This document shows, piece after piece, positions 1 through 64,000 of a DNA stretch of 64,000 nt. Every line of letters begins with the position of its first letter. Position 1 is the stretch's first letter. The stretch spans positions 85,347 to 149,346 of the forward strand of contig JACRDK010000004.1 in NCBI GenBank assembly GCA_016218585.1, in the 5' to 3' direction. The position numbers and the translations under genes were made by a program. The notes beneath the pieces are model-generated. The model was not told the DNA's origin and ran no database searches. It saw nothing but the letters and a program-made list of their open reading frames with translations. Source of the DNA: Candidatus Doudnabacteria bacterium (lineage in GTDB: Bacteria > Patescibacteriota > Doudnabacteria > UBA920).

Positions 1-382
1 CTCCGTTATAGTTTCCCCTTTCAACCTTATATCCGTCGTTAGAAGTTTGGCTCGAATCAAGCCTGTATTGTGATGCCTGTTCGTAAGTCAATTCCGATGC
101 AGTATTGCTATTTACGTCGTACAAAAACAAACGGGTTTCAACATTTACCGGTTTATAATAGGGATCTGTCGTGGTTGCCGGCTGAGGATTTTGTCTTAAG
201 TAGCCATCAACAATTTGGTATTTTGTTTGCCCATAGTAATATGCATTATCTCCTGTAGCATAAATAAAATTATGCTGCGGTTTTTTATTCCAACCGGGAA
301 GGTAAATCGCCATAGCCAGAACAATAATCATTATTATGGGTATAGACAAAGCCAGTATAAGCGGCAAATTTTTTTTGTTCAT
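1..382 (-). CDS. Hypothetical membrane-anchored protein, partial (runs off the window start); N-terminal TM helix then Tyr/Gly-rich soluble part
   Basis: Own translation of the minus strand from ATG at 382: MNKKNLPLILALSIPIIMIIVLAMAIYLPGW... reads about 127 codons with no stop to the window edge. The overlapping + strand ORFs 70..258 and 215..397 are shorter and low-complexity. Confidence 0.5.
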   Translation of the reverse strand, partial: MNKKNLPLILALSIPIIMIIVLAMAIYLPGWNKKPQHNFIYATGDNAYYYGQTKYQIVDGYLRQNPQPATTTDPYYKPVNVETRLFLYDVNSNTASELTYEQASQYRLDSSQTSNDGYKVERGNYNG

Positions 383-441
383 AAATCTTTTATTTAAGGT
401 TGTATTAGCTTAATTATACCATATTCTGTATAATAAGATTT

Positions 442-1128
442 ATGGAAGAACGCGTACAAAAATTTATTAGCCAGGCCGGAGTTGCCAGCCGCAGAAAAGC
501 CGAGGAATTCATTAAATCCGGCCAGGTTCTTATTAATGGCCGAAAGGCTAAGCTAGGAGATAAAGTAAACCCCTCTACTGACATTGTTAAAGTTTACGGT
601 AAAACTGTAAAACCAAACCAGCAGCTGGTTTATATTATGATAAACAAGCCAAAAGGATATGTGGTAAGCAAAAGCGATCCCCAGCACAGAAAAACCGTAT
701 TTGAATTATTACCGGAAGATCTGCGCACTAAGGTCTGGAATGTTGGCAGACTGGATGCCGATACTGAAGGTTTGCTAATATTAACCAACGACGGCGAACT
801 TACCCAGGAACTCTCGCATCCCAAATATGAACACGAAAAAGAATACGAAGTTTCCCTACAGGAATCCCCTAGCGAAAGCCAGTTGGAGCAACTGCGCAGC
901 GGCGTAGAAATAGCAACCGGCACAACTTATCCGGCCCAGGTGAAACAGCGGGACGGGAAAGTGCGAATTACTATTCATGAAGGCAAGAAGCGCCAGGTTC
1001 GCCGCATGTTCACCACAGTTGGACTTACTATTACCAATCTCAAGCGCATCCGCATAAATAAGCTCTTACTTCCTAAAGAGCTGCCAGCGGGCCAATTTAA
1101 ACTTATAAGCAAAGAAGAAATTCTGTAA
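442..1128 (+). CDS. RNA pseudouridine synthase, RsuA/RluB family (S4 domain plus PseudoU_synth_2)
   Basis: N-terminal S4-like RNA-binding motif (RVQKFISQAGVASRRKAEEFI), KPKGYVVS and GRLDADTEGLLILTNDGEL catalytic motif. Confidence 0.85.
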   Translation: MEERVQKFISQAGVASRRKAEEFIKSGQVLINGRKAKLGDKVNPSTDIVKVYGKTVKPNQQLVYIMINKPKGYVVSKSDPQHRKTVFELLPEDLRTKVWNVGRLDADTEGLLILTNDGELTQELSHPKYEHEKEYEVSLQESPSESQLEQLRSGVEIATGTTYPAQVKQRDGKVRITIHEGKKRQVRRMFTTVGLTITNLKRIRINKLLLPKELPAGQFKLISKEEIL

Positions 1129-1152
1129 TTTATGATGTAGGATATAAGATTT

Positions 1153-1962
1153 ATGATTTTGAAAAAATCAAATTTTGTAATAATTTTGTCGGCGGTGATT
1201 CTACTAATCATCGCTTTGCTTTTTATTCATCCCAAAAAACCCGTTAGCAGATTTTCAAGCCAATCCAATACAGACAAAAATCCGACAGAAAACACTTCAC
1301 CAGATGTTCCGGCAGAAAAATTATCAGCCCCGCTGCCCCAGCCGCCTGAAGCTCCGGCGGATAGCGGGCGGGTAATTCCTAAATCTTTAAATTTGAGCGT
1401 TCTTTTCACATCTCAGGCGCCAACTGGTAATTGGGATGAACTTCATGAAGAAACTTGCGAAGAGACCGCCTCATTAATGGCAAATTTTTACTTTAACGGA
1501 CTGCCAGCCGGAAAAACTGGAATCTCTAGCGATATAGCGGAAACGGAACTGGCGAAACTAGTGAGTTGGCAAAAAAGCCGCTTTGGATATTACAAAGACA
1601 CGACAGCTGCGGAAACAGCCAAGTTTATTGAGGAAGTCTATGGCTTAAAAACCATGCTGCTGGAAAATTTCTCGGAAGCTGACTTAAAAAATACTCTGGC
1701 GCAGAATCGACTGGTTATAATACCCGAGAGCGGACAGGCGCTTGGCAACCCGCATTACACTCCTCCGGGGCCGATTTATCATATGCTGCTAGTTAAAGGA
1801 TATGATGAAAATGGAAATTTTATTACCAATGACCCCGGAACTAAATTTGGCCAAAATTATATTTATTCATTTAAGATTTTGTTTGAAAGCGCCGCAGATT
1901 GGGACCATACAACAAACAATATAAACCTAAAACAAAAAGTCGCCATAGTTGTCTGGAAATAA
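1153..1962 (+). CDS. Membrane-anchored protein with Pro-rich linker and possible C39-like (C39_2/YvpB-like) peptidase domain
   Basis: N-terminal TM, PxxP linker, then Q...C(EETASLMANFY) ... H arrangement reminiscent of C39_2; weak. Confidence 0.4.
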   Translation: MILKKSNFVIILSAVILLIIALLFIHPKKPVSRFSSQSNTDKNPTENTSPDVPAEKLSAPLPQPPEAPADSGRVIPKSLNLSVLFTSQAPTGNWDELHEETCEETASLMANFYFNGLPAGKTGISSDIAETELAKLVSWQKSRFGYYKDTTAAETAKFIEEVYGLKTMLLENFSEADLKNTLAQNRLVIIPESGQALGNPHYTPPGPIYHMLLVKGYDENGNFITNDPGTKFGQNYIYSFKILFESAADWDHTTNNINLKQKVAIVVWK

Positions 1963-1965
1963 TTA

Positions 1966-2010
1966 AAAACCGTCCCCCTTTTTCGCTAGAATGGGCGGGA
2001 CGGTTTTTTA
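1966..2010. terminator. Bidirectional rho-independent terminator between convergent genes
   Basis: AAAAACCGTCCC ... GGGACGGTTTTTT hairpin with A-tract upstream and T-tract downstream. Confidence 0.6.
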
Positions 2011-2017
2011 ATTTGAA

Positions 2018-3763
2018 CTAGTTTTCCTGTTCGCCAATTTGCTGGCGCCACATTGCATAATACAAACCTTTTTGATCCAGCAAATCCTGATGTCGGCCTG
2101 ACTCGGCAAGTTTGCCTTTCTCCAAAACATATATCCTGTCGGCATGCATAATGGTAGACAATCGGTGAGCAATTAAAACCGTAATTTGTTCCTGGTTTAC
2201 GGAAAGTTGTTTTATAGTTTCTGTAATCTGTAGTTCAGTTAAAGAATCCAGGGCGGAAGTTGCCTCATCAAACACTAATAGTTGAGGATTGCGCAAAAGC
2301 GCTCTGGCAATAGACAGCCTTTGTTTTTCTCCGCCGGAAACTTTTACCCCACCTTCTCCAATTACCGTATCAAGCCCTTGCGACGCTCTCTGCATTAAAG
2401 TTTGCGCCGCTGCCCTGTCCAAAGCTTTAAACAGCTCCTCATCGGAAGCCTCAGCATTGGCAAATTTTAAGTTATCACGGATTGTGCCGGCAAATAGCTG
2501 GGTGTCCTGGGTAACCAAGCCAATTTGGCCTCTTAAACTTTCCAAGTCAGCGCTGGTTAAATCTATATCGTTATAGCTAATTGCTCCTTCGGCCGGACGA
2601 TACAGCCCAACCAACAACTTAACTAATGTCGTCTTGCCGCTGCCGGACGGACCAACAAAAGCCACTGTCTCCCCGCTTGCAGCCTTAAAGCTTACCTTGT
2701 CTAACGCCGGACGATTGGCGGTTAAATGCTTAAAAGATACATTATTAAAACTAATACTCTCCAACTTGCCGATATTTTTCGGATCTTTTGGTTTTGGCTC
2801 TTTTGGCGTACTTAAAATATCTTTAAAATTCTGCAAAGAAGCCTGTGCCTCGCGGTAGGAGTTAACTACATTACCCAGTTCCTGTAAAGGATTAAATAAA
2901 AAGAAGGAATAAATCCATAGAGAGAAAAACTCGCCCAAAGTTAATGCTTTGGTAAAAACTAAATACATCATGGTAAACAGAATAACCGTGCGCAAAAAAT
3001 TAATTACCGTTCCCTGAATAAAGCTTAACGTTCTTAGATATTTTATTTTTTCCAGTTCCAGCCCTAATATGGCTTCGGTAGTATTATTCAGGCGGCTAAT
3101 TTCCGCTCCCGAAAGCCCCATAGATTTCACCAGTTCAATGTTGCGCAGGCTCTCAGTGGTGGACCCAGCCAAGGCGGTTGTTTGGGCAATAATCTTTATT
3201 TGTACAGTTTTAATCTTGCCGCTTAAAAAAGCGGACAAAAAGCCTAAAATTGGCACCATGGCCAAATATACCGCGGCAATTACCCAGCTAACGGAAAAGG
3301 CATAAACTATTACAAATACAAAACCAATCAAGGTAAAAAATAAAACATTTACCGCGTTGGTAATTAAAGTCTGCACATCCAAGCGAACACGCTGCAATTT
3401 TTCCAGGGTCTCCCCGCTTCTCTGGTCTTCAAATACCTGATACGGCATTTCCAAAGAATGGGCTAGCCCATCGGTGTACATTTTTGCGCCAACTCTCTGA
3501 GTTACCGTGTTAACATAATAGTCCTGAAAATTTTTGGCAATGCGGGAAACCAAAGCCGTTCCCATAGACAATAAAAGCAGCCAGCCGACCCCGTGAAAAA
3601 ATTGAGTTCGGCTAAGCTCATTAAACTTGGTGGCGTAATTATCCATTATCAAACGGAAAATATATGGATCAAGCAAAGAAAATATTTGGTTGACCGCAGC
3701 TAAAAAAAGCGCTAACGCTAAAAGTTTCCAGTATTTTTTTACATACTTGGTTAATATAGACAT
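2018..3763 (-). CDS. ABC transporter permease/ATP-binding fusion protein (exporter type, MsbA/LmrA-like)
   Basis: 6-TM N-domain; Walker A GPSGSGKTT, signature LSGGEKQRLSIARAL, Walker B LVFDEATSALD. Confidence 0.85.
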   Translation of the reverse strand: MSILTKYVKKYWKLLALALFLAAVNQIFSLLDPYIFRLIMDNYATKFNELSRTQFFHGVGWLLLLSMGTALVSRIAKNFQDYYVNTVTQRVGAKMYTDGLAHSLEMPYQVFEDQRSGETLEKLQRVRLDVQTLITNAVNVLFFTLIGFVFVIVYAFSVSWVIAAVYLAMVPILGFLSAFLSGKIKTVQIKIIAQTTALAGSTTESLRNIELVKSMGLSGAEISRLNNTTEAILGLELEKIKYLRTLSFIQGTVINFLRTVILFTMMYLVFTKALTLGEFFSLWIYSFFLFNPLQELGNVVNSYREAQASLQNFKDILSTPKEPKPKDPKNIGKLESISFNNVSFKHLTANRPALDKVSFKAASGETVAFVGPSGSGKTTLVKLLVGLYRPAEGAISYNDIDLTSADLESLRGQIGLVTQDTQLFAGTIRDNLKFANAEASDEELFKALDRAAAQTLMQRASQGLDTVIGEGGVKVSGGEKQRLSIARALLRNPQLLVFDEATSALDSLTELQITETIKQLSVNQEQITVLIAHRLSTIMHADRIYVLEKGKLAESGRHQDLLDQKGLYYAMWRQQIGEQEN

Positions 3764-3831
3764 AAAAAATTATTACTTATGATATAAAAAGAGTCTGCCC
3801 TAATTTTATAAAGGCCAACTCCGGAGAATCT

Positions 3832-5109
3832 TCATTTTATCAGAAACTGGCCAAAAATTGTAGCCACAACTGCCACGGCAATAAATACCGCCGAACCTCT
3901 TAAAAACCACTTGGCAAAACCTTTAGAAATATAAGCTTCTCCCATAATTTCCGGATTTTCAGAAAAACGTATAAGAAAATAAAACAGCACCGGCAATATA
4001 GCGCCGTTTAAATAATTTGCGGCTAAGGTAAGGCCAAACAGGTTAATACTCGGAAACAAAGCAATAAACAAACCTAAAACAATTTGCAAAATAAAGAAAG
4101 TATAAAACACCCGGCCCTTTCCAAAGCTGGCATTTAAGGTTCTTTCGTACCCGAATAGCTCAGTAAAAACATAAGCGGTGGCCAATGGCACAACCGTGAG
4201 GCCTAATAAAGAAGCGGCGAAAAGTCCGGTAGCAAACAAAATGTAAGAAAAATTCCCAGCAAGAGGCTTAATTGCCATAGCAGCAGTTTGCGCATCGGAA
4301 ATAATTGTGTGGTTGGCAAACAAGGTATAGGTTACGGCAATCGCTATCATCCAGGAAAAAATATTGGTTAAGATTGAACCAAAATAAACCTCTGCCCGCT
4401 CTTCTTTTAGTTGTTCCGGCTTTATGCCTTTGTCGGCCACAAAACTGTTTATAAAAAACTGCCCCCAAGCTGTAACCGTAGTTCCCAAAACCGCAATTAA
4501 AGCAAACCAGTAATGAGGATCTCCTATAAAGTTGCGTTCCGGCATAACCAAGCTTTGCTTTAATGCCTGCCCCCAATCGGGCTTGGCCAATACCGCCGAA
4601 ATAATATAAGTTGCGTAAAATAAAATAGTTATAAAAAAGATTCTTTGCAGATTTTTGTAGTTTAAAAAAACAACTGCCAAAATTAAGGCCAGACATACTA
4701 AAACTAACAGCCCCTGCCAGTGCAGCCAGGCAATCCACCACGGCAAATTAAACAACTGGACCGCCGACTTTAACCCGGTAACGTCCTGCAATATTACGCT
4801 CTGATTAGCAACAAAATAAACCAAAAATAAAACCACGGAAACTCTAACGCCATAGTTCTCTCTAATTAAATCGCCAAGGCCCTTGCCGGTGACAATTGCA
4901 ATGCGGGCGCCGATTTCCTGGGTAACCGCCAGTAATAAAGTGGTTAAAATAACAAAATACTGGGAACTCATCCCGTACATTGAGGCCGCTACGGAATATG
5001 TAGCCACTCCAGAGGCGTCATTGTCAGCCATGGCCGTAATTAATCCGGGACCCAAAACTGCCAGGAAAATTAGAAGCCTGGGTTTATTTTTTTGCCAAAA
5101 ATTTTTCAT
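3832..5109 (-). CDS. mntH: NRAMP family divalent metal (Mn2+/Fe2+) transporter
   Basis: N-terminal GPGLITAMADNDASGVATYSVAASMYG motif typical of NRAMP; polytopic membrane protein. Confidence 0.75.
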   Translation of the reverse strand: MKNFWQKNKPRLLIFLAVLGPGLITAMADNDASGVATYSVAASMYGMSSQYFVILTTLLLAVTQEIGARIAIVTGKGLGDLIRENYGVRVSVVLFLVYFVANQSVILQDVTGLKSAVQLFNLPWWIAWLHWQGLLVLVCLALILAVVFLNYKNLQRIFFITILFYATYIISAVLAKPDWGQALKQSLVMPERNFIGDPHYWFALIAVLGTTVTAWGQFFINSFVADKGIKPEQLKEERAEVYFGSILTNIFSWMIAIAVTYTLFANHTIISDAQTAAMAIKPLAGNFSYILFATGLFAASLLGLTVVPLATAYVFTELFGYERTLNASFGKGRVFYTFFILQIVLGLFIALFPSINLFGLTLAANYLNGAILPVLFYFLIRFSENPEIMGEAYISKGFAKWFLRGSAVFIAVAVVATIFGQFLIK

Positions 5110-5210
5110 ACAAAACTATATTTACTAAATACGAATGAATGCTAATACACTAATACTTTGACCCTGTAGATGATAAAGATTATTAGTATGAATTAGTATT
5201 TAGTAAAGTT

Positions 5211-6425
5211 CTAAGCGCTCGGGAATAATTGCCGCATTACGTCGTCAATAGTTACTACGCCAACCAACTTTTTTTCTTTATCTAATACAGCTGCGGTATA
5301 CAAATTATACTTTGTCATTAACTGGATAATTTTCTCAATTTTATCGCCGGGCTTTAAAAAAGCATACGAAGGGAAACGCTTGGCTAAATCGCCAATTTTT
5401 TCCTGAGATTTTGCCAAAAGCAACCTCCTTAAAGAAACAACGCCAATAAATCTGGACTCTTCATAAGTCACATAGACATAAGGCAAAGACCTCATCCCGT
5501 CGGAAACCTTTCTTATTTCTTCGACAACCTGGGCAATAGTCCACTCAGGCCTTACGGCTAAAAAATCCAGAGTCATCAATCCCCCGGCGGTATTGTCCGG
5601 GTAATTCAATAACTTTTTAACGCTCTGCGCTCTGCTGCCTTTTACCTCGGACAAAAACTGGTTTGCCTCATCCCCCGATAAAGTTTTAACTAAGTCCACA
5701 AATTCGTCGCTGGACATTTGCGACATAATTTTCCCGGCGCGCTCCGGACCCAAATACTTTACCAAAACAGTCTGTAATTTTGGATCGACTTCTTCCAATA
5801 CTTTAGCTGCTTCAGTGGAATCCAGGGAAGCCAAAAGGCTGCTGCCAAATTTTACATCCAAGTCTTCCACAATATTAGCTAAGTCTGCCGGATGCAAATG
5901 GCTCAAATCTTCCGCAACGGTGTTCAATTCCAGCCCCTTTTTACTGTCTACCAGAGTTGCCTGGCGCCAGTCTATTAAAGACACAGAAAAAGGCTTGCCG
6001 AAAATTGAGCCGGCGAGCCCTAAGCGTCTTAATATTCCTTTAAAGCTGGAGTCTATTCCCAGCACGCAAACTTTATTTTCAAAATTTCCAATTCTCAAAT
6101 CATTCACCCGGACAACCCTGGTTCCGGCCACATCCACAATCTGCTTATCCAATACCTGTTTTTTTAAATAAACAAACTGAACTGCGGGCAATTCATTTTG
6201 CGCCACCTTATTAAACAAATTTTTCAGCGAGATTTCGCTGCTATTAAAATTTGCCACATATTCATACGGGACAAACTTTCTGCCCTGATGGGTTTTAATT
6301 ACTAAAAACTCCAGCGGGGCAAAGGAGTCTGCCTTTGGCGCAATTAGAATGTCTTCCAATTTGCCAACTGAAACATCGGAGCTGTCGGTAATGGTGTTAT
6401 TTAACAATTCGCTGATATACGGCAT
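5211..6425 (-). CDS. Soluble MgtE-N-terminal-domain plus tandem CBS domain protein (no channel domain)
   Basis: AGGLMT motif of MgtE_N, C-terminal CBS pair (VGVVTIDDVMRQL), no TM segments. Confidence 0.6.
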   Translation of the reverse strand: MPYISELLNNTITDSSDVSVGKLEDILIAPKADSFAPLEFLVIKTHQGRKFVPYEYVANFNSSEISLKNLFNKVAQNELPAVQFVYLKKQVLDKQIVDVAGTRVVRVNDLRIGNFENKVCVLGIDSSFKGILRRLGLAGSIFGKPFSVSLIDWRQATLVDSKKGLELNTVAEDLSHLHPADLANIVEDLDVKFGSSLLASLDSTEAAKVLEEVDPKLQTVLVKYLGPERAGKIMSQMSSDEFVDLVKTLSGDEANQFLSEVKGSRAQSVKKLLNYPDNTAGGLMTLDFLAVRPEWTIAQVVEEIRKVSDGMRSLPYVYVTYEESRFIGVVSLRRLLLAKSQEKIGDLAKRFPSYAFLKPGDKIEKIIQLMTKYNLYTAAVLDKEKKLVGVVTIDDVMRQLFPSA

Positions 6426-6525
6426 AAGCGCAAATTAAAAAATGCAAAATAAATAGCTTTTGCTAAAATATATAATCTTATCTTCTGCTTAATTTTAACA
6501 CACAAATTAAGGTTATGCCACAAAA

Positions 6526-6861
6526 TTACTCACTAATAGCCTTCTTCCCTATTATTGAGACCAGAGTAACTATAATTGATCCCCAAAAGGCCGGCCAAAA
6601 ACCGGCAACTGCAAAACCTTTAACAAAACTGGCGGCCCAAAACATAAGGGCGTTAATCACCAAAAAAAACAAACCAAAAGTAACTATGCTCAATGGCAAG
6701 GTCAATATTTTTAGCAAAGCCCCAAGCGTTATATTTAGCAACCCCAAAACTAGCGCCACTAAAACCGCCACCCAAAAACTGGCAATGGTAATGCCGGGCA
6801 CAATGGAAGCAGCCGCTAATACCCCTAAAGCTGTAAACAACACTCTTAAAACAAATTTCAT
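6526..6861 (-). CDS. Phage holin family protein (DUF360/Phage_holin_4_2-like small membrane protein)
   Basis: 111 aa, 3-4 TM helices, Gly/Ala-rich pattern typical of YvlD/DUF360; preferred over the overlapping + strand ORF 6515..6892. Confidence 0.55.
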   Translation of the reverse strand: MKFVLRVLFTALGVLAAASIVPGITIASFWVAVLVALVLGLLNITLGALLKILTLPLSIVTFGLFFLVINALMFWAASFVKGFAVAGFWPAFWGSIIVTLVSIIGKKAISE

Positions 6862-7014
6862 AGTAATAGAATTAATTGTTACTATATTATAGCATTTTTT
6901 AGCGGTTTTGGGGATCGGGGAATAAATAACAAAAACCCTTATATCTGCTTGACAAAATCCTAAAAAAATATTAGTATTAGTTAGATAAACTAACTATTTG
7001 TAAAACTAACTAAT

Positions 7015-7434
7015 ATGAACTTGAAAAAAAATACGGAAGAGATTGTTGGCGCTTTCCTGGCTGTGTTTCGGGAGCTGAAAAAAAAGCTTTCTTATGGCAA
7101 CCCGCTTTTTCATTTACCTCTGGCCCAAATGGAAGCCTTGCGTTTTGTCCACGAAACAAAGCAGCCGGCGATGAAAGAAATATCCGACCATTTTGGCATT
7201 ACTCCCCCGTCGGCCACCGCCCTTATTAACCACTTGGTAAATTTAGGGTATGTGACCAGAATAGCCAACGGCAAAGACCGCCGGGGCATACGAATAAGCT
7301 TAACCGCTAAAGGCCTAAACATTTTTAACAAGGCCAGCAAACAGCATTGCCAAAGATTGGAAAAATTACTTAGCAAACTTAGCGAAAAAGAAAAGCAGGA
7401 GTTTTTAAAAATATTAAATAAGATGATTAATTAA
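7015..7434 (+). CDS. MarR family transcriptional regulator
   Basis: Winged-HTH motif MKEISDHFGITPPSATALINHLVNLGYVTRIANGKDRRGIRISLTAKG. Confidence 0.8.
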   Translation: MNLKKNTEEIVGAFLAVFRELKKKLSYGNPLFHLPLAQMEALRFVHETKQPAMKEISDHFGITPPSATALINHLVNLGYVTRIANGKDRRGIRISLTAKGLNIFNKASKQHCQRLEKLLSKLSEKEKQEFLKILNKMIN

Positions 7435-7439
7435 AGATT

Positions 7440-8954
7440 ATGACAAAAAACCTATCCAAACCAATTATTGTATCTGTTGCGGGAATTTTGCTTGTATTAG
7501 GAACCGGCGCTTACGCGGAAACTAAGCTGCAAAAAAAACCGAATTATGATTACGTCGAAGCCAAACAAGAAAACCTGCAAACCGGGGTAAAAACCGACGG
7601 CACTGTAAAAGCTGCCGAAAATTTAAGCTTGTCCTTCCAAAAAGGCGGACAAATTTCTGTCATCAAGGTTAAAGTTGGCGACAAAGTAAAAAAAGGAACA
7701 GCTTTAATTTCTCTGGATGCCAAAGATTCTTTAGCCGCGGTTAACCAGGCGAACGCCGCTGTCTCCGCCGCCCAAGCTTCTTATAACAAGCTACTTAACG
7801 GAGCCACCAACGCCGATGCGGAAGTTGCGGAAGTAGCCCTAACCAACGCAAAGCAAACCTTGGAAAATACAACTCAGCAGCAGCAAACTCTGGTTGATAA
7901 TGCTTATAAAAATTTATTAAATGCCGGCCTGGCAGCTACCCCCGGCAGCGGCAACAGCGCCGGAGCGGCTGCTTTTGTTTCCGGAAGCTATACCGGAACG
8001 CAACAAGGCAGCTATACCGTAAGCGTCTACGCCACCGGCAGCGGCTTGCGCTTTAGATATTCAGGACTGGAAGACGGCGACGGAATTGTTGATATAACTC
8101 CCCAACCACTGGGGAAAAAAGGATTGTTCATTCAATTCTCCTCTACTTCCGTCCCCACTAACAACACCTGGACTGTTAACCTGCCTAACACGCAAGGCGT
8201 TGGCTATACTTCATACCTAACCGCTTACCAGGCGGCTCAGCAAAACCAACAGTCAGCCGTCAATGCCGCTCAAAATGCGGTAAACTCCGCTCAAGCAGCT
8301 TTGGACTTAAAAAAGTCAGCGGCCAGACCGGAAGATCTTCAGGCTGCTCAGGCTCAAATAAGCTCAGCCAGGGCTTTGTTGCAATTAGCACAAAACTCTT
8401 ATACCAATAGCATAATCACTGCTCCGATTGATGGAGTTATTACTTCTGTTGACGCAAAAATTGGTGAAACAGCTACCGTAGGAAAGAGCGTTGTGTCTAT
8501 GATTTCTGATCAGCAATTCCAAGTAGAAACCTACCTCTCTGAAAATGAAGTCGGCCAAGTTAAACCCGATGACACCGTTAAAATTACTTTGGATGCTTAC
8601 GGCGACCAGACGGTTTTTGACGCTTCAATAATTACAATAGATCCGGCAGCCACAATTATTAACGGCATTCCCGCTTACAAATTAACCTTGCAGTTCACAC
8701 AAGAAGACAACCGCATTAAAGCCGGTATGGGAGCAAATATTATTGTTGCCGGCCAACAAAAATCCAATATTCTTACAATCCCTCAAAATTCCATTATTAA
8801 ACAAAACGACCAAACTTTTGTTTTAGTTAAAAACCAGCAAGGCCAACCAACGCTTACTGCGGTGCAAACCGGCAGCTTAGGCTTAAACGGCCGGGAAGAA
8901 ATATTAAGCGGACTGGCCCAGGGACAACTGGTCGCCAGCTTCAGCGGAAAATAA
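7440..8954 (+). CDS. Efflux pump periplasmic adaptor (HlyD/membrane fusion protein family), long coiled-coil form
   Basis: N-terminal TM anchor, biotin-lipoyl-like VKVGDKVKKGTALISLD, Ala/Gln-rich coiled coils, beta-barrel IITAPIDGVITSV. Confidence 0.6.
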   Translation: MTKNLSKPIIVSVAGILLVLGTGAYAETKLQKKPNYDYVEAKQENLQTGVKTDGTVKAAENLSLSFQKGGQISVIKVKVGDKVKKGTALISLDAKDSLAAVNQANAAVSAAQASYNKLLNGATNADAEVAEVALTNAKQTLENTTQQQQTLVDNAYKNLLNAGLAATPGSGNSAGAAAFVSGSYTGTQQGSYTVSVYATGSGLRFRYSGLEDGDGIVDITPQPLGKKGLFIQFSSTSVPTNNTWTVNLPNTQGVGYTSYLTAYQAAQQNQQSAVNAAQNAVNSAQAALDLKKSAARPEDLQAAQAQISSARALLQLAQNSYTNSIITAPIDGVITSVDAKIGETATVGKSVVSMISDQQFQVETYLSENEVGQVKPDDTVKITLDAYGDQTVFDASIITIDPAATIINGIPAYKLTLQFTQEDNRIKAGMGANIIVAGQQKSNILTIPQNSIIKQNDQTFVLVKNQQGQPTLTAVQTGSLGLNGREEILSGLAQGQLVASFSGK

Positions 8955-8963
8955 TTATACTTT

Positions 8964-9662
8964 ATGTCTAATACTCTTAAACAGACCGAAGAAAAAATTG
9001 AAACTGCCGCCAAAGAGGCCGTAGAAAAAATTGAAGTTGCGGAAAAAAAACTTATCCATAATCCGTGGGTCAGAAGCGCTGCTGCAATTATTGTAGTTGC
9101 TGCGGTAGTGGCCGGCGGCTTGTATTGGCAGGAGTCCAGCACCAGGGTAAGCATCGACAAGTCGCAAATCTCCGCCCCGTTAATTGCTCTGTCCCCTTCC
9201 AAGGCTGGGCAGCTAAACCAAATTTACGTCAACGAAGGCGACAGCATAAAAAGCAATGCCGCGGTTGCGCAAGTTGGCGATGAATTAATAAAAAGCAAAA
9301 CCAGCGGCGTAGTTGTGGAAGTAAAAAATAATATTGGCAAAAATATTAATCCGGGCGAAACCGTGGTCAACATTATTGACCCAAAAGAAACCAGAGTAGT
9401 TGGGACAATTGAGGAAAACAAAGGCTTGGATAAATTAAAAGTTGGCCAGTTAGCCAGCTTTACCGTGGACGCTTTTGGCTCCAAAACTTACGAAGGCGTT
9501 GTTGATGAAATTAGCCCAACCTCAAAAGCCTCCGGCGTCGTTTTTAATATCTCCGACAAACGCGCTACCCAAGAATTTGAAATTAAAGTCCGTTTCAACC
9601 AGGATAAATATCCGGAATTAAAAAACGGAATGTCCGCCAAACTGACAATCTACATAAAATAG
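8964..9662 (+). CDS. HlyD/EmrA-like membrane fusion protein
   Basis: TM anchor; lipoyl-like VNEGDSIKSNAAVAQV; beta-barrel SGVVVEV; operonic with the downstream MFS pump. Confidence 0.6.
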   Translation: MSNTLKQTEEKIETAAKEAVEKIEVAEKKLIHNPWVRSAAAIIVVAAVVAGGLYWQESSTRVSIDKSQISAPLIALSPSKAGQLNQIYVNEGDSIKSNAAVAQVGDELIKSKTSGVVVEVKNNIGKNINPGETVVNIIDPKETRVVGTIEENKGLDKLKVGQLASFTVDAFGSKTYEGVVDEISPTSKASGVVFNISDKRATQEFEIKVRFNQDKYPELKNGMSAKLTIYIK

Positions 9663-9687
9663 TTTTAATTAAATCGGCAAACCGACT

Positions 9688-11196
9688 ATGGCAAACGAAA
9701 TTCAAACAGATACAAAACTGCAAAAAGACTCCTCCCTAAAATGGTGGATTCTTTTGACTGTTATTGTCGGCACTTTTTTGGGCCGGCTTGACCAGACCAT
9801 TGTTAACCTGGCGCTGCCTAATATAATCAGCGACTTCGGCATATCGGTTTCCGCTGCCGGCTGGATTGCAACGGCTTATATTTTAGCCAATGCCGTGTTC
9901 GTACCAATTTGGGGCAAGCTCGGCGATACTTTGGGCCGCAAAAAAGTTTATATTCTTGGCTTCTCGATTTTTATTTTGGGTTCGGTCTTAGCCGGGTTAT
10001 CCTGGAATTTAAGCTCGATGATAATTTTTCGCGTCATCCAGGCCATAGCGGGCAGCGCCGACTACCCCACTGCTATGGCTATTTTGGCGGTTACATTCCC
10101 AACGGAAAAAGAACGCGCCCAGGCTTTGGGAATCTGGTCCGCCTCTTTTGCCGCTGCGGCTGTATTTGGCCCCCTGCTCGGCGGACCGCTAATTGATAAT
10201 TTTGGCTGGCGATCGGTTTTTTTAATCAACTTGCCAATTGGAATTTTGGGTTTGGTAATGGCTATGAAGTTTATTAAGGAATCCACCTCCGGACAAAAAA
10301 ATCCGGTGTTCGATTGGTGGGGCGCCGTTACTTTAGGAGTTTCTTTAACTTCCCTGGTTTTGGTTTTAGACAAAGGCACTGACTGGGGCTGGCTATCGCT
10401 TAACGCTTGGCTCTGCTATTTTGCCATGGCTGCCTTTGCTTACATTTTTGTAATGATTGAACATAAAGCCAAAGAACCAATTGTCGATTTGAAATTCTTT
10501 AAAATTGGCGCTTTTGTCAACACGCTTATAAACAACTTTATTGTGTTTATGGGTATGATGGGCGGATTATTTTTAATCCCCGTCTTTTCTCAAACCTATA
10601 TGGGCTATAACGCCACCGAAGCCGGCATGCTGTTTATTCCTATGGCCGCGGCATTAATGGCCGCCGCCCCGATTGGCGGAATGCTTACCGGCCGAGTGCA
10701 GCCGCGTTATGTTATTGCCGCCAGCACATTTGTTGCCGCCATTGGGTTATACATGTTCTCCTTCCTCGACGCAAAATCCGGAGCCATTGATATTATCCTG
10801 CCGCTAATTGTAATGGCGTTTGGCATGGGTTTTGGCATGGCCCAGCGCACCAATATTATCGCCTCAGTCGTAGATCCTCATGAGATAGGCATCGCCTCCT
10901 CCATTCTTGCTTTAGCCAGAAATATTGCCGGGGCATTTGGCATTGCGTTCTTTGCCACAATATTAACCAATGTTACCGCCAGCAATGTTTTAAAGCTTGG
11001 CCAACACAGCACAATTCATTCTACCAATCCGGCGGACTACCAAACTTTTATTGGTTTGATAATCTTAAAAGCTCAGGTTGATGCTTATAAAGTCGTCTTC
11101 CTTACGGCAGCCGCGCTGTTGCTAATTGGGGCTGTGAGCGCTCTTTGGATTAAAGTGAACAAGGTTCGAGACGATGTAGAAGTTTTTGTTGAATAA
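9688..11196 (+). CDS. MFS transporter, DHA2 (EmrB/QacA) drug:H+ antiporter family, 14 TMS
   Basis: GRLDQTIVNLALPNIISDFG and motif-A-like GKLGDTLGRKKV; about 14 hydrophobic segments. Confidence 0.85.
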   Translation: MANEIQTDTKLQKDSSLKWWILLTVIVGTFLGRLDQTIVNLALPNIISDFGISVSAAGWIATAYILANAVFVPIWGKLGDTLGRKKVYILGFSIFILGSVLAGLSWNLSSMIIFRVIQAIAGSADYPTAMAILAVTFPTEKERAQALGIWSASFAAAAVFGPLLGGPLIDNFGWRSVFLINLPIGILGLVMAMKFIKESTSGQKNPVFDWWGAVTLGVSLTSLVLVLDKGTDWGWLSLNAWLCYFAMAAFAYIFVMIEHKAKEPIVDLKFFKIGAFVNTLINNFIVFMGMMGGLFLIPVFSQTYMGYNATEAGMLFIPMAAALMAAAPIGGMLTGRVQPRYVIAASTFVAAIGLYMFSFLDAKSGAIDIILPLIVMAFGMGFGMAQRTNIIASVVDPHEIGIASSILALARNIAGAFGIAFFATILTNVTASNVLKLGQHSTIHSTNPADYQTFIGLIILKAQVDAYKVVFLTAAALLLIGAVSALWIKVNKVRDDVEVFVE

Positions 11197-11222
11197 ACCT
11201 GTAAATTGAGGTAAAATTAGGT

Positions 11223-12536
11223 ATGAAAAAAATTATAATTTATCTTGTTTTCGTATTAAATTTAGCTGCTGTTATTTATTTGTGGTTCACCGGAACTTCG
11301 CACTACTTGCTAACCTCAGGCACTCAAAGCGGAATATTAATCGCCTTTGGCCGGTTGTTTGGCCTGTTGGGCGAATTTTTTATTTTATTGCAGTTAATTT
11401 TAATTGGGCGCATAACTTTTGTTGAACAGCAATTCGGCCATGACCGCTTAAACCAGCTTCACCGCTGGGTCGGCTATGGAATTGCTTTATTTTTTTTAGG
11501 CCATCCCCTACTGCTCACTTTGGGTTACGGACAAGCCAGCCAAACCGCCTTCATTCCCCAATTTTTAGATTTTTTAAAAAATTGGGAAGATGTTTTTAAA
11601 GCCTTGCTTGGGCTTATTCTTTTTATCATAGTTATTGTCACATCAATTATTATTGTAAAAAAACGTTTGCGTTACGAAACCTGGCACTTTACCCATATGG
11701 TTATGTATATAGCCATTGCCCTGGTTTTTGGCCACCAGACTAACAGCGGAGATTTAACCTCCGGCAGCCCGCTGTATTACTGGATGACGCTTAATTTTTT
11801 TGTCTTTGGATTAATTTTAATTTTTCGCTGGCTCAGACCGCTTTACCGTTTTTATCAACAGCAATTTTATATTGAAAAAATTGTTCCGGAAACTCCGGGT
11901 GTTTTTTCCATTTATTTAAAAGGGCGCGACCTTAAAAAATACAAATTCTACCCCGGCCAGTTTGCGAACTTAACATTCCTTCAAAGAGGAATGTGGTTTA
12001 CCCATCCCTTCTCTTTTTCCGCCGCCCCTAACGGAGAGTACTTAAGATTTTCCATTAAAGCCTCGGGCGATTTTACCAACAAAATAAACTCGCTAAAACC
12101 CGGCAGCAAAGTAATTATCGACGGGCCTTTGGGAGTATTTACGCCCGCCTCCGCAGTAAAAGATAAATTTTTGTTAATTGCCGGCGGCATCGGCATTACG
12201 CCGATTAGAGCCTTAGCCGAACATTTTGCCAAAGAAGGAAAAAATATTTTCCTGCTTTATGGCATGAGAACTCACCAAGATATTACCTTTAAAGACGAGT
12301 TGGAAAAACTCCAATTAAAATATCATTTTATATTGTCCGAGGTTATTGTCGCCCCCGGCAACGGCTTTGGCCAAGGGCGAATTAATCGCGAAACCATTAA
12401 ACAGCAGGTGCCGGATTTTTTAGAACGCGACATATATCTTTGCGGACCCACGCCAATGATGAAAGGCATACTTGCTGAGCTGAAAGCATTGGGAATGCCA
12501 AAAAAACAAATACATTACGAAAAATTTAACTACTAG
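11223..12536 (+). CDS. Ferric reductase-like transmembrane domain fused to FAD-binding and NAD(P)-binding domains (bacterial NOX/ferric reductase homologue)
   Basis: 6 TM with paired His; HPFSFS FAD motif; GGIGITP NAD(P) motif; CGP near C-terminus. Confidence 0.7.
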   Translation: MKKIIIYLVFVLNLAAVIYLWFTGTSHYLLTSGTQSGILIAFGRLFGLLGEFFILLQLILIGRITFVEQQFGHDRLNQLHRWVGYGIALFFLGHPLLLTLGYGQASQTAFIPQFLDFLKNWEDVFKALLGLILFIIVIVTSIIIVKKRLRYETWHFTHMVMYIAIALVFGHQTNSGDLTSGSPLYYWMTLNFFVFGLILIFRWLRPLYRFYQQQFYIEKIVPETPGVFSIYLKGRDLKKYKFYPGQFANLTFLQRGMWFTHPFSFSAAPNGEYLRFSIKASGDFTNKINSLKPGSKVIIDGPLGVFTPASAVKDKFLLIAGGIGITPIRALAEHFAKEGKNIFLLYGMRTHQDITFKDELEKLQLKYHFILSEVIVAPGNGFGQGRINRETIKQQVPDFLERDIYLCGPTPMMKGILAELKALGMPKKQIHYEKFNY

Positions 12537-12538
12537 TA

Positions 12539-12634
12539 CCGTTTCATTTTAATAATGTCGTTCGCTAATGTTTGAAAACCCATCAAAAGATTGTTATTCA
12601 GAGAATCTTGATAGCTAAATTTAAAATGAAACGG
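12539..12634 (+). promoter_or_regulatory. Long structured leader/terminator element: 13-bp perfect inverted repeat enclosing about 70 nt with an internal hairpin
   Basis: CCGTTTCATTTTA (12539-12551) and TAAAATGAAACGG (12622-12634) perfectly complementary; internal AAGATTG...AATCTT hairpin; lies between the reductase stop and the next gene's RBS. Confidence 0.4.
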
Positions 12635-12711
12635 CACTAGCCTGCCCTGAAACAAAACTCCTTATTTCCCGATATAACCACTGTAAGCAAATAATTAATA
12701 AGGAGTAATTT

Positions 12712-14223
12712 ATGCAGAAAAAAACATTTGCCGTAATGGCGGCAACAATGTTAATGCTTTTGGGGCAAATGCTGCCTCAAACGCTACAAACAGCCTTTGC
12801 CTCGGCTAGCATTCCGGCAGCAGCGACAGTAAACGTCAGCTCGGACAGCAAAACAGCGAGCTCAATAGCCTTGCCCGCAATTATAATAACCGAAGGCGCA
12901 GCGGCTGATGTTGCCATTGGCACATACACCTGGGCTTTGCCCGCTGGCTTTGTTCTTGATACCACAAGCTCAACCGACGTGGTTTATGCAGGAGCAGGTC
13001 TTACCGGCTCGAGCACAGTGAGTTTCGTTGATTCAACTCACTTTAGCATTAATGTTACCGCCACTTCCACGGCCGCTGGAAGCATTACTATTGGCGCAGT
13101 AAACCCGATTAAAGTTAGAGTAACAAACGGCACCCCTTTAGCAACAACCGGTAAAATAACTTTAAGCAGCGGCAGCATTGCCGGAATAACCAATACTTCT
13201 GCTTTTGTAAACTTAGCGCAGGTTCCGGGAGCTGCCACAAAATTAGCATTTAGCCAGCAACCTCCGGCAACTCTAACCGCCAGCACCACTTTGTTTAATG
13301 CTTCAGTAGCGGTGCAGGATCAATTTGGCAATTTAGTAAGCTCCGACAACGGACGCGCCATTAATCTGACGCCGTCTGTAATTAGCTCTTCTCCTTTGGG
13401 AGCAATTTCCGGACAAATAAACATTAATACAACAAATGGCGTAGCAAGCTTTACAAACTTGTCATACAACCAAACAGGAATTATCCAATTGGTGGCGCAA
13501 AGCTCGGGACTAACCACTGCAACCAGCAATGCGATTACTGTTTCCGCCTCAACCGTCACCCCAACTCCAATTCCAACTAATGTAGATTTGCCAAATGGCG
13601 TGTTGGTAAAATTCCCCGGCGACTCGACCATCTATATGGTTGTAAACGGAACCTTAAGACCATTTACTTCTGCCGCAATTTTTAATGCCAGAGGCAAAAA
13701 GTTCCGCGATGTAAAAGAAATTGCCAAAGACTGGTTTAAACATTTCCGTGTTGGCAGACCGGTTGGCGATTCAGATGATGACAACATCCCAACTCCAATT
13801 GTTACCATAACTTTGCCGAGCACAACTCCGGTAAGCAGCATTTCCAGCAGCACTTTAGCCGGACTCCCTAACGGCACTGTAGTTAAAGTTGCAGGCAATC
13901 CGACGGTTTATTTAGTAACCAACGGCCAACTGCAGCCAATTCCTTCTCTGAACGTTTTCCATTCCTGGAAAAAACGTTTTGAAGACATTAAAGAAATTCC
14001 CGCTTCTATCTTAAATACACTACCCTTGGGTTCCCCGGCAACTTTTGCCGACGGCACTCTATTAAAAGGCCCGGGACATACAATTTATGTAGTAAAAGGC
14101 GGACAGCTTTATGGAATTCCCAGCATGAGCGTATTAGCAAAAAACGGCTGGTCCTTAAACAGCGTTTTACAAGTCCAAGCTCAAGACCTTACTTCCCTAA
14201 CAACAGGCGGAGTAGAAAACTAA
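12712..14223 (+). CDS. Secreted Ser/Thr-rich surface protein with three C-terminal ~50-aa repeats
   Basis: Signal peptide MQKKTFAVMAATMLMLLGQ; Ser/Thr-rich beta-rich region; three repeats of the form G(D/N)xT(I/V)Y(M/L/V)V(V/T/K)(N/G)G(T/Q)L(R/Q/Y)P(F/I)xSxxVF. Confidence 0.5.
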   Translation: MQKKTFAVMAATMLMLLGQMLPQTLQTAFASASIPAAATVNVSSDSKTASSIALPAIIITEGAAADVAIGTYTWALPAGFVLDTTSSTDVVYAGAGLTGSSTVSFVDSTHFSINVTATSTAAGSITIGAVNPIKVRVTNGTPLATTGKITLSSGSIAGITNTSAFVNLAQVPGAATKLAFSQQPPATLTASTTLFNASVAVQDQFGNLVSSDNGRAINLTPSVISSSPLGAISGQININTTNGVASFTNLSYNQTGIIQLVAQSSGLTTATSNAITVSASTVTPTPIPTNVDLPNGVLVKFPGDSTIYMVVNGTLRPFTSAAIFNARGKKFRDVKEIAKDWFKHFRVGRPVGDSDDDNIPTPIVTITLPSTTPVSSISSSTLAGLPNGTVVKVAGNPTVYLVTNGQLQPIPSLNVFHSWKKRFEDIKEIPASILNTLPLGSPATFADGTLLKGPGHTIYVVKGGQLYGIPSMSVLAKNGWSLNSVLQVQAQDLTSLTTGGVEN

Positions 14224-14239
14224 ACAAAAAAATTATAAA

Positions 14240-14270
14240 ACCCTTCCGATTAACTTCGGGAGGGTTTTAT
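14240..14270 (+). terminator. Rho-independent terminator
   Basis: AAACCCTTCCGATTAACTTCGGGAGGGTTTTAT hairpin plus U-tract. Confidence 0.6.
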
Positions 14271-14474
14271 AATACCTAGTTAAAATGGAACAGGGTTAAG
14301 TGACACTGAAAAATTCTATGTATTAAACACATGTAAACATTGATATTTTAGGCTTTGAGATCTTTAAAAAAACTGTCTTTTTGGCAGTTTTTTTCAGAAA
14401 AAAATTGTAAAGGCTAATAGTTGTTCATAATATGTTAATATACAATTATGTAAGCAATAAAATGTCCAAAATTT

Positions 14475-15995
14475 ATGTTTAGTGATAAAGTATACCAATT
14501 ATATAAGCCTTTCCGAAATCATTTACGTCATGTGGCTGTAGAAAATGCTTTCTTTGTGATTTGGGCATATGCCAATTTTTTTCAATTTGATACACCATTT
14601 CCAAAAAATATTGAAGTACACCAGGAAATACACAAAACAAAAAACTTACCCAATAGACCTCTGCACGAATGGGAGTTATCTTTGTTGGCAAGAGAAATAG
14701 TAATTAATGGGCAATCCTCGCTATCATTTGCTACAAAGAGCTTTCAAAATTGGATGTATTTTTCTGATGCCATAAACAAGTTAAAAGACTTTGAAAATAA
14801 AGCTTGGCCTGTTTTTGGAGGAATGAACAATATTCAAAAAGAAATCAGAAGAATAAGCCACCGTCAATTTCCTTGGCAGGCAAGAATCAATACTTCATTT
14901 TTTCTTAGGTATTATAAAATTTACAATAATCCCCTAATAAGCAAAATAATTGAAGAAAAAATTGGTATGACCTTACAGCAATGGTATACCATCGGAACAG
15001 CTTTGTTTGGCGCCACCTTAACTAATCCAAAATTTAACATTGACACTGAAATTTCAATATCCAATATAACAATGATAGAATTTAATAAATTTCTAAATCA
15101 TACATCAATTGGCCTTGATGACTTAAAAAAACTAATAAAAAAAGAAGTCTACTTTGATGATAGATTTATATACAGTTTTAATCCCCTAGAATACTACCCT
15201 TTAATTAACATAGGGCTATATTACTACTGTCCAATTCCAACCCTTTTAGCGTGGCGTATTACCTCAGGAATATATTTTGATTTAATTAATGAAAAAAGTT
15301 TTGGGCATCCTTTTGGTTTTGCTTACCAGAATTATATCGAAGAGATTACTAAAGTAGTTTTAGATAAGAAACAATATTCTGTTCATCCCGAACAAAAATA
15401 CATAGTAAATGGCGGTTCTCAAGATAGTATCGATTTAATAGTTAGTCAAAATAATTCGGCTTTATTCATTGAAGCCAAAGCTAAAAGACTTACCGTTAAA
15501 TCAAAAAGCGAGCTAGTTTCTGATTCAAATTATGACAAAGATTTAAATACTTTAGCAGATGATGTTGCTCAAGCATATGCAACGATAGATGATTATTTAG
15601 GAGGCTGTTATAAACATTTTCCTTATACAAATGAGATCAAAATTTATCCATTAATTGTTACCTTAGAAGAATGGTATTTATTAGGCGAGGATGTAAAAGC
15701 ACTAAGAGAAAAGGTTAAAATCAAAATTACCCAAAAAGGCTTAGCACTTGAATATTTGGACTCTATGCCTTACACTGTTTGCTCCACCGTCAATTACGAA
15801 GCATTTGTTCAAATTCTGAATAAACATTCAATTGTGGAGGTTATGGATTTATGGCTCGACCCCGAACGATATGGACATAATTTTGGACAATTTCTATCTA
15901 CCAACTATAAAAGAGAGTATAAATTTATTGACGACTATTTCCCTGGCGAGTTTGAAAAAATATATCCTAAGGGAATCATTTCAGAATCTATTTAG
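14475..15995 (+). CDS. Hypothetical protein (506 aa) in AT-rich islet; C-terminal region with a PD-(D/E)xK-like nuclease motif
   Basis: No recognised family; motif SIDLIVSQNNSALFIEAKAK (D-x12-E-A-K) resembles the PD-(D/E)xK core; local GC clearly lower than neighbours. Confidence 0.4.
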   Translation: MFSDKVYQLYKPFRNHLRHVAVENAFFVIWAYANFFQFDTPFPKNIEVHQEIHKTKNLPNRPLHEWELSLLAREIVINGQSSLSFATKSFQNWMYFSDAINKLKDFENKAWPVFGGMNNIQKEIRRISHRQFPWQARINTSFFLRYYKIYNNPLISKIIEEKIGMTLQQWYTIGTALFGATLTNPKFNIDTEISISNITMIEFNKFLNHTSIGLDDLKKLIKKEVYFDDRFIYSFNPLEYYPLINIGLYYYCPIPTLLAWRITSGIYFDLINEKSFGHPFGFAYQNYIEEITKVVLDKKQYSVHPEQKYIVNGGSQDSIDLIVSQNNSALFIEAKAKRLTVKSKSELVSDSNYDKDLNTLADDVAQAYATIDDYLGGCYKHFPYTNEIKIYPLIVTLEEWYLLGEDVKALREKVKIKITQKGLALEYLDSMPYTVCSTVNYEAFVQILNKHSIVEVMDLWLDPERYGHNFGQFLSTNYKREYKFIDDYFPGEFEKIYPKGIISESI

Positions 15996-16143
15996 GATAT
16001 TGACTACCAGATGTTTTTAGTGTATAATTTTAACACAATAAATGTTTGACACAGCAAACATTTAAGTAGGCTCTTACAAACCTGTGTAAGAGTTTTTTGT
16101 TCCCCCTTGTAACTTTCAACTTTATAACTTGAAACTTACTCAT

Positions 16144-16219
16144 GGCGGCTATGGTATAATGGTTATTACATCGCTCTGTGGCAGCGAGAATTCGGGTTCA
16201 ATTCCCGATAGCCGCCCCA
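16144..16219 (+). tRNA. tRNA-His (anticodon GTG), with encoded G(-1) and CCA
   Basis: Hand-folded: G(-1), acceptor GCGGCTA/TAGCCGC, anticodon arm TCGCT-CTGTGGC-AGCGA (GUG), T-arm TCGGG-TTCAATT-CCCGA, discriminator C73, CCA. Confidence 0.85.
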
Positions 16220-16220
16220 A

Positions 16221-16253
16221 TCAAAAAATCCACCCTAAAGGTGGATTTTTTGA
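16221..16253. terminator. Bidirectional hairpin terminator
   Basis: AAAAAATCCACCCTAAAGGTGGATTTTTT. Confidence 0.6.
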
Positions 16254-16256
16254 TTG

Positions 16257-16811
16257 TTATGCTTCTACATCTTGTTTATCGAGAATAAGCTCAAATAGTT
16301 GTTGCTTAATTTCCTCTATATTATATTCTCGCTGATTCTTAATTCTTAATAGAGATAAATTCGCATTCTTAAAAATACATCCAACCTCTTCATCCCGTTC
16401 AATGCGATTTTCCCTATCATGGGAACGATCATCTAATTCTACGGCCAACAAAGGTTTTCTGCTTTCCAAATCGCAAATTAAAAAATCAACAGACTTTTGG
16501 TTAATATGTTTCCATGCGCCTATCCAGCTTTGTCCACGAATTTTGTAATCTAAGAATGCGTCCAAATGCACCTGAGGAAATACAAAATATTGACCATCAA
16601 CTAAATTTAACAATATGCTATAAAACTCATTCTCAGAAGCCGTCATTACTGAATTTTTGACCCTATATTCGTACTTCCGAGCACGTTTTTGACCAATAAT
16701 CGCTGACAAAATAGCCATAACTACTAGAAGCGCAAAAAGCAACAGCAGCATATGACCACCTTGTGTGGTAAATAAACTAGTTATGATCTCCCAAAAATTT
16801 ATTTTTATCAT
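16257..16811 (-). CDS. Membrane-anchored DUF2726 (restriction-endonuclease-like fold) protein
   Basis: N-terminal TM; SENEFYSIL, FLICD and AVELDDRSH motifs typical of DUF2726/NERD-like PD-(D/E)xK proteins. Confidence 0.6.
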   Translation of the reverse strand: MIKINFWEIITSLFTTQGGHMLLLLFALLVVMAILSAIIGQKRARKYEYRVKNSVMTASENEFYSILLNLVDGQYFVFPQVHLDAFLDYKIRGQSWIGAWKHINQKSVDFLICDLESRKPLLAVELDDRSHDRENRIERDEEVGCIFKNANLSLLRIKNQREYNIEEIKQQLFELILDKQDVEA

Positions 16812-16870
16812 AATTTTGTTTTATTAACAGATATAATTTATAGCTACTTATTATTATTATTGATAAGATT

Positions 16871-17305
16871 TTGCTATACTTAATCAATCTTAACATTAAA
16901 TTGGACTTTATGACTAATCCGACTAAAATGCAAATTAATGAAGACGAATTAAAACAAAAACTTACTCCCGAGCAATATAAGATTTTGCGGGAAAAAGGAA
17001 CTGAAGCGCCTTTTTCTTCTCCCCTGCTAAATGCCCACGACGGGATGTTTGCCTGCGCCGTCTGCGGCCAGGAATTATTTTCCGCCGACACCAAATTTGA
17101 TTCCGGCACCGGCTGGCCAAGCTTTGACCAAGCTATCCCCGGAGCAGTAGAATTTAAAGCAGATAAAGAATATGGGATGGAACGAACAGAGGTAATTTGT
17201 TCCAAATGCGGTTCTCACTTAGGCCACGTGTTTAACGACGGCCCAACTGATACGACAGGCAAGCGCTTTTGCATTAACGGCGCCTGTTTAATTAACAAAA
17301 AATAA
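16871..17305 (+). CDS. msrB: Peptide-methionine (R)-S-oxide reductase MsrB
   Basis: Two CxxC zinc motifs ([18 protein letters not shown]) and GTGWPSF; SelR fold. Confidence 0.9.
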
Positions 17306-17320
17306 ATCTGATATTAAAAA

Positions 17321-17366
17321 ATGTAGTTAGCCGATTCATCGGCTCATAAATGAGCTAACTACAACA
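17321..17366 (+). terminator. Nested hairpin terminator after msrB
   Basis: GTAGTTAGC CGATTCATCGG ... GCTAACTAC. Confidence 0.5.
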
Positions 17367-17444
17367 ATCAAACAACCGTTTTGAAATAAGCTCAATCTAT
17401 TTTAAAAGCCTTTTTGATTAAAAGAGGCTTTTTAAATTTCAAAA

Positions 17445-17684
17445 CTAAAATATTAATCTGGCAATTACTACAGCGCCAATTAGCATCCATATAATATTCA
17501 GCCACAGCGGCTGACGGTCTTTTTTGCTGTAAGCCGCCATTGCAATACCCAATGACCCGGTAAAATTTAGTAATTGATACGGTAAGCCGCCCGGAACAAG
17601 GTAAGAAAAGCTAACCAAAAAATAAGCTCCCAAAATTGCAACTACCCCATACCAGCCAAAAACTTGAATATACTTATTTCTCAT
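17445..17684 (-). CDS. Small hypothetical membrane protein (2-3 TM)
   Basis: 79 aa, hydrophobic segments; coupled to upstream ORF by a 4-nt overlap. Confidence 0.4.
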   Translation of the reverse strand: MRNKYIQVFGWYGVVAILGAYFLVSFSYLVPGGLPYQLLNFTGSLGIAMAAYSKKDRQPLWLNIIWMLIGAVVIARLIF

Positions 17685-18010
17685 TTAATTCCTTTTAATT
17701 GTTTCTTTAATTTCTCAGCCCAGGTTTTCCCGGCGTCCCCGCCCCAAAGCAGCCAGGCAATATAGCCGTTAGATGGTTTTTCCTTGTTAAAAAAATTCTT
17801 GCCTTTTTTGTCCACCTCGTGCCTGGCAAAATATGAGACCATCCGGTAAATAGTATCCGGACTAACTGTTTGCCTGTTTTTTAACTCCCTGGCTCTGGCC
17901 CAGCCTACCGCAGTGCCGCCGCGTTTAAATTTGTGGTGAAGCTCAAGCCCTTTAGCCGCCTCTTTTGCCACGGTAACCGGCGGTTTTAAATTGATTGTTA
18001 TTTTAGCCAT
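17681..18010 (-). CDS. Hypothetical basic protein (109 aa)
   Basis: ORF with good coding periodicity; translationally coupled to the downstream gene; family not recognised. Confidence 0.4.
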   Translation of the reverse strand: MAKITINLKPPVTVAKEAAKGLELHHKFKRGGTAVGWARARELKNRQTVSPDTIYRMVSYFARHEVDKKGKNFFNKEKPSNGYIAWLLWGGDAGKTWAEKLKKQLKGIK

Positions 18011-18014
18011 TAAA

Positions 18015-18812
18015 TTATTTGGTTACTGATAAATCTTTTACTGTTTCGGCCAACACCTTCACACTGCCGGAAACATGTTTTCCCTGTACTCTAATTGTAT
18101 CACTCAAATTAAAAAGTGATAAACTTAAAGTCTTCCCCGATTTATTTTGCAGCTTGGCCTTGGTAATATCTACCCCATAAATTACATTGCCATTGCCAAT
18201 AACCGTTATGGCTCCGTCGCTCTTCATAGTAAGCGTGCCGGTAAAATCTATATTTATTAGGCGCAAAGTGCCATTTACTTCCCTGGCCGCAATAACAGTT
18301 GTGCTGCGGTCCCACGCTCCTTTAACTGTCATGCTCATGCCCAATTCTAAATCTTTAAAAGTAGATGAGCTGCCATTCTTTTTAAACACGGTTAAACTGT
18401 CGGTCTTAATAGTTTGATTGCCATACTTAGAGCTTTGCAAAGTAAAACTCTGGCTCCAAGGGTCAATTTCTGTTATTTTGCCGCTAAAGCTGCCATTATG
18501 CGTATACAGCGACATATTGCGCAAAGAACTTGCACTAATGCTGTTGTCGCCCCAAAGTATTCCTTTAACTTCCACCTTGTCCCCCACTAAAATTTCCGTC
18601 AACCGCATGGGCGCGCCATTTTTCCTGGTAAGCGTTGCTTGGCCAACTTCGGCTGAATATTTTGCTCCGTTGCTGCTGGCAAGCACAACCGTGCTGCCGC
18701 TTATTTTCTGGGCGTAGCCGGTTATGGTTTTTGTCCCTGTTGCCAAAATTATTCCGGGCAACACAAAAAACATTACAACGGCCCCGCAGGCCAAACTGTA
18801 TATTTTTTTCAT
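18015..18812 (-). CDS. Secreted beta-rich protein with DUF5666-like repeats
   Basis: Signal peptide then repeated V(x)VKG...S(I/F)TL...G...(T/V)VxVxxxT motifs. Confidence 0.45.
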   Translation of the reverse strand: MKKIYSLACGAVVMFFVLPGIILATGTKTITGYAQKISGSTVVLASSNGAKYSAEVGQATLTRKNGAPMRLTEILVGDKVEVKGILWGDNSISASSLRNMSLYTHNGSFSGKITEIDPWSQSFTLQSSKYGNQTIKTDSLTVFKKNGSSSTFKDLELGMSMTVKGAWDRSTTVIAAREVNGTLRLINIDFTGTLTMKSDGAITVIGNGNVIYGVDITKAKLQNKSGKTLSLSLFNLSDTIRVQGKHVSGSVKVLAETVKDLSVTK

Positions 18813-18861
18813 TTTATTTCGCGTTAATTTTTATTTCGCCGCGGGCATTTGGACCCGCAGT

Positions 18862-20772
18862 TTAATTTTTATATGATAAAAACTCCACAATCCTATTGTC
18901 CAATAAAATATCGCTTTGCAGCACCGGGCGCTTTAAGTACAAGCCTCCTAAAGTACGGCAGCGTGACAGCGCCACATACAACTGGCCATGGGCAAAGGTA
19001 CCGCCGGCCAAATCCACATAAACTTTGTCAAAAGTTTTTCCCTGGCTTTTATGAATAGTTAAAGCCCAGGCGGGTTTTAACGGATACTGGGTAAATTCAC
19101 CCACGGTTTTAGATTCCACTTTTTGCGTATGCTTGTCCAAATAAAAATTATACATTTCCCAGGTATGCCTGCCAACATAAACTTTTTCTCCGGTTTCCAG
19201 CCCCACTCTAATAAGCAGGTCATTCCCCTCCGGAAATTTAAAACCATTTTCCGAACCGTCTTCCTCCAAATATTCTAAAGCGTCGTCCATTACGTCCCGG
19301 GATTTTACAAAGCCCAAAACCTTTCCCATTGTCCCGTTAACCCATCGCTTTTTTGGATCATTGTTTAGCATCATAACCTGAGCGCCAACTTTTAGCTTAA
19401 GATTTGTTTCCCCGGGCGCGGTTTTGCCTTCCAGTTTTCCGGAAGCATAGCCTTGGAAAACTTTTGCCTGCCCTGGCAGCTGGTTTAAATAATAATCGTT
19501 AACCTGGGAAGCGCGGGAATTAGTCGGGGTTAAATACACCGCAAACTGTTCAAAAGTAAATTTATCGCCTTCTTGTTCGCTTCTGCTATTTAAAACTTCC
19601 AAATGTTCGGTGCTGGCGGCATTGTTGCGCACGGCATTTAAAATTTCCAAAAAGCCCCGGTCTTTTTGCCGATACACGGTTTTTAATTCCATTAACTTAA
19701 AATTTCCGCTTTGAAAACTTCTGGAGTCAAAAAAATATGGGCTCTTATATTCGGCAAACAAGCCGCCGGCGGTAAAATCTTTATCAATAGGCGGCAACTG
19801 GTAAAGGTCGCCAATAAACACCATTTGCACGCCGCCAAACGGCAAATTTCCGGCAGGGCCATTCAGCCTTAAAAATCTGTCCACGCAGTCCAGCAAGTCG
19901 GCGCGCACCATGGAAATTTCGTCTATTACTACCGTACTCAAACGCTGTAATAATTCTTTTTTCCCTCCGCCGGAGGAAATTTTTTTAACCCGACCAATGG
20001 TAATGTCCGGGCCAAACCCGCAAAAAGAATGAATGGTTTGCCCGCCAACATTTACCGCAGCCACGCCGGTTGGCGCCAGCACCACGGTGTTTTTGTTGGT
20101 GTGTGTTTTAAAATATTTAAGCAGCGTAGATTTTCCGGTCCCCGCTTCTCCGGTTAAAAAAATGTTCTCGCGGGTCTCTTCCATTAATTTAAAGCTTGCC
20201 AACATTTCCGGATTGGAAGTTATGTCTATTTCTTCCATGTCTTCTTCCCTGTCATGTTTTGCTGGCTTAAGATGTTCCCCAATGTCTTCCTGCTCATATT
20301 CCACAATATCTTCTATAAGCTGCAATAGCCTTGACCGGATTATGCTTCTTTGCAAATCAACAACTTTGGATAATCTTAATATAAATTTTCGAAAAGTTTC
20401 ATTTTTTGCTAAAAGATATTTCTTATATTCCCGAATAAAAATTTCGTCAGTTTCGGGGGTTGCTGCGCGGCTTGCAGTTTCCAATTTCTTTTTTTTATAT
20501 TCTTCATCGCGCTGTTTTACGGCTTCATAATCCCAGCCCGGAATATTTGGAAAACTCAAAGCCAGCCGTCCGCGAATTCCGTTCGGTCGGCGGCCCAGGA
20601 GCTGCGCCATGGAATCCAAAAAACTTTCAAAGTCGTAATTCTCCTCTAAACATTTTTTGTATTCCGCGTTCAGTAAATTACTCTCCTCTTCATTCCAGCG
20701 CATGCCGGCTTTGGGAAAGTCTTTGCGTATTTGCTCTATTTTAGAAACAGGTTTTTGTTGTGAGTCCTCCAT
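18862..20772 (-). CDS. PIF1/RecD-like superfamily-1 DNA helicase (AAA_30 plus UvrD_C_2-type) with an acidic ~190-aa N-terminal extension
   Basis: Walker A FLTGEAGTGKST, VLAPTGVAAVNVGGQTIHSF, Walker B VVIDEISMV, C-terminal YVALSRCRTLGGLYL motif. Confidence 0.75.
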   Translation of the reverse strand: MEDSQQKPVSKIEQIRKDFPKAGMRWNEEESNLLNAEYKKCLEENYDFESFLDSMAQLLGRRPNGIRGRLALSFPNIPGWDYEAVKQRDEEYKKKKLETASRAATPETDEIFIREYKKYLLAKNETFRKFILRLSKVVDLQRSIIRSRLLQLIEDIVEYEQEDIGEHLKPAKHDREEDMEEIDITSNPEMLASFKLMEETRENIFLTGEAGTGKSTLLKYFKTHTNKNTVVLAPTGVAAVNVGGQTIHSFCGFGPDITIGRVKKISSGGGKKELLQRLSTVVIDEISMVRADLLDCVDRFLRLNGPAGNLPFGGVQMVFIGDLYQLPPIDKDFTAGGLFAEYKSPYFFDSRSFQSGNFKLMELKTVYRQKDRGFLEILNAVRNNAASTEHLEVLNSRSEQEGDKFTFEQFAVYLTPTNSRASQVNDYYLNQLPGQAKVFQGYASGKLEGKTAPGETNLKLKVGAQVMMLNNDPKKRWVNGTMGKVLGFVKSRDVMDDALEYLEEDGSENGFKFPEGNDLLIRVGLETGEKVYVGRHTWEMYNFYLDKHTQKVESKTVGEFTQYPLKPAWALTIHKSQGKTFDKVYVDLAGGTFAHGQLYVALSRCRTLGGLYLKRPVLQSDILLDNRIVEFLSYKN

Positions 20773-20837
20773 AAACTGCTATTTTCTTTATAGTAAACAT
20801 TCGTTCACCCTTTGTCAACAGGCCGGTTGTGGATAAC

Positions 20838-21254
20838 CTAACCTAACATCTTTTTCACAATAAAAGGAGCAAAAAATATAACCGCCAAAACCAGCGGCCA
20901 AAGCCTGCCTTTAAAAAGATTATAATCTGCCAGCATATAGCCCCAGCTTCTCCCGCCCAAAAGCCCCAGGCCAAATTCAAACACCAAGGTAAGGCCAAGC
21001 CAAATTCCGCCGGTTAAAAATAATTTGCCAGCGCTAAACCCGCCAAGATCATTCTTAAAAAATAAATAAGTGTAGAGCAAAAAGAAAACTGATAAAATAA
21101 AAAAGCCAATTACATTTGCGCCAAGCTCCCCCGCTTTTGCTTTATACCAACTTTCGCGAAGCGCGCCGTTTATTATCGGCACCGGAATGAACGCCGCCCA
21201 CATTAAAAAGATTTTTAACATGTTATACTTTCCCCGGCTGAATGGCTCCTTCAA
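20838..21254 (-). CDS. Hypothetical 4-TM membrane protein
   Basis: 138 aa, four hydrophobic helices; overlaps upstream gene by 32 nt. Confidence 0.4.
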   Translation of the reverse strand: MKEPFSRGKYNMLKIFLMWAAFIPVPIINGALRESWYKAKAGELGANVIGFFILSVFFLLYTYLFFKNDLGGFSAGKLFLTGGIWLGLTLVFEFGLGLLGGRSWGYMLADYNLFKGRLWPLVLAVIFFAPFIVKKMLG

Positions 21255-22113
21255 TTAGTTCTTTGGTAAAACCCACGGGCACTTGGCCGGTGCGGGCGTA
21301 ATTATACAAAGCTAACTTAAAAATTGAATCCAGCGTGGTGGAAACAATGGAAAGAACTATCATAATAGCAATAAATAAACCTAAGCCAATAAAAAATGCC
21401 GCCAGTGAATGGAAAATTATTACCATGCCAACAAATAAAGCTGTGAGCAAAAAAATCAGCAAAGCAAAAAATAAACCAACGCCAAAATTTACAATAATGG
21501 TTTCACCCCAGGTTTTTCGAATCATGGCTGCGGATTCTTTAAAGGAATCTTTTATTCCCGTGTTGCCAATTACCAAGGAAGGCAGGCTAAAGTAAGTTAA
21601 AATATTCCATGCCGCCCCAAAAAGTGAGGCAACAATTCTACCTATTAGTTTGGATTTATCGGCAATAATCCGCAAGACAATGCCAACGGTTGCGGAAATA
21701 AAGGACCAAATAAATATTTTATTAAAATTATTTGCGGCGCCATTCATACCATCATGAAAACCCAAGTCTTGTCCGGAGAACCGGCCTTGCACAATTATAA
21801 ACAGCCCCGTCTCAAAAAAGTTTACAATAAAGAAAACCACTAAATAATAAACGAACAAGGTGCTGTACATAACCACGTCGCTAATTTTGCCGTCTTTTGG
21901 CACATCCCAGGTTTGCACATTGCCGTGTAAAATAAAAACAAAAAAGGCAATCCCCATAATCAGCACGGCGAAAATCGTAGTAATTGTCGAAAGTACCGGA
22001 AACCACATAATTTCCTTGTCCTGCTTAAGTACGGCCCAAGACTCCTTAACAATCATCTTGCTGGCTTGAAACTTTCCCAGCTTCACCGGCACTGACGCAT
22101 TTTCTATTGGCAT
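21223..22113 (-). CDS. Hypothetical polytopic membrane protein (DUF4013/GPDPase-membrane-domain-like)
   Basis: 296 aa, 6-7 TM; no catalytic motifs recognised. Confidence 0.4.
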   Translation of the reverse strand: MPIENASVPVKLGKFQASKMIVKESWAVLKQDKEIMWFPVLSTITTIFAVLIMGIAFFVFILHGNVQTWDVPKDGKISDVVMYSTLFVYYLVVFFIVNFFETGLFIIVQGRFSGQDLGFHDGMNGAANNFNKIFIWSFISATVGIVLRIIADKSKLIGRIVASLFGAAWNILTYFSLPSLVIGNTGIKDSFKESAAMIRKTWGETIIVNFGVGLFFALLIFLLTALFVGMVIIFHSLAAFFIGLGLFIAIMIVLSIVSTTLDSIFKLALYNYARTGQVPVGFTKELIEGAIQPGKV

Positions 22114-22143
22114 TTGATTAGATTTAATATTATTCTAAATATA

Positions 22144-22476
22144 TTATATCATTTTTTTCTTTGGTTTTGGCATAGGCAAAATAGCAGCCGTTTGGGAAAC
22201 TAACTCACTAATAAACTTCCTGTCTTCCAATAAATCTCCCGGCACATGGATAGATGGCTTAGCTCCCGGGTAAGCAATTCCCTCCTCATAATTCTTTCCC
22301 ATTATTTTTTTGCCCTCCGGGGTAATTTTAACAAAAACTTCGTCGTTGCATACTAAAGCCACCACTTTGTCTTGGCAGTACAAAGCATACTCGCCAAACA
22401 TTTTCCGCGCTCGTACATTTGCCAAACCGCTTAGTTGGTCAAGCAAATAATCCATTGTAGATTGTTTAGTGGCCAT
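22144..22476 (-). CDS. TfoX/Sxy N-terminal domain protein (competence regulator family)
   Basis: MFGEYALYCQDKVVALVCNDEVFVK matches the TfoX_N core. Confidence 0.7.
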   Translation of the reverse strand: MATKQSTMDYLLDQLSGLANVRARKMFGEYALYCQDKVVALVCNDEVFVKITPEGKKIMGKNYEEGIAYPGAKPSIHVPGDLLEDRKFISELVSQTAAILPMPKPKKKMI

Positions 22477-22517
22477 AATTTATTCTTTAACTTACTTTAA
22501 TTATAGCACTTAAAAAC

Positions 22518-22588
22518 AACTGGACAATTCCTGCCTACCGCAGGCAGGCGCGCGCCTGTCTGTCGAAGCAAAAATTGTCCAGTTGGAT
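22518..22588 (-). terminator. Long nested GC-rich hairpin downstream of the Zn-ribbon gene
   Basis: AACTGGACAATT ... CCTGCCTACCGCAGGCAGG ... AATTGTCCAGTT. Confidence 0.55.
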
Positions 22589-22612
22589 AAGTTTATGATA
22601 GTGCTTTATAAG

Positions 22613-23161
22613 CTACTTTTTCTTTTTGTCTTTAACTGCCGGTTTCTTTTTAGCAGCAGGTTTCGCCAAAATTTTTGGGGCCTCTGCTTTTTTTGCAGGA
22701 GAGGCTTTGACTACCGGAACCGGAGCCACAAAAGCAACTTTGCTTGAGCTGCCGGCTAATTTTTCCATGCTGGTAATTAATCTGTCCAGTTTACCGGTAA
22801 TTTCCGAAAGCTGTCTTTTTATATCATCGTTGGCGGACGGAGGAATACTTTGGCGCGGAGTGGACTGATAGCTTGGCCTGCCTCCAAAAGGTTTTCTGTC
22901 TCCCCTGTCGCCAAAATCACGGCGAGGACCTCTGTCGTCGCTTTCCGCTCGCTTAATGCTAAAACAGGCATTGCAATACACCGGCTTTTCGCCTGTTGGT
23001 TTAAAAGGTACCTCGCACGGCTTACCGCAATTGCTGCAGGTAGCTTGATGCATGTCGCGAGGACGGTCATCACCCCAGCTCTTTTTTCCAAATGAAGGCC
23101 TGCCGTTGCCGTGTCCTTTAAAACCTCCGCCTCTATTCCCGCCACCCTGAAAATTTCCCAT
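22613..23161 (-). CDS. Gly/Arg-rich (RGG-like) protein with CxxC...CxxC zinc ribbon and Lys/Ala/Pro-rich histone-H1-like tail
   Basis: GNRGGGFKGHGNGR; CSNCGKPCEVPFKPTGEKPVYCNAC; C-terminal AKKAEAPKILAKPAAKKKPAVKDKKKK. Confidence 0.5.
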   Translation of the reverse strand: MGNFQGGGNRGGGFKGHGNGRPSFGKKSWGDDRPRDMHQATCSNCGKPCEVPFKPTGEKPVYCNACFSIKRAESDDRGPRRDFGDRGDRKPFGGRPSYQSTPRQSIPPSANDDIKRQLSEITGKLDRLITSMEKLAGSSSKVAFVAPVPVVKASPAKKAEAPKILAKPAAKKKPAVKDKKKK

Positions 23162-23288
23162 AAATTTCTACTTCTTCCCGGCAGCTAGCTGCCTTTATAA
23201 TTTGAATAATGAACTGCTATTCTAGCACTATCTATACTATAACACAATCCCTTTGTCTATGCTTATCAAAAAAATAAACACAAAATTC

Positions 23289-23864
23289 CTAAACTTTCTC
23301 AAAAATCGCGCAATACATCCCTCCGCCAAAATCATCAACCATCTGCTTTAATTTGAAACCCGCTTGTTGCACTTCGTCTATCACCACATTTTTATATACT
23401 CCATGGCCGCCGTAGCTTGCAGGAATGCCTTTAGGCGTGGACATTTTTAAATACCACCTTGGCTCAAAGTCAATAATTGCCAATTGTCCTCCCGGTTTTA
23501 AATGGGAATAAAATGCCGCGTTTTGTTTTGCGCTTTGGGTAAAATGATGATAAACCTTGCACATAAAAATTGCGTCGAACATTTTATCAGGCAAGTTCGG
23601 GCTGTCTTCCCCCGCTTTCGCGGTGTGTAAATTTTTTAGTCCCAATTTTACAGCTTTTGTATTTAATTTATTCAACTTTTCAGCATCGTGTTCGGTGGAA
23701 AAAACAAAACCACTATCGTCAACCGTTTTGGCAACCGCAAAAGACATTAGCCCCTTACCCGCGCCAATTTCCACAACACTTTGGCCAGTGATTATATTCA
23801 ACAGGCTAATTATTTTTTGAGCCTCTTTATTGTGAGTAAAAAAATCCCAGGTACTAAATATCAT
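23289..23864 (-). CDS. Class I SAM-dependent methyltransferase
   Basis: Motif I VVEIGAGKGLMSFAVAK, LKPGGQLAIIDF. Confidence 0.8.
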   Translation of the reverse strand: MIFSTWDFFTHNKEAQKIISLLNIITGQSVVEIGAGKGLMSFAVAKTVDDSGFVFSTEHDAEKLNKLNTKAVKLGLKNLHTAKAGEDSPNLPDKMFDAIFMCKVYHHFTQSAKQNAAFYSHLKPGGQLAIIDFEPRWYLKMSTPKGIPASYGGHGVYKNVVIDEVQQAGFKLKQMVDDFGGGMYCAIFEKV

Positions 23865-23900
23865 AAATATTATCTTTATGACAATATTGAAAAAATAAAC

Positions 23901-24050
23901 TATTTAGTGTCAGTGATAAACACAACCCCGTCTTTAAATGCTGGTTTAACTACCGGCATGCAATCAGCCATCTCAACAAAAACCTCATCTGGGTTTTCAA
24001 CTTCTAATGAGATAGTATTTAAATGCTCAATAAATTCTACTAATTTCATA
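23901..24050 (-). CDS. Possible small ORF (~49 aa) between the methyltransferase and the restriction-modification genes
   Basis: Own translation: MKLVEFIEHLNTISLEVENPDEVFVEMADCMPVVKPAFKDGVVFITDTK; not in the ORF track (<60 aa); no recognisable domain. Confidence 0.25.
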
Positions 24051-24071
24051 CCGAATAATTAAATTTATTTT

Positions 24072-25031
24072 TCAAAATAACTTGTTGAAGCCAGCTGTAT
24101 TAATAAAGAAATTGCCAGTATTCAACTTCAGTGCATTATTTATATCTACTTTTTGACTTTCAATTTTATTTAATGGGCTTTCGCCATCATCAAATTCATT
24201 ATTTTTCAGAATGCTTTTTTTAATTGCATTTTTTAATTTTAAATTCTTAGAAAACAATAAATTGAAATACGCACCATCTAAAAATGAAACCTGATGGAAT
24301 TTTGAATTTACTAATTTATTCTTTAGTATATCAATTAATTCTTTAATCTGTTTGTTTTGAGCCCCTCCACTTATACTAATGTGTTTGGCTTCCAAAAAAT
24401 ATATATCTTTACCATTTTTAACACATAAATCCATTTTTTTATTTTGTGAGTCTTTGCCAATCTGGACTTTAAAGTTTTTTAAAATTCCATTCAGGGTAAA
24501 ATCACCTTTAAACTTTGAAACGCTTTTTTTGTTTTTAATAAAGGTTTCGAATTTTTCCGTGTATAAATAACCTTTTGATTTTAAAATCTTTATTAATTTC
24601 TCTTCCCCTGCTTGTCCTTTTTTGCGGGACGAAGTCTTATCAATTAAGGCCTGAATCCACTCTCCAGGTACAATATCATTTAAATCTCGTTTTTCAAGAT
24701 AAAGTTTGGTGATTTTCTCTAAAGCTTGAAGATTTTTAGAAGCCACTTCAACGGTTGCATCACAAGCATTAATAAAGCACCCAAATTCAGAAAACTGGGC
24801 ATTTTTTTCAAGTAAAATAGCAAGGTTGTGATAAATGTTCTTCTCAACTTTTTTTACTTCTTTACTTTTTTGTTTATTTAGTTCTTTGAGAGTAATTAAT
24901 TGATTTTTGATTTCTTGTGTTTTTTTTGCATACAAACTCAAATCCTTATGTTTTTCTATAAACATGTAAGATTCATCTAGTACTGGCTCAGGGTGATTCG
25001 AACAATGTTTGAGCAATTGTAAATTATTCAT
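24072..25031 (-). CDS. Putative Type II restriction endonuclease (PD-ExK) partner of the adjacent methyltransferase
   Basis: Overlaps methyltransferase by 8 nt; Lys-rich AT-rich gene; DLCVKNGKDIYFLEAK fits D-x13-E-x-K. Confidence 0.45.
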   Translation of the reverse strand: MNNLQLLKHCSNHPEPVLDESYMFIEKHKDLSLYAKKTQEIKNQLITLKELNKQKSKEVKKVEKNIYHNLAILLEKNAQFSEFGCFINACDATVEVASKNLQALEKITKLYLEKRDLNDIVPGEWIQALIDKTSSRKKGQAGEEKLIKILKSKGYLYTEKFETFIKNKKSVSKFKGDFTLNGILKNFKVQIGKDSQNKKMDLCVKNGKDIYFLEAKHISISGGAQNKQIKELIDILKNKLVNSKFHQVSFLDGAYFNLLFSKNLKLKNAIKKSILKNNEFDDGESPLNKIESQKVDINNALKLNTGNFFINTAGFNKLF

Positions 25032-26205
25032 TTGCTAATTTTAATGGTAAAACATTTAAATTCTCATACTTGTTGATAATATTATTAAAATAAATGTGAT
25101 TAATTAATTTATACGCAAAATCAAAAGATATTCTTTTTCTATCTTTATCCCTGTAGTTGGTTAGAAATAAAGAACAATAATCCTGCCTTAACTGCTCAAG
25201 ATTCTTATTGAATAAATTAATAATTTTATTTTGAATAGTAACTGGCAGTGGTTCACTAAAAACTAAATATATCATATGGCGGGATGTTGATTTGCTAATC
25301 AAACACTCCACTCCATAGTTTTTTATATTTTCAAGGGCAATCTTCCCCTTATCAGTACCGCTATCAATTGCCTTCAAAAGCATGACATTAGATTTAGTTA
25401 ATTCAGCAAGTTGTTTTGTAACATAAATGTCAACCCTTTGATCAATGTGGTTATATGCTGCTTTTAACTTAATATCCCCTTTCTGATTGTTTATCATTTC
25501 TTCTGTAAGTCTGTATACTCCTAAATTATTATCTTGGTTTTTTATTTTGCTTACAAATTCTCCTCCAATAATCCATCCATATTTTCTTTCTAGTTTAATC
25601 AAAATATCTTTACCCTCAGGATAAATATGTGTTTTAATCTCAAAACCTTCCTTAAAATAATTAGTTTTCTTTACATAATAAAAAGCAATAACGTTATAAG
25701 TGGTATCTGCAAATACCTGCTGTTTGAAATAATTAATTTCAACTATCTCAAACTTGGAGAAAAAAATATCCCTTATACTTTTTGAATTTTCTGCTGAAAG
25801 AAAATTGATTGGAACAATTACTATTCCCTCGTCACTGTCCATAATAGACTGTAATGCTATTTGATATAAATCTTCAAACTGAAATTTAGAAAAATATTTA
25901 AACTTTGTTTCTTTGGTAGCTTTATTTACATTAAGATAGGGGGGGTTCGTAATTACAAATTTAAATTTAAGCGGTGATAAAATATTGTCATTAAATTTAA
26001 TAGTTTTTTTATTTATATATTTTTTATCAATGTCAAAACCCCTGACATTTTTTGCCCCATTATTTTTGGCCCAAACTAACAAGTCCCCATTTCCTGCAAA
26101 TGGGTCAATAACTTCTTTACCTACAACTCTTTTTTCTAGCCCTTTTAATATATAATCTGAGTTGGTTGTAAAAAACTGTCCTAATTGTTTTTTGTTTCCA
26201 GCCAT
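25024..26205 (-). CDS. N6-adenine DNA methyltransferase, gamma class (TaqI/Eco57I-like)
   Basis: GQFFTT (motif X), DPFAGNGDLL (motif I FxGxG), NPPY (motif IV) in gamma order. Confidence 0.8.
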   Translation of the reverse strand: MAGNKKQLGQFFTTNSDYILKGLEKRVVGKEVIDPFAGNGDLLVWAKNNGAKNVRGFDIDKKYINKKTIKFNDNILSPLKFKFVITNPPYLNVNKATKETKFKYFSKFQFEDLYQIALQSIMDSDEGIVIVPINFLSAENSKSIRDIFFSKFEIVEINYFKQQVFADTTYNVIAFYYVKKTNYFKEGFEIKTHIYPEGKDILIKLERKYGWIIGGEFVSKIKNQDNNLGVYRLTEEMINNQKGDIKLKAAYNHIDQRVDIYVTKQLAELTKSNVMLLKAIDSGTDKGKIALENIKNYGVECLISKSTSRHMIYLVFSEPLPVTIQNKIINLFNKNLEQLRQDYCSLFLTNYRDKDRKRISFDFAYKLINHIYFNNIINKYENLNVLPLKLANE

Positions 26206-26427
26206 ACTTGCTATTTCCTTAATTTCATAGTATACAATCGTTCACCTAACGTCAAAATATAAATTTATTAGGGTTTACTCAATTTTTTGTTAACTTATCC
26301 ACAGTCAAGCTACCAAAATATTTAAACTTTCTTCTTATAATTTTACCTTAATGTAGATCAAATTACAACAAAACCCGCGTTTAGCGGGTTTTGTTTGGTT
26401 ATATACTATAGTCAATCACCTTTTCAA

Positions 26428-26874
26428 CTAGGCTTTAAAAATATTACCTTCTTTAAAAGAATCTTTGACTCCTTCTGGATTTTCTTTTAACTCTTTTCTC
26501 ACAGTAAACCATTCAATCATTCTTTTTGATAGCATGTCGAGTTCTGCGTTCGAAAGCTCCGCAGAACTTTGCGGAATATCAAAACGTTCAGCCAAACCCA
26601 TTCTAAAATTCCACAGATTTTCTATTTCGTTTTTTATATCGGCCTCATAAGGTATTTCTTTATCATTCAAAAACTTTTGCCTTACTACAGCTAACAATTG
26701 AAGGTCGGTTGATGCTGCTATCAATATATTTCTACGTTCGTCCTTCTTTAGAACTTCAGAAACATCTTTTTCATAGAGAGATTCTGTATCCTCATATTCT
26801 TCCAAAAACTTTTCTGGGGAAAGAGCTTTAATTCTCTCAACTAAAATTTTTATATTGTCTTTACTAAAACTCAT
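26428..26874 (-). CDS. Hypothetical acidic protein (148 aa)
   Basis: ORF only; AT-rich; followed by hairpin AAAACCCGCGTTTAGCGGGTTTT (26372-26396). Confidence 0.35.
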   Translation of the reverse strand: MSFSKDNIKILVERIKALSPEKFLEEYEDTESLYEKDVSEVLKKDERRNILIAASTDLQLLAVVRQKFLNDKEIPYEADIKNEIENLWNFRMGLAERFDIPQSSAELSNAELDMLSKRMIEWFTVRKELKENPEGVKDSFKEGNIFKA

Positions 26875-26914
26875 ATTGGTTGCGCTTTAATTTTCATATT
26901 AGAAATTCAATAAA

Positions 26915-27217
26915 TTAAAATTCTGCTATTTTATAAACCAGCCACAATAACACCACTTGTTGAATTAGTAGAAACCCGACACCAAGGGGAAAGTAGGCTT
27001 TGCGGGTTTTGTGGTGAAAAAAGTACATCCCCAAAAAAATTCCCAAAGAGCCAAATGCCGCGGACATTAAAAAGAAGTTTACTTCCGGCAACCGCTCGCT
27101 GTCATTAACGCTTTTTCTTTTATCTATCCCCACCATTATAAAAGCGGCAACGTTTATTATTGCTAAAGCCAAATAAATTAAATTAAAATAATTTTCCATA
27201 ATTACTTTTTCTTCCAT
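26915..27217 (-). CDS. DUF1294 domain membrane protein
   Basis: GIDKRKS...RLPE...GSLGIFLGMYFFHHKTRK matches DUF1294 signature. Confidence 0.75.
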   Translation of the reverse strand: MEEKVIMENYFNLIYLALAIINVAAFIMVGIDKRKSVNDSERLPEVNFFLMSAAFGSLGIFLGMYFFHHKTRKAYFPLGVGFLLIQQVVLLWLVYKIAEF

Positions 27218-27804
27218 TCCTTAATTAATTTATTCTGCAGTTTTTTTGGGAGCAAGTATTTTTTTACATTGCTTTGCCGCTGGCGGAACATTTCCGAAAG
27301 GGTTATAGCCGCAGTAACAGAGAGATTAAAGCTTTGCACAAAACCCTGCATTGGAATATAAATATGCGCGTCGGAAAGATCTATTGCCTCTTTACTTAAG
27401 CCTCGGTGTTCATTGCCAAACACCAGCGCGGTCTTTGGTCCTTTAAGGTCTGTTTTATACAAACTTTTTGCCTTCTCGTCTAAAACCGTGGCAAAAATTT
27501 TGTATCCCTGTTTTTTTAATTTTTTATAACATTCGCGCGCGGAAGAAAATATTTCAAACTCCAGCCATTTGTTAGCGGAAGAAGAAGTCGCCTTCCCAAC
27601 TTTGCGCGGGTTAAACCTCTCCCCTTTGTCAAAAATATAATATACCTTGCCAATGCCAAAACCTTCACAGCTCCGCAAAACCGCCGCCGCATTATGCGGG
27701 TCATGTATATCTTCCAATACTACTATCCCCTCCTGCCTGGCCGTGGCCACAGTTTTAATTTTATTTAACCTTGCTTCGCTTATCATAATTATTATCCCCA
27801 CCAT
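27202..27804 (-). CDS. SpoU/TrmH family RNA 2'-O-methyltransferase
   Basis: HDPHNAAAVLRSCEGFG, ALVFGNEHRGLS, IPMQGFVQSFNLSVTAAI (SPOUT motifs). Confidence 0.8.
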   Translation of the reverse strand: MVGIIIMISEARLNKIKTVATARQEGIVVLEDIHDPHNAAAVLRSCEGFGIGKVYYIFDKGERFNPRKVGKATSSSANKWLEFEIFSSARECYKKLKKQGYKIFATVLDEKAKSLYKTDLKGPKTALVFGNEHRGLSKEAIDLSDAHIYIPMQGFVQSFNLSVTAAITLSEMFRQRQSNVKKYLLPKKLQNKLIKEWKKK

Positions 27805-27854
27805 AGGCTAATTCGTGCGAATTAGCCTATGGTGGATTTTGGCTTTTTTAATAT

Positions 27855-28409
27855 TTAAGACTTTAATAACATAGAAAATTTTTCCCGAAACTTTTTAACC
27901 TTTGGGCTTATAACCACGGCGCAGTATGGGTTGCCGGGATTGTTTAAATAATAATTCTGATGATAGTTTTCCGCCAAGTAAAATTTTTCTAAAGGGCGAA
28001 TTTCGGTAACAATTGGCGAACTATAAATTTTTTCCGCTTCAACTTCTTTAATTACTTCTTCGGCAACTTGCTTCTGCTGCGGCGAGCTATAAAATATAGC
28101 CGAGGCATACTGAGCTCCCACGTCATTGCCCTGCCTGTCTTTGGTAGTCGGATCGTGCACCGCAAAAAATACTTCCAATAATTGTTTAAAGGAAATTACG
28201 CTTGAATCAAATTCTATTTTGGCAACTTCTACGTGTCCCGTATTACCGCCACAAACCTGTTCATAACTCGGGTTTTCCAAACTGCCGCCAGTGTATCCAG
28301 GCAAAACCGAACTTACACCTTTTAAGTTTTGAAACACCGCTTCCGTGCACCAAAAGCAACCGGCACCAAGAACGGCTATTTCTGTTTGTTGATTTTGATT
28401 ATTCATCAT
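27855..28409 (-). CDS. msrA: Peptide-methionine (S)-S-oxide reductase MsrA
   Basis: GAGCFWCTEAVF active-site motif, GY(T)GG. Confidence 0.9.
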   Translation of the reverse strand: MMNNQNQQTEIAVLGAGCFWCTEAVFQNLKGVSSVLPGYTGGSLENPSYEQVCGGNTGHVEVAKIEFDSSVISFKQLLEVFFAVHDPTTKDRQGNDVGAQYASAIFYSSPQQKQVAEEVIKEVEAEKIYSSPIVTEIRPLEKFYLAENYHQNYYLNNPGNPYCAVVISPKVKKFREKFSMLLKS

Positions 28410-28418
28410 AAATAGAAA

Positions 28419-28970
28419 TTAATACACTTTTACTTTAATTATAGCCTCAATAGCTTGCTGTGGGGCGGCTTCCTTTTTTAAACGATAACCATAAAGACCA
28501 CCTTTTTCATCTTTTTCCAAAAATTCTGGATTATACATGGCAACTGCCCCTTTTTCATGGGCAGCTGCATAAGTCAGTAACGGATTTTGATCGTTATCAT
28601 AACGACTTGTTAACTCTGAATATGGGGCGCAAAAAATGATTCCATTTTTACTATAGGTTCCTGTTTGAGCAACTACTTTGGCATCAGATGCGGCAAATCC
28701 GCTATAAAGATATTTCTCTGCTTCTAGTCCTTGCTTTTTCAAATATGCAACAAACCTTTCTATTTTATCAACACTGTCATATCCTTTGGACAAATCCACG
28801 TTGCCTGTTTTTATAACTTTTTTTACTTCACTCTCCTGTTTTTCTTTTGGCTGATTAACAAGTGCGCAATCGGATGCATGTCCAGCATGGTTCGGGTAAC
28901 CGCATGATGGGCAAACAGATCCGGTTTCGTTTTGATTCATTTGATTTATATTAATTATCTCTTTGTTCAT
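28419..28970 (-). CDS. Hypothetical protein with N-terminal CxxC...H...C motif
   Basis: ORF only; CPSCGYPNHAGHASDC. Confidence 0.35.
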   Translation of the reverse strand: MNKEIININQMNQNETGSVCPSCGYPNHAGHASDCALVNQPKEKQESEVKKVIKTGNVDLSKGYDSVDKIERFVAYLKKQGLEAEKYLYSGFAASDAKVVAQTGTYSKNGIIFCAPYSELTSRYDNDQNPLLTYAAAHEKGAVAMYNPEFLEKDEKGGLYGYRLKKEAAPQQAIEAIIKVKVY

Positions 28971-29021
28971 CTACCATCCCTGCCGGCAGGCAGGTACTCA
29001 CTACTCACTACTCACAACCAT

Positions 29022-29525
29022 CTACCTTCCTACCTGATAATAGATATTCGTTCCATTTGGTCCCACGGCAGAAGCTTTTAATACTCCCTGGCCTGCGCCA
29101 ACAGTGGGCTGATTTATACTAGGCAAAGTAATTGGTTCGCTCTCATTTTCCATATTCATATATACCACACAGTGCCCGTCCGCGCTATATTTGTATTTAT
29201 AATTTGTTTTTTCCGAGCTGCCGGTTTTTGGATCAACCGGTAAAAAAGAAGCGTATTGGGCATACTGCGGATATTTAGTTGTTAGTTCAGGCACCAAGTC
29301 CGCTAAGTCATAATCCCCGGCTCCGGCATTGGGCGCGTAGCAGGAAGAAGAATATAACAAACGGCCAATCTGCGCCATATCGGTTTTTCGTTTGGCGTCG
29401 CGCGCCTTTAGCCTGGCTGGCTGTACTGCGACTATTATTATCCCGGCCAACAGGCCAATTATAGCAATTACCACCACCAGTTCAATTATAGTAAAACCTT
29501 GGCTAGTTGTTAGTTTTTTGTTCAT
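29022..29525 (-). CDS. Type IV pilin / pseudopilin (prepilin-type N-terminal cleavage/methylation domain)
   Basis: QGFTIIELVVVIAIIGLLAGIII class-III signal peptide. Confidence 0.8.
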   Translation of the reverse strand: MNKKLTTSQGFTIIELVVVIAIIGLLAGIIIVAVQPARLKARDAKRKTDMAQIGRLLYSSSCYAPNAGAGDYDLADLVPELTTKYPQYAQYASFLPVDPKTGSSEKTNYKYKYSADGHCVVYMNMENESEPITLPSINQPTVGAGQGVLKASAVGPNGTNIYYQVGR

Positions 29526-29589
29526 AGTTGTTAGTTTTTACTTGTATACCCACATCCTTGTATCCTTGTATCCTTAAATACTTACCCCC

Positions 29590-29901
29590 TTACTTCTTCC
29601 ATCGATATTTTTCCATATCCAAGCTAAAGTCTCTTTCTATTTTTATTCCTTCTTTTTCCAATAACTGTTTTTGCAAATCTTTTGTCGCTGTCCAGTTCCC
29701 CTTTATACTAATAACTCCCCCATTGTTAACAACCCGCCACCAGGGAACTTTTTCTGCTGTTGTATCGATGCTGCGCAAAATTCCGCCAACCTGCCTGGCC
29801 GCCCGAGGGCTTCCGGCGGCCGCGGCCGCCTGGCCATAACTAACTACTTTGCCTTTGGGAACTTTTTGCAAAAATTTTATTACATTTTCTTTAAAACCCA
29901 T
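29590..29901 (-). CDS. Alkyltransferase-like (ATL) protein: MGMT DNA-binding domain lacking the acceptor cysteine
   Basis: HTH SYGQAAAAAG...; PWWRVV in place of canonical PCHRVV (Trp replaces Cys, as in ATL proteins). Confidence 0.65.
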   Translation of the reverse strand: MGFKENVIKFLQKVPKGKVVSYGQAAAAAGSPRAARQVGGILRSIDTTAEKVPWWRVVNNGGVISIKGNWTATKDLQKQLLEKEGIKIERDFSLDMEKYRWKK

Positions 29902-30439
29902 AAGCCCTAAGCTCCGCTCTTAACTGTTTGTAATTTGGCGCCGCCTTTGCTACTTCCGCCCAAAATTTTCGGCTATGGTTAAATTCTTTTAAATGGCAAA
30001 CCTCATGCACTACTAAATAGTCCAGCAGTTCAGAGCGCAAATGAACAATCCGGTAATTAAAATTTAAATTCCCTTTCCTACTGCAACTGCCCCAACGGGT
30101 TTTTTGGTTCTTAATTGATATGCGTTGGTAATTAACCCCATAAAATTCCGCCCACTGTTTTACTTTGGCTTGCGCCAAACTTAAAGCCTGGTGTTTAAAC
30201 TTTTTATACTCGCCTCTCACCGCTTTGGCTTTCGGCTTAACCGGATGGGTCTTAAAGTATTCCAGCGCTCGCTTTATCCAGGACAGCTTAGCCGCAACAA
30301 ACTTTTCAGCTGCTCTAATAGCCATACCGGATGGCAGGGTTAATGTAACCGTAGAATCGCAAGCAACCGCCAAGCGCATTTTACGCGCGCGGCGGCTTAC
30401 TTTAATTTGATACGGGACAGAATTATTGTCTTTCAACAT
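29891..30439 (-). CDS. YgjP-like metal-dependent hydrolase (DUF45/M48-like, HExxH)
   Basis: VHEVCHLKEFNHSRKFW motif. Confidence 0.75.
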   Translation of the reverse strand: MLKDNNSVPYQIKVSRRARKMRLAVACDSTVTLTLPSGMAIRAAEKFVAAKLSWIKRALEYFKTHPVKPKAKAVRGEYKKFKHQALSLAQAKVKQWAEFYGVNYQRISIKNQKTRWGSCSRKGNLNFNYRIVHLRSELLDYLVVHEVCHLKEFNHSRKFWAEVAKAAPNYKQLRAELRAYGF

Positions 30440-30444
30440 TCAAA

Positions 30445-30906
30445 TTATTTAAAAATTACGGGAATTTCCAGAGCCGCGTCGTTTTGCGGCAGGCCGGATG
30501 GGTTATCTTTTTTCAAAATTAAGCTGCCGTTGTTCTTGTAACCGGGTTTAACAAATTGTAAAATGGCTTCAAAAGGCACAAAGTTTTCCGTCATCCAATC
30601 CCCGTTGGCTTTGGCAATCCCTTGGGCAATAATTTTACCGTCCCAATCGGTTAAGATTACCGGGAAGCTGGCTTCAAAAAACCACGTCCCCTTAGCCTCG
30701 CCGGTAATTGTCAGCGGGCTGGAGATTTCCTGATGCTCTTTAATATTTAAATTTCTAATATTTTCATTGGCGGCATTAACAGTATTATTTACGGACTGAT
30801 TTTCAACCTTACTCCCTTTCTTGCCGGAAAAAAGCCAAATCCCGCCGGCAACCAACAAAATTACAGAAACAAAAATTAAAGCTCTGTGTTTTGGCTGAAA
30901 AATCAT
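30445..30906 (-). CDS. Membrane-anchored Gmad2 immunoglobulin-like domain protein
   Basis: TM anchor; SPLTITGEAKGTWFFEASFPV...GDWMTENFVPF. Confidence 0.55.
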   Translation of the reverse strand: MIFQPKHRALIFVSVILLVAGGIWLFSGKKGSKVENQSVNNTVNAANENIRNLNIKEHQEISSPLTITGEAKGTWFFEASFPVILTDWDGKIIAQGIAKANGDWMTENFVPFEAILQFVKPGYKNNGSLILKKDNPSGLPQNDAALEIPVIFK

Positions 30907-30911
30907 AAAGG

Positions 30912-31523
30912 TTAAGACATTTTAATTTTACGATATCGCCACAAAAATAAACTCGCCGCAAAAATTGCTCCCAGGGTGTCGGCCAACATATCTTTTTGCG
31001 CATCCCAAATATCTCCTTGGCTGCCCAAAAAAGCAATTCCCGCGCTGCCGCCGTTAGTTATGGCGAATATCCATTCAATTAATTCATAGCCCATAGCTAC
31101 AAAGCCAATGGCAAAAACCGGAAACAAAAATAGCATGATTTTATTTTTTACCAGCTGCTTCATATATAAAAGCTCGGCAATGGCATAAGCATAAAAACCA
31201 ACGGTAAAGTGCGCCACGCGGTCGTAATGATTGCGCTCAAATCCGAACAAGTTAGTAACAAAGCCAAACGGCACGCGTTCAAAGGTATAATATCCGCCAA
31301 TAGTATGCATAAACAGCAACACGCTCATTAAAATATAGGACAGCGGAGAAAATTTAATTCCCTTGGCGTACATAACAGCTAAAGCAATGGCGATGGCGGA
31401 AATGGGAACATTTTCCGCCCACCAGTCCGCCCGGTCATAGGGATTTATGGCGCAAACAACAAACAATATTATATAGAGGACAAATAAGATTTTTGCCGTA
31501 GTGTCGGTTTTAAAAAAATTCAT
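30912..31523 (-). CDS. DUF2238 (YjdF-like) membrane protein
   Basis: HTIGGYYTFERVPFG...FGFERNHYDRVAHFTVGF. Confidence 0.7.
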   Translation of the reverse strand: MNFFKTDTTAKILFVLYIILFVVCAINPYDRADWWAENVPISAIAIALAVMYAKGIKFSPLSYILMSVLLFMHTIGGYYTFERVPFGFVTNLFGFERNHYDRVAHFTVGFYAYAIAELLYMKQLVKNKIMLFLFPVFAIGFVAMGYELIEWIFAITNGGSAGIAFLGSQGDIWDAQKDMLADTLGAIFAASLFLWRYRKIKMS

Positions 31524-31738
31524 ATTTTTTCTTCGGCTGTGTAGCCGACTGTTTTAATTATGCCTTTTATTTTTTCCAGGCTTATTTTGCTTTCATCAAA
31601 CTCCACCGAGATTTGGGCTTTAGCATAGCTAGTGTCCGCCTTAATAACTCCGTCCGTGTCTTCCAACTCCCCGTCTATATTCATAGAACAGGAAGAACAG
31701 TGCATGCCATTTATTTTTAAAATTACTGTCTGTATCAT
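31520..31738 (-). CDS. copZ: Copper chaperone CopZ (HMA domain)
   Basis: GMHCSSCSMNI MxCxxC motif, 72 aa ferredoxin-like. Confidence 0.85.
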   Translation of the reverse strand: MIQTVILKINGMHCSSCSMNIDGELEDTDGVIKADTSYAKAQISVEFDESKISLEKIKGIIKTVGYTAEEKI

Positions 31739-31900
31739 AGCAATTCTTAGTAAAACGTTTTTATAAAAAATAAAGCTTGTAAATTTCTAATTACTAATTA
31801 TTCTAATTTCTAAACAAACCCTAATTCCTAATATCCAATAAAATAAAGGCGAATTAGACATTTAATCATTGGAGATTATTTAGATTAATTAGAAATTAGG

Positions 31901-32932
31901 TTAATTAACATTAATTGTCCCTCTATACATTCCCATACTGCACATAAAGGCAATTTGAGTTGGTTTGCTTGGGCTATGAAAAGTTACCTCGCCGCTGCTG
32001 CCCAGCGGAACAACTTTTTGTACCCCCAATGAAGGGATGGTGAAATCCTGAACGCAGCTGGAACCGCCTTGATTCACTAATTTTATTTTTATATCTGAAT
32101 CTTTTGGCACGGAAAAACTGTTTGGGCTATAACCGGAAGCGCCTATGGTAAGAGTAATGTTTGAATTAGTTTCCCCAACCGCGGTTTGGTTGCCGCTTGG
32201 GCAATAGGCAATGGCGCAAAAAGCTCTGCTTCCAATATCCGTAAGGCTAATTGGCTTGCCGGTTAGCGCCAGCGCGTTATTTAAATTAAACAAAGACAAC
32301 AATATTATGGCAAAAGCGGCGGCGCGAAAAAACTTTTTATGCCAAAAGTCTCCCAAACGAGTGGCAAAATATCCGAGCAAAAAAAAGATCGGGCTGGTTC
32401 CCAAAACAAACGCATACATTATCCCCGCTCCCCTAATAGCGCTGCCGCTGGCTATTGCCAAAGCCATCATGGCCTGGGTTGTACCGCACGGAATGAACAC
32501 CGTAAAAGCCCCCAAAATTGCCGGCGCAAAAATATCTTTACTCTTTGACTGTTTTCTAACCAACCGAGTTAAAAACTTTGGCGGCTGAATTATGAAATAG
32601 CGGAAAAACGGGTGCACGTCTAACAAAGCCATAGCGGTGCCAAACATAAAAATCACCACGGCAAATTGCATAACCAATTTTACAGTGAGCGATAAAGCGA
32701 ACAACGAACCAAACCAGCCAAGAAGCAAGCCTAAAATTGTATAAGCCACAAGCTTCGCCAGCAAAAACCACAAAATTGGCGCAGCTGTTCCTTTTTGCGC
32801 TTCACCCTTTAGCCGCTCCTCTTCCCGCTGAGCAATGGTTGAAGCAAGCAGCCCGCCCTGTACGGCAAGGCAAGTAAGCCCTCCGGTTAGCAGGCCTGTT
32901 AAAAATATTGCGATAAAGGACGTATTTTGCAT
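31901..32932 (-). CDS. Membrane protein: DsbD_2/CcdA-like transmembrane domain fused to a C-terminal cupredoxin-like domain
   Basis: N-terminal FLTGLLTGGLTCLAVQGG; 6-7 TM; C-terminal beta domain with CxxxC...C...M (CAIAYCP, SSCVQDF, FMCSMGMY). Confidence 0.5.
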   Translation of the reverse strand: MQNTSFIAIFLTGLLTGGLTCLAVQGGLLASTIAQREEERLKGEAQKGTAAPILWFLLAKLVAYTILGLLLGWFGSLFALSLTVKLVMQFAVVIFMFGTAMALLDVHPFFRYFIIQPPKFLTRLVRKQSKSKDIFAPAILGAFTVFIPCGTTQAMMALAIASGSAIRGAGIMYAFVLGTSPIFFLLGYFATRLGDFWHKKFFRAAAFAIILLSLFNLNNALALTGKPISLTDIGSRAFCAIAYCPSGNQTAVGETNSNITLTIGASGYSPNSFSVPKDSDIKIKLVNQGGSSCVQDFTIPSLGVQKVVPLGSSGEVTFHSPSKPTQIAFMCSMGMYRGTINVN

Positions 32933-32946
32933 TTAACTAATTTAAA

Positions 32947-33417
32947 TTATTTTTGTTTAATTTTTTTATATAACATGGCAATGGTTAGCAACAGCGCCAC
33001 CCAAACTAAGACAACCGTAATAACGCACATTAACGAATACCAAACAAACTGATGACCATAACCTGACATCATGCCAAACGGAGCAGCCGACATCATGTTA
33101 AAACCATATTGCTGATTTCTTAGCGCCGGGACAGACGAGGTAAAAGTCATTACCGGGTAACTGGGTTTAATTAATCCATACATGTCTTTTTGTTCGTCGG
33201 AAGTCAACTGGCCATTTTGCAATTTTTCCATATAGCCCTCTATTTTTTGAGCATTAGCATCCTGGCTTATTGTTACCGCTCCGCTGCCCGATTGTACTCT
33301 GGTCGTATTCATCATGCCATAACCCGGAACCAGAGCCGCCGCCATTGTGGCCCCTGCCGGCAATAAAATAGCTGCCGCTAAAACTAATCCTAAGAAACTT
33401 TGTTTTTTGGTTGTCAT
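32947..33417 (-). CDS. Met-rich membrane-anchored protein, possible copper-binding accessory protein
   Basis: Signal/anchor plus MMNTT, FNMMSAAPFGMMSGYGH Met motifs, C-terminal TM. Confidence 0.4.
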   Translation of the reverse strand: MTTKKQSFLGLVLAAAILLPAGATMAAALVPGYGMMNTTRVQSGSGAVTISQDANAQKIEGYMEKLQNGQLTSDEQKDMYGLIKPSYPVMTFTSSVPALRNQQYGFNMMSAAPFGMMSGYGHQFVWYSLMCVITVVLVWVALLLTIAMLYKKIKQK

Positions 33418-33491
33418 ATTTTTCTTTTTAATTGTGTTTGTTCTTAATTTACTTATTATCCTTACATACTTATGTCCCTATATACTTACAA

Positions 33492-35795
33492 TTATATTTT
33501 AACACGTTTTAAACGTAGTGAGTTAACCACCACGGAAACAGAAGAAAGAGCCATGGCCAGCCCCGCAAACATTGGGTTTAAGTGCCAACCGAACAACGGA
33601 TAAAACAAACCAGCGGACAGCGGAATGCCAACGACATTGTACGCAAAAGCCCAAAATAAATTTTGTTTAATGGTGCTTAAAGTTTTTTGCGACAAGCGGA
33701 TTGCCCCCAAAATTTTCGTTATATCCCCTTTAAGCAAAGTAATATCCGCCGACTCAATGGCAATGTCGGTGCCGGTTGCCATAGCAATGCCAATATTGCT
33801 TTGAGCCAAAGCCGGCGCGTCATTTATGCCGTCTCCGGCCATTGCCACAACCAAGCCCTGCGCCTGGAGCTGTTTTATTTTTATTGCTTTATCCTGCGGC
33901 AGCGCCCCGGCTAAAACTTCATCTATGCCGATTTGCCTGGCAGCATACTCAGCCGTCTGCTTGTTGTCGCCGGTTAGCATAATTACTTTAATATTTAATT
34001 TATGCAACTGCCTCACTGTTTCTTTGGCCACTTCTTTAATTTTATCGGCAATAATAATTATCCCTAAAACCGCGTGCTCATCCATAACCAAAACCGGAGT
34101 CTTCCCCTGGCCGGTAAATTCGCTGAGTTGATTATTATCAAAATTTAATTTCAAATCTTCCGCTAATTTCGGGCTGCCGACAAAATATTTTTTACCACTA
34201 ATTATCCCTTTCACTCCCCGCCCCTCCAAATTTTCAAAGTCTGTTACTGGTGATAATTTTATATTTTCTTCTTTAGCTTTATTTGCCACGGCATCCGCCA
34301 ATGGGTGCTCAGATTTATTTTCCAGCGACCCTGCAATCTGCAGTAAACTTGCTACTTGATGCTTGCTACTTGATACTTTGATATCAGCGACGGTCGGCTT
34401 CCCTTCCGTTAAGGTTCCGGTTTTGTCCACGACCAATACATTTATGCTTCTAAGCTTTTCCATTGCTTCCGCATTCTTTACTAAAATTCCGTTTTGCGCC
34501 CCTTTGCCAACGCCAACTATTATGGCGGTGGGAGTAGCCAGGCCCAAGGCGCATGGACAGGCAATTACCAAAATACTGACGAAAGACAATATTCCTAACG
34601 ACACGTTTTGGCCAACCAGCAACCATAGCAATAAAGACAACAGCGCAATACCTAAAACTACCGGCACAAAAATTGCGGAAATTTTATCCGCCAACTTTTG
34701 GATTGGCGCTTTAGACCCTTGCGCTTCCCCCACCATTTTTATAATGTGGGCCAGCAGCGTTTCGCCACCGACTTTGGTTGCGCGAAAAATAAAGCTTCCC
34801 TGCTTATTCAGCGTTCCGCCTATTACTTCATCTCCCGCCTGCTTGGTTGCGGGCATGGCTTCCCCGGTAACCATTGCTTCATCTATAGAAGATTTACCTT
34901 CTATAATTACTCCGTCTACCGGCAACTTTGCGCCCGGCTTCACAATTATCAAATCGCCAATTTTAACCTGCTCAACGGAAATTTCTTTTTCTCCTTCAGG
35001 CAATTTTATTATGGCGGTCTTAGCCTGGAGATTCATTAATTTTTCCAAAGCCTGCCCGGTTTTAATTTTGCTTCTTATTTCCAAATATTTTCCTAAGGTA
35101 ATAAAACTCACCACCACAATGGTCACGTCAAAATATGTTTCTCCGGGTAAATTTAAAGTCTTAACCAGATTGGGAAACAACACCACTGCGGCGCTATATG
35201 CATAGGCCGACAGCGTGCCTAAACCTACCAAAGTATCCATATTGGCAGCGCCAAAGCGAACAAAATTCCACAAGCCTTTTAAAAATGGCCGCCCAATCCA
35301 AAATAAAATAATTGTAGCTAAAACTAATAAAATTTTAGAATATACTTCGCCCATTAAAAAGAAACCCGGCAAACCGCTAAAGCCCGCAGCCACAACGTCC
35401 CAGAGCATTGCCAAAAACACTAAACCCGCTACGGGCAAAGCAAAATATAATTTGTGCTTATAACTATTTAGCTCTTTTAGTTTTTCTTCCTTGCTTTGAT
35501 TCAAACCCAAATGCTGGCTGTGATCCATACCGCTCATTACGCTGCCGTCCGGCATAACGTGGCTGCTTGGGTGCGAGGGTTCTTGTTCAAGTAAAAATTT
35601 ATACCCCAACGGTTCAATCTTCTCGGACAAATCCTGCAGGCTCGCCTGTTTTGGATCATATTCCACTTCGGCCGTTTCGGTGCCGTAGTTTACTTCCGCT
35701 CCGGCAACCCCAATCGTTTTTTTTAGAGTTCGCTGAATAACATTAGCGCAAGAAGCGCAATGCATTCCGGCAATTGGAATTTTAACTTTTTTCAT
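33492..35795 (-). CDS. copA: Copper-translocating P1B-type ATPase
   Basis: N-terminal HMA GMHCASCAN; CPC in TM6; DKTGTLT; GDGINDAPAL; HP motif. Confidence 0.9.
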   Translation of the reverse strand: MKKVKIPIAGMHCASCANVIQRTLKKTIGVAGAEVNYGTETAEVEYDPKQASLQDLSEKIEPLGYKFLLEQEPSHPSSHVMPDGSVMSGMDHSQHLGLNQSKEEKLKELNSYKHKLYFALPVAGLVFLAMLWDVVAAGFSGLPGFFLMGEVYSKILLVLATIILFWIGRPFLKGLWNFVRFGAANMDTLVGLGTLSAYAYSAAVVLFPNLVKTLNLPGETYFDVTIVVVSFITLGKYLEIRSKIKTGQALEKLMNLQAKTAIIKLPEGEKEISVEQVKIGDLIIVKPGAKLPVDGVIIEGKSSIDEAMVTGEAMPATKQAGDEVIGGTLNKQGSFIFRATKVGGETLLAHIIKMVGEAQGSKAPIQKLADKISAIFVPVVLGIALLSLLLWLLVGQNVSLGILSFVSILVIACPCALGLATPTAIIVGVGKGAQNGILVKNAEAMEKLRSINVLVVDKTGTLTEGKPTVADIKVSSSKHQVASLLQIAGSLENKSEHPLADAVANKAKEENIKLSPVTDFENLEGRGVKGIISGKKYFVGSPKLAEDLKLNFDNNQLSEFTGQGKTPVLVMDEHAVLGIIIIADKIKEVAKETVRQLHKLNIKVIMLTGDNKQTAEYAARQIGIDEVLAGALPQDKAIKIKQLQAQGLVVAMAGDGINDAPALAQSNIGIAMATGTDIAIESADITLLKGDITKILGAIRLSQKTLSTIKQNLFWAFAYNVVGIPLSAGLFYPLFGWHLNPMFAGLAMALSSVSVVVNSLRLKRVKI

Positions 35796-35796
35796 A

Positions 35797-36063
35797 TTAT
35801 TTGTTTTTTAGCTTGTAAATTTTTACCATTTCTTTTACGGCCTTCTGGCTTTGGCCGTGGGTAAACTGATGTGGGACGTGTTCGGTTAAGTGATTTTCCA
35901 ACAAATCCGCATTAAAGCTCTGCAAGGACTTCTCCACAGCCAGGCTCTGCGTTATTATGTCCACACAATATTTGTCGGCTTCTACCATTTTTTCTATGCC
36001 CACCACCTGCCCGGCAATGCGGTGCAAATGGCTTATTAACTTCTTTTTATACTTTTCTTGCAT
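35797..36063 (-). CDS. csoR: CsoR family copper-sensing repressor
   Basis: HRIAGQVVGIEKMVEADKYCVDIITQ... with the conserved Cys/His copper ligands. Confidence 0.85.
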   Translation of the reverse strand: MQEKYKKKLISHLHRIAGQVVGIEKMVEADKYCVDIITQSLAVEKSLQSFNADLLENHLTEHVPHQFTHGQSQKAVKEMVKIYKLKNK

Positions 36064-36102
36064 AAATCTTATATCTTAATTCATAAATCTTAAATTTACT
36101 AT

Positions 36103-36118
36103 ATACCCCCCTAGGGTA
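36103..36118. promoter_or_regulatory. Candidate CsoR operator
   Basis: ATACCCCCTAGGGTAT pseudo-palindrome about 40 bp upstream of the csoR start, resembling CsoR boxes (TACCC-N-GGGTA). Confidence 0.5.
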
Positions 36119-36438
36119 TGTTGTCAACTAACAATTAAAATATGTGGTTACTAAAAGCATACTAATATTGTTTTGATGTTAACATGATAAAATGCTAAAA
36201 TATCCATATGAACCCCGTAAAAAATTCCATTCTACGGGGAATAATAAAGGTTACTCGGAGTTTAAACTTACGAGGTATTGTACCCAAGGAGCAGACTGCT
36301 TTTCGCAGCTTAAGCTCGCGAGGTATTGAACCTGTATTACTTCCTCGGCTCGCTTGCCTTGCAAGCAAGGCAGCTCGCTCTACGTCGCTAATAAACAGCA
36401 TTTTTACAAGTCCATGAATGTTTTAAAACAGAAAAAAT

Positions 36439-37266
36439 ATGTCAATTTCTAACGGGGTGAATGACCCAATTATTTGTTTTGGCCAACAACCCTGCGGTTT
36501 TTTCCCCAAACGCTACTTAGTGGGAAAAATTAATGCTGCCCGGGCTTTGCAAAAAGACATCGGCGGCAAGATAGTCTTTTTTTATCATGATTCAGATGCC
36601 GACTATAGGGAAACAATTACCGTAATGAAAGATCTGCAAACAGATGCGGAGGTCCGTTTAAATTTTATCCAGGAAAACAAACTGCAAAAAAAATTCTCGC
36701 CGCTTTACTTAAAAAGGATTCCGGCCGGATGGAAAGAAGAAATCTTAAAACAACTGCCCCGCTTTTTACCGCCAGCTCCACCTTATGAGGTTAACGGCAA
36801 ACCGGCAGACAGCCTAAAAGATATTTTTGAGCGAGTAAACGAAAAAACGGTAGCAGATTTTTGCCTGGAGATGTATAGAAAAATGCATTTGCTGGATGGC
36901 ATGGAAATAGTTCGCTCATCGGACAAAGATTTTAGGCTCGCCACCCCCGACATAAAGGGTGAATATTTTGCCGATCTCCCCTACCAGGGAGAAATTGTCC
37001 GCGCCAAGATTGAAAACAACAAAGCGGCGCTGCATGAAGGCGGCGGCAAATACACTTACTTTGATTTGCCGGAGAAAATTGAAAAGTGGCAAATCAACCC
37101 GGGAAAAGACGAAAGGTTTGCCTGGATGAATTCGGTTATTCATTGCACTCACTACATTGCCGGCAACTCGGAATACGAATATATTAAGCGTGAGCAATTC
37201 CCGGAAGTAAAATTTATGAAGCGTGAACAAATTGACCAGCCGGAAATGGCCTGGCTATCTAACTAA
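36439..37266 (+). CDS. Short BshC-like protein (bacillithiol cysteine-adding enzyme family, N-terminal Rossmann-like core only)
   Basis: ICFGQQPCGFFPKRYLVGKINAARAL aligns by eye to the BshC GGQQAGLLTGPLYTIHK motif; KIVFFYHDSDADYRE aligns to the PIFWVAGEDHDLDE block; 275 aa against about 540 for BshC. Confidence 0.45.
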   Translation: MSISNGVNDPIICFGQQPCGFFPKRYLVGKINAARALQKDIGGKIVFFYHDSDADYRETITVMKDLQTDAEVRLNFIQENKLQKKFSPLYLKRIPAGWKEEILKQLPRFLPPAPPYEVNGKPADSLKDIFERVNEKTVADFCLEMYRKMHLLDGMEIVRSSDKDFRLATPDIKGEYFADLPYQGEIVRAKIENNKAALHEGGGKYTYFDLPEKIEKWQINPGKDERFAWMNSVIHCTHYIAGNSEYEYIKREQFPEVKFMKREQIDQPEMAWLSN

Positions 37267-37280
37267 TTAATACCCTATTA

Positions 37281-38015
37281 ATGAAAACCACTATGTCCGC
37301 CAAAGGCGGATCCGCCTTTGGCGGAAGAATACTTGCAATTGGTGCCCACCCGGACGACTTGGAATTTGGCTGCGGCAGTTTGCTGGCCAAAGAAGCCTCT
37401 GCGGGCTCGCAAATAAAACTTTTAGTTCTGTCTAAAGGAGAGGCTGGAACCGCCGGCACGCCCGAAAGCCGCGCCGAAGAATCCCGGGCAGCCGCCAAAT
37501 TAATTGGCGCGGAAATTGAATTTCTGGAAATGGGCGGCGACTGTCATATAAAAAATACAGCCGAGAATGCTTTTGTTATTGCCAAGTACATTCGCGAATT
37601 TAAACCCGATGTCATTTTAGCGCCGCACACGGACGAGAACCAACACCCGGACCACGCGGAAGCCGGAAAAATGGCCCGCGATGCCGCCCGTTTTGCGCGC
37701 TATGGGGGTTTGGCCGAATTAAAAGGCTTAGCTACCCATAAAATTACCGCGCTCTATTATTACCCTGTTACTCAGGATTTTGCCGCTCCGGTTGATTTGG
37801 TGGTTGATACCACCGAAGTTTATGATACCTGGGTAAAAATGATAAATTGCCATAATACCCAGCTGCAAAATAAAGATTATGAGAGCCTGGTTACCGCCCG
37901 CGCCAAGGCGCTTGGCGTAGCCATTGGCACTAAGTCCGCACAAGGGTTATGGAAAAATGACCCTATCAGGCTAAATAATTTATCCGATCTTAACCTGTCA
38001 TCCAGAAATTATTAG
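37281..38015 (+). CDS. PIG-L/LmbE family N-acetylglucosaminyl deacetylase (BshB/MshB-like)
   Basis: ILAIGAHPDDLEFGCGSLLAK, HTDENQHPDH zinc-binding motifs. Confidence 0.8.
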   Translation: MKTTMSAKGGSAFGGRILAIGAHPDDLEFGCGSLLAKEASAGSQIKLLVLSKGEAGTAGTPESRAEESRAAAKLIGAEIEFLEMGGDCHIKNTAENAFVIAKYIREFKPDVILAPHTDENQHPDHAEAGKMARDAARFARYGGLAELKGLATHKITALYYYPVTQDFAAPVDLVVDTTEVYDTWVKMINCHNTQLQNKDYESLVTARAKALGVAIGTKSAQGLWKNDPIRLNNLSDLNLSSRNY

Positions 38016-38069
38016 AAAGAATCGGTATTATCCGTATCATTAGTATTAATCCCTATATCGGCATCATAT

Positions 38070-39200
38070 ATGAAAATTGGAATTGTCTGATATCCTTCCG
38101 TTGGTGGCAGCGGCATTGTGGCAACAAACTTAGGGCTAGAACTGGCGCTCCTGGGGCATCAGGTTCATTTTATTTCTTACGAATCGCCTTTTCGTTTGGA
38201 GAAAAAACATAAAAATATTTTTTTCCACAAAGTTCAAATTAACGAATACAGCCTGTTTAAATATCCGGACTACACCCTGCCGCTGGCCGTTGCCATTGAA
38301 GAAGTGCAAAAAAGATACGGGCTGGACGTAGTGCATGTGCATTACGCCGTGCCGCACGCCACCGCGGCGCTACTGGCTAAAAGAATTATGAGGCAAAATG
38401 GAATTCAACCGCCTAAAATAATTACCACTTTGCATGGAACCGACATTACCCTGCTGGCCAAAGATCCTGCTCTTTTTGAAATAATTAAATATTCGGTTGA
38501 AAGAAGCAACGGCGTAACTGCGGTATCACAAAATTTAAAAAATGATACAATAAAATTTTTAAAAACCGAAAAAGATATTGAGGTTATTTACAATTTTTAT
38601 TCTCCTCCGGCGCCAAAAAAAACCCACAACGCCATGCGCCGAGAACTTAAAATAAAAGACAGCGATGTTTTGGCTATTCATTTGTCTAATGTTCGTCCGG
38701 TAAAAAGAATTCCTGATTTGTTGAAAGTGGCGGCAAAAATGAAAACACAAAAAAACTTTAAACTGTTAATTTTAAGCGGCGGCGATTTTAAACCGTTTAA
38801 ACCGCTAGTTAAAAAACTTAAACTTGGCAAACAACTTATTGTTAAAGAAAATGTTAAAGATATTGAAAACTATTTAAATGCTGCCGACTTAGGGCTTTAC
38901 ACATCGGAAACAGAAAGTTTTGGCATGGGTATTTTGGAAACAATGAGTTATGAAAATCCCATTGTCAGCACTAATGTTGGCGGCGTGCCGGAAGTAATGG
39001 AAGAAGGAAAAAGCGGATTTTTGCTGGCGCTGGGCGATGTTTCCGGAATGGCAAACAAGGTAAAACTTTTGGTGAATAATGAAAATTTAAGAAAACAAAT
39101 GGGACAACACGCCAAAAAAATCGCCTGCGAAAAATTCTGCTCCAAAGTAGTCGTCCCCCAGTATTTGGAATACTACAAAAAAATAATAGAAGAAAAGTAG
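38070..39200 (+). CDS. GT4 glycosyltransferase, BshA-like (N-acetyl-alpha-D-glucosaminyl L-malate synthase family), interrupted by an in-frame TGA at 38088-38090; the ORF track starts at GTG 38118
   Basis: Own translation from ATG 38070: [34 protein letters not shown] matches the BshA N-terminus [22 protein letters not shown] with TGA at the conserved Cys; C-terminal GT4 motifs (E..G....E....G.P.V). Confidence 0.7.
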
Positions 39201-39224
39201 ACAACCCTGATATTAAAACTATAA

Positions 39225-39250
39225 AAACCCCCTTAAAGAAGGGGGTTTTA
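39225..39250 (+). terminator. Rho-independent terminator after the GT4 gene
   Basis: AAAAACCCCCTTAAAGAAGGGGGTTTTATT. Confidence 0.65.
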
Positions 39251-39253
39251 TTA

Positions 39254-39282
39254 TTGACAATTATGTCAATATATGATATAAT
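39254..39282 (+). promoter_or_regulatory. Perfect consensus sigma70 promoter with palindromic -35 region
   Basis: TTGACA (39254-39259), 17-nt spacer, TATAAT (39277-39282); -35 is part of the palindrome TTGACAATTATGTCAA; followed by RBS GGAGGA and ATG at 39313. Confidence 0.6.
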
Positions 39283-39309
39283 AATTACCTACTTCTGAGG
39301 AGGAGTATT

Positions 39310-39612
39310 GTGATGAAGGCCATCATTTTAGTATTTTTTTCGCTCTCCCTGCAGTGTACAGTAGGGCAGGAACCCGCCAAACCGGCACCACCGAGCGGTG
39401 TGACTGCTTCGCAGGGTGCAAAGCCGGCACCGGAGAAGAAGACCGGCAACGAACCGCTCGAGGCCTTGAGCCACGAAGAGGGATGTCGACGGGCAAGGTA
39501 TTTCTTCTACCGACCCGATCGATACCTCCAGCTCACCCGCATGAGCGGAAACGAAAACACGGTGCAGAACATGCTTCTGCACCAGATGACGGCAAACGGT
39601 TGCGACTGGTAG
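39310..39612 (+). CDS. Small secreted protein (100 aa), compositionally GC-rich relative to the genome
   Basis: Signal peptide MMKAIILVFFSLSLQCTVG; Pro/Ala-rich linker; two Cys (EEGC...ANGCDW); preceded by consensus promoter and strong RBS, followed by a terminator; chosen over the antisense ORF 39328..39648. Confidence 0.5.
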   Translation: MMKAIILVFFSLSLQCTVGQEPAKPAPPSGVTASQGAKPAPEKKTGNEPLEALSHEEGCRRARYFFYRPDRYLQLTRMSGNENTVQNMLLHQMTANGCDW

Positions 39613-39638
39613 AACCGGTCGCAGCCAACAACACAAAA

Positions 39639-39678
39639 AACGACGCAAGGGACCCTAAAGGCACCCTGCGTCGTTTTC
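39639..39678 (+). terminator. Rho-independent terminator
   Basis: ACGACGCAAGGGACCCTAAAGGCACCCTGCGTCGTTTTCATTT. Confidence 0.65.
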
Positions 39679-39685
39679 ATTTAAC

Positions 39686-40357
39686 TTATTTTTTCCACTC
39701 TACAATTTTCCCCATTTTAATTTCTATTTTATCCGCGGGGCGCAGATTTTTTATTTGCAGCTTATTTAAAATTTTATAATGTTTTATTTTATCCAGCTTT
39801 TGCGGTATTGCAAAAAGCTGCTCTGTGCTAGTTCGCCAGTTTATTGTTTCCCTTCCCTCTCTCTCTGAGGCAGAGGGATTAAGGGTGAGGGGGTGCTTGT
39901 CAAAAAAACTTAAATCAAAAATTTCCGAATATTCGCGCAATGTTTTTTGCCCGGTGTTTAAAAAATATTCATGGAAGTAAGACATAACCAATTCCCGCAA
40001 AGTTTTATAAACCGGCTCGCGAAAACGCAGTACGCCGTGATTAGTTTTACTTATGGCGCCAAAACAGCCAAATTTTTTATAAATTGCAACTACATGGTCA
40101 TCATCCCCGGGCTTGACCGAACGAAGATCAACCACAAGCGGCCTTGCCCCATGAAATTCCAAAATCGCCACAGCCAAGAGCGCGCCTTCCATACAATGTG
40201 CGGTTTTATGTTTTATAACCTGGCGCGGGGAATAACACGTCTCCCCGCTTTTCTCAAAGTTAAACTTTAACGAATTTAAAAAGCCCTGAATTTTTTGCGG
40301 CGAATTCAGTTTTTTAAAAAGTTTTATTTCCGCTTTTGTATACAATCCATTCTCCAT
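39686..40357 (-). CDS. Transglutaminase-like (Cys-His-Asp) domain protein, putative cysteine protease
   Basis: CMEGALLAVAILEFHGARPLVV...DDDHVVAIYK fits the transglutaminase-core pattern C.E.A...G.PAR.V...H.W.E.Y. Confidence 0.45.
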   Translation of the reverse strand: MENGLYTKAEIKLFKKLNSPQKIQGFLNSLKFNFEKSGETCYSPRQVIKHKTAHCMEGALLAVAILEFHGARPLVVDLRSVKPGDDDHVVAIYKKFGCFGAISKTNHGVLRFREPVYKTLRELVMSYFHEYFLNTGQKTLREYSEIFDLSFFDKHPLTLNPSASEREGRETINWRTSTEQLFAIPQKLDKIKHYKILNKLQIKNLRPADKIEIKMGKIVEWKK

Positions 40358-40392
40358 AAAAACATTCTGGTGTTCTGCAGAATATGAGAATA

Positions 40393-41295
40393 TTATTTTT
40401 TTATTGCGTGGCCGCCAAACTGCTTGCGCATAAGCGCCACAATTTTGTTGGAAAATTTATTTTGATTGGCCGGATCTTCCGACTCGCTGCGGACTTTTAA
40501 GCTGTCTTCTATTACCCGAACATCCACGCCCAATTCGTGGCCGGCGTTAACTGTCCATTCCCCTTCGCCGCTAGCTTTTATATAGCCTTTGGTTCCGGCA
40601 ATATCTTCCCCGTCAAAAATATTATAAACCAAATCTATGAGCCAGCTGCGCACTACGCTGCCCTGCTGGTAAACTTTAGTAACCTGCTTCAAATCCAAAT
40701 TAAAATCGCTGGCTTGCATTACCGCATAGCCTTCGCCAATGGCTTCCATCATTCCGTATTCAATGCCATTATGCACCATTTTTACAAAATGTCCGGCTCC
40801 GTTTTTCCCCATAAGCCCGTAATTTTCCCCGGAAGATAAAACTTTAAAAATAGGTTCTACCACGTGCCATTGTTCTTTTGGTCCGCCAACCATAAGCGCA
40901 AAGCCGTTCTCTTCGCCCCAAACGCCCCCGCTGGTGCCGCAGTCGTAAAATACCACGCCTTTGGCACTTAGCTCCGCGGCTCTCTTTATAGATTCTTTAT
41001 ATAAGCTGTTACCGCCGTCTATAACAATGTCCCCCGCGCGCAAGTGCGGCCCGATTTGCTTTTCAATAAATTCAGCGACTATTTCATGGGGCAACATTAT
41101 CCAAAAAATCCTGGGGCTTTGCGCCATGGCGCCAACAAGCTCGTCAACTTTTTCAAAAGTTTTAACTCCGGCTTTTGCGGCTTCCTCGCGCGGCTCCGGC
41201 GATCGATTCCAGGCCAATACCTCAAAATTATTTTTTTGTAATCTACGGGCAATTTGTATACCCATTTTTCCTAAACCAAAAATTGCAATTTTCAT
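40393..41295 (-). CDS. gnd: 6-phosphogluconate dehydrogenase, short (~300 aa, YqeC/GntZ-type) form
   Basis: MKIAIFGLGKMGIQIARRL Rossmann motif; 6PGD C-terminal domain. Confidence 0.8.
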   Translation of the reverse strand: MKIAIFGLGKMGIQIARRLQKNNFEVLAWNRSPEPREEAAKAGVKTFEKVDELVGAMAQSPRIFWIMLPHEIVAEFIEKQIGPHLRAGDIVIDGGNSLYKESIKRAAELSAKGVVFYDCGTSGGVWGEENGFALMVGGPKEQWHVVEPIFKVLSSGENYGLMGKNGAGHFVKMVHNGIEYGMMEAIGEGYAVMQASDFNLDLKQVTKVYQQGSVVRSWLIDLVYNIFDGEDIAGTKGYIKASGEGEWTVNAGHELGVDVRVIEDSLKVRSESEDPANQNKFSNKIVALMRKQFGGHAIKK

Positions 41296-41304
41296 AAATG
41301 TATA

Positions 41305-41314
41305 GACCGCGGAT
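41305..41314. repeat. Left inverted repeat (GACCGCGGAT) flanking the GxxExxY gene; CGCGGAT occurs twice on this flank
   Basis: Perfect reverse complement of ATCCGCGGTC at 41775-41784; ATCCGCG occurs 3 times on the right flank. Confidence 0.55.
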
Positions 41315-41331
41315 GCGCTGATAAACGCAGA

Positions 41332-41733
41332 TTACGCGGATTTTGTTTTTTGATTAATTATTCGCTTTATTAAAACACTTTTTCTAGTAAATATTGCTAG
41401 TAATCCTAATTCCAAACCGTTTGTTTTTAAATAAGTCATTACTTGATCAAAATATTTTTTGTGGAATTCCTCCGCAACCTTCAACTCAACAACTATGTTA
41501 ATTTTTTCTTCTTTAAATTTAACTAAAAAATCAATAAAGAACTTGGAAATTATTTTATCATCATATTTTAAATTGCAGTACAACTCTCTATCAAAAACCA
41601 AACCTAATTTTTCCAATTCACTCACAAACCCACGCTGATATTCTTTTTCCCGATAACCATAACCGAGCCTGTTATAAACATTATATAACGCTCCGATAAT
41701 CATTTTGGTTTGGTTCTGATATAAAAGTTGCAT
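41332..41733 (-). CDS. GxxExxY family protein (PD-(D/E)xK-fold, TIGR04256-like)
   Basis: IIGALYNVYNRLGYGYREKEYQRGFVSELEKLGL...ADFLV...IVVELK. Confidence 0.8.
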   Translation of the reverse strand: MQLLYQNQTKMIIGALYNVYNRLGYGYREKEYQRGFVSELEKLGLVFDRELYCNLKYDDKIISKFFIDFLVKFKEEKINIVVELKVAEEFHKKYFDQVMTYLKTNGLELGLLAIFTRKSVLIKRIINQKTKSA

Positions 41734-41753
41734 ATTTGCAGTTTTTATCCGCG

Positions 41754-42545
41754 CTATCCTGCCTGCATCCGCGTATCCGCGGTCTTTCTGACCTCAATAC
41801 ACATAAACAGCGGAATTTCCTTGCGGGCTTTGTCTTCCGCCAATTTTCTCGCGCCCTTGTCGCTGGTTTTATGGGAAATCCATTCTTCCAAGCGGCTTAC
41901 TACAAGTCCCGATTTATAAAAAGCTTTAAAATAAACCTGCAGCGGATGGTGAAAAGAATAAGTGAATTTTTTATTCCTCATTTCTTTTACTCCTTGGGTC
42001 ATATCCACGGCCTGGGTAATTTCCGACATATAGCCGTCTATTCTGCGGTACTGAACTTTTTGCTTTTCGTCATAATCCCAATTCGAAGCTCCGGGGACGC
42101 GAAAGGTAGGATGATTTAAAACCAGCACCGCCCTCCCCCCGGGTTTTAGCACCCGGGACATTTCGCCAATGGCCGCCGGCAAATTTTTCATATTTTGCAA
42201 AGCCAAGATGCAAATAGCTGCATCGAAGCGGTTATCAGCAATGCCGTTTAATTTCTCCGCCGACAAAACCAAATAACTTTCGTTCTTGCCGGATTGTGTT
42301 TTTGCCAAAGAAATTAATTCAGCGCCAATATCCACCCCCAAAACTTTAGCTCCAGCCTTTGCCAGTTCGCGCGAAAAATAACCTTGGCCGCAGCCAATAT
42401 CAATTATGTTTTCGCCAGGACTTATATTCAGCAGCCTTAGCAAATTTGGCTTTATTACTTTTTCCTGATAGGTATCTTCCCCTTCTTCTAGTAATTGGTT
42501 ATACCATCCGGCTACTTTACCCCAGGAAGTATTTGAATTGACCAT
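41754..42545 (-). CDS. Class I SAM-dependent methyltransferase (Methyltransf_11-like)
   Basis: IIDIGCGQGYFSRELAKAGAKVLGVDI motif I; LKPGGRAVLV. Confidence 0.8.
   Translation of the reverse strand: MVNSNTSWGKVAGWYNQLLEEGEDTYQEKVIKPNLLRLLNISPGENIIDIGCGQGYFSRELAKAGAKVLGVDIGAELISLAKTQSGKNESYLVLSAEKLNGIADNRFDAAICILALQNMKNLPAAIGEMSRVLKPGGRAVLVLNHPTFRVPGASNWDYDEKQKVQYRRIDGYMSEITQAVDMTQGVKEMRNKKFTYSFHHPLQVYFKAFYKSGLVVSRLEEWISHKTSDKGARKLAEDKARKEIPLFMCIEVRKTADTRMQAG
41775..41784. repeat. Right inverted repeat (ATCCGCGGTC) flanking the GxxExxY gene
   Basis: See left repeat; overlaps the last codons of the downstream methyltransferase ORF. Confidence 0.55.
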
Positions 42546-42681
42546 AATTTAAAAATAAATAAAATTGTATAAATGATATAATTGCCCAAAATTGCGCAAG
42601 ATTGTCCAGAATTGACCAAAAATTAAGTTGCAGAGGTTTAATTTTGTGCAATCTTATTTAATTCTGGGCAATTTTGGGCAA

Positions 42682-44160
42682 TTACTTTGTCCGCCACTCT
42701 CTTAAATCTTTTTTTATAAATTCATCAGCTTCTTTTGGTCCCGCGCTTTTTTGCTTATAGCTAAATACCGGCAAGTTTTTAAACTCAGGATTTTCCGTAA
42801 TGCTGTCTATAAATTTCCAGGAAGATTCTATTTCATCGCTGCGAATAAACAAGCGCTGGTCGCCTTCTATAAAGTCCAACAGCAACCGCTCATACGCCCC
42901 GGGCAGTTCGGTCATAAATGCCTGCTTGTAGCCAAAGCCGTAGTCGCCTTGGTGAATATCTACGCCAAAACCGGGAACTTTGTTGTTGATTTGCAAATGT
43001 ACCGATTCGTCCGGTTGAATGCGAAAAGTTAAAACATTCGCCGTGCAGTTGCGAAAAATACAGCGCGCCGGTTCTTTAAAATGCACCGTAACTTCCGCAA
43101 CTTTTTTATGCAGGGCTTTTCCAGTGCGCAAATAAAACGGCACACCCTGCCAGCGCGGCGTATTAATAAAAACTTTTAGCGCGGCAAAAGTTTCTGTTTG
43201 ACTGTCGGCCTTAACTTCTTTTTTGTATCCCGCATACTGCCCTTTAATAACAGACTGCCTTAACTCCCCTGCTGGCAGCTGCAAAGCTTTTAAAATTTTT
43301 AGCTTCTCGTTGCGAATATCTTCGGTGGTTAAATTATATGGCTCGTTCATGGTAATTAAAGACAGCATTTGCAAAATATGGTTTTGCACAAAATCTTTAA
43401 TCGCTCCGGTCTGGTCGTAATATTCAGCGCGCTTGGCTGTAGTGTCATTCTCCAAAACGCTAATTTCCACATGGTCAATATTTTTGTTATTCCAAAGCGG
43501 CTCAAAAATGCCGTTAGCAAAGCGGACCACCATTAAATTTTGCACTGTTTCCTTGCCTAAATAATGGTCTATGCGGTAAATTTGTTCTTCTTCAAAAAAC
43601 TTCTTTAAAAGCTTATTCAAAGCACTGGCTGACTTATAATTAAAACCAAACGGCTTTTCCACCAAAACTCGAACTTTCCTCTCATGGGCTTTGCAGGACA
43701 TAAGCAGGCCGGAATTTTTTAAAATGTGCGCGATGCCGGAAAAATACTGCGGGCTGGTTGCAAAGTAATACAAGCGATTATAGCAAACGTGCTTGTTTGG
43801 CTGGTCGTGGTCGGATAAAAGCTTTGCCAAACCGGTAAAAGAAGCGACGTCATCAAAATTTCCCTGATAATAAGTTAAGCGCTTTAAAAAAGACTGTTTA
43901 ACCTTTGTCGGCAGTTTTTTTAGCACAGTTGATTTTTTTAAAACAAAATCAAAATAAGATTTTGCGTTTAACTCTTTACGGCCAACGCAAACCAGCCTAA
44001 AACTCTTAGGCAGCATCCCATGCTCTTCCATGCGCAACAAAGCCGGCAATAAATAATCGGCCGAAAGGTCTCCGGTCGCGCCAAAAATTGTTAAAATTGT
44101 CGGCGCTATTTGTTTGCCCGACAAACGTTTTTGAGTATCTTCTACTAAGCTTTTTTTCAT
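42682..44160 (-). CDS. zwf: Glucose-6-phosphate 1-dehydrogenase
   Basis: GATGDLSADYLLPAL NADP site, EKPFG, RIDHYLGKE active-site motif. Confidence 0.9.
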   Translation of the reverse strand: MKKSLVEDTQKRLSGKQIAPTILTIFGATGDLSADYLLPALLRMEEHGMLPKSFRLVCVGRKELNAKSYFDFVLKKSTVLKKLPTKVKQSFLKRLTYYQGNFDDVASFTGLAKLLSDHDQPNKHVCYNRLYYFATSPQYFSGIAHILKNSGLLMSCKAHERKVRVLVEKPFGFNYKSASALNKLLKKFFEEEQIYRIDHYLGKETVQNLMVVRFANGIFEPLWNNKNIDHVEISVLENDTTAKRAEYYDQTGAIKDFVQNHILQMLSLITMNEPYNLTTEDIRNEKLKILKALQLPAGELRQSVIKGQYAGYKKEVKADSQTETFAALKVFINTPRWQGVPFYLRTGKALHKKVAEVTVHFKEPARCIFRNCTANVLTFRIQPDESVHLQINNKVPGFGVDIHQGDYGFGYKQAFMTELPGAYERLLLDFIEGDQRLFIRSDEIESSWKFIDSITENPEFKNLPVFSYKQKSAGPKEADEFIKKDLREWRTK

Positions 44161-44203
44161 ATATTTTCCTTAATTTTAGCACAATCCCAAACCTGCACAA
44201 GCG

Positions 44204-46867
44204 CTATATTTTTGCGGCCTTACGATAAATTAACTTGCGAATTTCATCCACTAAAATTATGGAGAAAGCCAAAACAAAAACCGCAACCCATTCGCCAAAA
44301 GCAAGCGGCTTGGTTTCTAACAGATGATTAAACCACGGCGTGCTGACCGCCACAAATTGAAAAACTAAATTTATGCCGATAGCCAGCCAAACATAAACAT
44401 TGCCAAAAATCCTTTTGTTAAAAACGCTTTTGAACCTGAATCTGCAGTTAAGCGAGTTATACCATTGAAACATTGCAAGCAGCGTAAGCGCCATAGTTTG
44501 AGCCTTAATTGCATCGGCCAAATAATAAACATGATATATATAGAGGGCGCCTAGTGCCATAGTCAGGCCAATAAGCCCAATATGAATCAACATTTGTCGG
44601 TCTATAAAAAACTTAGACAGCCGGCCGCGATTATTTTTAAAAGAATCGCCTTCGTCTTTTTCCAATGCCAGGGCCGCGCCGGAGAGCGGGTCTGTAATTA
44701 AATTTAGCCACAAAATTTGCACCGCGGTTACCGGCACCGGAATCCGCAAAAACAAACTAAACACTACGGTAAGCAATTCTCCAAAAGAAGTTGAAAATAA
44801 AAACTGCAGGGCTTTCTTTATATTGGCGTACATTACCCGGCCTTCTTTTATGGCCGTAACTATGCTGCCCAAATTATCGTCTAATAAAACTATATCCGCC
44901 GCTTCCTTGGCCACTTCTGTTCCAATTTTGCCCATCGCCACCCCAAGGTCGGCCGCCATTAAAGACGGCGCGTCATTAACGCCGTCGCCGGTCATAGCAA
45001 CGGTTAACCCTAAAGCTTTATAGCCCTGAATGATCTTCATTTTGTCTTCGGGAGTAACGCGGGAAAATACCGAAACTTTGGATAATTTTTCTTTTAACTG
45101 CCCGGGAGAAAGTTCCGCGAGTTCCGTTCCTGTTAAAATTATATCCCCTTCCGAAAAAATTCCGGCTTCCACAGCAATAGTCTTGGCTGTATTTTTTAAA
45201 TCGCCGGTTATCATTACAACTTTAACCCCGGCTTCTTTAGCCATGCTTACCGACTTGGCCGCTTCCGGCCTTAACGCGTCCTCTATTCCCCAAAAACCTC
45301 CAAACACCAACTCATTAATATTATCCAGCGGATGGGTTTTGCTTAAATGCTTAAACCCGTAAGCCACCACGCGCAAACCTTTTTTTGCAAATTCTTCCAC
45401 TGCTTCTTCAAAAAGTTTTTGGTCGGCCGAAGTTTTGGCGTGGGTCAAGCCGTTTTCCACATAATGAGAGGCGTGATGCAAAATAACTTCAGGCGCGCCG
45501 GCAATGGCGCAAAAAACTTTTCCTTCATGTTCATAAAAAACAGCGCGAAATTTGTTTTTATATTCAAAAGGAATTTCCGCGGCTTCAACATACTTCTTTT
45601 CTTCCGTTTCTTTGGCAAATCCCAGTTTTTCTCCAAACACCAACATAGCGGCCTCGGTCGGATCGCCGGAAACCTTATAACCGCCGGTATCCTGCACAAA
45701 CTGCACCCCGGCTTTATTTGCCAAGCAAGCCACCAGCGCGCTCTGTTTTACGTCCGCAGACTGATTCTCGTTTTTTCCTCCAAACTGCGCTTCGCCCTTT
45801 GGCTCATAACCATTGCCGGTTACGGAATAAATTTTCTTTCCTGTATATAAATTTTTTATGACCATTTCATTTTTAGTCAGGGTACCGGTCTTGTCTACGG
45901 CAATTATATTCGCTTGGCCCAAAGCCTCCACAGCCTGCATTTTTTTTACCAAAGCGTTCTTTTTGCTCATGCGCCAAACGCCATGAGCCAAAATTAAAGT
46001 TAAAACCAAAGGTAGCCCTTCCGGAATTACAGAAACGCCTAAAGAAACAATTAAGGCAAACATATCTCTGGGAGATTGCCCGGCTTGTGTGCCAAGAATA
46101 AACAAAAAAACGGACATTGCCACTACCAAATAAATAATAAATTTGGAAAGTTTTTTTATATTTTTTTGCAGCGGCATTTCGCTTTCTGGCATTAGCAAAG
46201 TTTGGCTGATTTTTCCAACCTCGGTGTTTATGCCGGTTCCAACAACAACAGCCAGCCCGTCGCCACCCAAAATCGCTGTTCCCTTAAAAACCATATTATG
46301 CTGGGAAGAAATAGGCAAATTTTCATCTGCGAGCGGACCTTCTTTTTTATGGACCGCTGCCGATTCCCCGGTTAAGGCGGATTCATCTGTGCTTAAGTTA
46401 TGTGAAAAAAATACTCTGGCGTCCGCCACCGCGCGCTGCCCTTCCTTTAAAACCAAAATATCTCCCGGGACTATCTCGGCTTCCAAAACAATAACCTCCT
46501 CGCCTCCGCGCAATACCGAAGCCTCCGCCGTAGATAATTTTTTTAAACTCTGCAACATTCTGCCGGCTCTCCCCTCCTGTACCGCCCCAATTACCGCGTT
46601 AATCAACAGGACAGCCAAAATAATATAGGCATCGGTATTTTCCCGCAAATAAAAAATTATGGCTGCGCAAGCCACCAAAATATAAATTAATGGGCTTTGA
46701 AATTGTCGCAAAAAAATAACCAGCCAGCTTTCCGGCGGCTTTTCCGGCAAAATGTTTGCCCCATATTGCTTTAGGCGGGCGCTAACTTCTTGCGGAGTCA
46801 AACCTTTTTCCAGGTCGGTTTTCAGTTCCTGGGCAAGTTGTTGTTTTGTGTATTGATACCAATTCAT
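44204..46867 (-). CDS. P-type ATPase, type IIA/IIB Ca2+ (cation)-transporting
   Basis: Cation_ATPase_N; DKTGTLTKN; TGDLKNTA; TGDGVNDAPSL; 10 TM. Confidence 0.85.
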   Translation of the reverse strand: MNWYQYTKQQLAQELKTDLEKGLTPQEVSARLKQYGANILPEKPPESWLVIFLRQFQSPLIYILVACAAIIFYLRENTDAYIILAVLLINAVIGAVQEGRAGRMLQSLKKLSTAEASVLRGGEEVIVLEAEIVPGDILVLKEGQRAVADARVFFSHNLSTDESALTGESAAVHKKEGPLADENLPISSQHNMVFKGTAILGGDGLAVVVGTGINTEVGKISQTLLMPESEMPLQKNIKKLSKFIIYLVVAMSVFLFILGTQAGQSPRDMFALIVSLGVSVIPEGLPLVLTLILAHGVWRMSKKNALVKKMQAVEALGQANIIAVDKTGTLTKNEMVIKNLYTGKKIYSVTGNGYEPKGEAQFGGKNENQSADVKQSALVACLANKAGVQFVQDTGGYKVSGDPTEAAMLVFGEKLGFAKETEEKKYVEAAEIPFEYKNKFRAVFYEHEGKVFCAIAGAPEVILHHASHYVENGLTHAKTSADQKLFEEAVEEFAKKGLRVVAYGFKHLSKTHPLDNINELVFGGFWGIEDALRPEAAKSVSMAKEAGVKVVMITGDLKNTAKTIAVEAGIFSEGDIILTGTELAELSPGQLKEKLSKVSVFSRVTPEDKMKIIQGYKALGLTVAMTGDGVNDAPSLMAADLGVAMGKIGTEVAKEAADIVLLDDNLGSIVTAIKEGRVMYANIKKALQFLFSTSFGELLTVVFSLFLRIPVPVTAVQILWLNLITDPLSGAALALEKDEGDSFKNNRGRLSKFFIDRQMLIHIGLIGLTMALGALYIYHVYYLADAIKAQTMALTLLAMFQWYNSLNCRFRFKSVFNKRIFGNVYVWLAIGINLVFQFVAVSTPWFNHLLETKPLAFGEWVAVFVLAFSIILVDEIRKLIYRKAAKI

Positions 46868-46946
46868 GCTAAGACTAGAATTAAGAATCTTGAATCATGA
46901 ATTATGTTTTGCTTCTATATTCCTAACTCATGATTCTATTTTTAAA

Positions 46947-47978
46947 TTATTTTTCGGCTCCCGCCTGAAGACTGATGCGGTAAATATCAAGTAAGGCTAA
47001 AAAGACAGCCATTAAAATCGGTCCGAGCAAAAAACCAAGCGGACCAAAAAACTGCAAGCCGCCAATAACGCTAAACAAGACTAATAGCGGGTGAATGTTT
47101 GTTCTCGAGCCAATTAATTTTGGGCTTATAATATTATCAATCGTGCCCACGGCAATAGCTCCCCATATAGCCATGCCAACCGCCTGGCCGGTATGCCCTA
47201 CTATAAATAAATATATTACCGCCGGAATAATAGACAGCGAGGTGCCTAAGTTTGGGACTAAGGCCGCCAAGACCGTAAAAGCGCCCCAAAGAAAAGCTCC
47301 GGGAACTCCAAAAATTAAAAATCCCACAACCGCAACAGCACTCTGAGTCAAAGCAATTAAAAATGAACCCTTAACAAGACCGGTAACCGCCGCCTCAACT
47401 TTGGTAACTAAAATATCTTCGTTTTCGGCTGATAAAGGAAAAATAGAATAAACATAGCTTTTAACTTTTTTGCCGTCACGCAATAAATAATAAGCGGTAA
47501 AAAATATTAAAATTAAAGAAACAATAAAACTGGCTAAGTTGGAAAAGACAGCCGTTATTCCAACAAAGGCATTGGCCGCTAAACCGGAAATTTTTTGCGC
47601 CAGGTCGCTTAAAAATTTTAAAGCGTATTCCTGAGTTGGACCGGGCAAACTTTGTATAAAGGAAGTCTTGTCAAAAGATATGCTTCCCTGCTTATAGGAG
47701 TTAAACAAACTGTTAAGTTCATTAAATAACGTTTGCCCAAGCAAATATAATGGCACTATGATAATTAATAAAATAAGAAGAATGGTTAAAAAGGCTGCCC
47801 AGGATTCGCTTTTAATTTCCTTGCATAGCCTGGTGTAGACCGGAGAAAATAAAATTGCCAAAATTGCTCCTAAGGCTAAAAGTTTTAAAAATGGCAACCA
47901 AACAAAAAAGACCACGACCCCTACTAAGCCAAGCAGCAATAGAAAAGTAATTGTTTGTTGTTTTTGGTTTGTAATCAT
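46947..47978 (-). CDS. AI-2E family transporter (PerM/UPF0118)
   Basis: 8 TM permease with the AI-2E pattern; paralogue of the adjacent gene. Confidence 0.8.
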   Translation of the reverse strand: MITNQKQQTITFLLLLGLVGVVVFFVWLPFLKLLALGAILAILFSPVYTRLCKEIKSESWAAFLTILLILLIIIVPLYLLGQTLFNELNSLFNSYKQGSISFDKTSFIQSLPGPTQEYALKFLSDLAQKISGLAANAFVGITAVFSNLASFIVSLILIFFTAYYLLRDGKKVKSYVYSIFPLSAENEDILVTKVEAAVTGLVKGSFLIALTQSAVAVVGFLIFGVPGAFLWGAFTVLAALVPNLGTSLSIIPAVIYLFIVGHTGQAVGMAIWGAIAVGTIDNIISPKLIGSRTNIHPLLVLFSVIGGLQFFGPLGFLLGPILMAVFLALLDIYRISLQAGAEK

Positions 47979-47983
47979 AAAAA

Positions 47984-49021
47984 TTATTTAGTTACTAGTT
48001 CTTTGTCTTTGCCGGAATAAATATCCACCAAGGCCATAAACATGGCCATTAAAATTGGGCCGATTAAAAATCCTAAATAGCCAAACAAGACCAATCCTCC
48101 CAAAATACTCAGCAAGGTAACCAACGGATGCAAGTTAGTTTTATAACCAATTAGCTTAGGGCTGATAAAATTACCGATCCCTTGGATTGTTACAAATGCC
48201 CAAATTGTCATACCCACAGCCGCGCCCGTGTGTCCGGAAATAAACAAATAAGCAATTGCCGGAATTAAAGACAATAAAGTTCCAACGGTTGGCACTAAGG
48301 AAGCTAAAACCGTAAACACGCCCCAGAGCAGCGGCTGAGATACGCCGAAAATAATAAAGCCAACCGTAGAAGCGGCGCCTTGCAACAAGGCAACAGTAAA
48401 CGAGCCTTGGACCACGCCATTTATGGCCATTTCTAATTTTTTTACCAGCAAAGCTTCGTGGCTTTGTTCCAGAGGAAATATTCGTTCAATAAAAGCCCGC
48501 AACCTGCTGCCGTCTTTAAGTAAGTAATAAAAAGTAAAGGCTACCAAAATTACGTCCAAAATAAATCCGGCAATGTTAGCGGCAATATCGGTAAGGCTTT
48601 GAAAAGCGTTTCCGGCGAAGGCCGAAGCCTTTGCGGAAATATTATTTAAAATATTTTGCGCCACACCCTGAACCGGCCCGGACAAATGGCTAACAAAGTT
48701 ATTTAAATTGGCAGCTAGGGAACCCTGGCTCGCCTGCTGTGTATAGACATTTACAATTTCATTAAATACCAGCTGCCCAATGCCGTACACAGGAACAATA
48801 ACTAAAATTAATGCAATTATTAAAGTGATGGCGGAGGCCAAACTTTCCGACTTAATGTTCTTGGAAATTTTTAACTTAACCGGTGAAAATAGCACAGCCA
48901 AAATTCCGCCTAAGGCTATTAGCTCAAAAAACGGCAAAAACATTAAGGCCACAGTTAAGCCGACAATTGCGAACAGAATATAGAAGCTAATGTTTTGAAT
49001 TTTGTTTCCGGATGAGGCCAT
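47984..49021 (-). CDS. AI-2E family transporter (tandem paralogue)
   Basis: Same architecture as 46947..47978 with recognisable pairwise similarity (FGV...LLWG.FTVLA.LVP..GT.LS.IPA..YLFI.GHTG). Confidence 0.8.
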   Translation of the reverse strand: MASSGNKIQNISFYILFAIVGLTVALMFLPFFELIALGGILAVLFSPVKLKISKNIKSESLASAITLIIALILVIVPVYGIGQLVFNEIVNVYTQQASQGSLAANLNNFVSHLSGPVQGVAQNILNNISAKASAFAGNAFQSLTDIAANIAGFILDVILVAFTFYYLLKDGSRLRAFIERIFPLEQSHEALLVKKLEMAINGVVQGSFTVALLQGAASTVGFIIFGVSQPLLWGVFTVLASLVPTVGTLLSLIPAIAYLFISGHTGAAVGMTIWAFVTIQGIGNFISPKLIGYKTNLHPLVTLLSILGGLVLFGYLGFLIGPILMAMFMALVDIYSGKDKELVTK

Positions 49022-49217
49022 AAATATATTTAATTATCTCTCCGTTAAATTATAGCAAATAATTGACAAAAAGGCACTATTTATGCTATATTTTATACAT
49101 CTGCCCTAGAGGTTTTTGGGCAATTTTTATTTGATAAATTAGATTTAAGATTGGCGATTTAAGATTAAAGTCTTGTCCCTTCTATAATCTGTTAACTTTA
49201 ATCCATAATCTAATATT

Positions 49218-51056
49218 ATGAAAAGAGACAACATAAGAAATATTGCCATTATTGCCCACGTTGACCACGGCAAAACCACGCTGGTAGACGCCATGCTCAA
49301 ACAGACACAAACTGTGAAAGTCAACGACGACACCAAAGATTTAATAATGGACTCCATGGATTTGGAGCGTGAACGCGGAATTACCATTCGCGCCAAAAAC
49401 GCTTCCCTTATTTACAATGGCACCAAAATTAATATTGTAGACACTCCGGGACACGCCGACTTTGGCGGTGAAGTAGAACGCACCTTAAGAATGGCTGACG
49501 GTGTTTTGCTGTTGGTGGATGCTAAAGAAGGCCCAATGCCTCAAACTAAGTTCGTGCTTAAAAAAGCTTTGGAACTTGGCCTTAAAGCTATTGTGGTAAT
49601 AAACAAAGTAGATAAAGACGGCGCTGCTCCCGATGCAACCGTAGACAAAACTTTTGATTTATTTGTCAGCTTAAACGCCAGCCATGAGCAATTGGATTTC
49701 CCGATTATTTATGCTTCCGGTTTTAAGGGCTTGGCCGACACAGATTTAGACAGCTTAAAAACCAAAATCGCTTCCGGCGCCGAACCAGACGTCGCTCCCC
49801 TGTTTGACGCGATAATAAAATTTATTCCGGCTCCGGATGTAAAACCCGAAGATCCTTTTGCCATGCTCGTTTTAGCTTTAAAGTATGACAACTACAAAGG
49901 CAAGCTTGGTATTGGCAAGATTGTTTCCGGCGGCGTAAAAAAAGCGCAAAACATTGCGCGCATTAACCCGGCCGGGCAAGCAACAGTCGGCAAAGCCACT
50001 GCTTTGCAAATGTACGAAGGCTTGGCGCCAATTGACGTGGAAGAAGCCACAGCCGGCGATATTGTTGCCGTTGGCGGATTTGATGATATTTCCATTGGCG
50101 AAACTTTAACCGACCCAACCAGCCCAATCCATTTAGAGCCCGTGGAAATTGAACCGCCAACCATAAAAATGACTTTTGGCGTGAACACTTCCCCGTTTGC
50201 CGGCAAAGAAGGTAAATTTGTTACCTCCAGAAATTTGCGCGACCGCCTTTATAAAGAACTGGAAGTTAACGTGGCGCTTAAAGTTGAGCCTTCAGAAGAA
50301 GGCGCGGAAAGCTTTTTGGTTTCCGGACGCGGTGAATTACATTTGGGCGTGTTGATTGAAACTATGCGCAGAGAAGGTTTTGAATTGCAAGTTTCTCAGC
50401 CGCAAGTTATTTATCACGAAAAAGACGGGCAGAAAATGGAACCTTACGAAATGGTTACCATTGACGTTCCTTCCGAATACCAAGGCGCGGTCATTGAAAA
50501 TCTTGGACGACGCGGCGGCGAGTTATTGCATATGGATTCTTCCAACAATACCGAATTGCACGCGGAATATTTAATTCCAACACGCGGTCTTATTGGTTTA
50601 AAAAACCTGCTCCTTACCCAGACCCGCGGCACTGTTATTTTAAACAACTTGTTCGACAGCTATAAGCCGGTTCATGAAATTGACACTCACGTTAATGACC
50701 ACGGCAGCTTAATTTCTTCCGAAACAGGCGTGTCTAATGCTTACGGATTAAACAATGCCCAGGAACGCGGTATTTTGTTTATTGGCCCTGCCGTAGAAGT
50801 TTATGAAGGTATGGTTGTTGGTAAAAATGCTTTAAACAGCGATATTGAATTAAATGTTTGTAAGACCAAAAAACTTACCAACATTCGCTCCTCCGGCACC
50901 GACGAAGCAATTATTTTAACTCCTCCCCGCCCGGTAGAACTGGACTTTGCTCTTGAATACATTGGTCCGGATGAACTGGTGGAAGTTACCCCGCAATCAA
51001 TTAGAATCCGCAAAAAAATCCTTTCCGCGACCGAACGCAAACGCGCCGCGAGATAA
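49218..51056 (+). CDS. typA: Translational GTPase TypA/BipA
   Basis: [17 protein letters not shown]1, DTPGHADF G3, NKVD G4, EF-G-like domains. Confidence 0.95.
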
Positions 51057-51069
51057 AAATTATACAAAT

Positions 51070-51105
51070 GAAAACAGCGCTCAAGTCCTCCGGGTTCGAG
51101 CGCTG
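51070..51105. terminator. Bidirectional terminator after typA
   Basis: AACAGCGCTCAAGTCCTCCGGGTTCGAGCGCTGTTTTGTT. Confidence 0.65.
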
Positions 51106-51134
51106 TTTTGTTGCTTGACGGCCTGGTCATTGTG

Positions 51135-51530
51135 TTATCTGATGCCGCCGCTGAACATATTGGCCATTAGCTCGTCCCGATTAGGCCCGCCGAGCCCCGT
51201 TCTGCGAGCAGAAGCAGAACCGGCAGTGCATGGTTGAGATGGCGAAACACTCGCAGTGACAAGCGAGAAATCAACCTCGTCGGGCGAACAAAAAAAATAA
51301 AAGACCAGCTGCTGCGGAAGCATCCACGCATGTCCGTCTTCTATCATTTTGTGATAGAACAGCCAAAGATGATTTATGATTGAAGTCTTTGTCTGCTCAG
51401 TCATGTCTTCAAAACCATCCGTACGATACCATTGCCGAAACAACTCCTCACCAATTTCTAACTGACGATGTTTTGGGCAGTTTGGTTGAGCCGCCTCAAC
51501 CAATAGATCATAAACTTCCTTTTGGGTCAT
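51135..51530 (-). CDS. Hypothetical small protein B (131 aa) of a tandem GC-rich cassette
   Basis: ORF preceded on the minus strand by promoter-like TTTTTTTTGGTATGGTAA and RBS AGAAGGAGGGG; codon usage atypical (CGT, CAG, CTG-rich); C-terminal 40 aa low complexity, possibly read-through. Confidence 0.4.
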   Translation of the reverse strand: MTQKEVYDLLVEAAQPNCPKHRQLEIGEELFRQWYRTDGFEDMTEQTKTSIINHLWLFYHKMIEDGHAWMLPQQLVFYFFCSPDEVDFSLVTASVSPSQPCTAGSASARRTGLGGPNRDELMANMFSGGIR

Positions 51531-51600
51531 AAACCCCTCCTTCTGGATTCACAGACGATTTACCATACCAAAAAAAATAAAAATTGTCTATAAAAACAAT

Positions 51601-51625
51601 GGGCGTCGACATGCTGTCGACGCCC
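51601..51625 (-). terminator. Hairpin terminator separating the two tandem small genes
   Basis: GGGCGTCGACATGCTGTCGACGCCC. Confidence 0.6.
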
Positions 51626-51641
51626 ATTCTGATACCTAACG

Positions 51642-51950
51642 TTATCCGCCACCTACAAGGGAACCCCATTTAATAGGGCTGTTGCTGCCTGGCTTTGTCT
51701 GGGTTTGGATGAATTCATCGAGCCTGGATGTCGGCATCGCTTTGGTCAGATGGACCATACCGATAGTGCCGATTTGGCCGGCCAAGTCACTCTTGGCCTT
51801 TGCAGCGTAGTTGTCGAGGCTGGCAGTAGCACAGACGTGCCTGCCAAAAAGCCTGGCCTCTAGACCGAATTTTGCCAGCAGCGCCTTTGCTGTCTCAAAG
51901 AGGACGCCCTCTCTAAGAACAATGACTATAAGTACAGATCGTTCCTGCAT
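51642..51950 (-). CDS. Hypothetical small protein A (102 aa) of a tandem GC-rich cassette
   Basis: Same duplicated leader (TTTTTTTTGGTATGGTAAGG...GAGAAGGGGGG) upstream on the minus strand; MQERSVLIVIVLREGVLFETAKALLAKFGLEA...; family not recognised. Confidence 0.4.
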   Translation of the reverse strand: MQERSVLIVIVLREGVLFETAKALLAKFGLEARLFGRHVCATASLDNYAAKAKSDLAGQIGTIGMVHLTKAMPTSRLDEFIQTQTKPGSNSPIKWGSLVGGG

Positions 51951-51999
51951 AAGTCCCCCCTTCTCAATCCAACAGAGACCTTACCATACCAAAAAAAAT

Positions 52000-52027
52000 A
52001 AAGGCTGTCCAGAAAAGGACAGTCTTT
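52000..52027 (-). terminator. Hairpin terminator upstream of the cassette (downstream of holA)
   Basis: AAAGGCTGTCCAGAAAAGGACAGTCTTT; second hairpin CCCTCCCCTTATGAGGGGAGGG at 52081-52102. Confidence 0.55.
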
Positions 52028-52103
52028 AAATATTGCCATACGTTTTCTCCAAGAGATTAGCACTTAACAGCCTCTCCCTACCCTCCCCTTATGAGGGGAG
52101 GGG

Positions 52104-53150
52104 CTAAAACAGCTGCACTACAATTAAGTCCAACAAAACGCGCGGCGGGGTGCTGGAGGTTTTAAGCTCTTCATCCAGCGCTTTTAACTTATTTAAAAAA
52201 TCCAAAACTTTTTTATTGGCAAAACGGCTGGCAATTTTCTTCATAACAAACAAGCGGCCGCTTTTCCACCCGGTCATTTCCAAAATATCGCCTTCGGTTT
52301 TCTTTTGTTCAGTTAAATCCTGAATCATGGCAACATTACGGAATTGCTCAGCCAGCAATGCATTTAACTGGATAATTGCCGTTTTTTCGTCTGCGGTTGC
52401 CTGCTGGCGCAAAAATCCATGCATTAACTGAAGCGATTTTTGTTTATCGTTATCGGCAATGGCATTGGTAAGCTCAAATACATCCACTTCCCCATTTTCT
52501 GAAACTAAATTATTTACATCTTTTGCCTGAAGAACAGAACCGTTGGCAAAGGCAGCTAATTTTTTTAGCTCGGAATCGGCCTGCCATAAATTATAAACTT
52601 CTTGAACATCTATAATTTTTCCGCCAACTTTAGTTTCTTTTGCTGCATCGCGGCCCAAGCGAACGGCCAACGCTTCCAAAGCCTCGTTGTCCATTGAAAG
52701 TTTGTAATCCTGAGCGCGTTGTTTTAACCAGTTATTCAATTCTTCCCCGTGCGGCAAAGCAAACTGCCTAACTTCAACTTTTGGATTAGCCAACATTTTT
52801 TTATTGTCGGCATTTCTTTTGTCCAGTTTTTCCTCTAAAAAAATTATATGATTTTTGCCGCCAGCCAAAGAATTTACAATGGCCTCGTCTGCAAATTTGG
52901 CGGCCATATTTCTTAAGACGTAAATTTTTTGCTTAGAAAACAGGTCCTGGCCGGCCAAATCCTCGGCCATAGGCATATTCTCGGCATCACTAAAAATTTC
53001 AGGCTTAATGCCCAATTTTTGCTCTAAAACGGCCACTTGTTGCTGTTTCTCAAAGTCATTTGGGCCTAAAAACAAATATAACATAACTCCCTTGAAAATA
53101 TTAGATAAATATGGTAAAATATCAAAGACTTGAAAATTTGCTACCCTCAC
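52104..53150 (-). CDS. holA: DNA polymerase III delta subunit
   Basis: Length and pattern typical of holA; likely true start at internal MLYLFLGP; moderate. Confidence 0.6.
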   Translation of the reverse strand: MRVANFQVFDILPYLSNIFKGVMLYLFLGPNDFEKQQQVAVLEQKLGIKPEIFSDAENMPMAEDLAGQDLFSKQKIYVLRNMAAKFADEAIVNSLAGGKNHIIFLEEKLDKRNADNKKMLANPKVEVRQFALPHGEELNNWLKQRAQDYKLSMDNEALEALAVRLGRDAAKETKVGGKIIDVQEVYNLWQADSELKKLAAFANGSVLQAKDVNNLVSENGEVDVFELTNAIADNDKQKSLQLMHGFLRQQATADEKTAIIQLNALLAEQFRNVAMIQDLTEQKKTEGDILEMTGWKSGRLFVMKKIASRFANKKVLDFLNKLKALDEELKTSSTPPRVLLDLIVVQLF

Positions 53151-53152
53151 AT

Positions 53153-53228
53153 GGGTCGGTAGCTCAGCTGGTAGAGCAGTAGCCTCTTAAGCTATTTGTC
53201 GTGGGTTCGACCCCCACCCGACCCACCA
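53153..53228 (+). tRNA. tRNA-Lys (anticodon CTT) with encoded CCA
   Basis: Hand-folded cloverleaf: GGGTCGG/CCGACCC acceptor, D-arm GCTC..GAGC, anticodon arm GTAGC-CTCTTAA-GCTAT, T-arm GTGGG-TTCGACC-CCCAC. Confidence 0.85.
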
Positions 53229-53432
53229 CGTCGTTCGCGAACGACGTGGCCCACCATGCACCATTCGCTCGTTTTCAGACGACTAGTTCATCATAGAATA
53301 ATGACATCACTAATTGATGTCATTTTTTATTAGGCGCCCAATGGTGCTCCCGGCAACCTGCCCGTCCTGTCTACCGATAGGCAGGCGGCAGGCAGGGATT
53401 CGTCTTCTGGTATACGATTCAGATTCTAAATT

Positions 53433-53508
53433 TCTGGTGCACCCGGCAAGATTCGAACTTGCTACCTTCCCGATGTACATCGGGACGCTCCCCGCCCGCA
53501 CGACTCGT
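53433..53508 (-). ncRNA. tRNA-like 3' element (hairpin plus T-arm plus 7-nt acceptor strand plus ACCA) lacking a canonical 5' half
   Basis: Reverse complement ends ...CCCGATGTACATCGGGAAGGTA GCAAG TTCGAAT CTTGC CGGGTGC A CCA; matching 5' acceptor strand GCACCCG lies 136 nt upstream at 53638-53644, on the other side of tRNA-Arg. Confidence 0.35.
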
Positions 53509-53583
53509 CTGGTGACCTCGGCAGGAATCGAACCTACATCACTGGTTTCGAAGACCAGTGCTCTATCCATTGAGCTACGAGGC
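53509..53583 (-). tRNA. tRNA-Arg (anticodon TCG) with encoded CCA
   Basis: Reverse complement GGCCTCGTAGCTCAATGGATAGAGCACTGGTCTTCGAAACCAGTGATGTAGGTTCGATTCCTGCCGAGGTCACCA folds as a cloverleaf. Confidence 0.8.
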
Positions 53584-53708
53584 CGTCAGGCGAGTCGAGC
53601 GGATATCCAAATGCCTGTCCGCCTCGGGCGGAAGCTTACGGGTGCATTTATCCCAATAATTATAGCTTAAGCCGAAAGTTTGCGCTACATAGGCCCAATT
53701 ACAAAAAT

Positions 53709-53745
53709 ACCCGCCCCAGCTTAAGTTGAGGCGGGTATTTATTTG
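53709..53745. terminator. Bidirectional hairpin terminator
   Basis: AAATACCCGCCCCAGCTTAAGTTGAGGCGGGTATTTATTT. Confidence 0.6.
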
Positions 53746-53749
53746 AGAC

Positions 53750-54064
53750 CTATTGGGAAACTGAGTTATCAAAGGGATTGACGGTAACAGAATTTGAGGG
53801 TTCAAAATTTTGCGCGTTCTTTATCCTGTTAACTACAAGGTCATACTTGGTAAAGTCTATTCTCACACCCTGATCTTTTATTGCCACCTGTGGTTCGCTG
53901 CGAAAATCCATAATTATTTTTACCGATGTTTGAATTTCAAATATTTCCGCCGCTATAATTAACAAAAAAACTACAAAAAATAGCCAGCTCAAATTACGGC
54001 CAAGTTTATTGGTAAAATTTTTAAAAGCAATTATATTGATATTAATTTTATTTAAATTAGCCAT
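53750..54064 (-). CDS. Hypothetical membrane-anchored protein, last gene of the pilus assembly operon (PilP-like position)
   Basis: 104 aa, single N-terminal TM; operonic with pilO. Confidence 0.4.
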   Translation of the reverse strand: MANLNKININIIAFKNFTNKLGRNLSWLFFVVFLLIIAAEIFEIQTSVKIIMDFRSEPQVAIKDQGVRIDFTKYDLVVNRIKNAQNFEPSNSVTVNPFDNSVSQ

Positions 54065-54065
54065 A

Positions 54066-54617
54066 TTATTTGCTTAAGTAAAAATTGGCGGTTAAGTTTG
54101 CCGACACTGTTCCCCTGTCGGCGCTGCTTAGGCTTACGCTAGTTAAATTGGTGACAAATCCAAGATTTTCCAAAACTTCAATATAATTAACAACCTGCTC
54201 CAAACTGCCGTTTAAGTTTATGCCATAAGGAACCATGGCTATAGATGTGGCTGTTTTGGCTTTGGCTGCTGTAGCCACTGTACCGCTTATGCCGGACAAT
54301 TGCATTTGCACTCCGACTTTGTCCGCCCAAGTTTCTAAGGTTTCAATTTCTTTTACTAAGGCAACATCCTTGCTAAAAAAATTGTCCGGTTGGTACTGTT
54401 TTTTTGCTAAAGTCTGCAAATCCTGTTGAGCCTTTAAGTAACTGGCTTTTTCTGCTTTCAGCAAAGCCAATTCCTGCCTTTGTTTTGCCATTGAGTCTAC
54501 AATCTTTTGGTTTGACTCATCCAATATTCCAAAAATAAACAAAAACATAACCAAACTGACCGCCAACCAGGAGGTAAATAAAATTATAACTTTATTTTTT
54601 GCGGAAAATTTTCCCAT
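54066..54617 (-). CDS. pilO: Type IV pilus assembly protein PilO-like
   Basis: N-terminal TM, coiled coil (QRQELALLKAEKASYLKAQQDLQ), position after pilN. Confidence 0.6.
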   Translation of the reverse strand: MGKFSAKNKVIILFTSWLAVSLVMFLFIFGILDESNQKIVDSMAKQRQELALLKAEKASYLKAQQDLQTLAKKQYQPDNFFSKDVALVKEIETLETWADKVGVQMQLSGISGTVATAAKAKTATSIAMVPYGINLNGSLEQVVNYIEVLENLGFVTNLTSVSLSSADRGTVSANLTANFYLSK

Positions 54618-54618
54618 A

Positions 54619-55173
54619 TTATTTTAACAGGCTATCCTGGATGCTAAAGGTAAAATGAAACGGTGAATTATTTGGCTTTGCAACATTTTCTAATGGATAG
54701 TCAACATTATAAAATTCTGCGCTATCTTTAAGAATATTATTATATAGCTGAATAACGGTTTCGCGGCTGGAACTCAAACCATTTATAGTGATGGTCTTTT
54801 TAACCGGCTCAACAACAAAAGTATTTATTTTTGTGCCCGGCGGCGGCAAAACCACAAAGGCCTTTATAACCTTTGACCATTTAGGCGAAGAGTTTGCCAA
54901 ATTTTGGAAATCTGAAACCGTATCATTTACCGCTTTAATTTTTTTCTTAATATCAGCATTCTCCTGTTTGCTTACCTGGCCTTGCAAGTCTGCAATTTCC
55001 GCCTTATAAACCCCGGCTTCAATTTGTAAATAAAACTTTGTGCCAAACTGGGCCATAAGAACTAAAATAAAACTAAAAGCCGTAGCCCAAACCAAAACCC
55101 ACAAACTATGAAGCATAACTTCATAGTGCAGCTCTCTCTGTTTATTTTTTGGCAACAGGTTAATTAATTTCAT
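54619..55173 (-). CDS. pilN: Type IV pilus assembly protein PilN-like
   Basis: INLLPKNKQRE N-terminus, single TM, typical PilN start. Confidence 0.65.
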   Translation of the reverse strand: MKLINLLPKNKQRELHYEVMLHSLWVLVWATAFSFILVLMAQFGTKFYLQIEAGVYKAEIADLQGQVSKQENADIKKKIKAVNDTVSDFQNLANSSPKWSKVIKAFVVLPPPGTKINTFVVEPVKKTITINGLSSSRETVIQLYNNILKDSAEFYNVDYPLENVAKPNNSPFHFTFSIQDSLLK

Positions 55174-55179
55174 ATAAAT

Positions 55180-56247
55180 TTAGTAAACATCAAAGTTCAT
55201 CCCCCGATGAGCCAAGCCGATAGCGGTAACATAGCCCAGGCTATCCAGGCTTTCCATTTGCGGGGTTTTTAAGCCCGGCAAATTTTGCCAGGGATTTGCC
55301 AGCTCAACCTTAGCCACTCCCGCCTCCTGCATTTGTGGGGCTAAAAAGTCAATTAAATTTTTAAGCTTGGCGCTGCCGCCGGCCAAAATAATGCTGCTTA
55401 CTTGTTTTTCGGAATGTTCATTATGGAATTTTAAAATATTTTTTATTTCGGCGCTTAAGTTATTCAACACCGGCAAAACCACCGTGCGGATATTTGGATA
55501 TTCCGTGGTATTAGAGATTCCAACTTTTCTTTTTATTTCTTCGGCCTTGCTGCTGGAAACCCCCATTGTCCTGGCAATACTTTCGGTAAAAGCATTTCCG
55601 CCAATAGGAATGGTTGAGGTAAATTGCAAATTACCCTCCTCCACCATAATTAAGCTGCTGCGGCTGGCGCTAATGTCTACAATCAATACGGTTTCTTTGC
55701 TGTCCTGCGGGATAACAGCTCTATGGCAACTTTGCGACTCAACTTCTAAAGCTACTACTTTTAAACCGGCGCGCTCTAATGTTTCCAAAAATCCATCCAC
55801 AAACTGTTTTGGCGAGGCAACCATTAAAATATTCATTTTATCCCCTGTTTCGCCAATCTTTTGCCAATCTAAATAAACCTGGTCTATAGGCAGCGGGATA
55901 AAGCTTTCCGCTTCAAATGGTACGGCATTCTCCGCTTCTTTTTCACTCATTAAGGGAATCTGAATTACTCTAACAAAAGATTTTGATTCCGGCAGGCTGG
56001 CCACGACAAAATTAGTATCAATTTTTCCAAATTGAGGCTTTTGCAAAATTTGCTTAACTAGGAAATTAAAAGTTTTTCCGTCGGTGACAGCGTCGTTAAT
56101 TATCATCCCCTTGGGCAACGACACTTCGCCAAATCCTTTTAAAATAGATTCTTTTTTGTTTCCGTGAAATTGGGCAATTTTTAAGGTGGCGTTGCTAACA
56201 TCCAATCCAAATGCCGGTAAATTTTTAGACAAAAAGTTAAATTTCAC
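55180..56247 (-). CDS. pilM: Type IV pilus assembly protein PilM (actin-like ATPase fold)
   Basis: FGLDVSNATLKIAQ start, ILAGGSAKLKNL C-terminal motif. Confidence 0.8.
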   Translation of the reverse strand: MKFNFLSKNLPAFGLDVSNATLKIAQFHGNKKESILKGFGEVSLPKGMIINDAVTDGKTFNFLVKQILQKPQFGKIDTNFVVASLPESKSFVRVIQIPLMSEKEAENAVPFEAESFIPLPIDQVYLDWQKIGETGDKMNILMVASPKQFVDGFLETLERAGLKVVALEVESQSCHRAVIPQDSKETVLIVDISASRSSLIMVEEGNLQFTSTIPIGGNAFTESIARTMGVSSSKAEEIKRKVGISNTTEYPNIRTVVLPVLNNLSAEIKNILKFHNEHSEKQVSSIILAGGSAKLKNLIDFLAPQMQEAGVAKVELANPWQNLPGLKTPQMESLDSLGYVTAIGLAHRGMNFDVY

Positions 56248-56342
56248 AATTTTTTTCTCCAGATTAAATATAACAGGAATATTTAAAAAAATGAAGCTCT
56301 GCTAGCATCCTATATCCTAGATACTAAATTCTAAATGCTATT

Positions 56343-57551
56343 TTATTGAATTGTCTGGCTAATGCTATATATAGGGGCAATAAGCGCCATTGCCAAAAAT
56401 CCCACCACGCCTCCAATAAACAAAAGCAATAAAGGCTCGATAATTGAAGACAGGTTTTTTAAGGTTACGTCCACCTCTTCTTCATAATGGCCGGCGAGTT
56501 GCTCCAAAATTTCCTGAACAGTGCCGGATTCCTCCCCCACCTGTATCATTTGTACGACTAAGACCGGAAATAAATTTTCATTTTTGCTTAGGGATTCCGT
56601 TAACGGCTTGCCTAATTTAACATCAACAGCGGATTGTTTAACCAAATCTTTATAGGGTATATTGTCCAGGGAGTCGGCAGCCACATCCAAAGCCTGAACA
56701 ATAGGAATGCCGCTTTTAAGCAGCGAGCTCAAAATTCTGGAGAAGCGCGCTAAATTTATTTTCTTGATAATGGTATTTATAACCATAAACCGCAACAGGA
56801 AGTTATCTGCCAAAACCCGGCCGGTGTATGTTCTAAGAAATGCAATAAACGCTATAACAAAACCAATTAAACCTGCAATTACTAAAAACGCGTGAGCACT
56901 CATAAAATCAGCAAACACCATTACCACTTTAGTGGTAATGGGCAAATCGCCGCCAAAATCTTTAAAAACAGAAGTAAGGTTAGGCAAAACAAAAATTGAC
57001 ATCAGTACGCCAATTATTAACATCGCGACTACAATTACAGCGGGATAAATCATTGCTCCCTTAGTTTTGCTTCTAAGATCCGCCTCGCGATGAAGCTGAA
57101 TGCTTAAATATTCAAGGCTCTTGTCCAAGTTACCGGACACCTCCCCTACTTTAATCATGCTGAAAAAAATGTTGGAAAATACATTCGGATATTTTTCCAA
57201 AGCTTCCGAAAGGCCTTTCCCCTGCTCTACCTGATTATAAATATCGGTTAAAATATTTTTAAATTTTACATTTTTGGTTTGCTTAACTTGAATTTGCAAG
57301 CCGCGGCTTATGGAAATTCCGGCTTTGAGCATTACACTCAAATTTTCCACAAAATTAATTTTTTCATCCAAAGAAACGGTGGAAATATTTCTTAAAAAAT
57401 CCACCACAGACTTTTTTTGCTGCTCTTCAATATGCGTAAGCAACAGCCCCTGCTCCTTTAGGATATGTCCGGCAGCGGTAATATTTGGGGCCTGTATGCT
57501 GGATGTTTCCTTCTGCCCCGCTTTAGTTATGGCTGTATAGGTAAATTCCAT
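56343..57551 (-). CDS. pilC: Type IV pilus platform protein PilC (GspF family)
   Basis: Two T2SSF repeats, ~400 aa, 3 TM. Confidence 0.85.
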   Translation of the reverse strand: MEFTYTAITKAGQKETSSIQAPNITAAGHILKEQGLLLTHIEEQQKKSVVDFLRNISTVSLDEKINFVENLSVMLKAGISISRGLQIQVKQTKNVKFKNILTDIYNQVEQGKGLSEALEKYPNVFSNIFFSMIKVGEVSGNLDKSLEYLSIQLHREADLRSKTKGAMIYPAVIVVAMLIIGVLMSIFVLPNLTSVFKDFGGDLPITTKVVMVFADFMSAHAFLVIAGLIGFVIAFIAFLRTYTGRVLADNFLLRFMVINTIIKKINLARFSRILSSLLKSGIPIVQALDVAADSLDNIPYKDLVKQSAVDVKLGKPLTESLSKNENLFPVLVVQMIQVGEESGTVQEILEQLAGHYEEEVDVTLKNLSSIIEPLLLLFIGGVVGFLAMALIAPIYSISQTIQ

Positions 57552-57729
57552 AAAACTACAGAAATACTGATTAAACTAATCTACAGAAAACTACAGAATA
57601 TATAAACATATTTTACTGGTTTTACAAATGGCAAACTTTTTAAATCATTAAGTCTTTAAAAAAGCAAAAAAAGATTTTAAAACACGGCTTCTGTAGGTTT
57701 CCGTAGTGCCCCATTGTAGCTTCTTGATT

Positions 57730-59508
57730 CTATTCTTTGCTTACCCTGACAATTTCTTCAATGGTGGTAATCCCTTTTAGGGCTTTTATAAAACCATCTT
57801 CCCACATAAGCACCATACCTTCTTTTTCTCCCTGCTCCTGAATTTCCTGGGCGCTTTTGTGCGCCATGATCATTTGCGCCACGGTATGGGTAACTTCTAA
57901 AATTTCATGCAAGCCCATTCGGCCTTTATAACCGGTATGGCCGCATTTGTCGCAGCCTTGGCCTTTATAAAACTTTAAATCTTTTAGGGTTTTAGTTTTT
58001 GCCGGAACCTGGCCTTCGCGAATTAAAATTGGCAAAAGCTTATCCATATGAAATTGCTTTGAGAGCGAGTCAATCACCGCATCATCAATTTTCATTTCCG
58101 CTTGGCAGTCTTTACAAATAACGCGCACCAAACGCTGAGCCAATACGGCGTTGACTGTTGAAGCTATTAAATAAGGTTCAACGCCAATATCCAACAAGCG
58201 AGGAAGAGCGGCGGCCGAGCTGTTTGTGTGCAGCGTGCTAAACACTATATGTCCGGTCATGGCCGCGTGAACCGCTTCTTCAGCGGTTTCCCGATCGCGA
58301 ATTTCACCAATCATAATAATGTTTGGGTCTTGGCGCAACAAAGCCCTTAAACCGATGTCAAAAGTTAAACCAATTTTAGGATTAACCTGCATCTGGTTAG
58401 CTCCGACAATGCGATATTCTACCGGATCTTCAATGGTAGAAATGTTTACCGACTTGGTATTTAACATAGACAAAACAGTATACAAAGTGGTGGATTTTCC
58501 GCTTCCGGTAGGGCCGGTGACCAACAACATGCCGTGCGGTTTTTTTATGTTCCGGCTAATGGTATCGAGCGAAGCTTGCTCAAAACCCAATTCTTCCAAA
58601 GTCATGGCTTTAGCAGATTCGTCCAACAAACGTATAACCACCTTTTCTCCGTCAAAAATAGGTATGGTGGAAACGCGCAAAGAAAACTTATAACCGTCTT
58701 TTTCAATTTTAAAGCGGCCATCCTGAGGCAAGCGATGTTCGTCAATTTTCAAATTTGAAAGTACTTTAATGCGCGCCACGATTGCCGCCTGGATTACTTT
58801 AGGCAGCGTCATTACATCGTGCAATACACCGTCAATGCGATAGCGAACCACCACTGAACTTTCCTGCGGTTCAATGTGAATATCTGAAGCTTTTTCAAAA
58901 ACAGCATACTCAAGCAATGTGTCTACCACGCGAATCACGGGAATTTCTTCCGCCATTTTTTTCAACGAATCGTCAGCGCTGCTCTCCCCTTCCGGAGAAG
59001 AAACAAGCGGCTTGCTTTCCGGGGTAAACAAATGTTTGATTTCTTTTTCCAAAGAAGAATGATACTTGGAAAGGCCAAAATCCAAGCTGGTTTTCCCAAT
59101 CAAAAAAGTTTTTATATTTAGTCCGGTTTTCTTTTGAATAAACTCTTTTGTCTGTATGTCTTCCGGGTCTGTCATGGCCAAAGACAAATCGTCCTTGGTT
59201 TTGGCAAAACTAATTACCTGATGCCTATGTGCAATTGGCTCTGGGACCAAATTAAGCACGTCCTGGGCAATTTGCTGGGTAGTTAAATCCAATACAGGCA
59301 CGCCTAACAGGGCGGACTTAATTTGTAAAAGTTTGGCTTCATTAAGAACTTTTTTTTCTACAAGAAAATCTTCCCAAGGCGTCGGCACCTTAAGCTGCAT
59401 TCTTTCTTTTTCCAGTGTTTCTATTTTATCGGCGCTTAAAACTTTGTTTTCTTTTAAGGCCAAATTTAACTGCTGCTTATCCATAAATGCGCGTTTAGAA
59501 AGCCACAA
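57730..59508 (-). CDS. pilB: Type IV pilus assembly ATPase PilB (GspE family)
   Basis: Walker A GPTGSGKSTTLY, TIEDPVEY, tetracysteine CKDC...CDKCGHTGYKGR. Confidence 0.9.
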   Translation of the reverse strand: MWLSKRAFMDKQQLNLALKENKVLSADKIETLEKERMQLKVPTPWEDFLVEKKVLNEAKLLQIKSALLGVPVLDLTTQQIAQDVLNLVPEPIAHRHQVISFAKTKDDLSLAMTDPEDIQTKEFIQKKTGLNIKTFLIGKTSLDFGLSKYHSSLEKEIKHLFTPESKPLVSSPEGESSADDSLKKMAEEIPVIRVVDTLLEYAVFEKASDIHIEPQESSVVVRYRIDGVLHDVMTLPKVIQAAIVARIKVLSNLKIDEHRLPQDGRFKIEKDGYKFSLRVSTIPIFDGEKVVIRLLDESAKAMTLEELGFEQASLDTISRNIKKPHGMLLVTGPTGSGKSTTLYTVLSMLNTKSVNISTIEDPVEYRIVGANQMQVNPKIGLTFDIGLRALLRQDPNIIMIGEIRDRETAEEAVHAAMTGHIVFSTLHTNSSAAALPRLLDIGVEPYLIASTVNAVLAQRLVRVICKDCQAEMKIDDAVIDSLSKQFHMDKLLPILIREGQVPAKTKTLKDLKFYKGQGCDKCGHTGYKGRMGLHEILEVTHTVAQMIMAHKSAQEIQEQGEKEGMVLMWEDGFIKALKGITTIEEIVRVSKE

Positions 59509-59703
59509 AATGCTCTAAAAATTAGATTCTGCGGATTTTTGTAGATAAAAAATTTATTTCTGCAATATTTTGTTTCATTTCTTCTAACTAGACTAAGATA
59601 TTATACCACAAAAGTTCTGAGCAACCAAATTTTGTCAGGGAAAAGGCCATTGCAACTAAAATTTCCAACAATTAACCGCGATTTGATAAATCAAATCGCG
59701 GTT

Positions 59704-59800
59704 TTCTATCTTTCTATCTTTCTATCTTTCTATCTTTCTATCTTTCTATCTTTCTATCTTTCTATCTTTCTATCTTTCTATCTTTCTATCTTTCTATCTT
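59704..59800. repeat. Perfect microsatellite (TTCTATCT)x~12
   Basis: About 97 bp of uninterrupted 8-bp tandem repeat between the sugar transferase stop and the pilB upstream region; preceded by perfect palindrome ACCGCGATTTGA-TAAA-TCAAATCGCGGT (59674-59701). Confidence 0.9.
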
Positions 59801-61102
59801 TCATCGTCCTTGCCAGGTAAAAATATAATAAACTGTTTTTAAAATTATTTCCAAATCAAACAAAAAGCTTCGATGCTTTATATAATATAAATCGTACTGA
59901 AGTTTTAACTTGGTTTCTTCCACGCTGCCGGCATATATGTTTAACTGGGCCCAACCGGTGAGTCCCGGCTTAACCAAATGCCGTTCGTCATAAAAAGGAA
60001 TTTTTTGTTTTAATTCTTCCACAATGTGCGGCTGTTCCGGGCGAGGACCAACCAAACTCATAGTGCCTAGCAACAAATTTATAAACTGGGGCCATTCGTC
60101 AATCCGGCTTTTGCGCAAAAACTTCCCCACGCCGGTAATTCTTGGATCATTAACCGAAGTCCAGGTATTAGTAGCTCCCCCGCTCATGGTGCGGTATTTA
60201 TAAACTTTAAAAATTTCCCCTTTCTTGCCAATGCGTTCCTGGATAAACAGCACGGGTCCGCGGCTGGACAGCTTAATTAACAAAGCACAAAAAGGAAAGC
60301 TAATGGCAAAACCCAAAAAACCTACCAGTCCGAAAATCAAATCAACGAGTCTTTTTATTAAATTATAAAATCTCTTTTCCTGATAGTTAATGTTTTCCAG
60401 GAACCAAATTTCATTAATTTGAGAAAGATAAACCCGCCGGAGCAATTGTTCGTAAAAATTCTTATGGTTATAAAATTTTACTCCCAGCGTCCTAAGCTTA
60501 TATAGATTTTCCGAAACTTGAGGATTGGCATGCAAATTATCCGGCAAAATAATATTGGCATTTTTTTCAAATGAACTGAGTTCCAGATTCTTTTCATTTA
60601 CATGGCCCAAAACTTTATAACCCAAATAACCCTGATGCTTAATTTCTGTCTCCAATTCAACCAGCTCGTTGTTAAATGAAAACAAATAAACCCCTTCTAT
60701 AAAACGGCTTTTTAAAAAATATTTAACAAGCAGGTGCCAAACTAAAATTAAAACAAAAGCTACCCCGACATTTATTAACAAAAATCTCCTGGGGGTTAAA
60801 ATTAAGTTCGGCTGCAGGTAAAAATACATTACGGCAATTAAAAAATTAATTACCATAGCCGAGATTAAATTAAAAAACAAACTGGAATAACGGCGGAAGG
60901 AAGGAGTCTCAAATAAACCATGAATAAAAAACACTAAAAGCCAAAAAGCATAAATTATGGTGAACGTATTAAAATACGCCGGGTTTTGCTGGACATCGGA
61001 AATTCTCCCAAAACGCAACAAGGCCGAAATGTATAGGCCGGCATAAAGCAAAATTACATCCGGCACCAGAACTAACCAAAAAATAATAGTTTTTTTATTC
61101 AC
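59801..61102 (-). CDS. Polyprenyl-phosphate sugar phosphotransferase (WbaP/bacterial sugar transferase family)
   Basis: C-terminal LVGPRPEQPHIVEE and GLTGWAQLN motifs; N-terminal TM bundle. Confidence 0.85.
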   Translation of the reverse strand: MNKKTIIFWLVLVPDVILLYAGLYISALLRFGRISDVQQNPAYFNTFTIIYAFWLLVFFIHGLFETPSFRRYSSLFFNLISAMVINFLIAVMYFYLQPNLILTPRRFLLINVGVAFVLILVWHLLVKYFLKSRFIEGVYLFSFNNELVELETEIKHQGYLGYKVLGHVNEKNLELSSFEKNANIILPDNLHANPQVSENLYKLRTLGVKFYNHKNFYEQLLRRVYLSQINEIWFLENINYQEKRFYNLIKRLVDLIFGLVGFLGFAISFPFCALLIKLSSRGPVLFIQERIGKKGEIFKVYKYRTMSGGATNTWTSVNDPRITGVGKFLRKSRIDEWPQFINLLLGTMSLVGPRPEQPHIVEELKQKIPFYDERHLVKPGLTGWAQLNIYAGSVEETKLKLQYDLYYIKHRSFLFDLEIILKTVYYIFTWQGR

Positions 61103-61111
61103 GTATGTAAT

Positions 61112-61651
61112 TTAAATTTTTAAATCTTTTAGCTTAGGAAACTCCGCGTCGCGCTTAGCCACAATCGGATTCTGCTCCGGCCAGGCTATGTTTAAATCTG
61201 GGTCATTCCAAACTATTCCTTTTTCAGCCTGAGGATTATATTCCGCAGTAGTTTTATACATAACTTTTGCCGTATCGGAAAGGACAACGAAGCCGTGAGC
61301 AAAGCCATCCGGGACATAAAATGCTTTGCCATCCCCCTCTGCAAGCTCTACCCCCTGCCATTTGCCATAAGTGGGTGAACCAGGCCTTATATCCACGCCT
61401 ACATCCCAAATTTTGCCTTCTATGGCGCGCACCAACTTGCCTTGGCCAAATGGAGCCGTTTGGAAATGCAAGCCCCTCAATACCCCTTTTAAGGAAAAAG
61501 AGAAATTATCTTGAACGAAATCGGGCAAACCAAACTCAGTAAATACGGTTTTTTTATAGCTTTCAATAAAATAGCCCCTATTGTCCGAATAAACATCAGA
61601 CTTAATAAGCAGCAACCCTTGAATTTCAAATTGTTGAGAAGTAGCAGGCAT
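61112..61651 (-). CDS. rfbC: dTDP-4-dehydrorhamnose 3,5-epimerase
   Basis: RGLHFQ and cupin fold motifs. Confidence 0.85.
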   Translation of the reverse strand: MPATSQQFEIQGLLLIKSDVYSDNRGYFIESYKKTVFTEFGLPDFVQDNFSFSLKGVLRGLHFQTAPFGQGKLVRAIEGKIWDVGVDIRPGSPTYGKWQGVELAEGDGKAFYVPDGFAHGFVVLSDTAKVMYKTTAEYNPQAEKGIVWNDPDLNIAWPEQNPIVAKRDAEFPKLKDLKI

Positions 61652-61661
61652 TAAATTTGGT

Positions 61662-62417
61662 TTAATTAAATAAAACCCTTATTTCTAATATGGCCTTAGC
61701 CAGCCAGTAGCCCGGATAGCTGGAACGATTATGGGCAATAAGCCTAGCTTGCTTATTTAAAAAAGCCTTAAACCTGGCTTTATTATAATTTGGAAGGCGG
61801 TATAACGTAAAGGCCTCTTGAAAATTATGCATATCCCCCAATTTGCCCATTCTCAGCCATAGGTCGTAATCTTCGGCAAAGTCATCTTCGTCTTTTACAA
61901 AGCCGCCCGCCTCAATAGCCGCCTCTCTGCGAAACATGACAGTGGAAGTAAAAAAGTTATTCCTCAACAACATTGTCCGTCTAATATTTTTGTCTTCCTG
62001 TGGCCTAATTCTTAATTTATAATTCCTAATTCCTAATTTTACTTTTATTCCCCCGCCGCACAGAACCGCTTCTTTATGGCTATCTAAATACGCAACCTGT
62101 TTTTTTAACTTATCTTTATCAATCCACTCATCATCATCGTCCAAATATGCGACATATTCACCTGTCGATGCCAATAAAGCTTCCTGCCTGCTGGCAGTAA
62201 TTCCTATTGATTTCGCATGTGTGATAATTTTTAAATTTTTAAATTTTTCTGCTTTTAAATTCTCCAATATTTCTTTTGTGTTGTCTGTGCTGCCGTCGTC
62301 AACCACGACTATTTCGTAGTCTTTAAAGCTTTGTTGTTCCACGCTCAAAATCGCCTGCCAAAGCTCGGCAGAGCGATTTTTTGTCAAAATGTTTATAGAA
62401 ATTTTTGCGCTGCTCAT
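61662..62417 (-). CDS. Family 2 glycosyltransferase
   Basis: [20 protein letters not shown] (DxD). Confidence 0.8.
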
Positions 62418-63379
62418 GACTTCATTTTAACTATTCCTTCAAAATAAGCAATAGTCTTAGCAAGGCCGTCATGCAGTTGGATCTTTGGACTCCACCCCAG
62501 ATTATTTTGAGCCAATGCTATGTTAGGCCGCCGTTGCTTAGGGTCATCTTTTGGCAAATCTTTAAAAATAATTTTGCTTTTGGAACCAGTTAACTTAATT
62601 ACCAGATTAGCTAACTGTAAAATTGTAAACTCTTTAGGGTTTCCTAAATTAACCGGTCCATAAAAATTCGACTTGCCCATAACTTTAACTATTCCTGAAA
62701 TTAAATCATCTACATACTGAAAGCTTCTGGTCTGCTGACCTTTACCATAAATAGTAATTGGTTTACCTTGCAAGGCTTGAACTATAAAATTAGAGACAAC
62801 ACGCCCGTCATCCGGGTCCATATTTGGGCCGTAGGTGTTAAAAATTCTAATAATCTTTGCCTCGACTCCATACATTCTTCGAAAATCGGAACATAGTGTC
62901 TCCCCTGCCCTTTTACTTTCGTCATAGCAACTACGAATTCCAATAGTATTAACGTTACCCCAATAGCTTTCAGTTTGAGGGTGCACCAATGGATCGCCGT
63001 AAATTTCCGAGGTTGAAGCAAACAAAAATTTTGCCTGATTTTTTCTAGCCAGTTCCAATAAGTTCCAACACCCCCAAACGTTAGCCTGAAAAGTTGCAAG
63101 CGGATTTTTTTGATAATGCGGAGGGGAAGCCGGGGAAGCTAAGTGATAAATTTCACTAACTTTTAAATTTAATGGCTTTACTACATCATGAACTTTAAAA
63201 ATAAACCTTGGATTCTTTAAAAAAGGTTTAATATTAATTTTTCGTCCGGTATGCAAATTATCAACGCACACTACATTGTGCCCTGCTTCTAAAAGCGCTG
63301 AGCATAAATGGGAACCTAAAAATCCTGCTCCGCCGGCAACTAAAACTGTTTTTTTAATTTTTGACTTTTTTAGGATCAT
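62414..63379 (-). CDS. NAD-dependent UDP-glucuronate decarboxylase (UXS-like short-chain dehydratase/epimerase); probable start at ATG 63379 (MILKKS)
   Basis: [10 protein letters not shown] Rossmann motif, YxxxK active site region; ORF-track start 63418 would overlap ugd by 65 nt. Confidence 0.75.
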
Positions 63380-64000
63380 TTGGATTCTTATGCTTATTAC
63401 GTAAAAAATATTCCTCACTTAGTCCGCTCTTTTTTAATAGCTTTCTATTTACTTCTCTCATTGCCTTTAAAAGCGGCATTTTGACTTTCTTTTTTTCGGC
63501 AAACTCCAATATGGCATTAACATCTTTTGGAAAACAGGAACCGCCATAGCCGCGATAGCCTCCATGTGCCACATCTAAATGAGACGGGCTAATGCGCTTA
63601 TCTTCGCCAACTGCCAGCCTTACCTCTTCATAATTTAAACCCAGACCCCGACAAAGCTCAAAAAATTCATTGGCAAAAACCACCTTTAAGGACAAGAAGG
63701 TATTAGCCATATACTTCACTGTCTCGGCTTCGGTTGCAGGCATTGTTTCTGAATAGGAAGATTTTGGCAGAAGTTTTAAAACATCTACGGCAACGGTTTT
63801 GCTCTTGGATGTATAACCAACAATTTGCCTGTCCGGGTGAATAAAATCCTGATAAGCAGAAACTTCTTTTAAAAATTCTGGATTAAACAAAAATTTATGC
63901 TTAGGGTATTTTTTTTGCAAATTTTCGGTTGTACCAGGAACAACCGAAGACTTAATAACAATGGTTTTGGAATTTTCCAGAACCTGGATTGCGGCTTCCA
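63354..64000 (-). CDS. ugd: UDP-glucose 6-dehydrogenase, C-terminal part (gene continues beyond window end)
   Basis: GGSCFPKD catalytic Cys motif; reading frame open to position 64000. Confidence 0.8.

What the first reader, a model, noticed from the sequence alone, without database searches (positions are those of the whole stretch)
14224..16820. tRNA-His-centred AT-rich islet with two PD-(D/E)xK-like proteins, a candidate defence locus
A 506-aa orphan protein with a C-terminal D-x12-E-A-K nuclease-like motif converges on a membrane-anchored DUF2726 (restriction-endonuclease-like fold) protein. tRNA-His lies between them, bracketed by strong bidirectional terminators. The region is markedly AT-richer than the flanking efflux and msrB genes. 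tRNA loci are classic integration sites, and DUF2726-family nucleases are repeatedly found in anti-phage islands. The large protein has no recognisable N-terminal domain.
Basis: partly seen in the sequence, partly recalled or inferred. Interest (0 to 1): 0.55.

Follow-up and report, generated by a model that had tools for sequence, protein, structure and literature searches.

The report
GapS1-like defence nuclease at tRNA-His hotspot
The 506-aa "orphan" in this Candidatus Doudnabacteria genome is a distant relative of the known single-protein anti-phage nuclease GapS1; it and an unrelated small membrane-tethered DUF2726 nuclease-fold gene are separate AT-rich cargo on either side of tRNA-His at a site that is empty or differently filled in close relatives, so this is a credible but fairly ordinary defence islet.

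Summary
The described features are real: a 506-aa ORF (14475-15995), tRNA-His (16145-16219), a convergent TM-anchored DUF2726 gene (16257-16811) and a GC dip to 0.29-0.36. Three details are wrong. The large protein is not an orphan: it has 276 close homologues and 3,620 clusters at 50% identity. Only one terminator is bidirectional. The left neighbour is a secreted 503-aa protein, not an efflux pump.

The 506-aa protein matches NCBIfam antiphage_GapS1 (E 5e-22, 78 bits, below the 320-bit cutoff), as do 62 of 67 family members. D320/E333/K335 are (nearly) invariant, with the same D-to-K spacing as GAPS1's essential D313/K328. The AF2 model (pLDDT 93.6) matches only PD-(D/E)xK nucleases. The family is a stand-alone gene, patchily distributed, often beside large serine recombinases and R-M genes, and found on plasmids.

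A collinear Doudnabacteria relative (L095) has the same tRNA-His locus without either gene. Another (L094) carries different cargo. L001 carries both genes plus a truncated tRNA-His copy bracketing the module. DUF2726 accompanies the family in none of 78 other loci, so a two-nuclease system is not supported.

Verdict: a new member of the GapS1 kind, sitting as integrase-less cargo in a tRNA-His hotspot. Moderate-low interest.

The parts
14237..14268 (+). Intrinsic terminator of the conserved backbone 503-aa gene. It marks the left edge of the backbone shared with L094, L095 and L001.
   Evidence: Sequence read. Backbone homology to L095 and L094 ends at window 14186-14227.
14287..14396 (+). 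Left end of the inserted module ('X region'). It is homologous to L001 7261-7376, the sequence directly following L001's truncated tRNA-His copy. It holds a possible ~14-nt remnant of the tRNA T-arm (14287-14300) and a terminator-like hairpin with a T-run (14372-14396).
   Evidence: Pairwise alignments. The region is absent from the empty-site relative L095. The T-arm remnant is only suggestive (12 of 15 columns match).
14435..14463 (+). Candidate promoter of the GapS1-like gene (TTAATA-17-TAAAAT, 9 of 12 matches).
   Evidence: This is a consensus match only, and the number of such matches in the region is not above chance.
14475..15995 (+). GapS1-like single-protein PD-(D/E)xK nuclease, 506 aa. 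It has an N-terminal helical region (~1-300), a nuclease core (~300-400) and a C-terminal helical extension.
   Evidence: NCBIfam NF047931 E 5.1e-22 over residues 96-448; 62 of 67 family members match the model. AF2 pLDDT 93.6, pTM 0.92. Foldseek PDB hits are Upx, R.BspD6I, Can2, BstEII, McrC and Shedu. GC is 0.315.
15432..15479 (+). Codons for the catalytic core D320 ... E333-A-K335 (SIDLIVSQNNSALFIEAK).
   Evidence: D320 and K335 are invariant and E333 is >90% conserved in 67 sequences of 31-76% identity. The D-to-K spacing of 15 equals that of GAPS1 D313/K328, whose alanine substitutions abolish defence.
16000..16101 (+). Conserved unit upstream of tRNA-His: a near-consensus promoter TTGACT-17-TATAAT (16000-16028), hairpin 1 with invariant loop GACACAGC (16039-16064), and an intrinsic terminator (16068-16095 plus T-run).
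   Evidence: The unit is present upstream of tRNA-His in L095, L094 and L001. There is no Rfam match.
16145..16219 (+). tRNA-His (GTG) with encoded G-1 and CCA. This is the backbone gene around which the cargo varies.
   Evidence: ARAGORN and Rfam tRNA at 62.5 bits. Identical 75/75 to L094, 71/75 to L095 and 70/75 to L001.
16218..16256 (.). Bidirectional intrinsic terminator (A6-stem-loop-stem-T6) that serves tRNA-His and the convergent DUF2726 gene.
   Evidence: Homology to L094 and L095 stops about 10 nt past the tRNA 3' end, at 16228-16232.
16257..16811 (-). DUF2726 protein, 184 aa: an N-terminal TM helix (residues 21-39) followed by a restriction-endonuclease-like domain with invariant D109, E125, D127, D128, H131. 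This is independent cargo on the 3' side of tRNA-His.
   Evidence: Pfam PF10881 E 1.8e-27. Alignment of 21 homologues. Hydropathy and charge bias. AF2 pLDDT 90.6 and Foldseek hits to BstEII, TnsA, 3ijm and I-Bth0305I. In L094 and L095 it is replaced by 45-aa + ~205-aa ORFs.
16812..16870 (.). Extremely AT-rich (GC 0.136) divergent intergenic region between DUF2726 and msrB. It forms the right edge of the variable segment.
   Evidence: The DUF2726-msrB junction is shared with L093. Backbone homology to L095 resumes at 16927.

Best explanation
The 506-aa gene encodes a stand-alone, soluble, single-protein anti-phage nuclease of the GapS1 superfamily. A large helical N-terminal region probably senses infection. 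In GAPS1 the trigger is a phage capsid protein. This region would control a C-terminal PD-(D/E)xK phosphodiesterase whose D320/E333/K335 site cleaves nucleic acid, arresting the cell or the phage. The gene is horizontally acquired, AT-rich cargo inserted immediately upstream of the promoter-leader-tRNA-His unit, at a locus that behaves as a variable hotspot in this Doudnabacteria lineage. The DUF2726 gene on the other side of the tRNA is a second, independently distributed cargo gene. It encodes a membrane-tethered, cytoplasm-facing restriction-endonuclease-fold protein of unknown role, and it is not a partner of the first.

Shown here: homology to GapS1, the intact catalytic motif, the nuclease fold, single-gene behaviour, association with mobile elements and plasmids, the empty site in a collinear relative, and the compositional anomaly.

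Inferred, not shown: anti-phage function, the nature of the trigger, the nuclease substrate, and the insertion mechanism. The insertion was probably recombination within or next to the tRNA-His unit, because relatives keep 5' tRNA-His fragments at the left edge of their cargo.
For: GapS1 homology: NF047931 E 5.1e-22 covering model positions 63-424 of 455. 62 of 67 diverse family members hit the same model, best E 2.9e-31.

Active site: D320 and K335 are invariant and E333 is >90% conserved. The spacing is identical to GAPS1 D313/K328, which are required for defence, and GAPS1 homologues only 24-29% identical to it also defend.

Fold: AF2 pLDDT 93.6. The PDB hits are PD-(D/E)xK enzymes, led by the single-protein defence nuclease Upx at E 2.3e-5, followed by Can2, Shedu, McrC, Cap4 and restriction enzymes.

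Single gene: no conserved neighbour in 78 loci, and the abutting upstream ORFs are unrelated to each other.

Mobility and defence context: large serine recombinases are adjacent in at least 8 CPR loci and in L084-L086 together with type I R-M, Eco57I, LexA/S24, DUF4238 and a Schlafen-like gene. 26 plasmids carry family members. The distribution across phyla is patchy.

Locus: L095 is collinear on both sides but has no GapS1-like and no DUF2726 gene. L094 has other cargo with a decayed promoter plus an 11-nt tRNA copy on its left. L001 has a 63-nt, 100%-identical 5' tRNA-His copy plus a 79%-identical leader copy to the left of the module, seen in three assemblies.

Discordance: the cargo genes are 76-78% identical between the window and L001, while the backbone gene is 53% identical, and the nested relatives lack the cargo.

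Composition. The window's other AT-rich ORFs are also an R-M pair and a PDDEXK_3 nuclease.
Against: The score is far below NCBIfam's curated GapS1 cutoff (78 against 320 bits), so NCBI would not name this protein GapS1. No PADLOC model matches (only E~0.01 hits to HEC-02). No bona fide GAPS1 sequence was available for a direct residue-level alignment. Structural similarity to solved proteins is limited to the nuclease domain (TM 0.15-0.31), so the sensor role of the N-terminal region is inferred only. No phage of Doudnabacteria is known, and no function was tested. The window module has no recombinase and no clear direct repeats, so the insertion mechanism is inferred from relatives. Co-occurrence of the two genes in the window and L001, with joint absence in L094 and L095, leaves some room for linkage.
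Confidence: 0.62

Rival explanations
1. The GapS1-like protein and the DUF2726 protein form one two-nuclease defence system: a soluble sensor/nuclease plus a membrane-tethered nuclease. The two genes travel together as a tRNA-His-centred cassette.
For: Both genes are present in the window and in the more distant L001 at nearly the same identity (76% and 78% aa), within one continuous 2.36-kb alignment at 75.9% nt. Both are absent from the nested relatives L094 and L095. Both are AT-rich and both have PD-(D/E)xK folds. In L001, DUF2726 sits among IetA-like and PDC-S48-like genes.
Against: DUF2726 lies within 10 kb in 0 of 78 other family loci. No conserved neighbour of any kind was found. The genes converge across a tRNA gene and have separate promoters and terminators. 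DUF2726 homologues lie next to glycogen-metabolism, cell-wall and phosphatase genes without the family gene. PADLOC has no DUF2726 hit. The window's tRNA and leader are L094-like (75/75 nt; 91-97%), not L001-like, which argues against import as one contiguous block.
Confidence: 0.1
2. The 506-aa protein is a selfish mobile-element function, such as an addiction toxin, an exclusion nuclease aimed at competing elements, or a nuclease used in element transfer or recombination, rather than an anti-phage immune protein.
For: The gene frequently lies immediately next to large serine recombinases at element ends. It occurs on conjugative plasmids near Tn3 and IS110 elements. No partner antitoxin or immunity gene is conserved.
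Against: The protein is homologous to a family with direct experimental anti-phage evidence, including a native-host knockout. In the window, L001 and many proteobacterial loci it persists without any recombinase. Cargo next to integrases is also the typical position of defence genes.
Confidence: 0.15
3. Both genes are ordinary vertically inherited housekeeping nucleases (repair or recombination), and the low GC only reflects local constraints near a tRNA gene.
For: The DUF2726-msrB junction is shared by the window and L093. Small TM-anchored DUF2726 proteins are widespread in Patescibacteria in housekeeping-looking contexts.
Against: The collinear relative L095 lacks both genes, and L094 has different genes at both positions. 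Gene and backbone identities are discordant: DUF2726 is 78% identical to distant L001 but 63.5% to L093, whose msrB is 82% identical. The family's taxonomic distribution is patchy and it is carried on plasmids. GC3 is 0.26-0.30 against about 0.43.
Confidence: 0.06

Closest known systems
[quoted passage not shown]
   Same: It is a single protein of similar size with the PD-(D/E)xK domain toward the C-terminus. The D...ExK residues are conserved with the identical D-to-K spacing of 15. HMM homology is significant over about 80% of the model (E 5e-22). It behaves as a stand-alone gene, is carried as cargo of mobile islands and plasmids, and is patchily distributed by HGT.
   Different: It scores 78 bits against the 320-bit family cutoff, so it belongs to a separate, deeply diverged clade found mainly in Patescibacteria, Alphaproteobacteria and Nitrospirota. 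The first ~95 and last ~58 residues lie outside the model match. It sits at a tRNA-His hotspot or next to large serine recombinases rather than in Gamma-Mobile-Trio islands. Trigger, target and phenotype are untested.
Upx (single-protein dual PD-(D/E)xK anti-phage nuclease; PDB 9wuf; PMC13099982)
   Same: It is the best structural match (Foldseek E 2.3e-5). It is also a single polypeptide in which accessory domains buttress and regulate a C-terminal PD-(D/E)xK core, and it is activated by phage proteins.
   Different: Upx has 1,212 aa and two nuclease domains. The overall TM-score is only 0.31/0.17 and identity is 12%. There is no sequence-level relationship in the PDB profile search.
DUF2726 / Vsr / DUF559 group of the PD-(D/E)xK superfamily (Pfam PF10881; Steczkiewicz et al. 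2012, PMC3424549)
   Same: The 184-aa protein is a clear member: 96 bits, a weak DUF559 co-hit, and a restriction-endonuclease-like fold close to I-Bth0305I, TnsA and BstEII. The 2012 survey already noted multiple transfers and mobile-element neighbourhoods for DUF2726.
   Different: This Patescibacteria clade is minimal (~170-190 aa), with an N-terminal TM anchor and a predicted cytoplasmic catalytic domain. No function is assigned and no defence model matches it.
Classical tRNA-targeting genomic islands / integrative elements
   Same: The variable, compositionally deviant cargo abuts a tRNA gene. An empty site exists in a relative. Partial tRNA copies flank the cargo in relatives.
   Different: The variable segments contain no integrase. 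The duplicated pieces in relatives are the 5' part of the tRNA plus its promoter and leader (breakpoints at nt 63 in L001 and nt 11 in L094), lying upstream of the intact gene. The usual arrangement is a 3' fragment at the distal end. The window itself has no repeat.

Membership tests
GapS1 antiphage family (NCBIfam NF047931) | Whole-protein score at or above the curated family cutoff (320 bits) | tested here: not met
   78.4 bits, E 5.1e-22. The best of 67 relatives reaches E 2.9e-31, still far below the cutoff. The protein is homologous but outside the curated subfamily.
GapS1 antiphage family (NCBIfam NF047931) | PD-(D/E)xK phosphodiesterase domain toward the C-terminus, with the catalytic D and K shown to be essential in GAPS1 (D313, K328) | tested here: met
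   D320 and K335 are invariant, E333 is >90% conserved, and the D-to-K spacing is the same 15 residues. The AF2 model and Foldseek hits are all PD-(D/E)xK nucleases. No direct alignment to a GAPS1 sequence was possible.
GapS1 antiphage family (NCBIfam NF047931) | Single-protein system with no conserved partner gene | tested here: met
   Clustering of neighbours in 78 loci gave no partner; the largest neighbour cluster occurs in 8 loci at variable distances. Abutting upstream ORFs are mutually unrelated.
GapS1 antiphage family (NCBIfam NF047931) | Carried in mobile elements or defence islands and spread by HGT | tested here: met
   Adjacent to serine recombinases, R-M, LexA/S24 and DUF4238 genes. 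Found on plasmids. Patchy across phyla. An empty site exists in L095. The elements are not GMT islands.
GapS1 antiphage family (NCBIfam NF047931) | Protects against phage; triggered by a capsid protein; causes dormancy | not testable with these tools
   Experimental property, described for GAPS1 only.
DUF2726 (Pfam PF10881), restriction-endonuclease-like | Score above the Pfam gathering threshold over the full domain | tested here: met
   96 bits against 24.7, profile positions 2-125 of 126.
DUF2726 (Pfam PF10881), restriction-endonuclease-like | PD-(D/E)xK-type fold with conserved acidic and His residues | tested here: met
   AF2 pLDDT 90.6. Foldseek hits: BstEII 8e-4, TnsA, 3ijm, I-Bth0305I. 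Invariant D109, E125, D127, D128, H131.
Classical tRNA-integrated genomic island | Integrase or recombinase gene within the island | tested here: not met
   The window-specific segments 14187-16026 and 16233-16926 hold only the GapS1-like and DUF2726 genes.
Classical tRNA-integrated genomic island | Direct repeat of part of the tRNA at the far border | tested here: not met
   There is no tRNA-His fragment elsewhere in the window; the only extra matches are chance matches of 13 nt or less. There is only a doubtful 14-nt T-arm remnant at 14287-14300. Relatives do have 5' fragments: L001 63 nt at 100% and L094 11 nt plus the pre-tRNA region.
Classical tRNA-integrated genomic island | Absent from the syntenic site in related genomes, with deviant composition | tested here: met
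   L095 is collinear on both sides and lacks both genes. GC is 0.32-0.34 against 0.41 +/- 0.05.
Two-gene nuclease defence system (GapS1-like + DUF2726) | Conserved co-occurrence and co-orientation of the two genes | tested here: not met
   0 of 78 other loci have DUF2726 within 10 kb. The genes converge across a tRNA. Co-occurrence is seen only in the window and L001.

The most novel reading that the evidence does not exclude
The tRNA-His locus of these Doudnabacteria could be serviced by an unrecognised, integrase-less cassette-exchange process. In it, cargo modules arrive carrying their own promoter-leader-5'-tRNA-His segment and recombine within the tRNA. The old 5' copy is displaced leftwards to decay, which is the mirror image of classical 3'-att integration. 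In that reading the GapS1-like and DUF2726 nucleases could travel together as a tRNA-centred two-nuclease cassette, and the conserved promoter/hairpin (GACACAGC loop)/terminator unit could be a functional small RNA tied to the process.
Probability: 0.1. Interest if true: 0.6.

Novelty: new member of a known kind. Interest (0 to 1): 0.34.

Why it matters
Candidate Phyla Radiation bacteria have tiny genomes and few recognised immune systems beyond restriction-modification. This analysis shows that a large, currently unannotated protein family is a deep branch of the experimentally validated GapS1 family. The family has 3,620 clusters at 50% identity and no Pfam or PADLOC model, and NCBI's GapS1 model does not name it. 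Recognising it would extend defence annotation to Patescibacteria, Alphaproteobacteria, Nitrospirota and several plasmids. It also provides natural sequence diversity for working out how the N-terminal region senses phage. The tRNA-His locus comparison gives a clean example of a small variable defence hotspot in CPR genomes, with empty, GapS1-like and NUDIX-cargo states. The finding does not reveal a new kind of system.

Tried and rejected
1. Pfam, PHROGs and the PDB sequence-profile search gave nothing for the 506-aa protein. PADLOC gave only insignificant HEC-02A/B hits at E~0.01.

2. A search for an att-type tRNA-His repeat in the window found nothing beyond chance 11-13-mers.

3. I looked for a conserved partner gene. 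Neighbour clustering, a test of abutting upstream ORFs such as L001's 153-aa ORF and a DUF2726 tblastn against all loci were all negative.

4. A metagenome scan with the invariant 21-nt leader/terminator sequence, meant to find more tRNA-His loci, returned only an unrelated chance match (L092).

6. Phage carriage is low: none in 50,697 phage records and 3 contigs in IMG/VR. The family is therefore not primarily phage-borne.

7. The Rfam search of the region found only the tRNA itself; the other hits were all below the gathering thresholds.

8. I considered import of one contiguous GapS1-like/tRNA/DUF2726 block from an L001-like donor and set it aside. The window's tRNA and leader are identical or 91-97% identical to L094, which lacks both genes. 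The direction and unit of transfer remain unresolved.

9. I could not obtain a bona fide GAPS1 sequence for direct alignment. Plasmid homologues are all annotated as hypothetical.
Full report
OBSERVATION. The window comes from a Candidatus Doudnabacteria (Patescibacteria/CPR) MAG, because the 506-aa protein is 100% identical to NCBI HY918_00715 on a 174-kb contig. The annotated parts are real. ORF 14475-15995 (+) encodes 506 aa. tRNA-His(GTG) lies at 16145-16219 (+). ORF 16257-16811 (-) encodes 184 aa. msrB lies at 16871-17305.

GC falls to 0.29-0.36 across 14200-17000. Gene by gene, the 506-aa ORF (GC 0.315, GC3 0.258) and the 184-aa ORF (GC 0.342, GC3 0.297) are the 4th and 7th lowest of 65 ORFs, whose mean is 0.414 +/- 0.054.

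Several details need correction. The hairpin at 16218-16256 is a true bidirectional terminator. The hairpin at 16068-16095 is a one-way terminator that belongs to a conserved unit upstream of the tRNA. The immediate left neighbour is a secreted 503-aa protein with no Pfam match, not an efflux pump. The large protein is not an orphan.

THE 506-AA PROTEIN. Pfam, PHROGs and the PDB sequence search find nothing. NCBIfam's 'antiphage_GapS1' model (NF047931) matches residues 96-448 to model positions 63-424 of 455 at E 5.1e-22. The score is 78 bits against a naming cutoff of 320.

An alignment of 67 homologues (31-76% identity) shows D320, K335 and K337 invariant and E306, E333 and Q366 >90% conserved. 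Sixty-two of the 67 members hit the GapS1 model independently, best E 2.9e-31.

GAPS1 is a single-protein system from Vibrio GMT islands. It has a PD-(D/E)xK domain toward the C-terminus, and D313A and K328A abolish defence. It is triggered by the T7 capsid protein and causes dormancy. E. coli homologues only 24-29% identical to it also protect, including in a native-host knockout. The D-to-K spacing of 15 residues is the same here.

An AlphaFold2 model built on the alignment is confident (pLDDT 93.6, pTM 0.92). It has a helical N-terminal ~300 residues, an alpha-beta-beta-beta-alpha-beta core at ~300-400, and a helical C-terminal extension. Foldseek against the PDB returns PD-(D/E)xK enzymes almost exclusively: Upx (itself a single-protein defence nuclease, E 2.3e-5), R.BspD6I, Can2, BstEII, the R2 RLE domain, McrC, Shedu and Cap4. 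TM-scores are low, so only the nuclease domain is matched. The protein has no TM segment.

FAMILY BEHAVIOUR. The exhaustive search counts 3,620 clusters at 50% identity with E<=1e-3 and 785 with E<=1e-30. Species-representative genomes give 78 loci spread over Patescibacteria, Alphaproteobacteria, Nitrospirota, Burkholderiales, Bacteroidota, Verrucomicrobia and others.

No neighbour is conserved, and ORFs that abut the 5' end are unrelated to each other. The family is therefore a stand-alone gene, like GAPS1.

The most recurrent neighbour is a large serine recombinase, often within a few hundred bases. Relatives of 54-56% identity lie with type I R-M, Eco57I, LexA/S24, DUF4238, a Schlafen-like gene, ParB-methylase, a terminase-like gene and a rolling-circle Rep gene. 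Twenty-six plasmids carry members, next to a tyrosine recombinase, Tn3 and IS110. Sequenced phages carry none, and IMG/VR holds three contigs. A tRNA or tmRNA lies within 3 kb in about 10 of 60 loci; in L043 and L046 it lies within 100 nt. I did not test this proximity formally against a background.

THE LOCUS IN RELATIVES. This was the decisive comparison.

L095, a Doudnabacteria contig, is collinear with the window on both sides at 69-80% nt identity: ferric reductase, the 503-aa gene, then msrB, a 108-aa gene, DUF5666 and PIF1. Between the 503-aa gene's terminator and tRNA-His it has only the promoter, GACACAGC-loop hairpin and terminator unit, with no GapS1-like gene. Downstream of the tRNA it has a 45-aa and a 209-aa membrane ORF instead of DUF2726.

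L094 has the closest 503-aa orthologue (77%) and an identical tRNA-His. It carries a different cargo (322 aa, NUDIX, 115 aa) upstream of the tRNA and the same 45-aa + 203-aa pair downstream. At the left edge of its cargo sits a decayed copy of the promoter, the pre-tRNA region and tRNA nucleotides 1-11.

L001 is the only other genome with both genes (76% and 78% aa). It has an extra 153-aa ORF. To the left of the module it has a copy of the promoter and leader (79% identical to the right-hand copy) followed by tRNA-His nucleotides 1-63 at 100% identity. This arrangement is seen in three independent assemblies. If both segments diverged neutrally together, 63 of 63 identities beside 79% would be very unlikely. 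This suggests the two segments have different histories, as expected after recombination within the tRNA.

The window keeps the sequence just right of that breakpoint (14287-14396 aligns with L001 7261-7376). It has lost the duplicated unit, except perhaps for a 14-nt T-arm trace. The window-specific segments are 14187-16026 and 16233-16926, and homology to L094 and L095 stops about 10 nt after the tRNA's 3' end. Neither segment contains a recombinase.

VERTICAL OR HORIZONTAL. By the 503-aa gene (77, 67 and 53% identity to the window) and tRNA-His (75, 71 and 70 of 75 nt), the backbone order is ((window, L094), L095), L001. Yet the cargo genes are shared only by the window and L001, at 76-78% aa.

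DUF2726 is only 63.5% identical between the window and L093, although their msrB proteins are 82% identical and the DUF2726-msrB junction is shared. This discordance, together with composition, indicates horizontal movement of both genes.

The direction of transfer, and whether the genes moved together, cannot be settled. The window's tRNA and leader are L094-like (91-97%), which argues against import of one contiguous block.

In L001, composition switches at the truncated tRNA, from GC 0.45-0.57 on the left to 0.31-0.40 on the right for at least 10 kb. The right flank there includes an IetA-like ATPase (PADLOC 2e-32) and a PDC-S48-like protein. In that genome the tRNA-His region is therefore a defence island.

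DUF2726. The 184-aa protein is a solid PF10881 member. It has one strong TM helix at residues 21-39 and a K/R-rich segment after it (6 K/R against 1 before), which by the positive-inside rule puts the catalytic domain in the cytoplasm. Twenty-one homologues, mostly from Patescibacteria, share invariant D109, E125, D127, D128, H131, R136, R139 and D140. The AF2 model (pLDDT 90.6) matches BstEII, TnsA, 3ijm and the I-Bth0305I catalytic domain.

DUF2726 is absent within 10 kb of the family gene in all 78 other loci. It has no PADLOC hit. Its homologues sit beside glycogen-metabolism, cell-wall and phosphatase genes. The 2012 PD-(D/E)xK survey lists DUF2726 as of unknown function, with multiple transfers. 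I conclude it is independent cargo of unknown role. A membrane-proximal nuclease acting on incoming DNA is only a speculation.

MECHANISM, WITH CONFIDENCE. It is shown that the 506-aa protein is a GapS1-superfamily homologue with an intact PD-(D/E)xK site, that it behaves as a mobile single gene, and that it occupies a variable site. By analogy with GAPS1 and Upx, I infer that the N-terminal region holds the nuclease inactive until it recognises a phage protein, and that the nuclease then degrades nucleic acid to arrest infection or growth. I put about 0.9 on the homology and nuclease statement and about 0.6 on anti-phage function.

The insertion mechanism is inferred from relatives: recombination within or next to the promoter-leader-tRNA-His unit, leaving 5' partial copies. 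The breakpoints differ (nt 63 and nt 11) and there is no integrase. This fits homologous or illegitimate recombination, or decayed elements, better than one site-specific system.

COMPARISON AND NOVELTY. The protein works like GapS1, and more loosely like Upx. It fails NCBI's curated GapS1 threshold, so it is best described as a deep sister clade of GapS1. DUF2726 is a plain family member. The islet meets two criteria of a tRNA-associated island, an empty site in a relative and deviant composition. It fails two others, an integrase and a tRNA repeat in the window. Overall this is a new member of a known kind. Its annotation value is that a large unannotated family links to a validated defence system, notably in CPR bacteria, but it is not a new type of system. 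Interest 0.34.

Noticed in passing
window 16000-16101 (also L095 9564-9668, L094 4453-4545, L001 9526-9646 and 6967-7087): A near-consensus sigma70 promoter (TTGACT-17-TATAAT) is followed by a hairpin with an invariant GACACAGC loop and a covarying stem, then an intrinsic terminator. The whole unit lies just upstream of tRNA-His and is conserved in four genomes, and it is duplicated with the tRNA fragment in L001. It could be a ~65-nt small RNA or an unusual tRNA-His leader or attenuator. There is no Rfam match.
   Followed up: partly
window 24072-26205 (-): This is a second, even more AT-rich island (GC 0.28). It encodes a type II restriction-modification pair: a REase_II/Tsp45I-like protein (319 aa) overlapping an Eco57I-type methyltransferase (393 aa). 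A 148-aa AT-rich ORF at 26428-26874 has no match.
   Followed up: partly
window 41332-41733 (-): An isolated AT-rich ORF (GC 0.28, 133 aa) is a PDDEXK_3 nuclease (PF13366, E 2.8e-24). In this genome the lowest-GC genes are consistently nuclease or R-M genes.
   Followed up: partly
L001 10338-17521 (right of DUF2726 in the closest relative): An AT-rich block (GC 0.32-0.40 against 0.45-0.57 left of the truncated tRNA) encodes a PDC-S48-like 259-aa protein, an RDD protein, an IetA-like AAA ATPase (PADLOC E 2e-32), two unknown proteins (255 and 546 aa) and an 834-aa HSP70/MreB-like protein. This may be a multi-gene conflict system, and it is absent from the window.
   Followed up: partly
L008 8387-9919 (-) and L012 7411-9903 (-): Single polypeptides fuse a LexA DNA-binding domain and an S24 peptidase to a DNA methyltransferase (N6_N4_Mtase, or N6_Mtase/Eco57I/TaqI_C). 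They lie directly upstream of family genes in Patescibacteria. Such SOS-cleavable methyltransferase fusions look unusual.
   Followed up: no
window 18862-20772 (-): A 636-aa PIF1-like helicase partially matches the PADLOC candidate PDC-S68 (E 3e-24). It is part of the conserved backbone (71% aa to L095), so it is probably housekeeping rather than defence.
   Followed up: partly
L094 2360-4470: An alternative cargo occupies the same tRNA-His site in the closest backbone relative: a 322-aa protein with no family match, a NUDIX hydrolase (176 aa) and a 115-aa membrane protein. It is bracketed on the left by a decayed promoter plus an 11-nt tRNA-His copy.
   Followed up: partly
window 12712-14223 (+): A 503-aa secreted protein with internal ~60-aa repeats has no Pfam match and is conserved across Doudnabacteria and Patescibacteria (45 homologues, 43-89% identity). 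It served as a useful backbone anchor for synteny.
   Followed up: partly

What the first reader, a model, noticed from the sequence alone, without database searches (positions are those of the whole stretch)
36439..39200. Bacillithiol-like low-molecular-weight thiol biosynthesis cluster with a half-size BshC homologue, divergent from a copper-resistance cluster
There are three co-directional genes. The first is a 275-aa protein that I align by eye to BshC's GGQQ(A)G.L.GPLY...K and VFW..EDHDLDE blocks, although BshC is about 540 aa. The second is a PIG-L/LmbE deacetylase (BshB-like). The third is a GT4 enzyme with a clear BshA-like N-terminus. Together they would make a GlcNAc-malate-derived thiol. 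A minimal BshC would be novel, and the adjacency to csoR-copA-copZ suggests a thiol/copper homeostasis island. The 245-bp leader (36195-36438) upstream of the BshC-like gene is structured. It contains the duplicated motif CGAGGTATTG(T/A)ACC, a CCCCGTA...TACGGGG hairpin and the palindrome GCTTGCCTTGCAAGCAAGGCAGC.
Basis: partly seen in the sequence, partly recalled or inferred. Interest (0 to 1): 0.6.

Follow-up and report, generated by a model that had tools for sequence, protein, structure and literature searches.

The report
Half-size BshC in bacillithiol-type operon
A three-gene operon for a bacillithiol-type protective thiol in an ultra-small (CPR) bacterium starts with an unannotated, half-size structural relative of the cysteine-adding enzyme BshC, and the same gene trio is conserved in CPR bacteria, Verrucomicrobiota and some Planctomycetota, groups for which the surveys I read predict no such thiol.

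Summary
The three co-directional genes are real. Gene 3 is BshA at equivalog level (395.7 bits, cutoff 273.7). Gene 2 is a PIG-L deacetylase closest to BshB1 but below its cutoff. Gene 1 (275 aa) matches nothing in Pfam, NCBIfam or PDB by sequence. Two AlphaFold models (pLDDT 91.8 and 94.4) each have B. subtilis BshC (4WBD) as by far the best Foldseek match (E 4e-11 and 1e-11). Class I tRNA synthetases follow at E 3e-4 or weaker. The protein covers only the Rossmann-like core (about BshC 85-357) and lacks the N-terminal segment and the coiled-coil domain. In 80 genomes the order gene1-bshB-bshA holds in 68, and 73 of 75 informative loci have bshA downstream. These include cultured Pelagicoccus, Thalassobacterium and Coraliomargarita, where the protein is named "hypothetical". 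No canonical BshC lies nearby. The catalysed reaction is inferred, not shown. The csoR-copA adjacency is lineage-restricted and no copZ was found. The "structured leader" is a 245-bp inverted-repeat-bounded insertion carrying a widespread structured repeat absent from Rfam. In the closest relatives the gene starts 5-8 nt after the -10 box. In this genome bshA also carries an in-frame TGA at a Cys codon.

The parts
36439..37266 (+). Mini-BshC gene (275 aa; NCBI MBI5530038.1, named 'hypothetical protein'). It corresponds to the Rossmann-like core of BshC only. The present ATG lies inside the inserted element. The ancestral start is the ATG at 36208, joined to 36462 onward once the insertion is removed.
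   Evidence: - ORF.
- No Pfam, NCBIfam or PDB sequence match.
- AF2 model with pLDDT 91.8.
- Foldseek top hit 4WBD BshC, E 4.2e-11, TMq 0.60.
- Replicate with P0130: E 1.0e-11, TMq 0.67.
- hhalign register mini 11-249 to BshC 85-357.
- NCBI name.
37281..38015 (+). BshB-like PIG-L/LmbE deacetylase (244 aa)
   Evidence: PF02585, E 7.6e-25. Best NCBIfam match is TIGR04001 BshB1 at 151.6 bits, below the 182.5 cutoff. Relatives show the same pattern, 126-156 bits.
38070..39200 (+). bshA (GT4 N-acetylglucosaminyl-L-malate synthase), interrupted by an in-frame TGA at codon 7 (38088-38090). NCBI annotates only the 360-aa remainder starting at GTG 38118.
   Evidence: TIGR03999, 395.7 bits against a 273.7 cutoff. 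[14 protein letters not shown] read. The same codon is TGC or TGT in 71 of 74 relatives and Ser in 2. TGA is otherwise a normal stop in this window.
36173..36201 (+). Operon promoter (TTGATG-17-TAAAAT with TG). It is conserved in relatives and lies 6 nt upstream of the ancestral ATG at 36208-36210.
   Evidence: Promoter scan. Alignment with L001, L003, L008, L014, L018 and L022, where the ATG follows the -10 box by 5-8 nt.
36213..36457 (+). Its terminal inverted repeats are CCCCGTAAAAAAT and ATTTCTAACGGGG. It is flanked by a duplicated TGAA (36209-36212 and 36458-36461).
   Evidence: Inverted repeats. Removing 36213-36461 restores ATGAATGACCCAATT, which reads MNDPIICFGQQ as in relatives. The stretch is absent from L001, L002 and L003. 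The same inverted-repeat pair sits at the same site in L010, L011 and L017, and also elsewhere.
36240..36395 (+). A structured 'core' repeat nested inside the insertion. It contains the 30-nt direct repeat (36255-36284 and 36303-36332), a variable hairpin (36352-36374) and the invariant 3' motif CTCGCTCTACGTCGCTAATAAA (36374-36395).
   Evidence: Direct repeat. Homologues in L007 and L009. Exact 22-mer present in at least 120 metagenome contigs. All 8 hairpin pairs show compensatory changes. No Rfam match.
39229..39253 (+). Intrinsic terminator after bshA; the hairpin could act in both directions.
   Evidence: sequence.
35797..36063 (-). csoR-type copper-sensing repressor, divergent from the operon. 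A conserved operator-like palindrome TATATACCCCCCTAGGGTAT lies at 36100-36119.
   Evidence: PF02583, E 5.3e-24. Palindrome conserved in L001, L002, L003, L008, L014, L018 and L022. The csoR promoter overlaps it at 36127-36098 on the - strand.
33492..35795 (-). CopA-type P1B ATPase with an N-terminal HMA domain
   Evidence: GMHCASC, CPC and DKTGT motifs read in the translation. Not scanned against Pfam. Co-occurs with csoR in about 15 loci.

Best explanation
Genes 36439-39200 form one operon, mini-bshC, bshB, bshA, for a bacillithiol-type low-molecular-weight thiol.

Inferred pathway:
- BshA joins UDP-GlcNAc and L-malate to give GlcNAc-malate.
- The PIG-L enzyme removes the acetyl group to give GlcN-malate.
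- The 275-aa protein adds cysteine, or a closely related acyl group, to the free amine. It is a stripped-down homologue of BshC that keeps only the class-I-tRNA-synthetase-like Rossmann core.

Shown here:
- BshA identity at equivalog level.
- PIG-L identity of gene 2.
- BshC-like fold of gene 1, and absence of the BshC N-terminal segment and coiled-coil domain.
- Conservation of the three-gene order across CPR bacteria, Verrucomicrobiota and Gemmataceae.
- No canonical BshC within 10 kb in any of the 80 loci.

Inferred, not shown:
- The reaction catalysed by the mini enzyme and the exact product.

State of this particular genome:
- An inverted-repeat-bounded repeat element has been inserted at codon 2 of the first gene. 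That insertion is the so-called leader.
- bshA has a TGA where relatives have Cys.
- The local copy may therefore be impaired, or the TGA may be a sequencing error.
For: - BshA: TIGR03999, 395.7 bits against a 273.7 cutoff, next family 82.9 bits. Relatives score 373-427 bits.
- BshB-like: PF02585. TIGR04001 BshB1 is the best NCBIfam hit.
- Mini-BshC fold, first model: pLDDT 91.8. 4WBD BshC is the only Foldseek PDB hit with E below 1e-3 (4.2e-11, probability 1.0, TMq 0.60). The next hit is GluRS at 6e-3.
- Mini-BshC fold, replicate: P0130, 42% identical, modelled on a different and more diverse alignment, pLDDT 94.4. 4WBD again ranks first at 1.0e-11 with TMq 0.67. GlnRS and GluRS follow at 2.6e-4 or weaker, and MshC ranks 44th.
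- hhalign is colinear over 197 columns, mini 11-249 to BshC 85-357, E 0.023. The same register appears with a second alignment, E 0.048.
- Invariant residues of the two families coincide in that alignment: G-Q-Q-x-G, D53/D134, D55/D136, E58/E139, M230/M337, T237/T344, G242/G350, E245/E353 and Y248/Y356.
- A BshC HMM run against all 1468 ORFs of the loci puts mini-family proteins in its top five sub-threshold hits. They make up 24 of 64 hits but only 75 of 1468 database entries.
- Synteny: 57 of 80 loci have contiguous mini-bshB-bshA, 11 more have all three on one strand with extra DNA between, and 5 have mini-bshA only.
- bshB and bshA are the only neighbours shared across phyla.
- Family size: 5548 proteins at 90% clustering; the 120 best listed either carry no name or are named 'hypothetical'.
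- A 2025 RefSeq survey found no Verrucomicrobiota or Spirochaetota with the complete canonical BshABC set (PMC12719100 supplement).
- A 2018 survey stated that Verrucomicrobia, Planctomycetes and Spirochaetes have no documented or predicted thiol (PMC6282198).
Against: - No sequence method reaches significance: no PF10079 or NCBIfam BshC-family match even at E up to 10, hhalign probability only 1-2%, and an exhaustive HMMER profile search showed no canonical-length BshC among its 150 listed hits.
- The homology therefore rests on predicted structures, not solved ones.
- The reaction of canonical BshC itself has never been reconstituted in vitro (PMC5790435), so there is no catalytic-residue template against which to test the mini enzyme.
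- The BshB-like protein is below the BshB1 equivalog cutoff in every lineage tested.
- I could not scan whole genomes for a distant canonical bshC.
- In this window bshA has a premature stop and the first gene has lost its native start context.
Confidence: 0.7

Rival explanations
1. The 275-aa protein is a BshC-fold ligase, but it attaches something other than cysteine, or acts on a different acceptor. The operon would then make a GlcN-malate derivative that is not bacillithiol, for example a different thiol or a non-thiol conjugate.
For: The mini family is only about 15% identical to BshC. It has its own invariant residues that BshC lacks, such as H50-D51-S52-D53, N80-K81, H199-G201 and H238-Y239. 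The companion deacetylase is a divergent BshB subfamily below the equivalog cutoff. Variation on the bacillithiol backbone is known, as in N-methyl-bacillithiol (PMC6282198).
Against: BshA is at equivalog level, so GlcNAc-malate is the likely scaffold. The closest fold by about seven orders of magnitude is the cysteine-adding enzyme. The strict three-gene set mirrors the three-step bacillithiol pathway.
Confidence: 0.18
2. The 275-aa protein is an unrelated member of the HUP/Rossmann nucleotidyl-transferase class, and the cluster makes a cell-envelope glycoconjugate rather than a soluble thiol.
For: No sequence family membership. Class I tRNA synthetase cores also appear among the fold hits. 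GT4 and PIG-L enzymes are common in envelope pathways (established knowledge).
Against: The GT4 enzyme scores 395.7 bits to BshA, against at most 83 bits to any envelope GT4 model. BshC outranks every other fold by a factor of about 1e7 in two models. No lipid-carrier, flippase or polymerase genes are conserved beside the trio.
Confidence: 0.05
3. In this particular genome the cluster is a decaying remnant. The TGA at bshA codon 7 and the element inserted at the start of the first gene would inactivate the pathway.
For: TGA replaces a Cys codon found in 71 of 74 relatives. TGA is a genuine stop here. The insertion separates the promoter from the gene and creates a 69-aa upstream ORF that starts at the ancestral ATG.
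Against: All three ORFs are otherwise intact and highly similar to relatives. A single-base assembly error in a metagenome-assembled genome would explain the TGA equally well. Insertions bounded by the same inverted repeats, supplying the same in-frame ATG (M-T/S-I-S-N-G), sit before intact orthologues in L010, L011 and L017, so an insertion at this site is compatible with keeping the gene.
Confidence: 0.3
4. The 245-bp upstream stretch is a cis-regulatory leader, a riboswitch or attenuator, specific to thiol synthesis.
For: It folds better than shuffled sequence (z about -3). It contains a hairpin supported by covariation. The right inverted-repeat arm overlaps the first codons, so pairing of the two arms could occlude translation initiation (inference).
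Against: It is absent from the closest relatives, where the gene starts 5-8 nt after the -10 box. Its core occurs in at least 120 unrelated, mostly intergenic places with no common downstream gene. The inverted-repeat unit also occurs elsewhere, for example L126 with TAAA flanks and nested in L082. There is no Rfam match.
Confidence: 0.05
5. The TGA in bshA encodes selenocysteine.
For: It sits exactly at a conserved Cys position. A 6-bp hairpin begins 8 nt downstream.
Against: Only 1 of 74 orthologues has TGA. The hairpin sequence encodes the conserved PSVGGSG motif and so is constrained by coding. No tRNA-Sec is present in the window.
Confidence: 0.03

Closest known systems
BshC (YllA), bacillithiol cysteine-adding enzyme; Pfam PF10079 + PF24850; PDB 4WBD
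   Same: It is the best structural match by about seven orders of magnitude in two models. The alignment is colinear and the GQQxG, DxDxxE and GxxExxY motifs are shared. It is genomically linked to bshA and bshB.
   Different: It is about half the size, 255-300 aa against about 540 aa. It lacks BshC residues 1-84 and the whole coiled-coil dimerisation domain (PF24850, residues 380-539). It gives no HMM match to PF10079 and is about 15% identical. It is almost always the first gene of a tight bshB-bshA operon, whereas canonical bshC only occasionally co-localises with bshA (PMC5790435).
MshC (mycothiol cysteine ligase) and class I aminoacyl-tRNA synthetase catalytic cores (GluRS, GlnRS, TyrRS, YadB/Glu-Q-RS)
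   Same: Same Rossmann-like superfold. These are the next Foldseek hits: E 2.6e-4 to 1e-2, with MshC 8HFN at 9e-3.
   Different: Much weaker matches (TMq 0.26-0.39). No sequence match to any of these families was returned by Pfam, NCBIfam or PDB searches. No tRNA-binding domains.
Canonical bacillithiol pathway genes bshA and bshB1 of Bacillus
   Same: BshA is at equivalog level. The deacetylase is closest to BshB1.
   Different: The deacetylase falls below the BshB1 trusted cutoff in every lineage tested. All three genes form a single operon here.
MITE-like and palindromic dispersed repeats of bacteria (comparison for the 'leader')
   Same: Terminal inverted repeats, a 4-bp flanking duplication (TGAA here, TAAA in L126), small size, no ORF of its own, nesting of one repeat inside another, and many dispersed copies.
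   Different: No parent transposase was identified. The core repeat has hairpins supported by covariation, like a structured RNA, and is absent from Rfam. Its function is unknown.

Membership tests
BshC (PF10079 Rossmann-like_BshC + PF24850 CC_BshC) | Significant match to the PF10079 profile or to an NCBIfam BshC-family model | tested here: not met
   No Pfam hit even at E up to 10. No NCBIfam hit. A BshC HMM built from A3 gives at most 8.4 bits.
BshC (PF10079 Rossmann-like_BshC + PF24850 CC_BshC) | C-terminal coiled-coil dimerisation domain (PF24850, residues 380-539 of B. subtilis BshC) | tested here: not met
   The protein ends at 275 aa. The alignment to BshC stops near residue 357.
BshC (PF10079 Rossmann-like_BshC + PF24850 CC_BshC) | Three-dimensional fold of the BshC Rossmann-like core (4WBD) | tested here: met
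   Foldseek E 4.2e-11 with TMq 0.60 and E 1.0e-11 with TMq 0.67. The models have pLDDT 91.8 and 94.4.
BshC (PF10079 Rossmann-like_BshC + PF24850 CC_BshC) | Conserved motifs GGQQxG, EDHDxDE and GPGExxYW | tested here: inconclusive
   Partly kept: GQQPxG, D53-x-D55-x-x-E58 and G242-x-x-E245-x-x-Y248 align with invariant BshC positions. The alignment itself scores only E 0.02-0.05.
BshC (PF10079 Rossmann-like_BshC + PF24850 CC_BshC) | Co-occurrence with bshA and bshB | tested here: met
   bshB and bshA follow on the same strand in 68 of 80 loci, and bshA in 73 of 75 informative loci.
BshC (PF10079 Rossmann-like_BshC + PF24850 CC_BshC) | Required for adding cysteine to GlcN-malate in vivo | not testable with these tools
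   Needs genetics or metabolite analysis. Even canonical BshC has not been reconstituted in vitro (PMC5790435).
BshA (TIGR03999) | Score above the equivalog trusted cutoff | tested here: met
   395.7 bits against 273.7. Orthologues score 373-427 bits.
BshA (TIGR03999) | Intact reading frame that includes the N-terminal GGSG loop | tested here: not met
   In-frame TGA at codon 7 (38088-38090). Relatives have Cys there.
BshB1 (TIGR04001) / PIG-L (PF02585) | PIG-L domain, and a score above the BshB1 cutoff | tested here: inconclusive
   PF02585 is met (88.3 bits against 28.2). TIGR04001 is the best hit but scores 151.6 bits, below 182.5. Relatives score 126-156 bits.
CsoR-CopA copper resistance module | CsoR-family repressor, P1B ATPase and GC-rich palindromic operator; copZ chaperone | tested here: inconclusive
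   CsoR is met (PF02583). CopA motifs were read in the sequence. A conserved palindrome lies at 36100-36119. No copZ ORF was found.
Rfam riboswitch or leader families | Match of the 245-bp upstream stretch to a curated RNA family | tested here: not met
   No hit in 36195-36438 at E up to 10. No hit at gathering threshold. No hit on 20 other loci carrying the core repeat.

The most novel reading that the evidence does not exclude
The mini-BshC family is a self-sufficient, minimal cysteine ligase. It would make bacillithiol, or a close analogue, the main low-molecular-weight thiol of many CPR/Patescibacteria, Opitutales-type Verrucomicrobiota and Gemmataceae. No thiol is predicted for these lineages in the surveys I read. 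Because it lacks the N-terminal and coiled-coil domains, it would also define the catalytic core and could offer a simpler protein with which to attempt the BshC reaction that has never been reconstituted.
Probability: 0.45. Interest if true: 0.85.

Novelty: new variant of a known kind. Interest (0 to 1): 0.72.

Why it matters
- Bacillithiol surveys require a canonical BshC. They therefore report Verrucomicrobiota and Spirochaetota as lacking the pathway (PMC12719100 supplement) and Verrucomicrobia, Planctomycetes and Spirochaetes as having no predicted thiol (PMC6282198).
- The half-size BshC homologue is invisible to Pfam and NCBIfam, yet it sits directly upstream of bshB-bshA in most of the 80 sampled genomes. 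If it is the missing third enzyme, it would close that gap for the lineages that carry the operon, Verrucomicrobiota and Gemmataceae among them.
- It would add a thiol redox buffer to the very sparse known stress physiology of CPR bacteria.
- It points to cultured strains (Pelagicoccus mobilis, Thalassobacterium, Coraliomargarita) in which the prediction can be tested directly.
- It shows which parts of BshC are dispensable. That matters because the BshC reaction and its activated cysteine donor remain unknown (PMC5790435).

Tried and rejected
- Sequence-only identification of the 275-aa protein failed: Pfam at E up to 10, NCBIfam, PDB phmmer, and a PDB profile search.
- An exhaustive HMMER profile search of 1.84 billion representatives found only the compact family itself. 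There were 240 representatives, many of them fragments, and no protein of canonical BshC length among the 150 listed.
- hhalign against a single BshC sequence gave only a 22-column match.
- Riboswitch reading of the leader: rejected.
- TGA recoding (genetic code 4 or 25): rejected. TGA ends 4 of 51 long ORFs and the frames close soon after.
- NmbA-like role for the nearby methyltransferase (41754-42545): only generic methyltransferase domains were found, and the gene is conserved in only 10 loci. Not pursued.
- The BshC structure paper (PMC4303302) is not held in the library, so I could not check liganding residues.
- Literature searches linking bacillithiol to CPR or Verrucomicrobia found no description of a short BshC.
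Full report
**Source and gene layout**

The window comes from a Candidatus Doudnabacteria (CPR) metagenome-assembled genome. The 275-aa protein is identical to NCBI MBI5530038.1, "hypothetical protein HY918_00870", on a 174-kb contig.

On the + strand there are three ORFs: 36439-37266 (275 aa), 37281-38015 (244 aa) and 38118-39200. The gaps between genes are 14 nt and 54 nt (the latter counted to the bshA ATG at 38070). A promoter-like site lies at 36173-36201 and a terminator at 39229-39245. Divergent on the - strand are a CsoR-family repressor (PF02583) and a CopA-type ATPase.

**Genes 2 and 3**

Gene 3 matches TIGR03999 (BshA) at 395.7 bits against a trusted cutoff of 273.7. The next family reaches only 82.9 bits.

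Gene 2 has a PIG-L domain. It is closest to BshB1, at 151.6 bits, below the 182.5 cutoff. The same sub-cutoff pattern holds for orthologues in Pelagicoccus, Gemmataceae and CPR genomes. It therefore represents a divergent BshB-like subfamily.

**Gene 1: sequence evidence**

Sequence methods do not identify this protein. There is no Pfam hit at E up to 10, no NCBIfam hit, and no PDB hit by phmmer or by profile.

The family is nevertheless large and tightly conserved:
- 5548 clusters at 90% identity. The 120 best listed have no Pfam domain and either carry no name or are named "hypothetical protein".
- Only 240 representatives at 50% identity.

**Gene 1: structure evidence**

An AlphaFold model built on 49 homologues has pLDDT 91.8. 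Foldseek against the PDB returns exactly one hit below E 1e-3: B. subtilis BshC, 4WBD, at E 4.2e-11, probability 1.0 and TMq 0.60. GluRS and GlnRS follow at about 1e-2.

As a replicate I modelled P0130, a family member 42% identical to the window protein, on a different and more diverse alignment (pLDDT 94.4). BshC again ranks first, at E 1.0e-11 and TMq 0.67. Class I tRNA synthetase cores follow at 2.6e-4 or weaker, and MshC is at rank 44.

**Gene 1: profile comparison**

Profile-profile comparison against 19 Bacillaceae BshC sequences is individually weak, at E 0.023 and 0.048. It is, however, colinear over 197 columns, mapping mini residues 11-249 to BshC 85-357.

Positions that are invariant in both families coincide:
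- G-Q-Q-x-G
- D53/D134, D55/D136, E58/E139
- M230/M337, T237/T344, G242/G350, E245/E353, Y248/Y356

A BshC HMM searched against every ORF of the fetched loci ranks mini-family proteins in its top five sub-threshold hits.

PF10079 spans BshC 1-378 and the coiled-coil domain PF24850 spans 380-539. The mini protein is therefore the Rossmann-like core without the first ~84 residues and without the dimerisation domain.

**Genomic context elsewhere**

A scan of one genome per species returned 80 loci. tblastn and a tally of gene order gave:

| Arrangement | Loci |
|---|---|
| mini-bshB-bshA contiguous | 57 |
| All three on one strand with extra DNA between | 11 |
| mini-bshA only | 5 |
| Contig ends just after the mini gene | 5 |
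| Other | 2 |

By record label, the loci comprise 56 CPR or unclassified genomes, 17 Verrucomicrobiota, 2 Gemmataceae, 2 Leptospirales, 1 Polarisedimenticolia and 2 others. In the 2 Leptospirales and the Polarisedimenticolia locus the bshB-bshA pair could not be confirmed (short contigs or a reversed, weak PIG-L match).

The Verrucomicrobiota include cultured strains: Pelagicoccus mobilis, Thalassobacterium spp., Coraliomargarita spp. and strain DG1235. In RefSeq and UniProt their orthologues are named "hypothetical" or "uncharacterized".

All-against-all clustering of neighbouring ORFs shows that bshB and bshA are the only partners shared across phyla. No canonical BshC lies within 10 kb in any locus.

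**Literature context**

- BshC was itself discovered through co-occurrence with bshA. Its reaction has never been reconstituted, and its activated cysteine donor is unknown (PMC5790435).
- A 2018 survey lists Verrucomicrobia, Planctomycetes and Spirochaetes as lineages with no documented or predicted thiol (PMC6282198).
- A 2025 RefSeq-wide survey found no Verrucomicrobiota or Spirochaetota with the full canonical BshABC set (PMC12719100 supplement).
- Searches of the held library found no description of a short BshC.

**Most likely mechanism**

BshA makes GlcNAc-malate, the PIG-L enzyme deacetylates it, and the mini-BshC adds cysteine to give bacillithiol or a close analogue. The first two steps follow from family membership. 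The third is inferred from fold and synteny.

**The "leader"**

The stretch is nevertheless an insertion, not an ancestral leader.
- In the closest relatives (L001, L003, L008, L014, L018, L022) the start codon lies 5-8 nt after the conserved -10 box, so the ancestral mRNA is essentially leaderless.
- In the window, 245 bp (36213-36457) sit between a duplicated TGAA. They are bounded by imperfect inverted repeats, CCCCGTAAAAAAT and ATTTCTAACGGGG.
- Removing the insertion restores ATGAATGACCCA, which reads MNDPIICFGQQ.
- The present ATG at 36439 lies inside the element. The ancestral ATG now opens a 69-aa upstream ORF.
- The same inverted-repeat pair, supplying the same in-frame M-T/S-I-S-N-G start, occurs at this site in L010, L011 and L017 with unrelated interiors. 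It also occurs elsewhere, for example in L126 with TAAA flanks.
- Nested inside the window copy is a second repeat. The copies are mostly intergenic and share no downstream gene.
- All eight pairs of its variable hairpin show compensatory changes.
- Rfam has no match to either repeat.

**State of the operon in this genome**

bshA codon 7 is TGA. In relatives the codon is TGC or TGT in 71 of 74 and Ser in 2. TGA is a normal, if rare, stop in this window. The likely explanations are a nonsense mutation or an assembly error, and selenocysteine is unlikely. NCBI annotates only the N-terminally truncated 360-aa BshA.

**The copper link**

csoR and copA flank the operon in only about 15 Doudnabacteria-type loci. 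The conserved CsoR-type palindrome (36100-36119) overlaps the csoR promoter and ends 53 nt upstream of the operon's -35 box. No copZ was found. A functional thiol-copper link is plausible from general knowledge but is not supported as a conserved feature.

**Verdict**

The core of the finding stands and extends well beyond this window. It is a new, structurally minimised variant of a known enzyme family, in a known pathway type, in lineages where the pathway was thought to be absent. Biochemical function remains to be shown.

Noticed in passing
window 38088-38090: In-frame TGA at codon 7 of bshA ([14 protein letters not shown]). The position is Cys (TGC or TGT) in 71 of 74 orthologues. NCBI therefore annotates a truncated BshA that starts at GTG 38118 and lacks the GGSG loop.
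   Followed up: yes
window 36240-36395; L007:7754-7919; L009:3119-3210; L081-L200: A structured repeat of roughly 70-170 nt that ends in the invariant CTCGCTCTACGTCGCTAATAAA. It has one to two upstream hairpins, each followed by GGTATT, and a variable hairpin supported by covariation. The exact 22-mer is present in at least 120 metagenome contigs, mostly intergenic. It is not in Rfam and could be an undescribed CPR RNA or mobile-element family.
   Followed up: partly
window 36213-36225 and 36445-36457; L010:5876/6093; L011:9928/10007; L017:7750/7835; L126:8578/8660: A short inverted-repeat unit, CCCRTTAGAAAT...ATTTCTAAYGGG. It sits between the promoter and the mini-bshC gene in four divergent genomes, where its right arm supplies the in-frame start codon. 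It also occurs at unrelated sites. Whether this reflects site-specific insertion or an old, retained insertion is unresolved.
   Followed up: partly
window 39254-39680: A small gene cassette with unusually high G+C (about 0.6). It has a perfect TTGACA-17-TATAAT promoter, a GAGGAGG Shine-Dalgarno sequence, a 100-aa ORF (39310-39612) with a signal-peptide-like N-terminus, and a hairpin followed by a T run just downstream (about 39637-39678). It has no Pfam match, the exact protein is not in the protein collection, and there is no blastn match in any related locus. In L001, bshA and the CPR-C4 gene are only 55 bp apart.
   Followed up: partly
window 39686-40357 (-): Homologue of CPR-C4, a vasohibin-like cysteine protease with a solved structure (7OB6; E 1e-54). 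Its in vivo role is unknown, and its authors found its gene neighbourhood uninformative. Here it is convergent with bshA, and it is present in 28 of the fetched CPR loci.
   Followed up: partly
window 40393-41295 (-) and 42682-44160 (-): 6-phosphogluconate dehydrogenase-like and glucose-6-phosphate dehydrogenase genes lie just downstream and recur in 26 and 20 of the related loci. Together with MsrA (27855-28409) and a DsbD-cupredoxin protein (31901-32932), they give the region a redox and NADPH theme.
   Followed up: no
window 36100-36119: The palindrome TATATACCCCCCTAGGGTAT is conserved in every related locus that has csoR. It overlaps the csoR promoter and is probably the CsoR operator.
   Followed up: partly
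window 32947-33417 (-): A Met/His-rich 156-aa protein with a predicted signal or membrane segment and no Pfam match. It may be a periplasmic copper-binding protein.
   Followed up: no
P0204 and P0150 (database proteins): P0204 (475 aa, from a high-GC source) carries mini-BshC segments followed by a PIG-L motif, suggesting a fused or frameshifted mini-bshC-bshB. P0150 is a full-length family member that has lost the GQQ and HDSD motifs and may be an inactive paralogue.
   Followed up: no
L064:5639-8161; L079:8298-10004: In Opitutales-type genomes a sodium:solute symporter gene ends right at the mini-bshC start (19 loci). A second protein of about 840 aa containing a PIG-L domain lies a few kb upstream (12 loci).
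   Followed up: no

Follow-up and report, generated by a model that had tools for sequence, protein, structure and literature searches.

An in-frame TGA at the invariant cysteine codon of bshA in a Doudnabacteria genome: recent nonsense mutation or base-call error

What does a stop codon mean when it stands, alone, at the position of an invariant cysteine near the beginning of a gene that is otherwise conserved throughout? The question is raised by a gene resembling bshA in a metagenome-assembled genome (MAG) of a Candidatus Doudnabacteria bacterium, of which we analysed a stretch of 64,000 nucleotides (referred to hereafter as the window). A first-pass annotation of this DNA had listed four explanations for the TGA, namely a fresh nonsense mutation, a sequencing or assembly error, selenocysteine insertion, and stop-codon read-through or recoding. 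The first two survive the comparisons described below and jointly carry most of the probability, whereas selenocysteine and programmed read-through are unsupported.

The interrupted bshA reading frame

Read from position 38070, the DNA runs atg aaa att gga att gtc TGA and continues tat cct tcc gtt ggt ggc agc ggc. The in-frame TGA occupies positions 38088-38090 of the forward strand, where it forms codon 7, after MKIGIV and before YPSVGGSG; the coordinates originally reported for it are confirmed. Beyond this codon the frame is open as far as a TAG at 39198-39200, with no second stop and no frameshift. The features of the locus that bear on the argument are as follows.

36439..37266, + strand: 275-aa gene, the first of the cluster, intact; predicted BshC-like (class I aaRS-like Rossmann) fold, from AF2/Foldseek
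37281..38015, + strand: bshB-like gene for a PIG-L/LmbE deacetylase, intact (Pfam PIG-L, 7.6e-25)
38070..38087, + strand: true start of bshA, the ATG and five further codons (MKIGIV), corresponding to beta-strand 1 of the N-terminal Rossmann domain
38088..38090, + strand: in-frame TGA at the codon for the invariant Cys7, which is TGT in the nearest relatives
38091..39200, + strand: remaining bshA frame, from YPSVGGSG to the TAG at 39198-39200, undecayed (TIGR03999, 437 bits)
38098..38113, + strand: small 6-bp hairpin, CCGUUG-GUGG-CAGCGG, 7 nt past the UGA, encoded by the S-V-G-G-S-G codons
38118..38120, + strand: GTG (Val17), the annotated start, giving a product without strand 1, the Gly-rich loop and the first turn of helix 1
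39229..39255, + strand: terminator-like hairpin and T-run just 3' of the bshA stop (consensus scan, CCCCTTAAAGAAGGGGG then TTTTATTATT)

The gene had been described from its sequence as BshA-like, and full-length matches bear out this assignment. When the TGA is read as Cys, the frame encodes a 376-aa protein that scores 437.3 bits against the NCBIfam model for BshA, TIGR03999 (cutoff 273.7), with a match that spans model positions 1-374 of 375. Residues 1-373 of the same protein align to the solved BshA structures from B. subtilis (5d00) and B. anthracis (3mbo and 2jjm), with E values from 5e-97 to 1.5e-91. Other bacillithiol genes are adjacent, and the gene order is kept in relatives. The one departure is that the frame bearing the invariant Cys-x-Pro-x-x-Gly-Gly-Ser-Gly N-terminus is interrupted, the Cys codon being TGA. 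By every sequence criterion other than this interruption, the gene is bshA.

That the TGA falls on a conserved Cys codon, as had been proposed, is fully upheld by the homologues. Among the 120 best of these, all 110 that include the N-terminus have Cys at the corresponding column, and the GGSG motif is invariant among the homologues examined. At the level of DNA, 66 related loci were read at this codon and carry TGT (51 loci) or TGC (15 loci), with no instance of TGA; five further loci (L082-L086) bring the total to 71 of 71 with TGT or TGC. The comparison with orthologues that had been suggested as a check thus finds TGA in none of them. The nearest relatives (L006, L007, L008 and L086), which share 82-84% nucleotide and 90% protein identity with the window gene, all have TGT, and they conserve both the ATG and the intergenic sequence upstream of it. 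Since these nearest relatives carry TGT, the direction of change is from T to A, and the TGA, which was found in no other assembly examined, is a lineage-specific transversion of TGT to TGA. The earlier statement that a single transition would create the stop was therefore mistaken, as either cysteine codon becomes TGA only by transversion.

The stop thus interrupts a frame that orthologues keep intact, yet the gene bears no other mark of a pseudogene: we found no relaxed selection and no further lesions in bshA. Across 123 alignment columns that are conserved at 95% or more, the window gene violates one, compared with a mean of 1.2 and a maximum of five among homologues. A relative-rate count at conserved sites, using the homologue P0002 and ten outgroups, gave four changes specific to the window gene and seven specific to P0002 (p = 0.55). 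Both of the adjacent pathway genes are likewise intact, bshB as well as the short gene for the BshC-like protein. Apart from the TGA, bshA is indistinguishable from its functional orthologues at the level of sequence and, if it is a pseudogene, it would have to be a very young one.

Real mutation or consensus error

The explanation that we prefer, to which we assign about an even chance, is that the base is real and that a very recent T-to-A nonsense mutation has changed codon 7 of a standard bshA from TGT to TGA. Ribosomes starting at ATG 38070 would then stop after six residues under the ordinary genetic code. The genome would carry a bshA allele that is null, or very leaky at best, within an otherwise intact cluster of bshC-like, bshB and bshA genes, and bshA would be only at the very beginning of pseudogenisation. 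Loss of BshA, which catalyses the first committed step of a conserved thiol pathway, ought to come at a considerable cost, and such an allele should then be rare or short-lived.

The principal competing explanation, a serious possibility to which we give somewhat less than an even chance, is that the TGA is a sequencing, consensus or assembly error, or an allele of a minor strain, and that the organism really has TGT and makes a normal 376-aa BshA. Such an error would look like what is seen here, one solitary substitution in a gene that is perfectly conserved elsewhere and has intact pathway partners; every relative examined has the Cys, and the base is confirmed by no independent assembly. 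The undecayed sequence and the intact state of bshB and the bshC-like gene, which are compatible with a very young mutation, fit an error equally well and in that respect count against a real allele.

Several observations nevertheless speak for the quality of the consensus. Over the 3914 bp at 33410-37323, the Logan assembly of SRA run SRR12113407 and the window are 100% identical. The run holds the same population, and wherever this independent assembly permits a check the MAG consensus is accurate. The Logan contig ends at 37323, within a 28-nt palindrome (37298-37325) inside bshB, and so stops short of the TGA. Throughout the 64 kb we saw no other broken gene, and the genes around bshA are neither split nor shorter than their orthologues. 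The sequence around the TGA (GTCTGATATCC) contains neither a homopolymer nor a repeat. In addition, a genome probably contains at least as many genuine pseudogenes with internal stops as consensus errors that create nonsense codons. On balance we favour a real base.

Searches for a second copy of the region returned related sequences only. A scan for the exact pattern, with N allowed at the wobble base, gave no match among metagenome contigs and, among genome contigs, matched only L008, the TGT-bearing relative already mentioned. In a protein-guided scan of metagenome contigs the best identity was 64%, and with the N-terminal 149 aa as the query no fragment exceeded 80% identity. No second assembly covering position 38088 was found, P0001 and the downstream 223-aa protein not being on record.

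Decoding of the TGA and the downstream GTG

If the base is real, the TGA could still be less than absolute as a stop. One version of this idea, which we consider unlikely, is that the codon is leaky and is read through at low frequency by a near-cognate tRNA (Trp or Cys), so that the allele would be a hypomorph instead of a null. UGA is the leakiest of the bacterial stop codons, and its near-cognate decoding by tRNA-Trp and tRNA-Cys is documented; the fully intact downstream frame and the lack of relaxed constraint are also as this explanation would have them. The cell would then make a little full-length BshA, identical to the wild-type protein whenever Cys was inserted. However, a very young null allele would be expected to show just as little decay, and we found no sequence sign of programmed read-through: there is no conserved downstream structure, and the TGA occurs in no relative. 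The base that follows the stop is U, which in E. coli favours termination.

A stronger version holds that a real UGA is productively decoded, either as selenocysteine or as Cys or Trp by a near-cognate or suppressor tRNA, and that active BshA is made. Were this so, a Cys codon would have been caught in the course of conversion to a recoded UGA, in the Patescibacteria and with no recognisable SECIS. We regard this as highly improbable, and recoding of the TGA in general as very unlikely.

The proposal that the UGA is read as selenocysteine, so that BshA would be a selenoprotein in which Sec replaces the conserved Cys, is scarcely credible in the light of the comparative data. It draws its appeal from the exact alignment of the in-frame UGA with an invariant Cys of the homologues, the classic signature of Sec/Cys exchange, and from the 6-bp hairpin with a GUGG loop that begins 7 nt downstream. 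The search for a bacterial SECIS hairpin 3' of the TGA that the first-pass annotation had recommended does find this element, but the same 6-bp hairpin also forms in Cys-encoding homologues (L001 and L083), and it is a by-product of the Gly-rich codons. The minimum free energy of the 63 nt downstream of the UGA is -15.1 kcal/mol, compared with -15.6 +/- 3.2 kcal/mol in 70 Cys-encoding homologues, of which 37 fold at least as well as the window over this length. Folding of 81 nt around the TGA is no better than that of shuffled sequences (z = +0.35), and an Rfam search of the TGA region gave no match at the gathering threshold or at E values up to 10. Together, the folding, the 70 homologues and Rfam reveal no SECIS that is specific to the UGA-bearing gene.

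Phylogeny and gene content point the same way. UGA occurs at this position in 0 of 71 orthologous loci, including the four relatives at 90% protein identity. ARAGORN detected only His, Lys and Arg tRNAs in the window, and therefore no tRNA-Sec. A Pfam scan of about 55 proteins encoded in the 64-kb window identified no selA, selB or selD, the sole EF-Tu-like GTPase among the proteins scanned being BipA. BshA is a retaining GT4 glycosyltransferase, and we know of no redox role for this Cys; a selenocysteine there would probably serve no redox chemistry. Moreover, a point mutation cannot bring a SECIS along with it. A literature search on selenocysteine use in Patescibacteria found no papers.

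Genome-wide reassignment of UGA can be dismissed on the evidence of the window itself. The window has a G+C content of 40.6%, and under translation table 11 its non-overlapping ORFs of 100 aa or more, 65 in number, account for 89% of the sequence. These ORFs end in TAA (42), TAG (18) or TGA (5). The earlier assertion that TGA terminates many long genes in the window was thus too strong, as it does so for only five of the 65. In three of the five, the stop comes no more than a few residues from the end of the Pfam profile:

3832-5109: Nramp, TGA-terminated at the Pfam profile end
59801-61102: Bac_transf, TGA-terminated at the Pfam profile end
62414-63418: epimerase, TGA-terminated at the Pfam profile end

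A scan of the 64-kb window revealed no other ORF that is bridged across an upstream TGA. Because TGA ends genes where their families are expected to end, UGA is a rare but genuine terminator here, the code is standard, and reassignment according to table 25 or table 4 is excluded. The exclusion of code 25 that had been argued at the outset accordingly holds, by way of the TGA stops at profile ends.

The last explanation concerns the start codon. Both the ORF finder and the NCBI annotation (MBI5530040.1, 360 aa, deposited as 'BshA [Candidatus Doudnabacteria bacterium]' on a 174,428-bp contig) restart the gene at GTG 38118, past the GGSG loop, just as the first-pass annotation had said that such a restart would delete this loop. 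In the AF2 model of P0002, a homologue that is 90% identical (pLDDT 90.5), residues 2-6 form strand 1, residues 7-13 form the Gly-rich loop, and helix 1 begins at residue 14. Because the model places these elements N-terminal to Val17, a product starting at 38118 would be without a core strand and the loop, and we expect that BshA re-initiated at this GTG would be inactive.

To suppose instead that the gene naturally starts at GTG 38118, and that the 360-aa NCBI product is the functional enzyme, has next to no probability. It is the homologue annotations that lend the idea some force. Among the 120 best homologues, seven begin with MATNLG or MVATNLG (P0040, P0043, P0054, P0076, P0088, P0094 and P0102), and two members of the nearest cluster, that of P0002, have the same short start (P0121 and P0124). 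These nine short forms might have reflected a shared in-frame TGA, and this candidate was rejected on inspection of the upstream DNA, which has TGT or TGC in nine of nine. In all nine, the DNA upstream of the short start encodes KIGI(V/I), the TGT or TGC codon, and YPS in frame, preceded by an ATG except in L001, where the frame is open and has no ATG. Orthologues annotated as starting at the equivalent of 38118 do exist, therefore, yet each has an intact Cys codon upstream, and the segment so omitted, KIGIVCYPS(V/I)GGSG, is encoded in frame. Alignment to the TIGR03999 model and to the PDB structures begins at residue 1, and the residues that a short form would lack are those modelled as strand 1 and the Gly-rich loop, with its invariant GGSG. 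A natural short form is already refuted by the DNA of the relatives. The nine short calls are start artefacts of gene callers, and the Shine-Dalgarno-like codons of GGSG (for example, GGAGGC) that precede the GTG may be their cause.

Implications and comparison with known systems

In itself the TGA is a minor finding, as it is routine for a MAG to contain a lone nonsense substitution or base-call error. The TGA does affect how the record should be used: MBI5530040.1 is a truncated call, and before bacillithiol synthesis is credited to this MAG the entry needs either a pseudogene flag or a check against reads. The protein databases contain at least nine more BshA entries cut short at this internal GTG despite intact genes, and because of them a comparison of proteins alone would wrongly make the short form appear natural.

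The gene at the head of the cluster may prove to be of wider interest. Its 275-aa product is recorded at NCBI as 'hypothetical protein HY918_00870', and it gave no sequence match in Pfam, NCBIfam or the PDB, whether searched singly or as a 56-sequence profile. The protein has 5548 homologues at E values up to 1e-3, and the best 120 of these 5548 are all unnamed and without a Pfam domain. In relatives where the position upstream of bshB-bshA was seen, this gene adjoins it. The AF2 model (pLDDT 93.7, pTM 0.90) has a single significant Foldseek match in the PDB, 4wbd, which is B. subtilis BshC (E 1.2e-10, probability 1.0, TMq 0.61, 13% identity); the next matches are class I GluRS and TyrRS, with E values above 5e-3. 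When the profile was run against 1.84 billion representatives, 239 relatives were recovered, and none of the 150 matches listed is the size of a canonical BshC. The bshB-like gene that follows has as its best NCBIfam match TIGR04001 (BshB1), at 151.6 bits, under the equivalog cutoff of 182.5. On the strength of the structural model, the 275-aa protein looks like a half-size analogue of BshC, and the locus would therefore be a complete, compact cluster of the bacillithiol type. Doudnabacteria-like Patescibacteria would then have a compact three-gene cluster that includes an unannotated half-size protein with a BshC-like fold. We consider this gene more interesting than the TGA because the BshC reaction has so far not been reconstituted in vitro (PMC5790435).

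Two features of the surroundings can be added. At 36240-36400 there is a conserved non-coding element of about 165 nt, which the nearest relatives lack at this place but which is present in L002 and L003. Long identical blocks flank a hairpin in this element, and the other copy has a different hairpin swapped in. The cluster is also surrounded by metal and redox genes (copA, csoR, DsbD-cupredoxin, MsrA, G6PD and 6PGD-like), most of which, MsrA excepted, keep their order around the cluster in relatives. A literature search on bacillithiol in the candidate phyla radiation found passing mentions only.

Compared with known BshA, the N-acetyl-alpha-D-glucosaminyl L-malate synthase of TIGR03999 (a GT4 enzyme with the GT-B fold), the window gene has the same N-terminus, KIGI(V/T)-C-YPS-V-GGSG, and is likewise paired with a bshB-like deacetylase gene. 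Unlike known BshA, as written it encodes a six-residue peptide, with TGA at the invariant Cys. Its host is a MAG from the Patescibacteria (Doudnabacteria), whereas known BshA systems are from Bacillota or Bacteroidota, and a half-size BshC-like gene is found where canonical systems have a BshC of about 540 aa.

Two groups of organisms and genes in which UGA has a meaning other than stop offer instructive contrasts. The Patescibacteria that use table 25 (Gracilibacteria and Absconditabacteria, UGA = Gly) belong to the same superphylum as the host and also have in-frame UGA in conserved genes. In the window, by contrast, UGA ends genes at their expected C-termini, and the sole in-frame UGA found sits at a Cys column and not at a Gly column. 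Bacterial selenoprotein genes of the fdhF type, which depend on SelB and tRNA-Sec, similarly have UGA at the position of a Cys in homologues; unlike in those genes, the UGA of the window is unconserved, is accompanied by no SECIS-specific structure, and lies in a window that encodes no Sec machinery.

The event at this locus is an ordinary one of a known kind, a nonsense mutation or a base-call error, with no altered code and very probably no selenocysteine. For a natural null allele in this pathway a precedent is found in the S. aureus NCTC8325 lineage, including SH1000, which is naturally null for bshC through an 8-bp duplication (PMC5790435). There, too, one small lesion has arisen in a natural lineage whose bacillithiol pathway is otherwise intact. 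In S. aureus the duplication shifts the frame of bshC, and this has been verified in cultured strains that are without bacillithiol (PMC5790435), whereas the lesion of the window is a nonsense substitution in bshA, known from the sequence of one metagenome assembly.

Start and stop codons

The internal GTG of the stretch ..GSG(I/V)VATNLG is annotated as the start codon in nine intact bshA genes from public assemblies, giving products of 357-374 aa. In these miscalled genes the conserved KIGIVC N-terminus is found in frame upstream of the GTG, and it is preceded by an ATG in eight of the nine. Calls from the internal GTG are a recurrent gene-caller artefact, likely produced because the GGAGG- or GGTGG-like codons of the GGSG loop resemble a ribosome-binding site. 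The related loci listed for this artefact, with positions, are:

L001 at 4824; L002/L003 at 10001; L004 at 10001; L005 at 1287; L008 (BshA homologue P0124)
L082 at 421; L083 at 437; L084 at 1501; L085 at 1501; L086 at 1835

In the window, where G+C content is 40.6%, stop codon usage is strongly skewed: of the 65 ORFs that reach 100 aa, 42 end in TAA, 18 in TAG and five in TGA. TGA is a genuine terminator here, though rare. At 24072-26205, the TGA stop of the first gene overlaps the start of the next, and the two genes look like a restriction-modification pair. Neither of two ORFs at 12712-15995 matched any Pfam family whatsoever.

24072-26205, minus strand: two overlapping genes, the first with an Eco57I-type methylase domain (393 aa), the second for a protein of 319 aa that weakly matches Tsp45I
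12712-14223 and 14475-15995, plus strand: two neighbouring ORFs, each of ~505 aa

Surroundings of the bsh cluster

The bsh cluster is set among metal and redox genes, and most of these, MsrA not included, retain their order around the cluster in the related loci L001, L002, L004 and L006. In the relatives examined, bshA is directly followed by a convergent gene, whose product is 205-229 aa long; the protein encoded in the window has no significant Pfam family.

27855-28409, 31901-36063 and 40393-44160: MsrA, a DsbD-cupredoxin fusion, a CopA-type P-type ATPase, a CsoR-type repressor, a 6PGD-like dehydrogenase and G6PD
39254-39282, plus strand: sigma-70-type promoter of perfect consensus (TTGACA-17-TATAAT, with a TG upstream), directly after the bshA terminator
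39310-39612, plus strand: 100-aa ORF downstream of this promoter, with a hydrophobic, signal-peptide-like N-terminus
39686-40357, minus strand: conserved 223-aa protein, convergent with bshA

Conserved non-coding element and palindrome

36240-36400, plus strand: conserved non-coding element of ~165 nt between csoR and the BshC-like gene
37298-37325: perfect 28-nt palindrome, CCGCCAAAGGCGGATCCGCCTTTGGCGG, at the 5' end of bshB

The ~165-nt element, which has no match in Rfam, is absent from the corresponding site in L006, L008 and L001. A second copy, 71% identical, occupies a different intergenic region (15124-15297) of L002/L003, another Doudnabacteria-like contig. The two copies differ in a hairpin, one having been swapped for another, and share long identical blocks on either side. 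The folding MFE z-score is -2.3. A small structured RNA and a MITE-like element are both possible identities for it.

The palindrome codes for SAKGGSAFGG, and is the exact end point of an independently assembled Logan contig (SRR12113407).

A BshC-like protein upstream of bshB

36439-37266, plus strand: unannotated 275-aa 'hypothetical protein HY918_00870', adjoining bshB-bshA on the upstream side

This gene is the immediate upstream neighbour of bshB-bshA in the relatives checked. Its sequence matched nothing in Pfam, NCBIfam or the PDB, and the best 120 of its 5548 homologues are all without a name. Among the matches listed, a profile search gave no link to canonical BshC (~540 aa). The AF2 model (pLDDT 93.7) has a sole significant match among PDB structures, B. 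subtilis BshC (4wbd; E 1.2e-10, TMq 0.61), followed by class I aaRS cores. We consider HY918_00870 a candidate half-size analogue of BshC.
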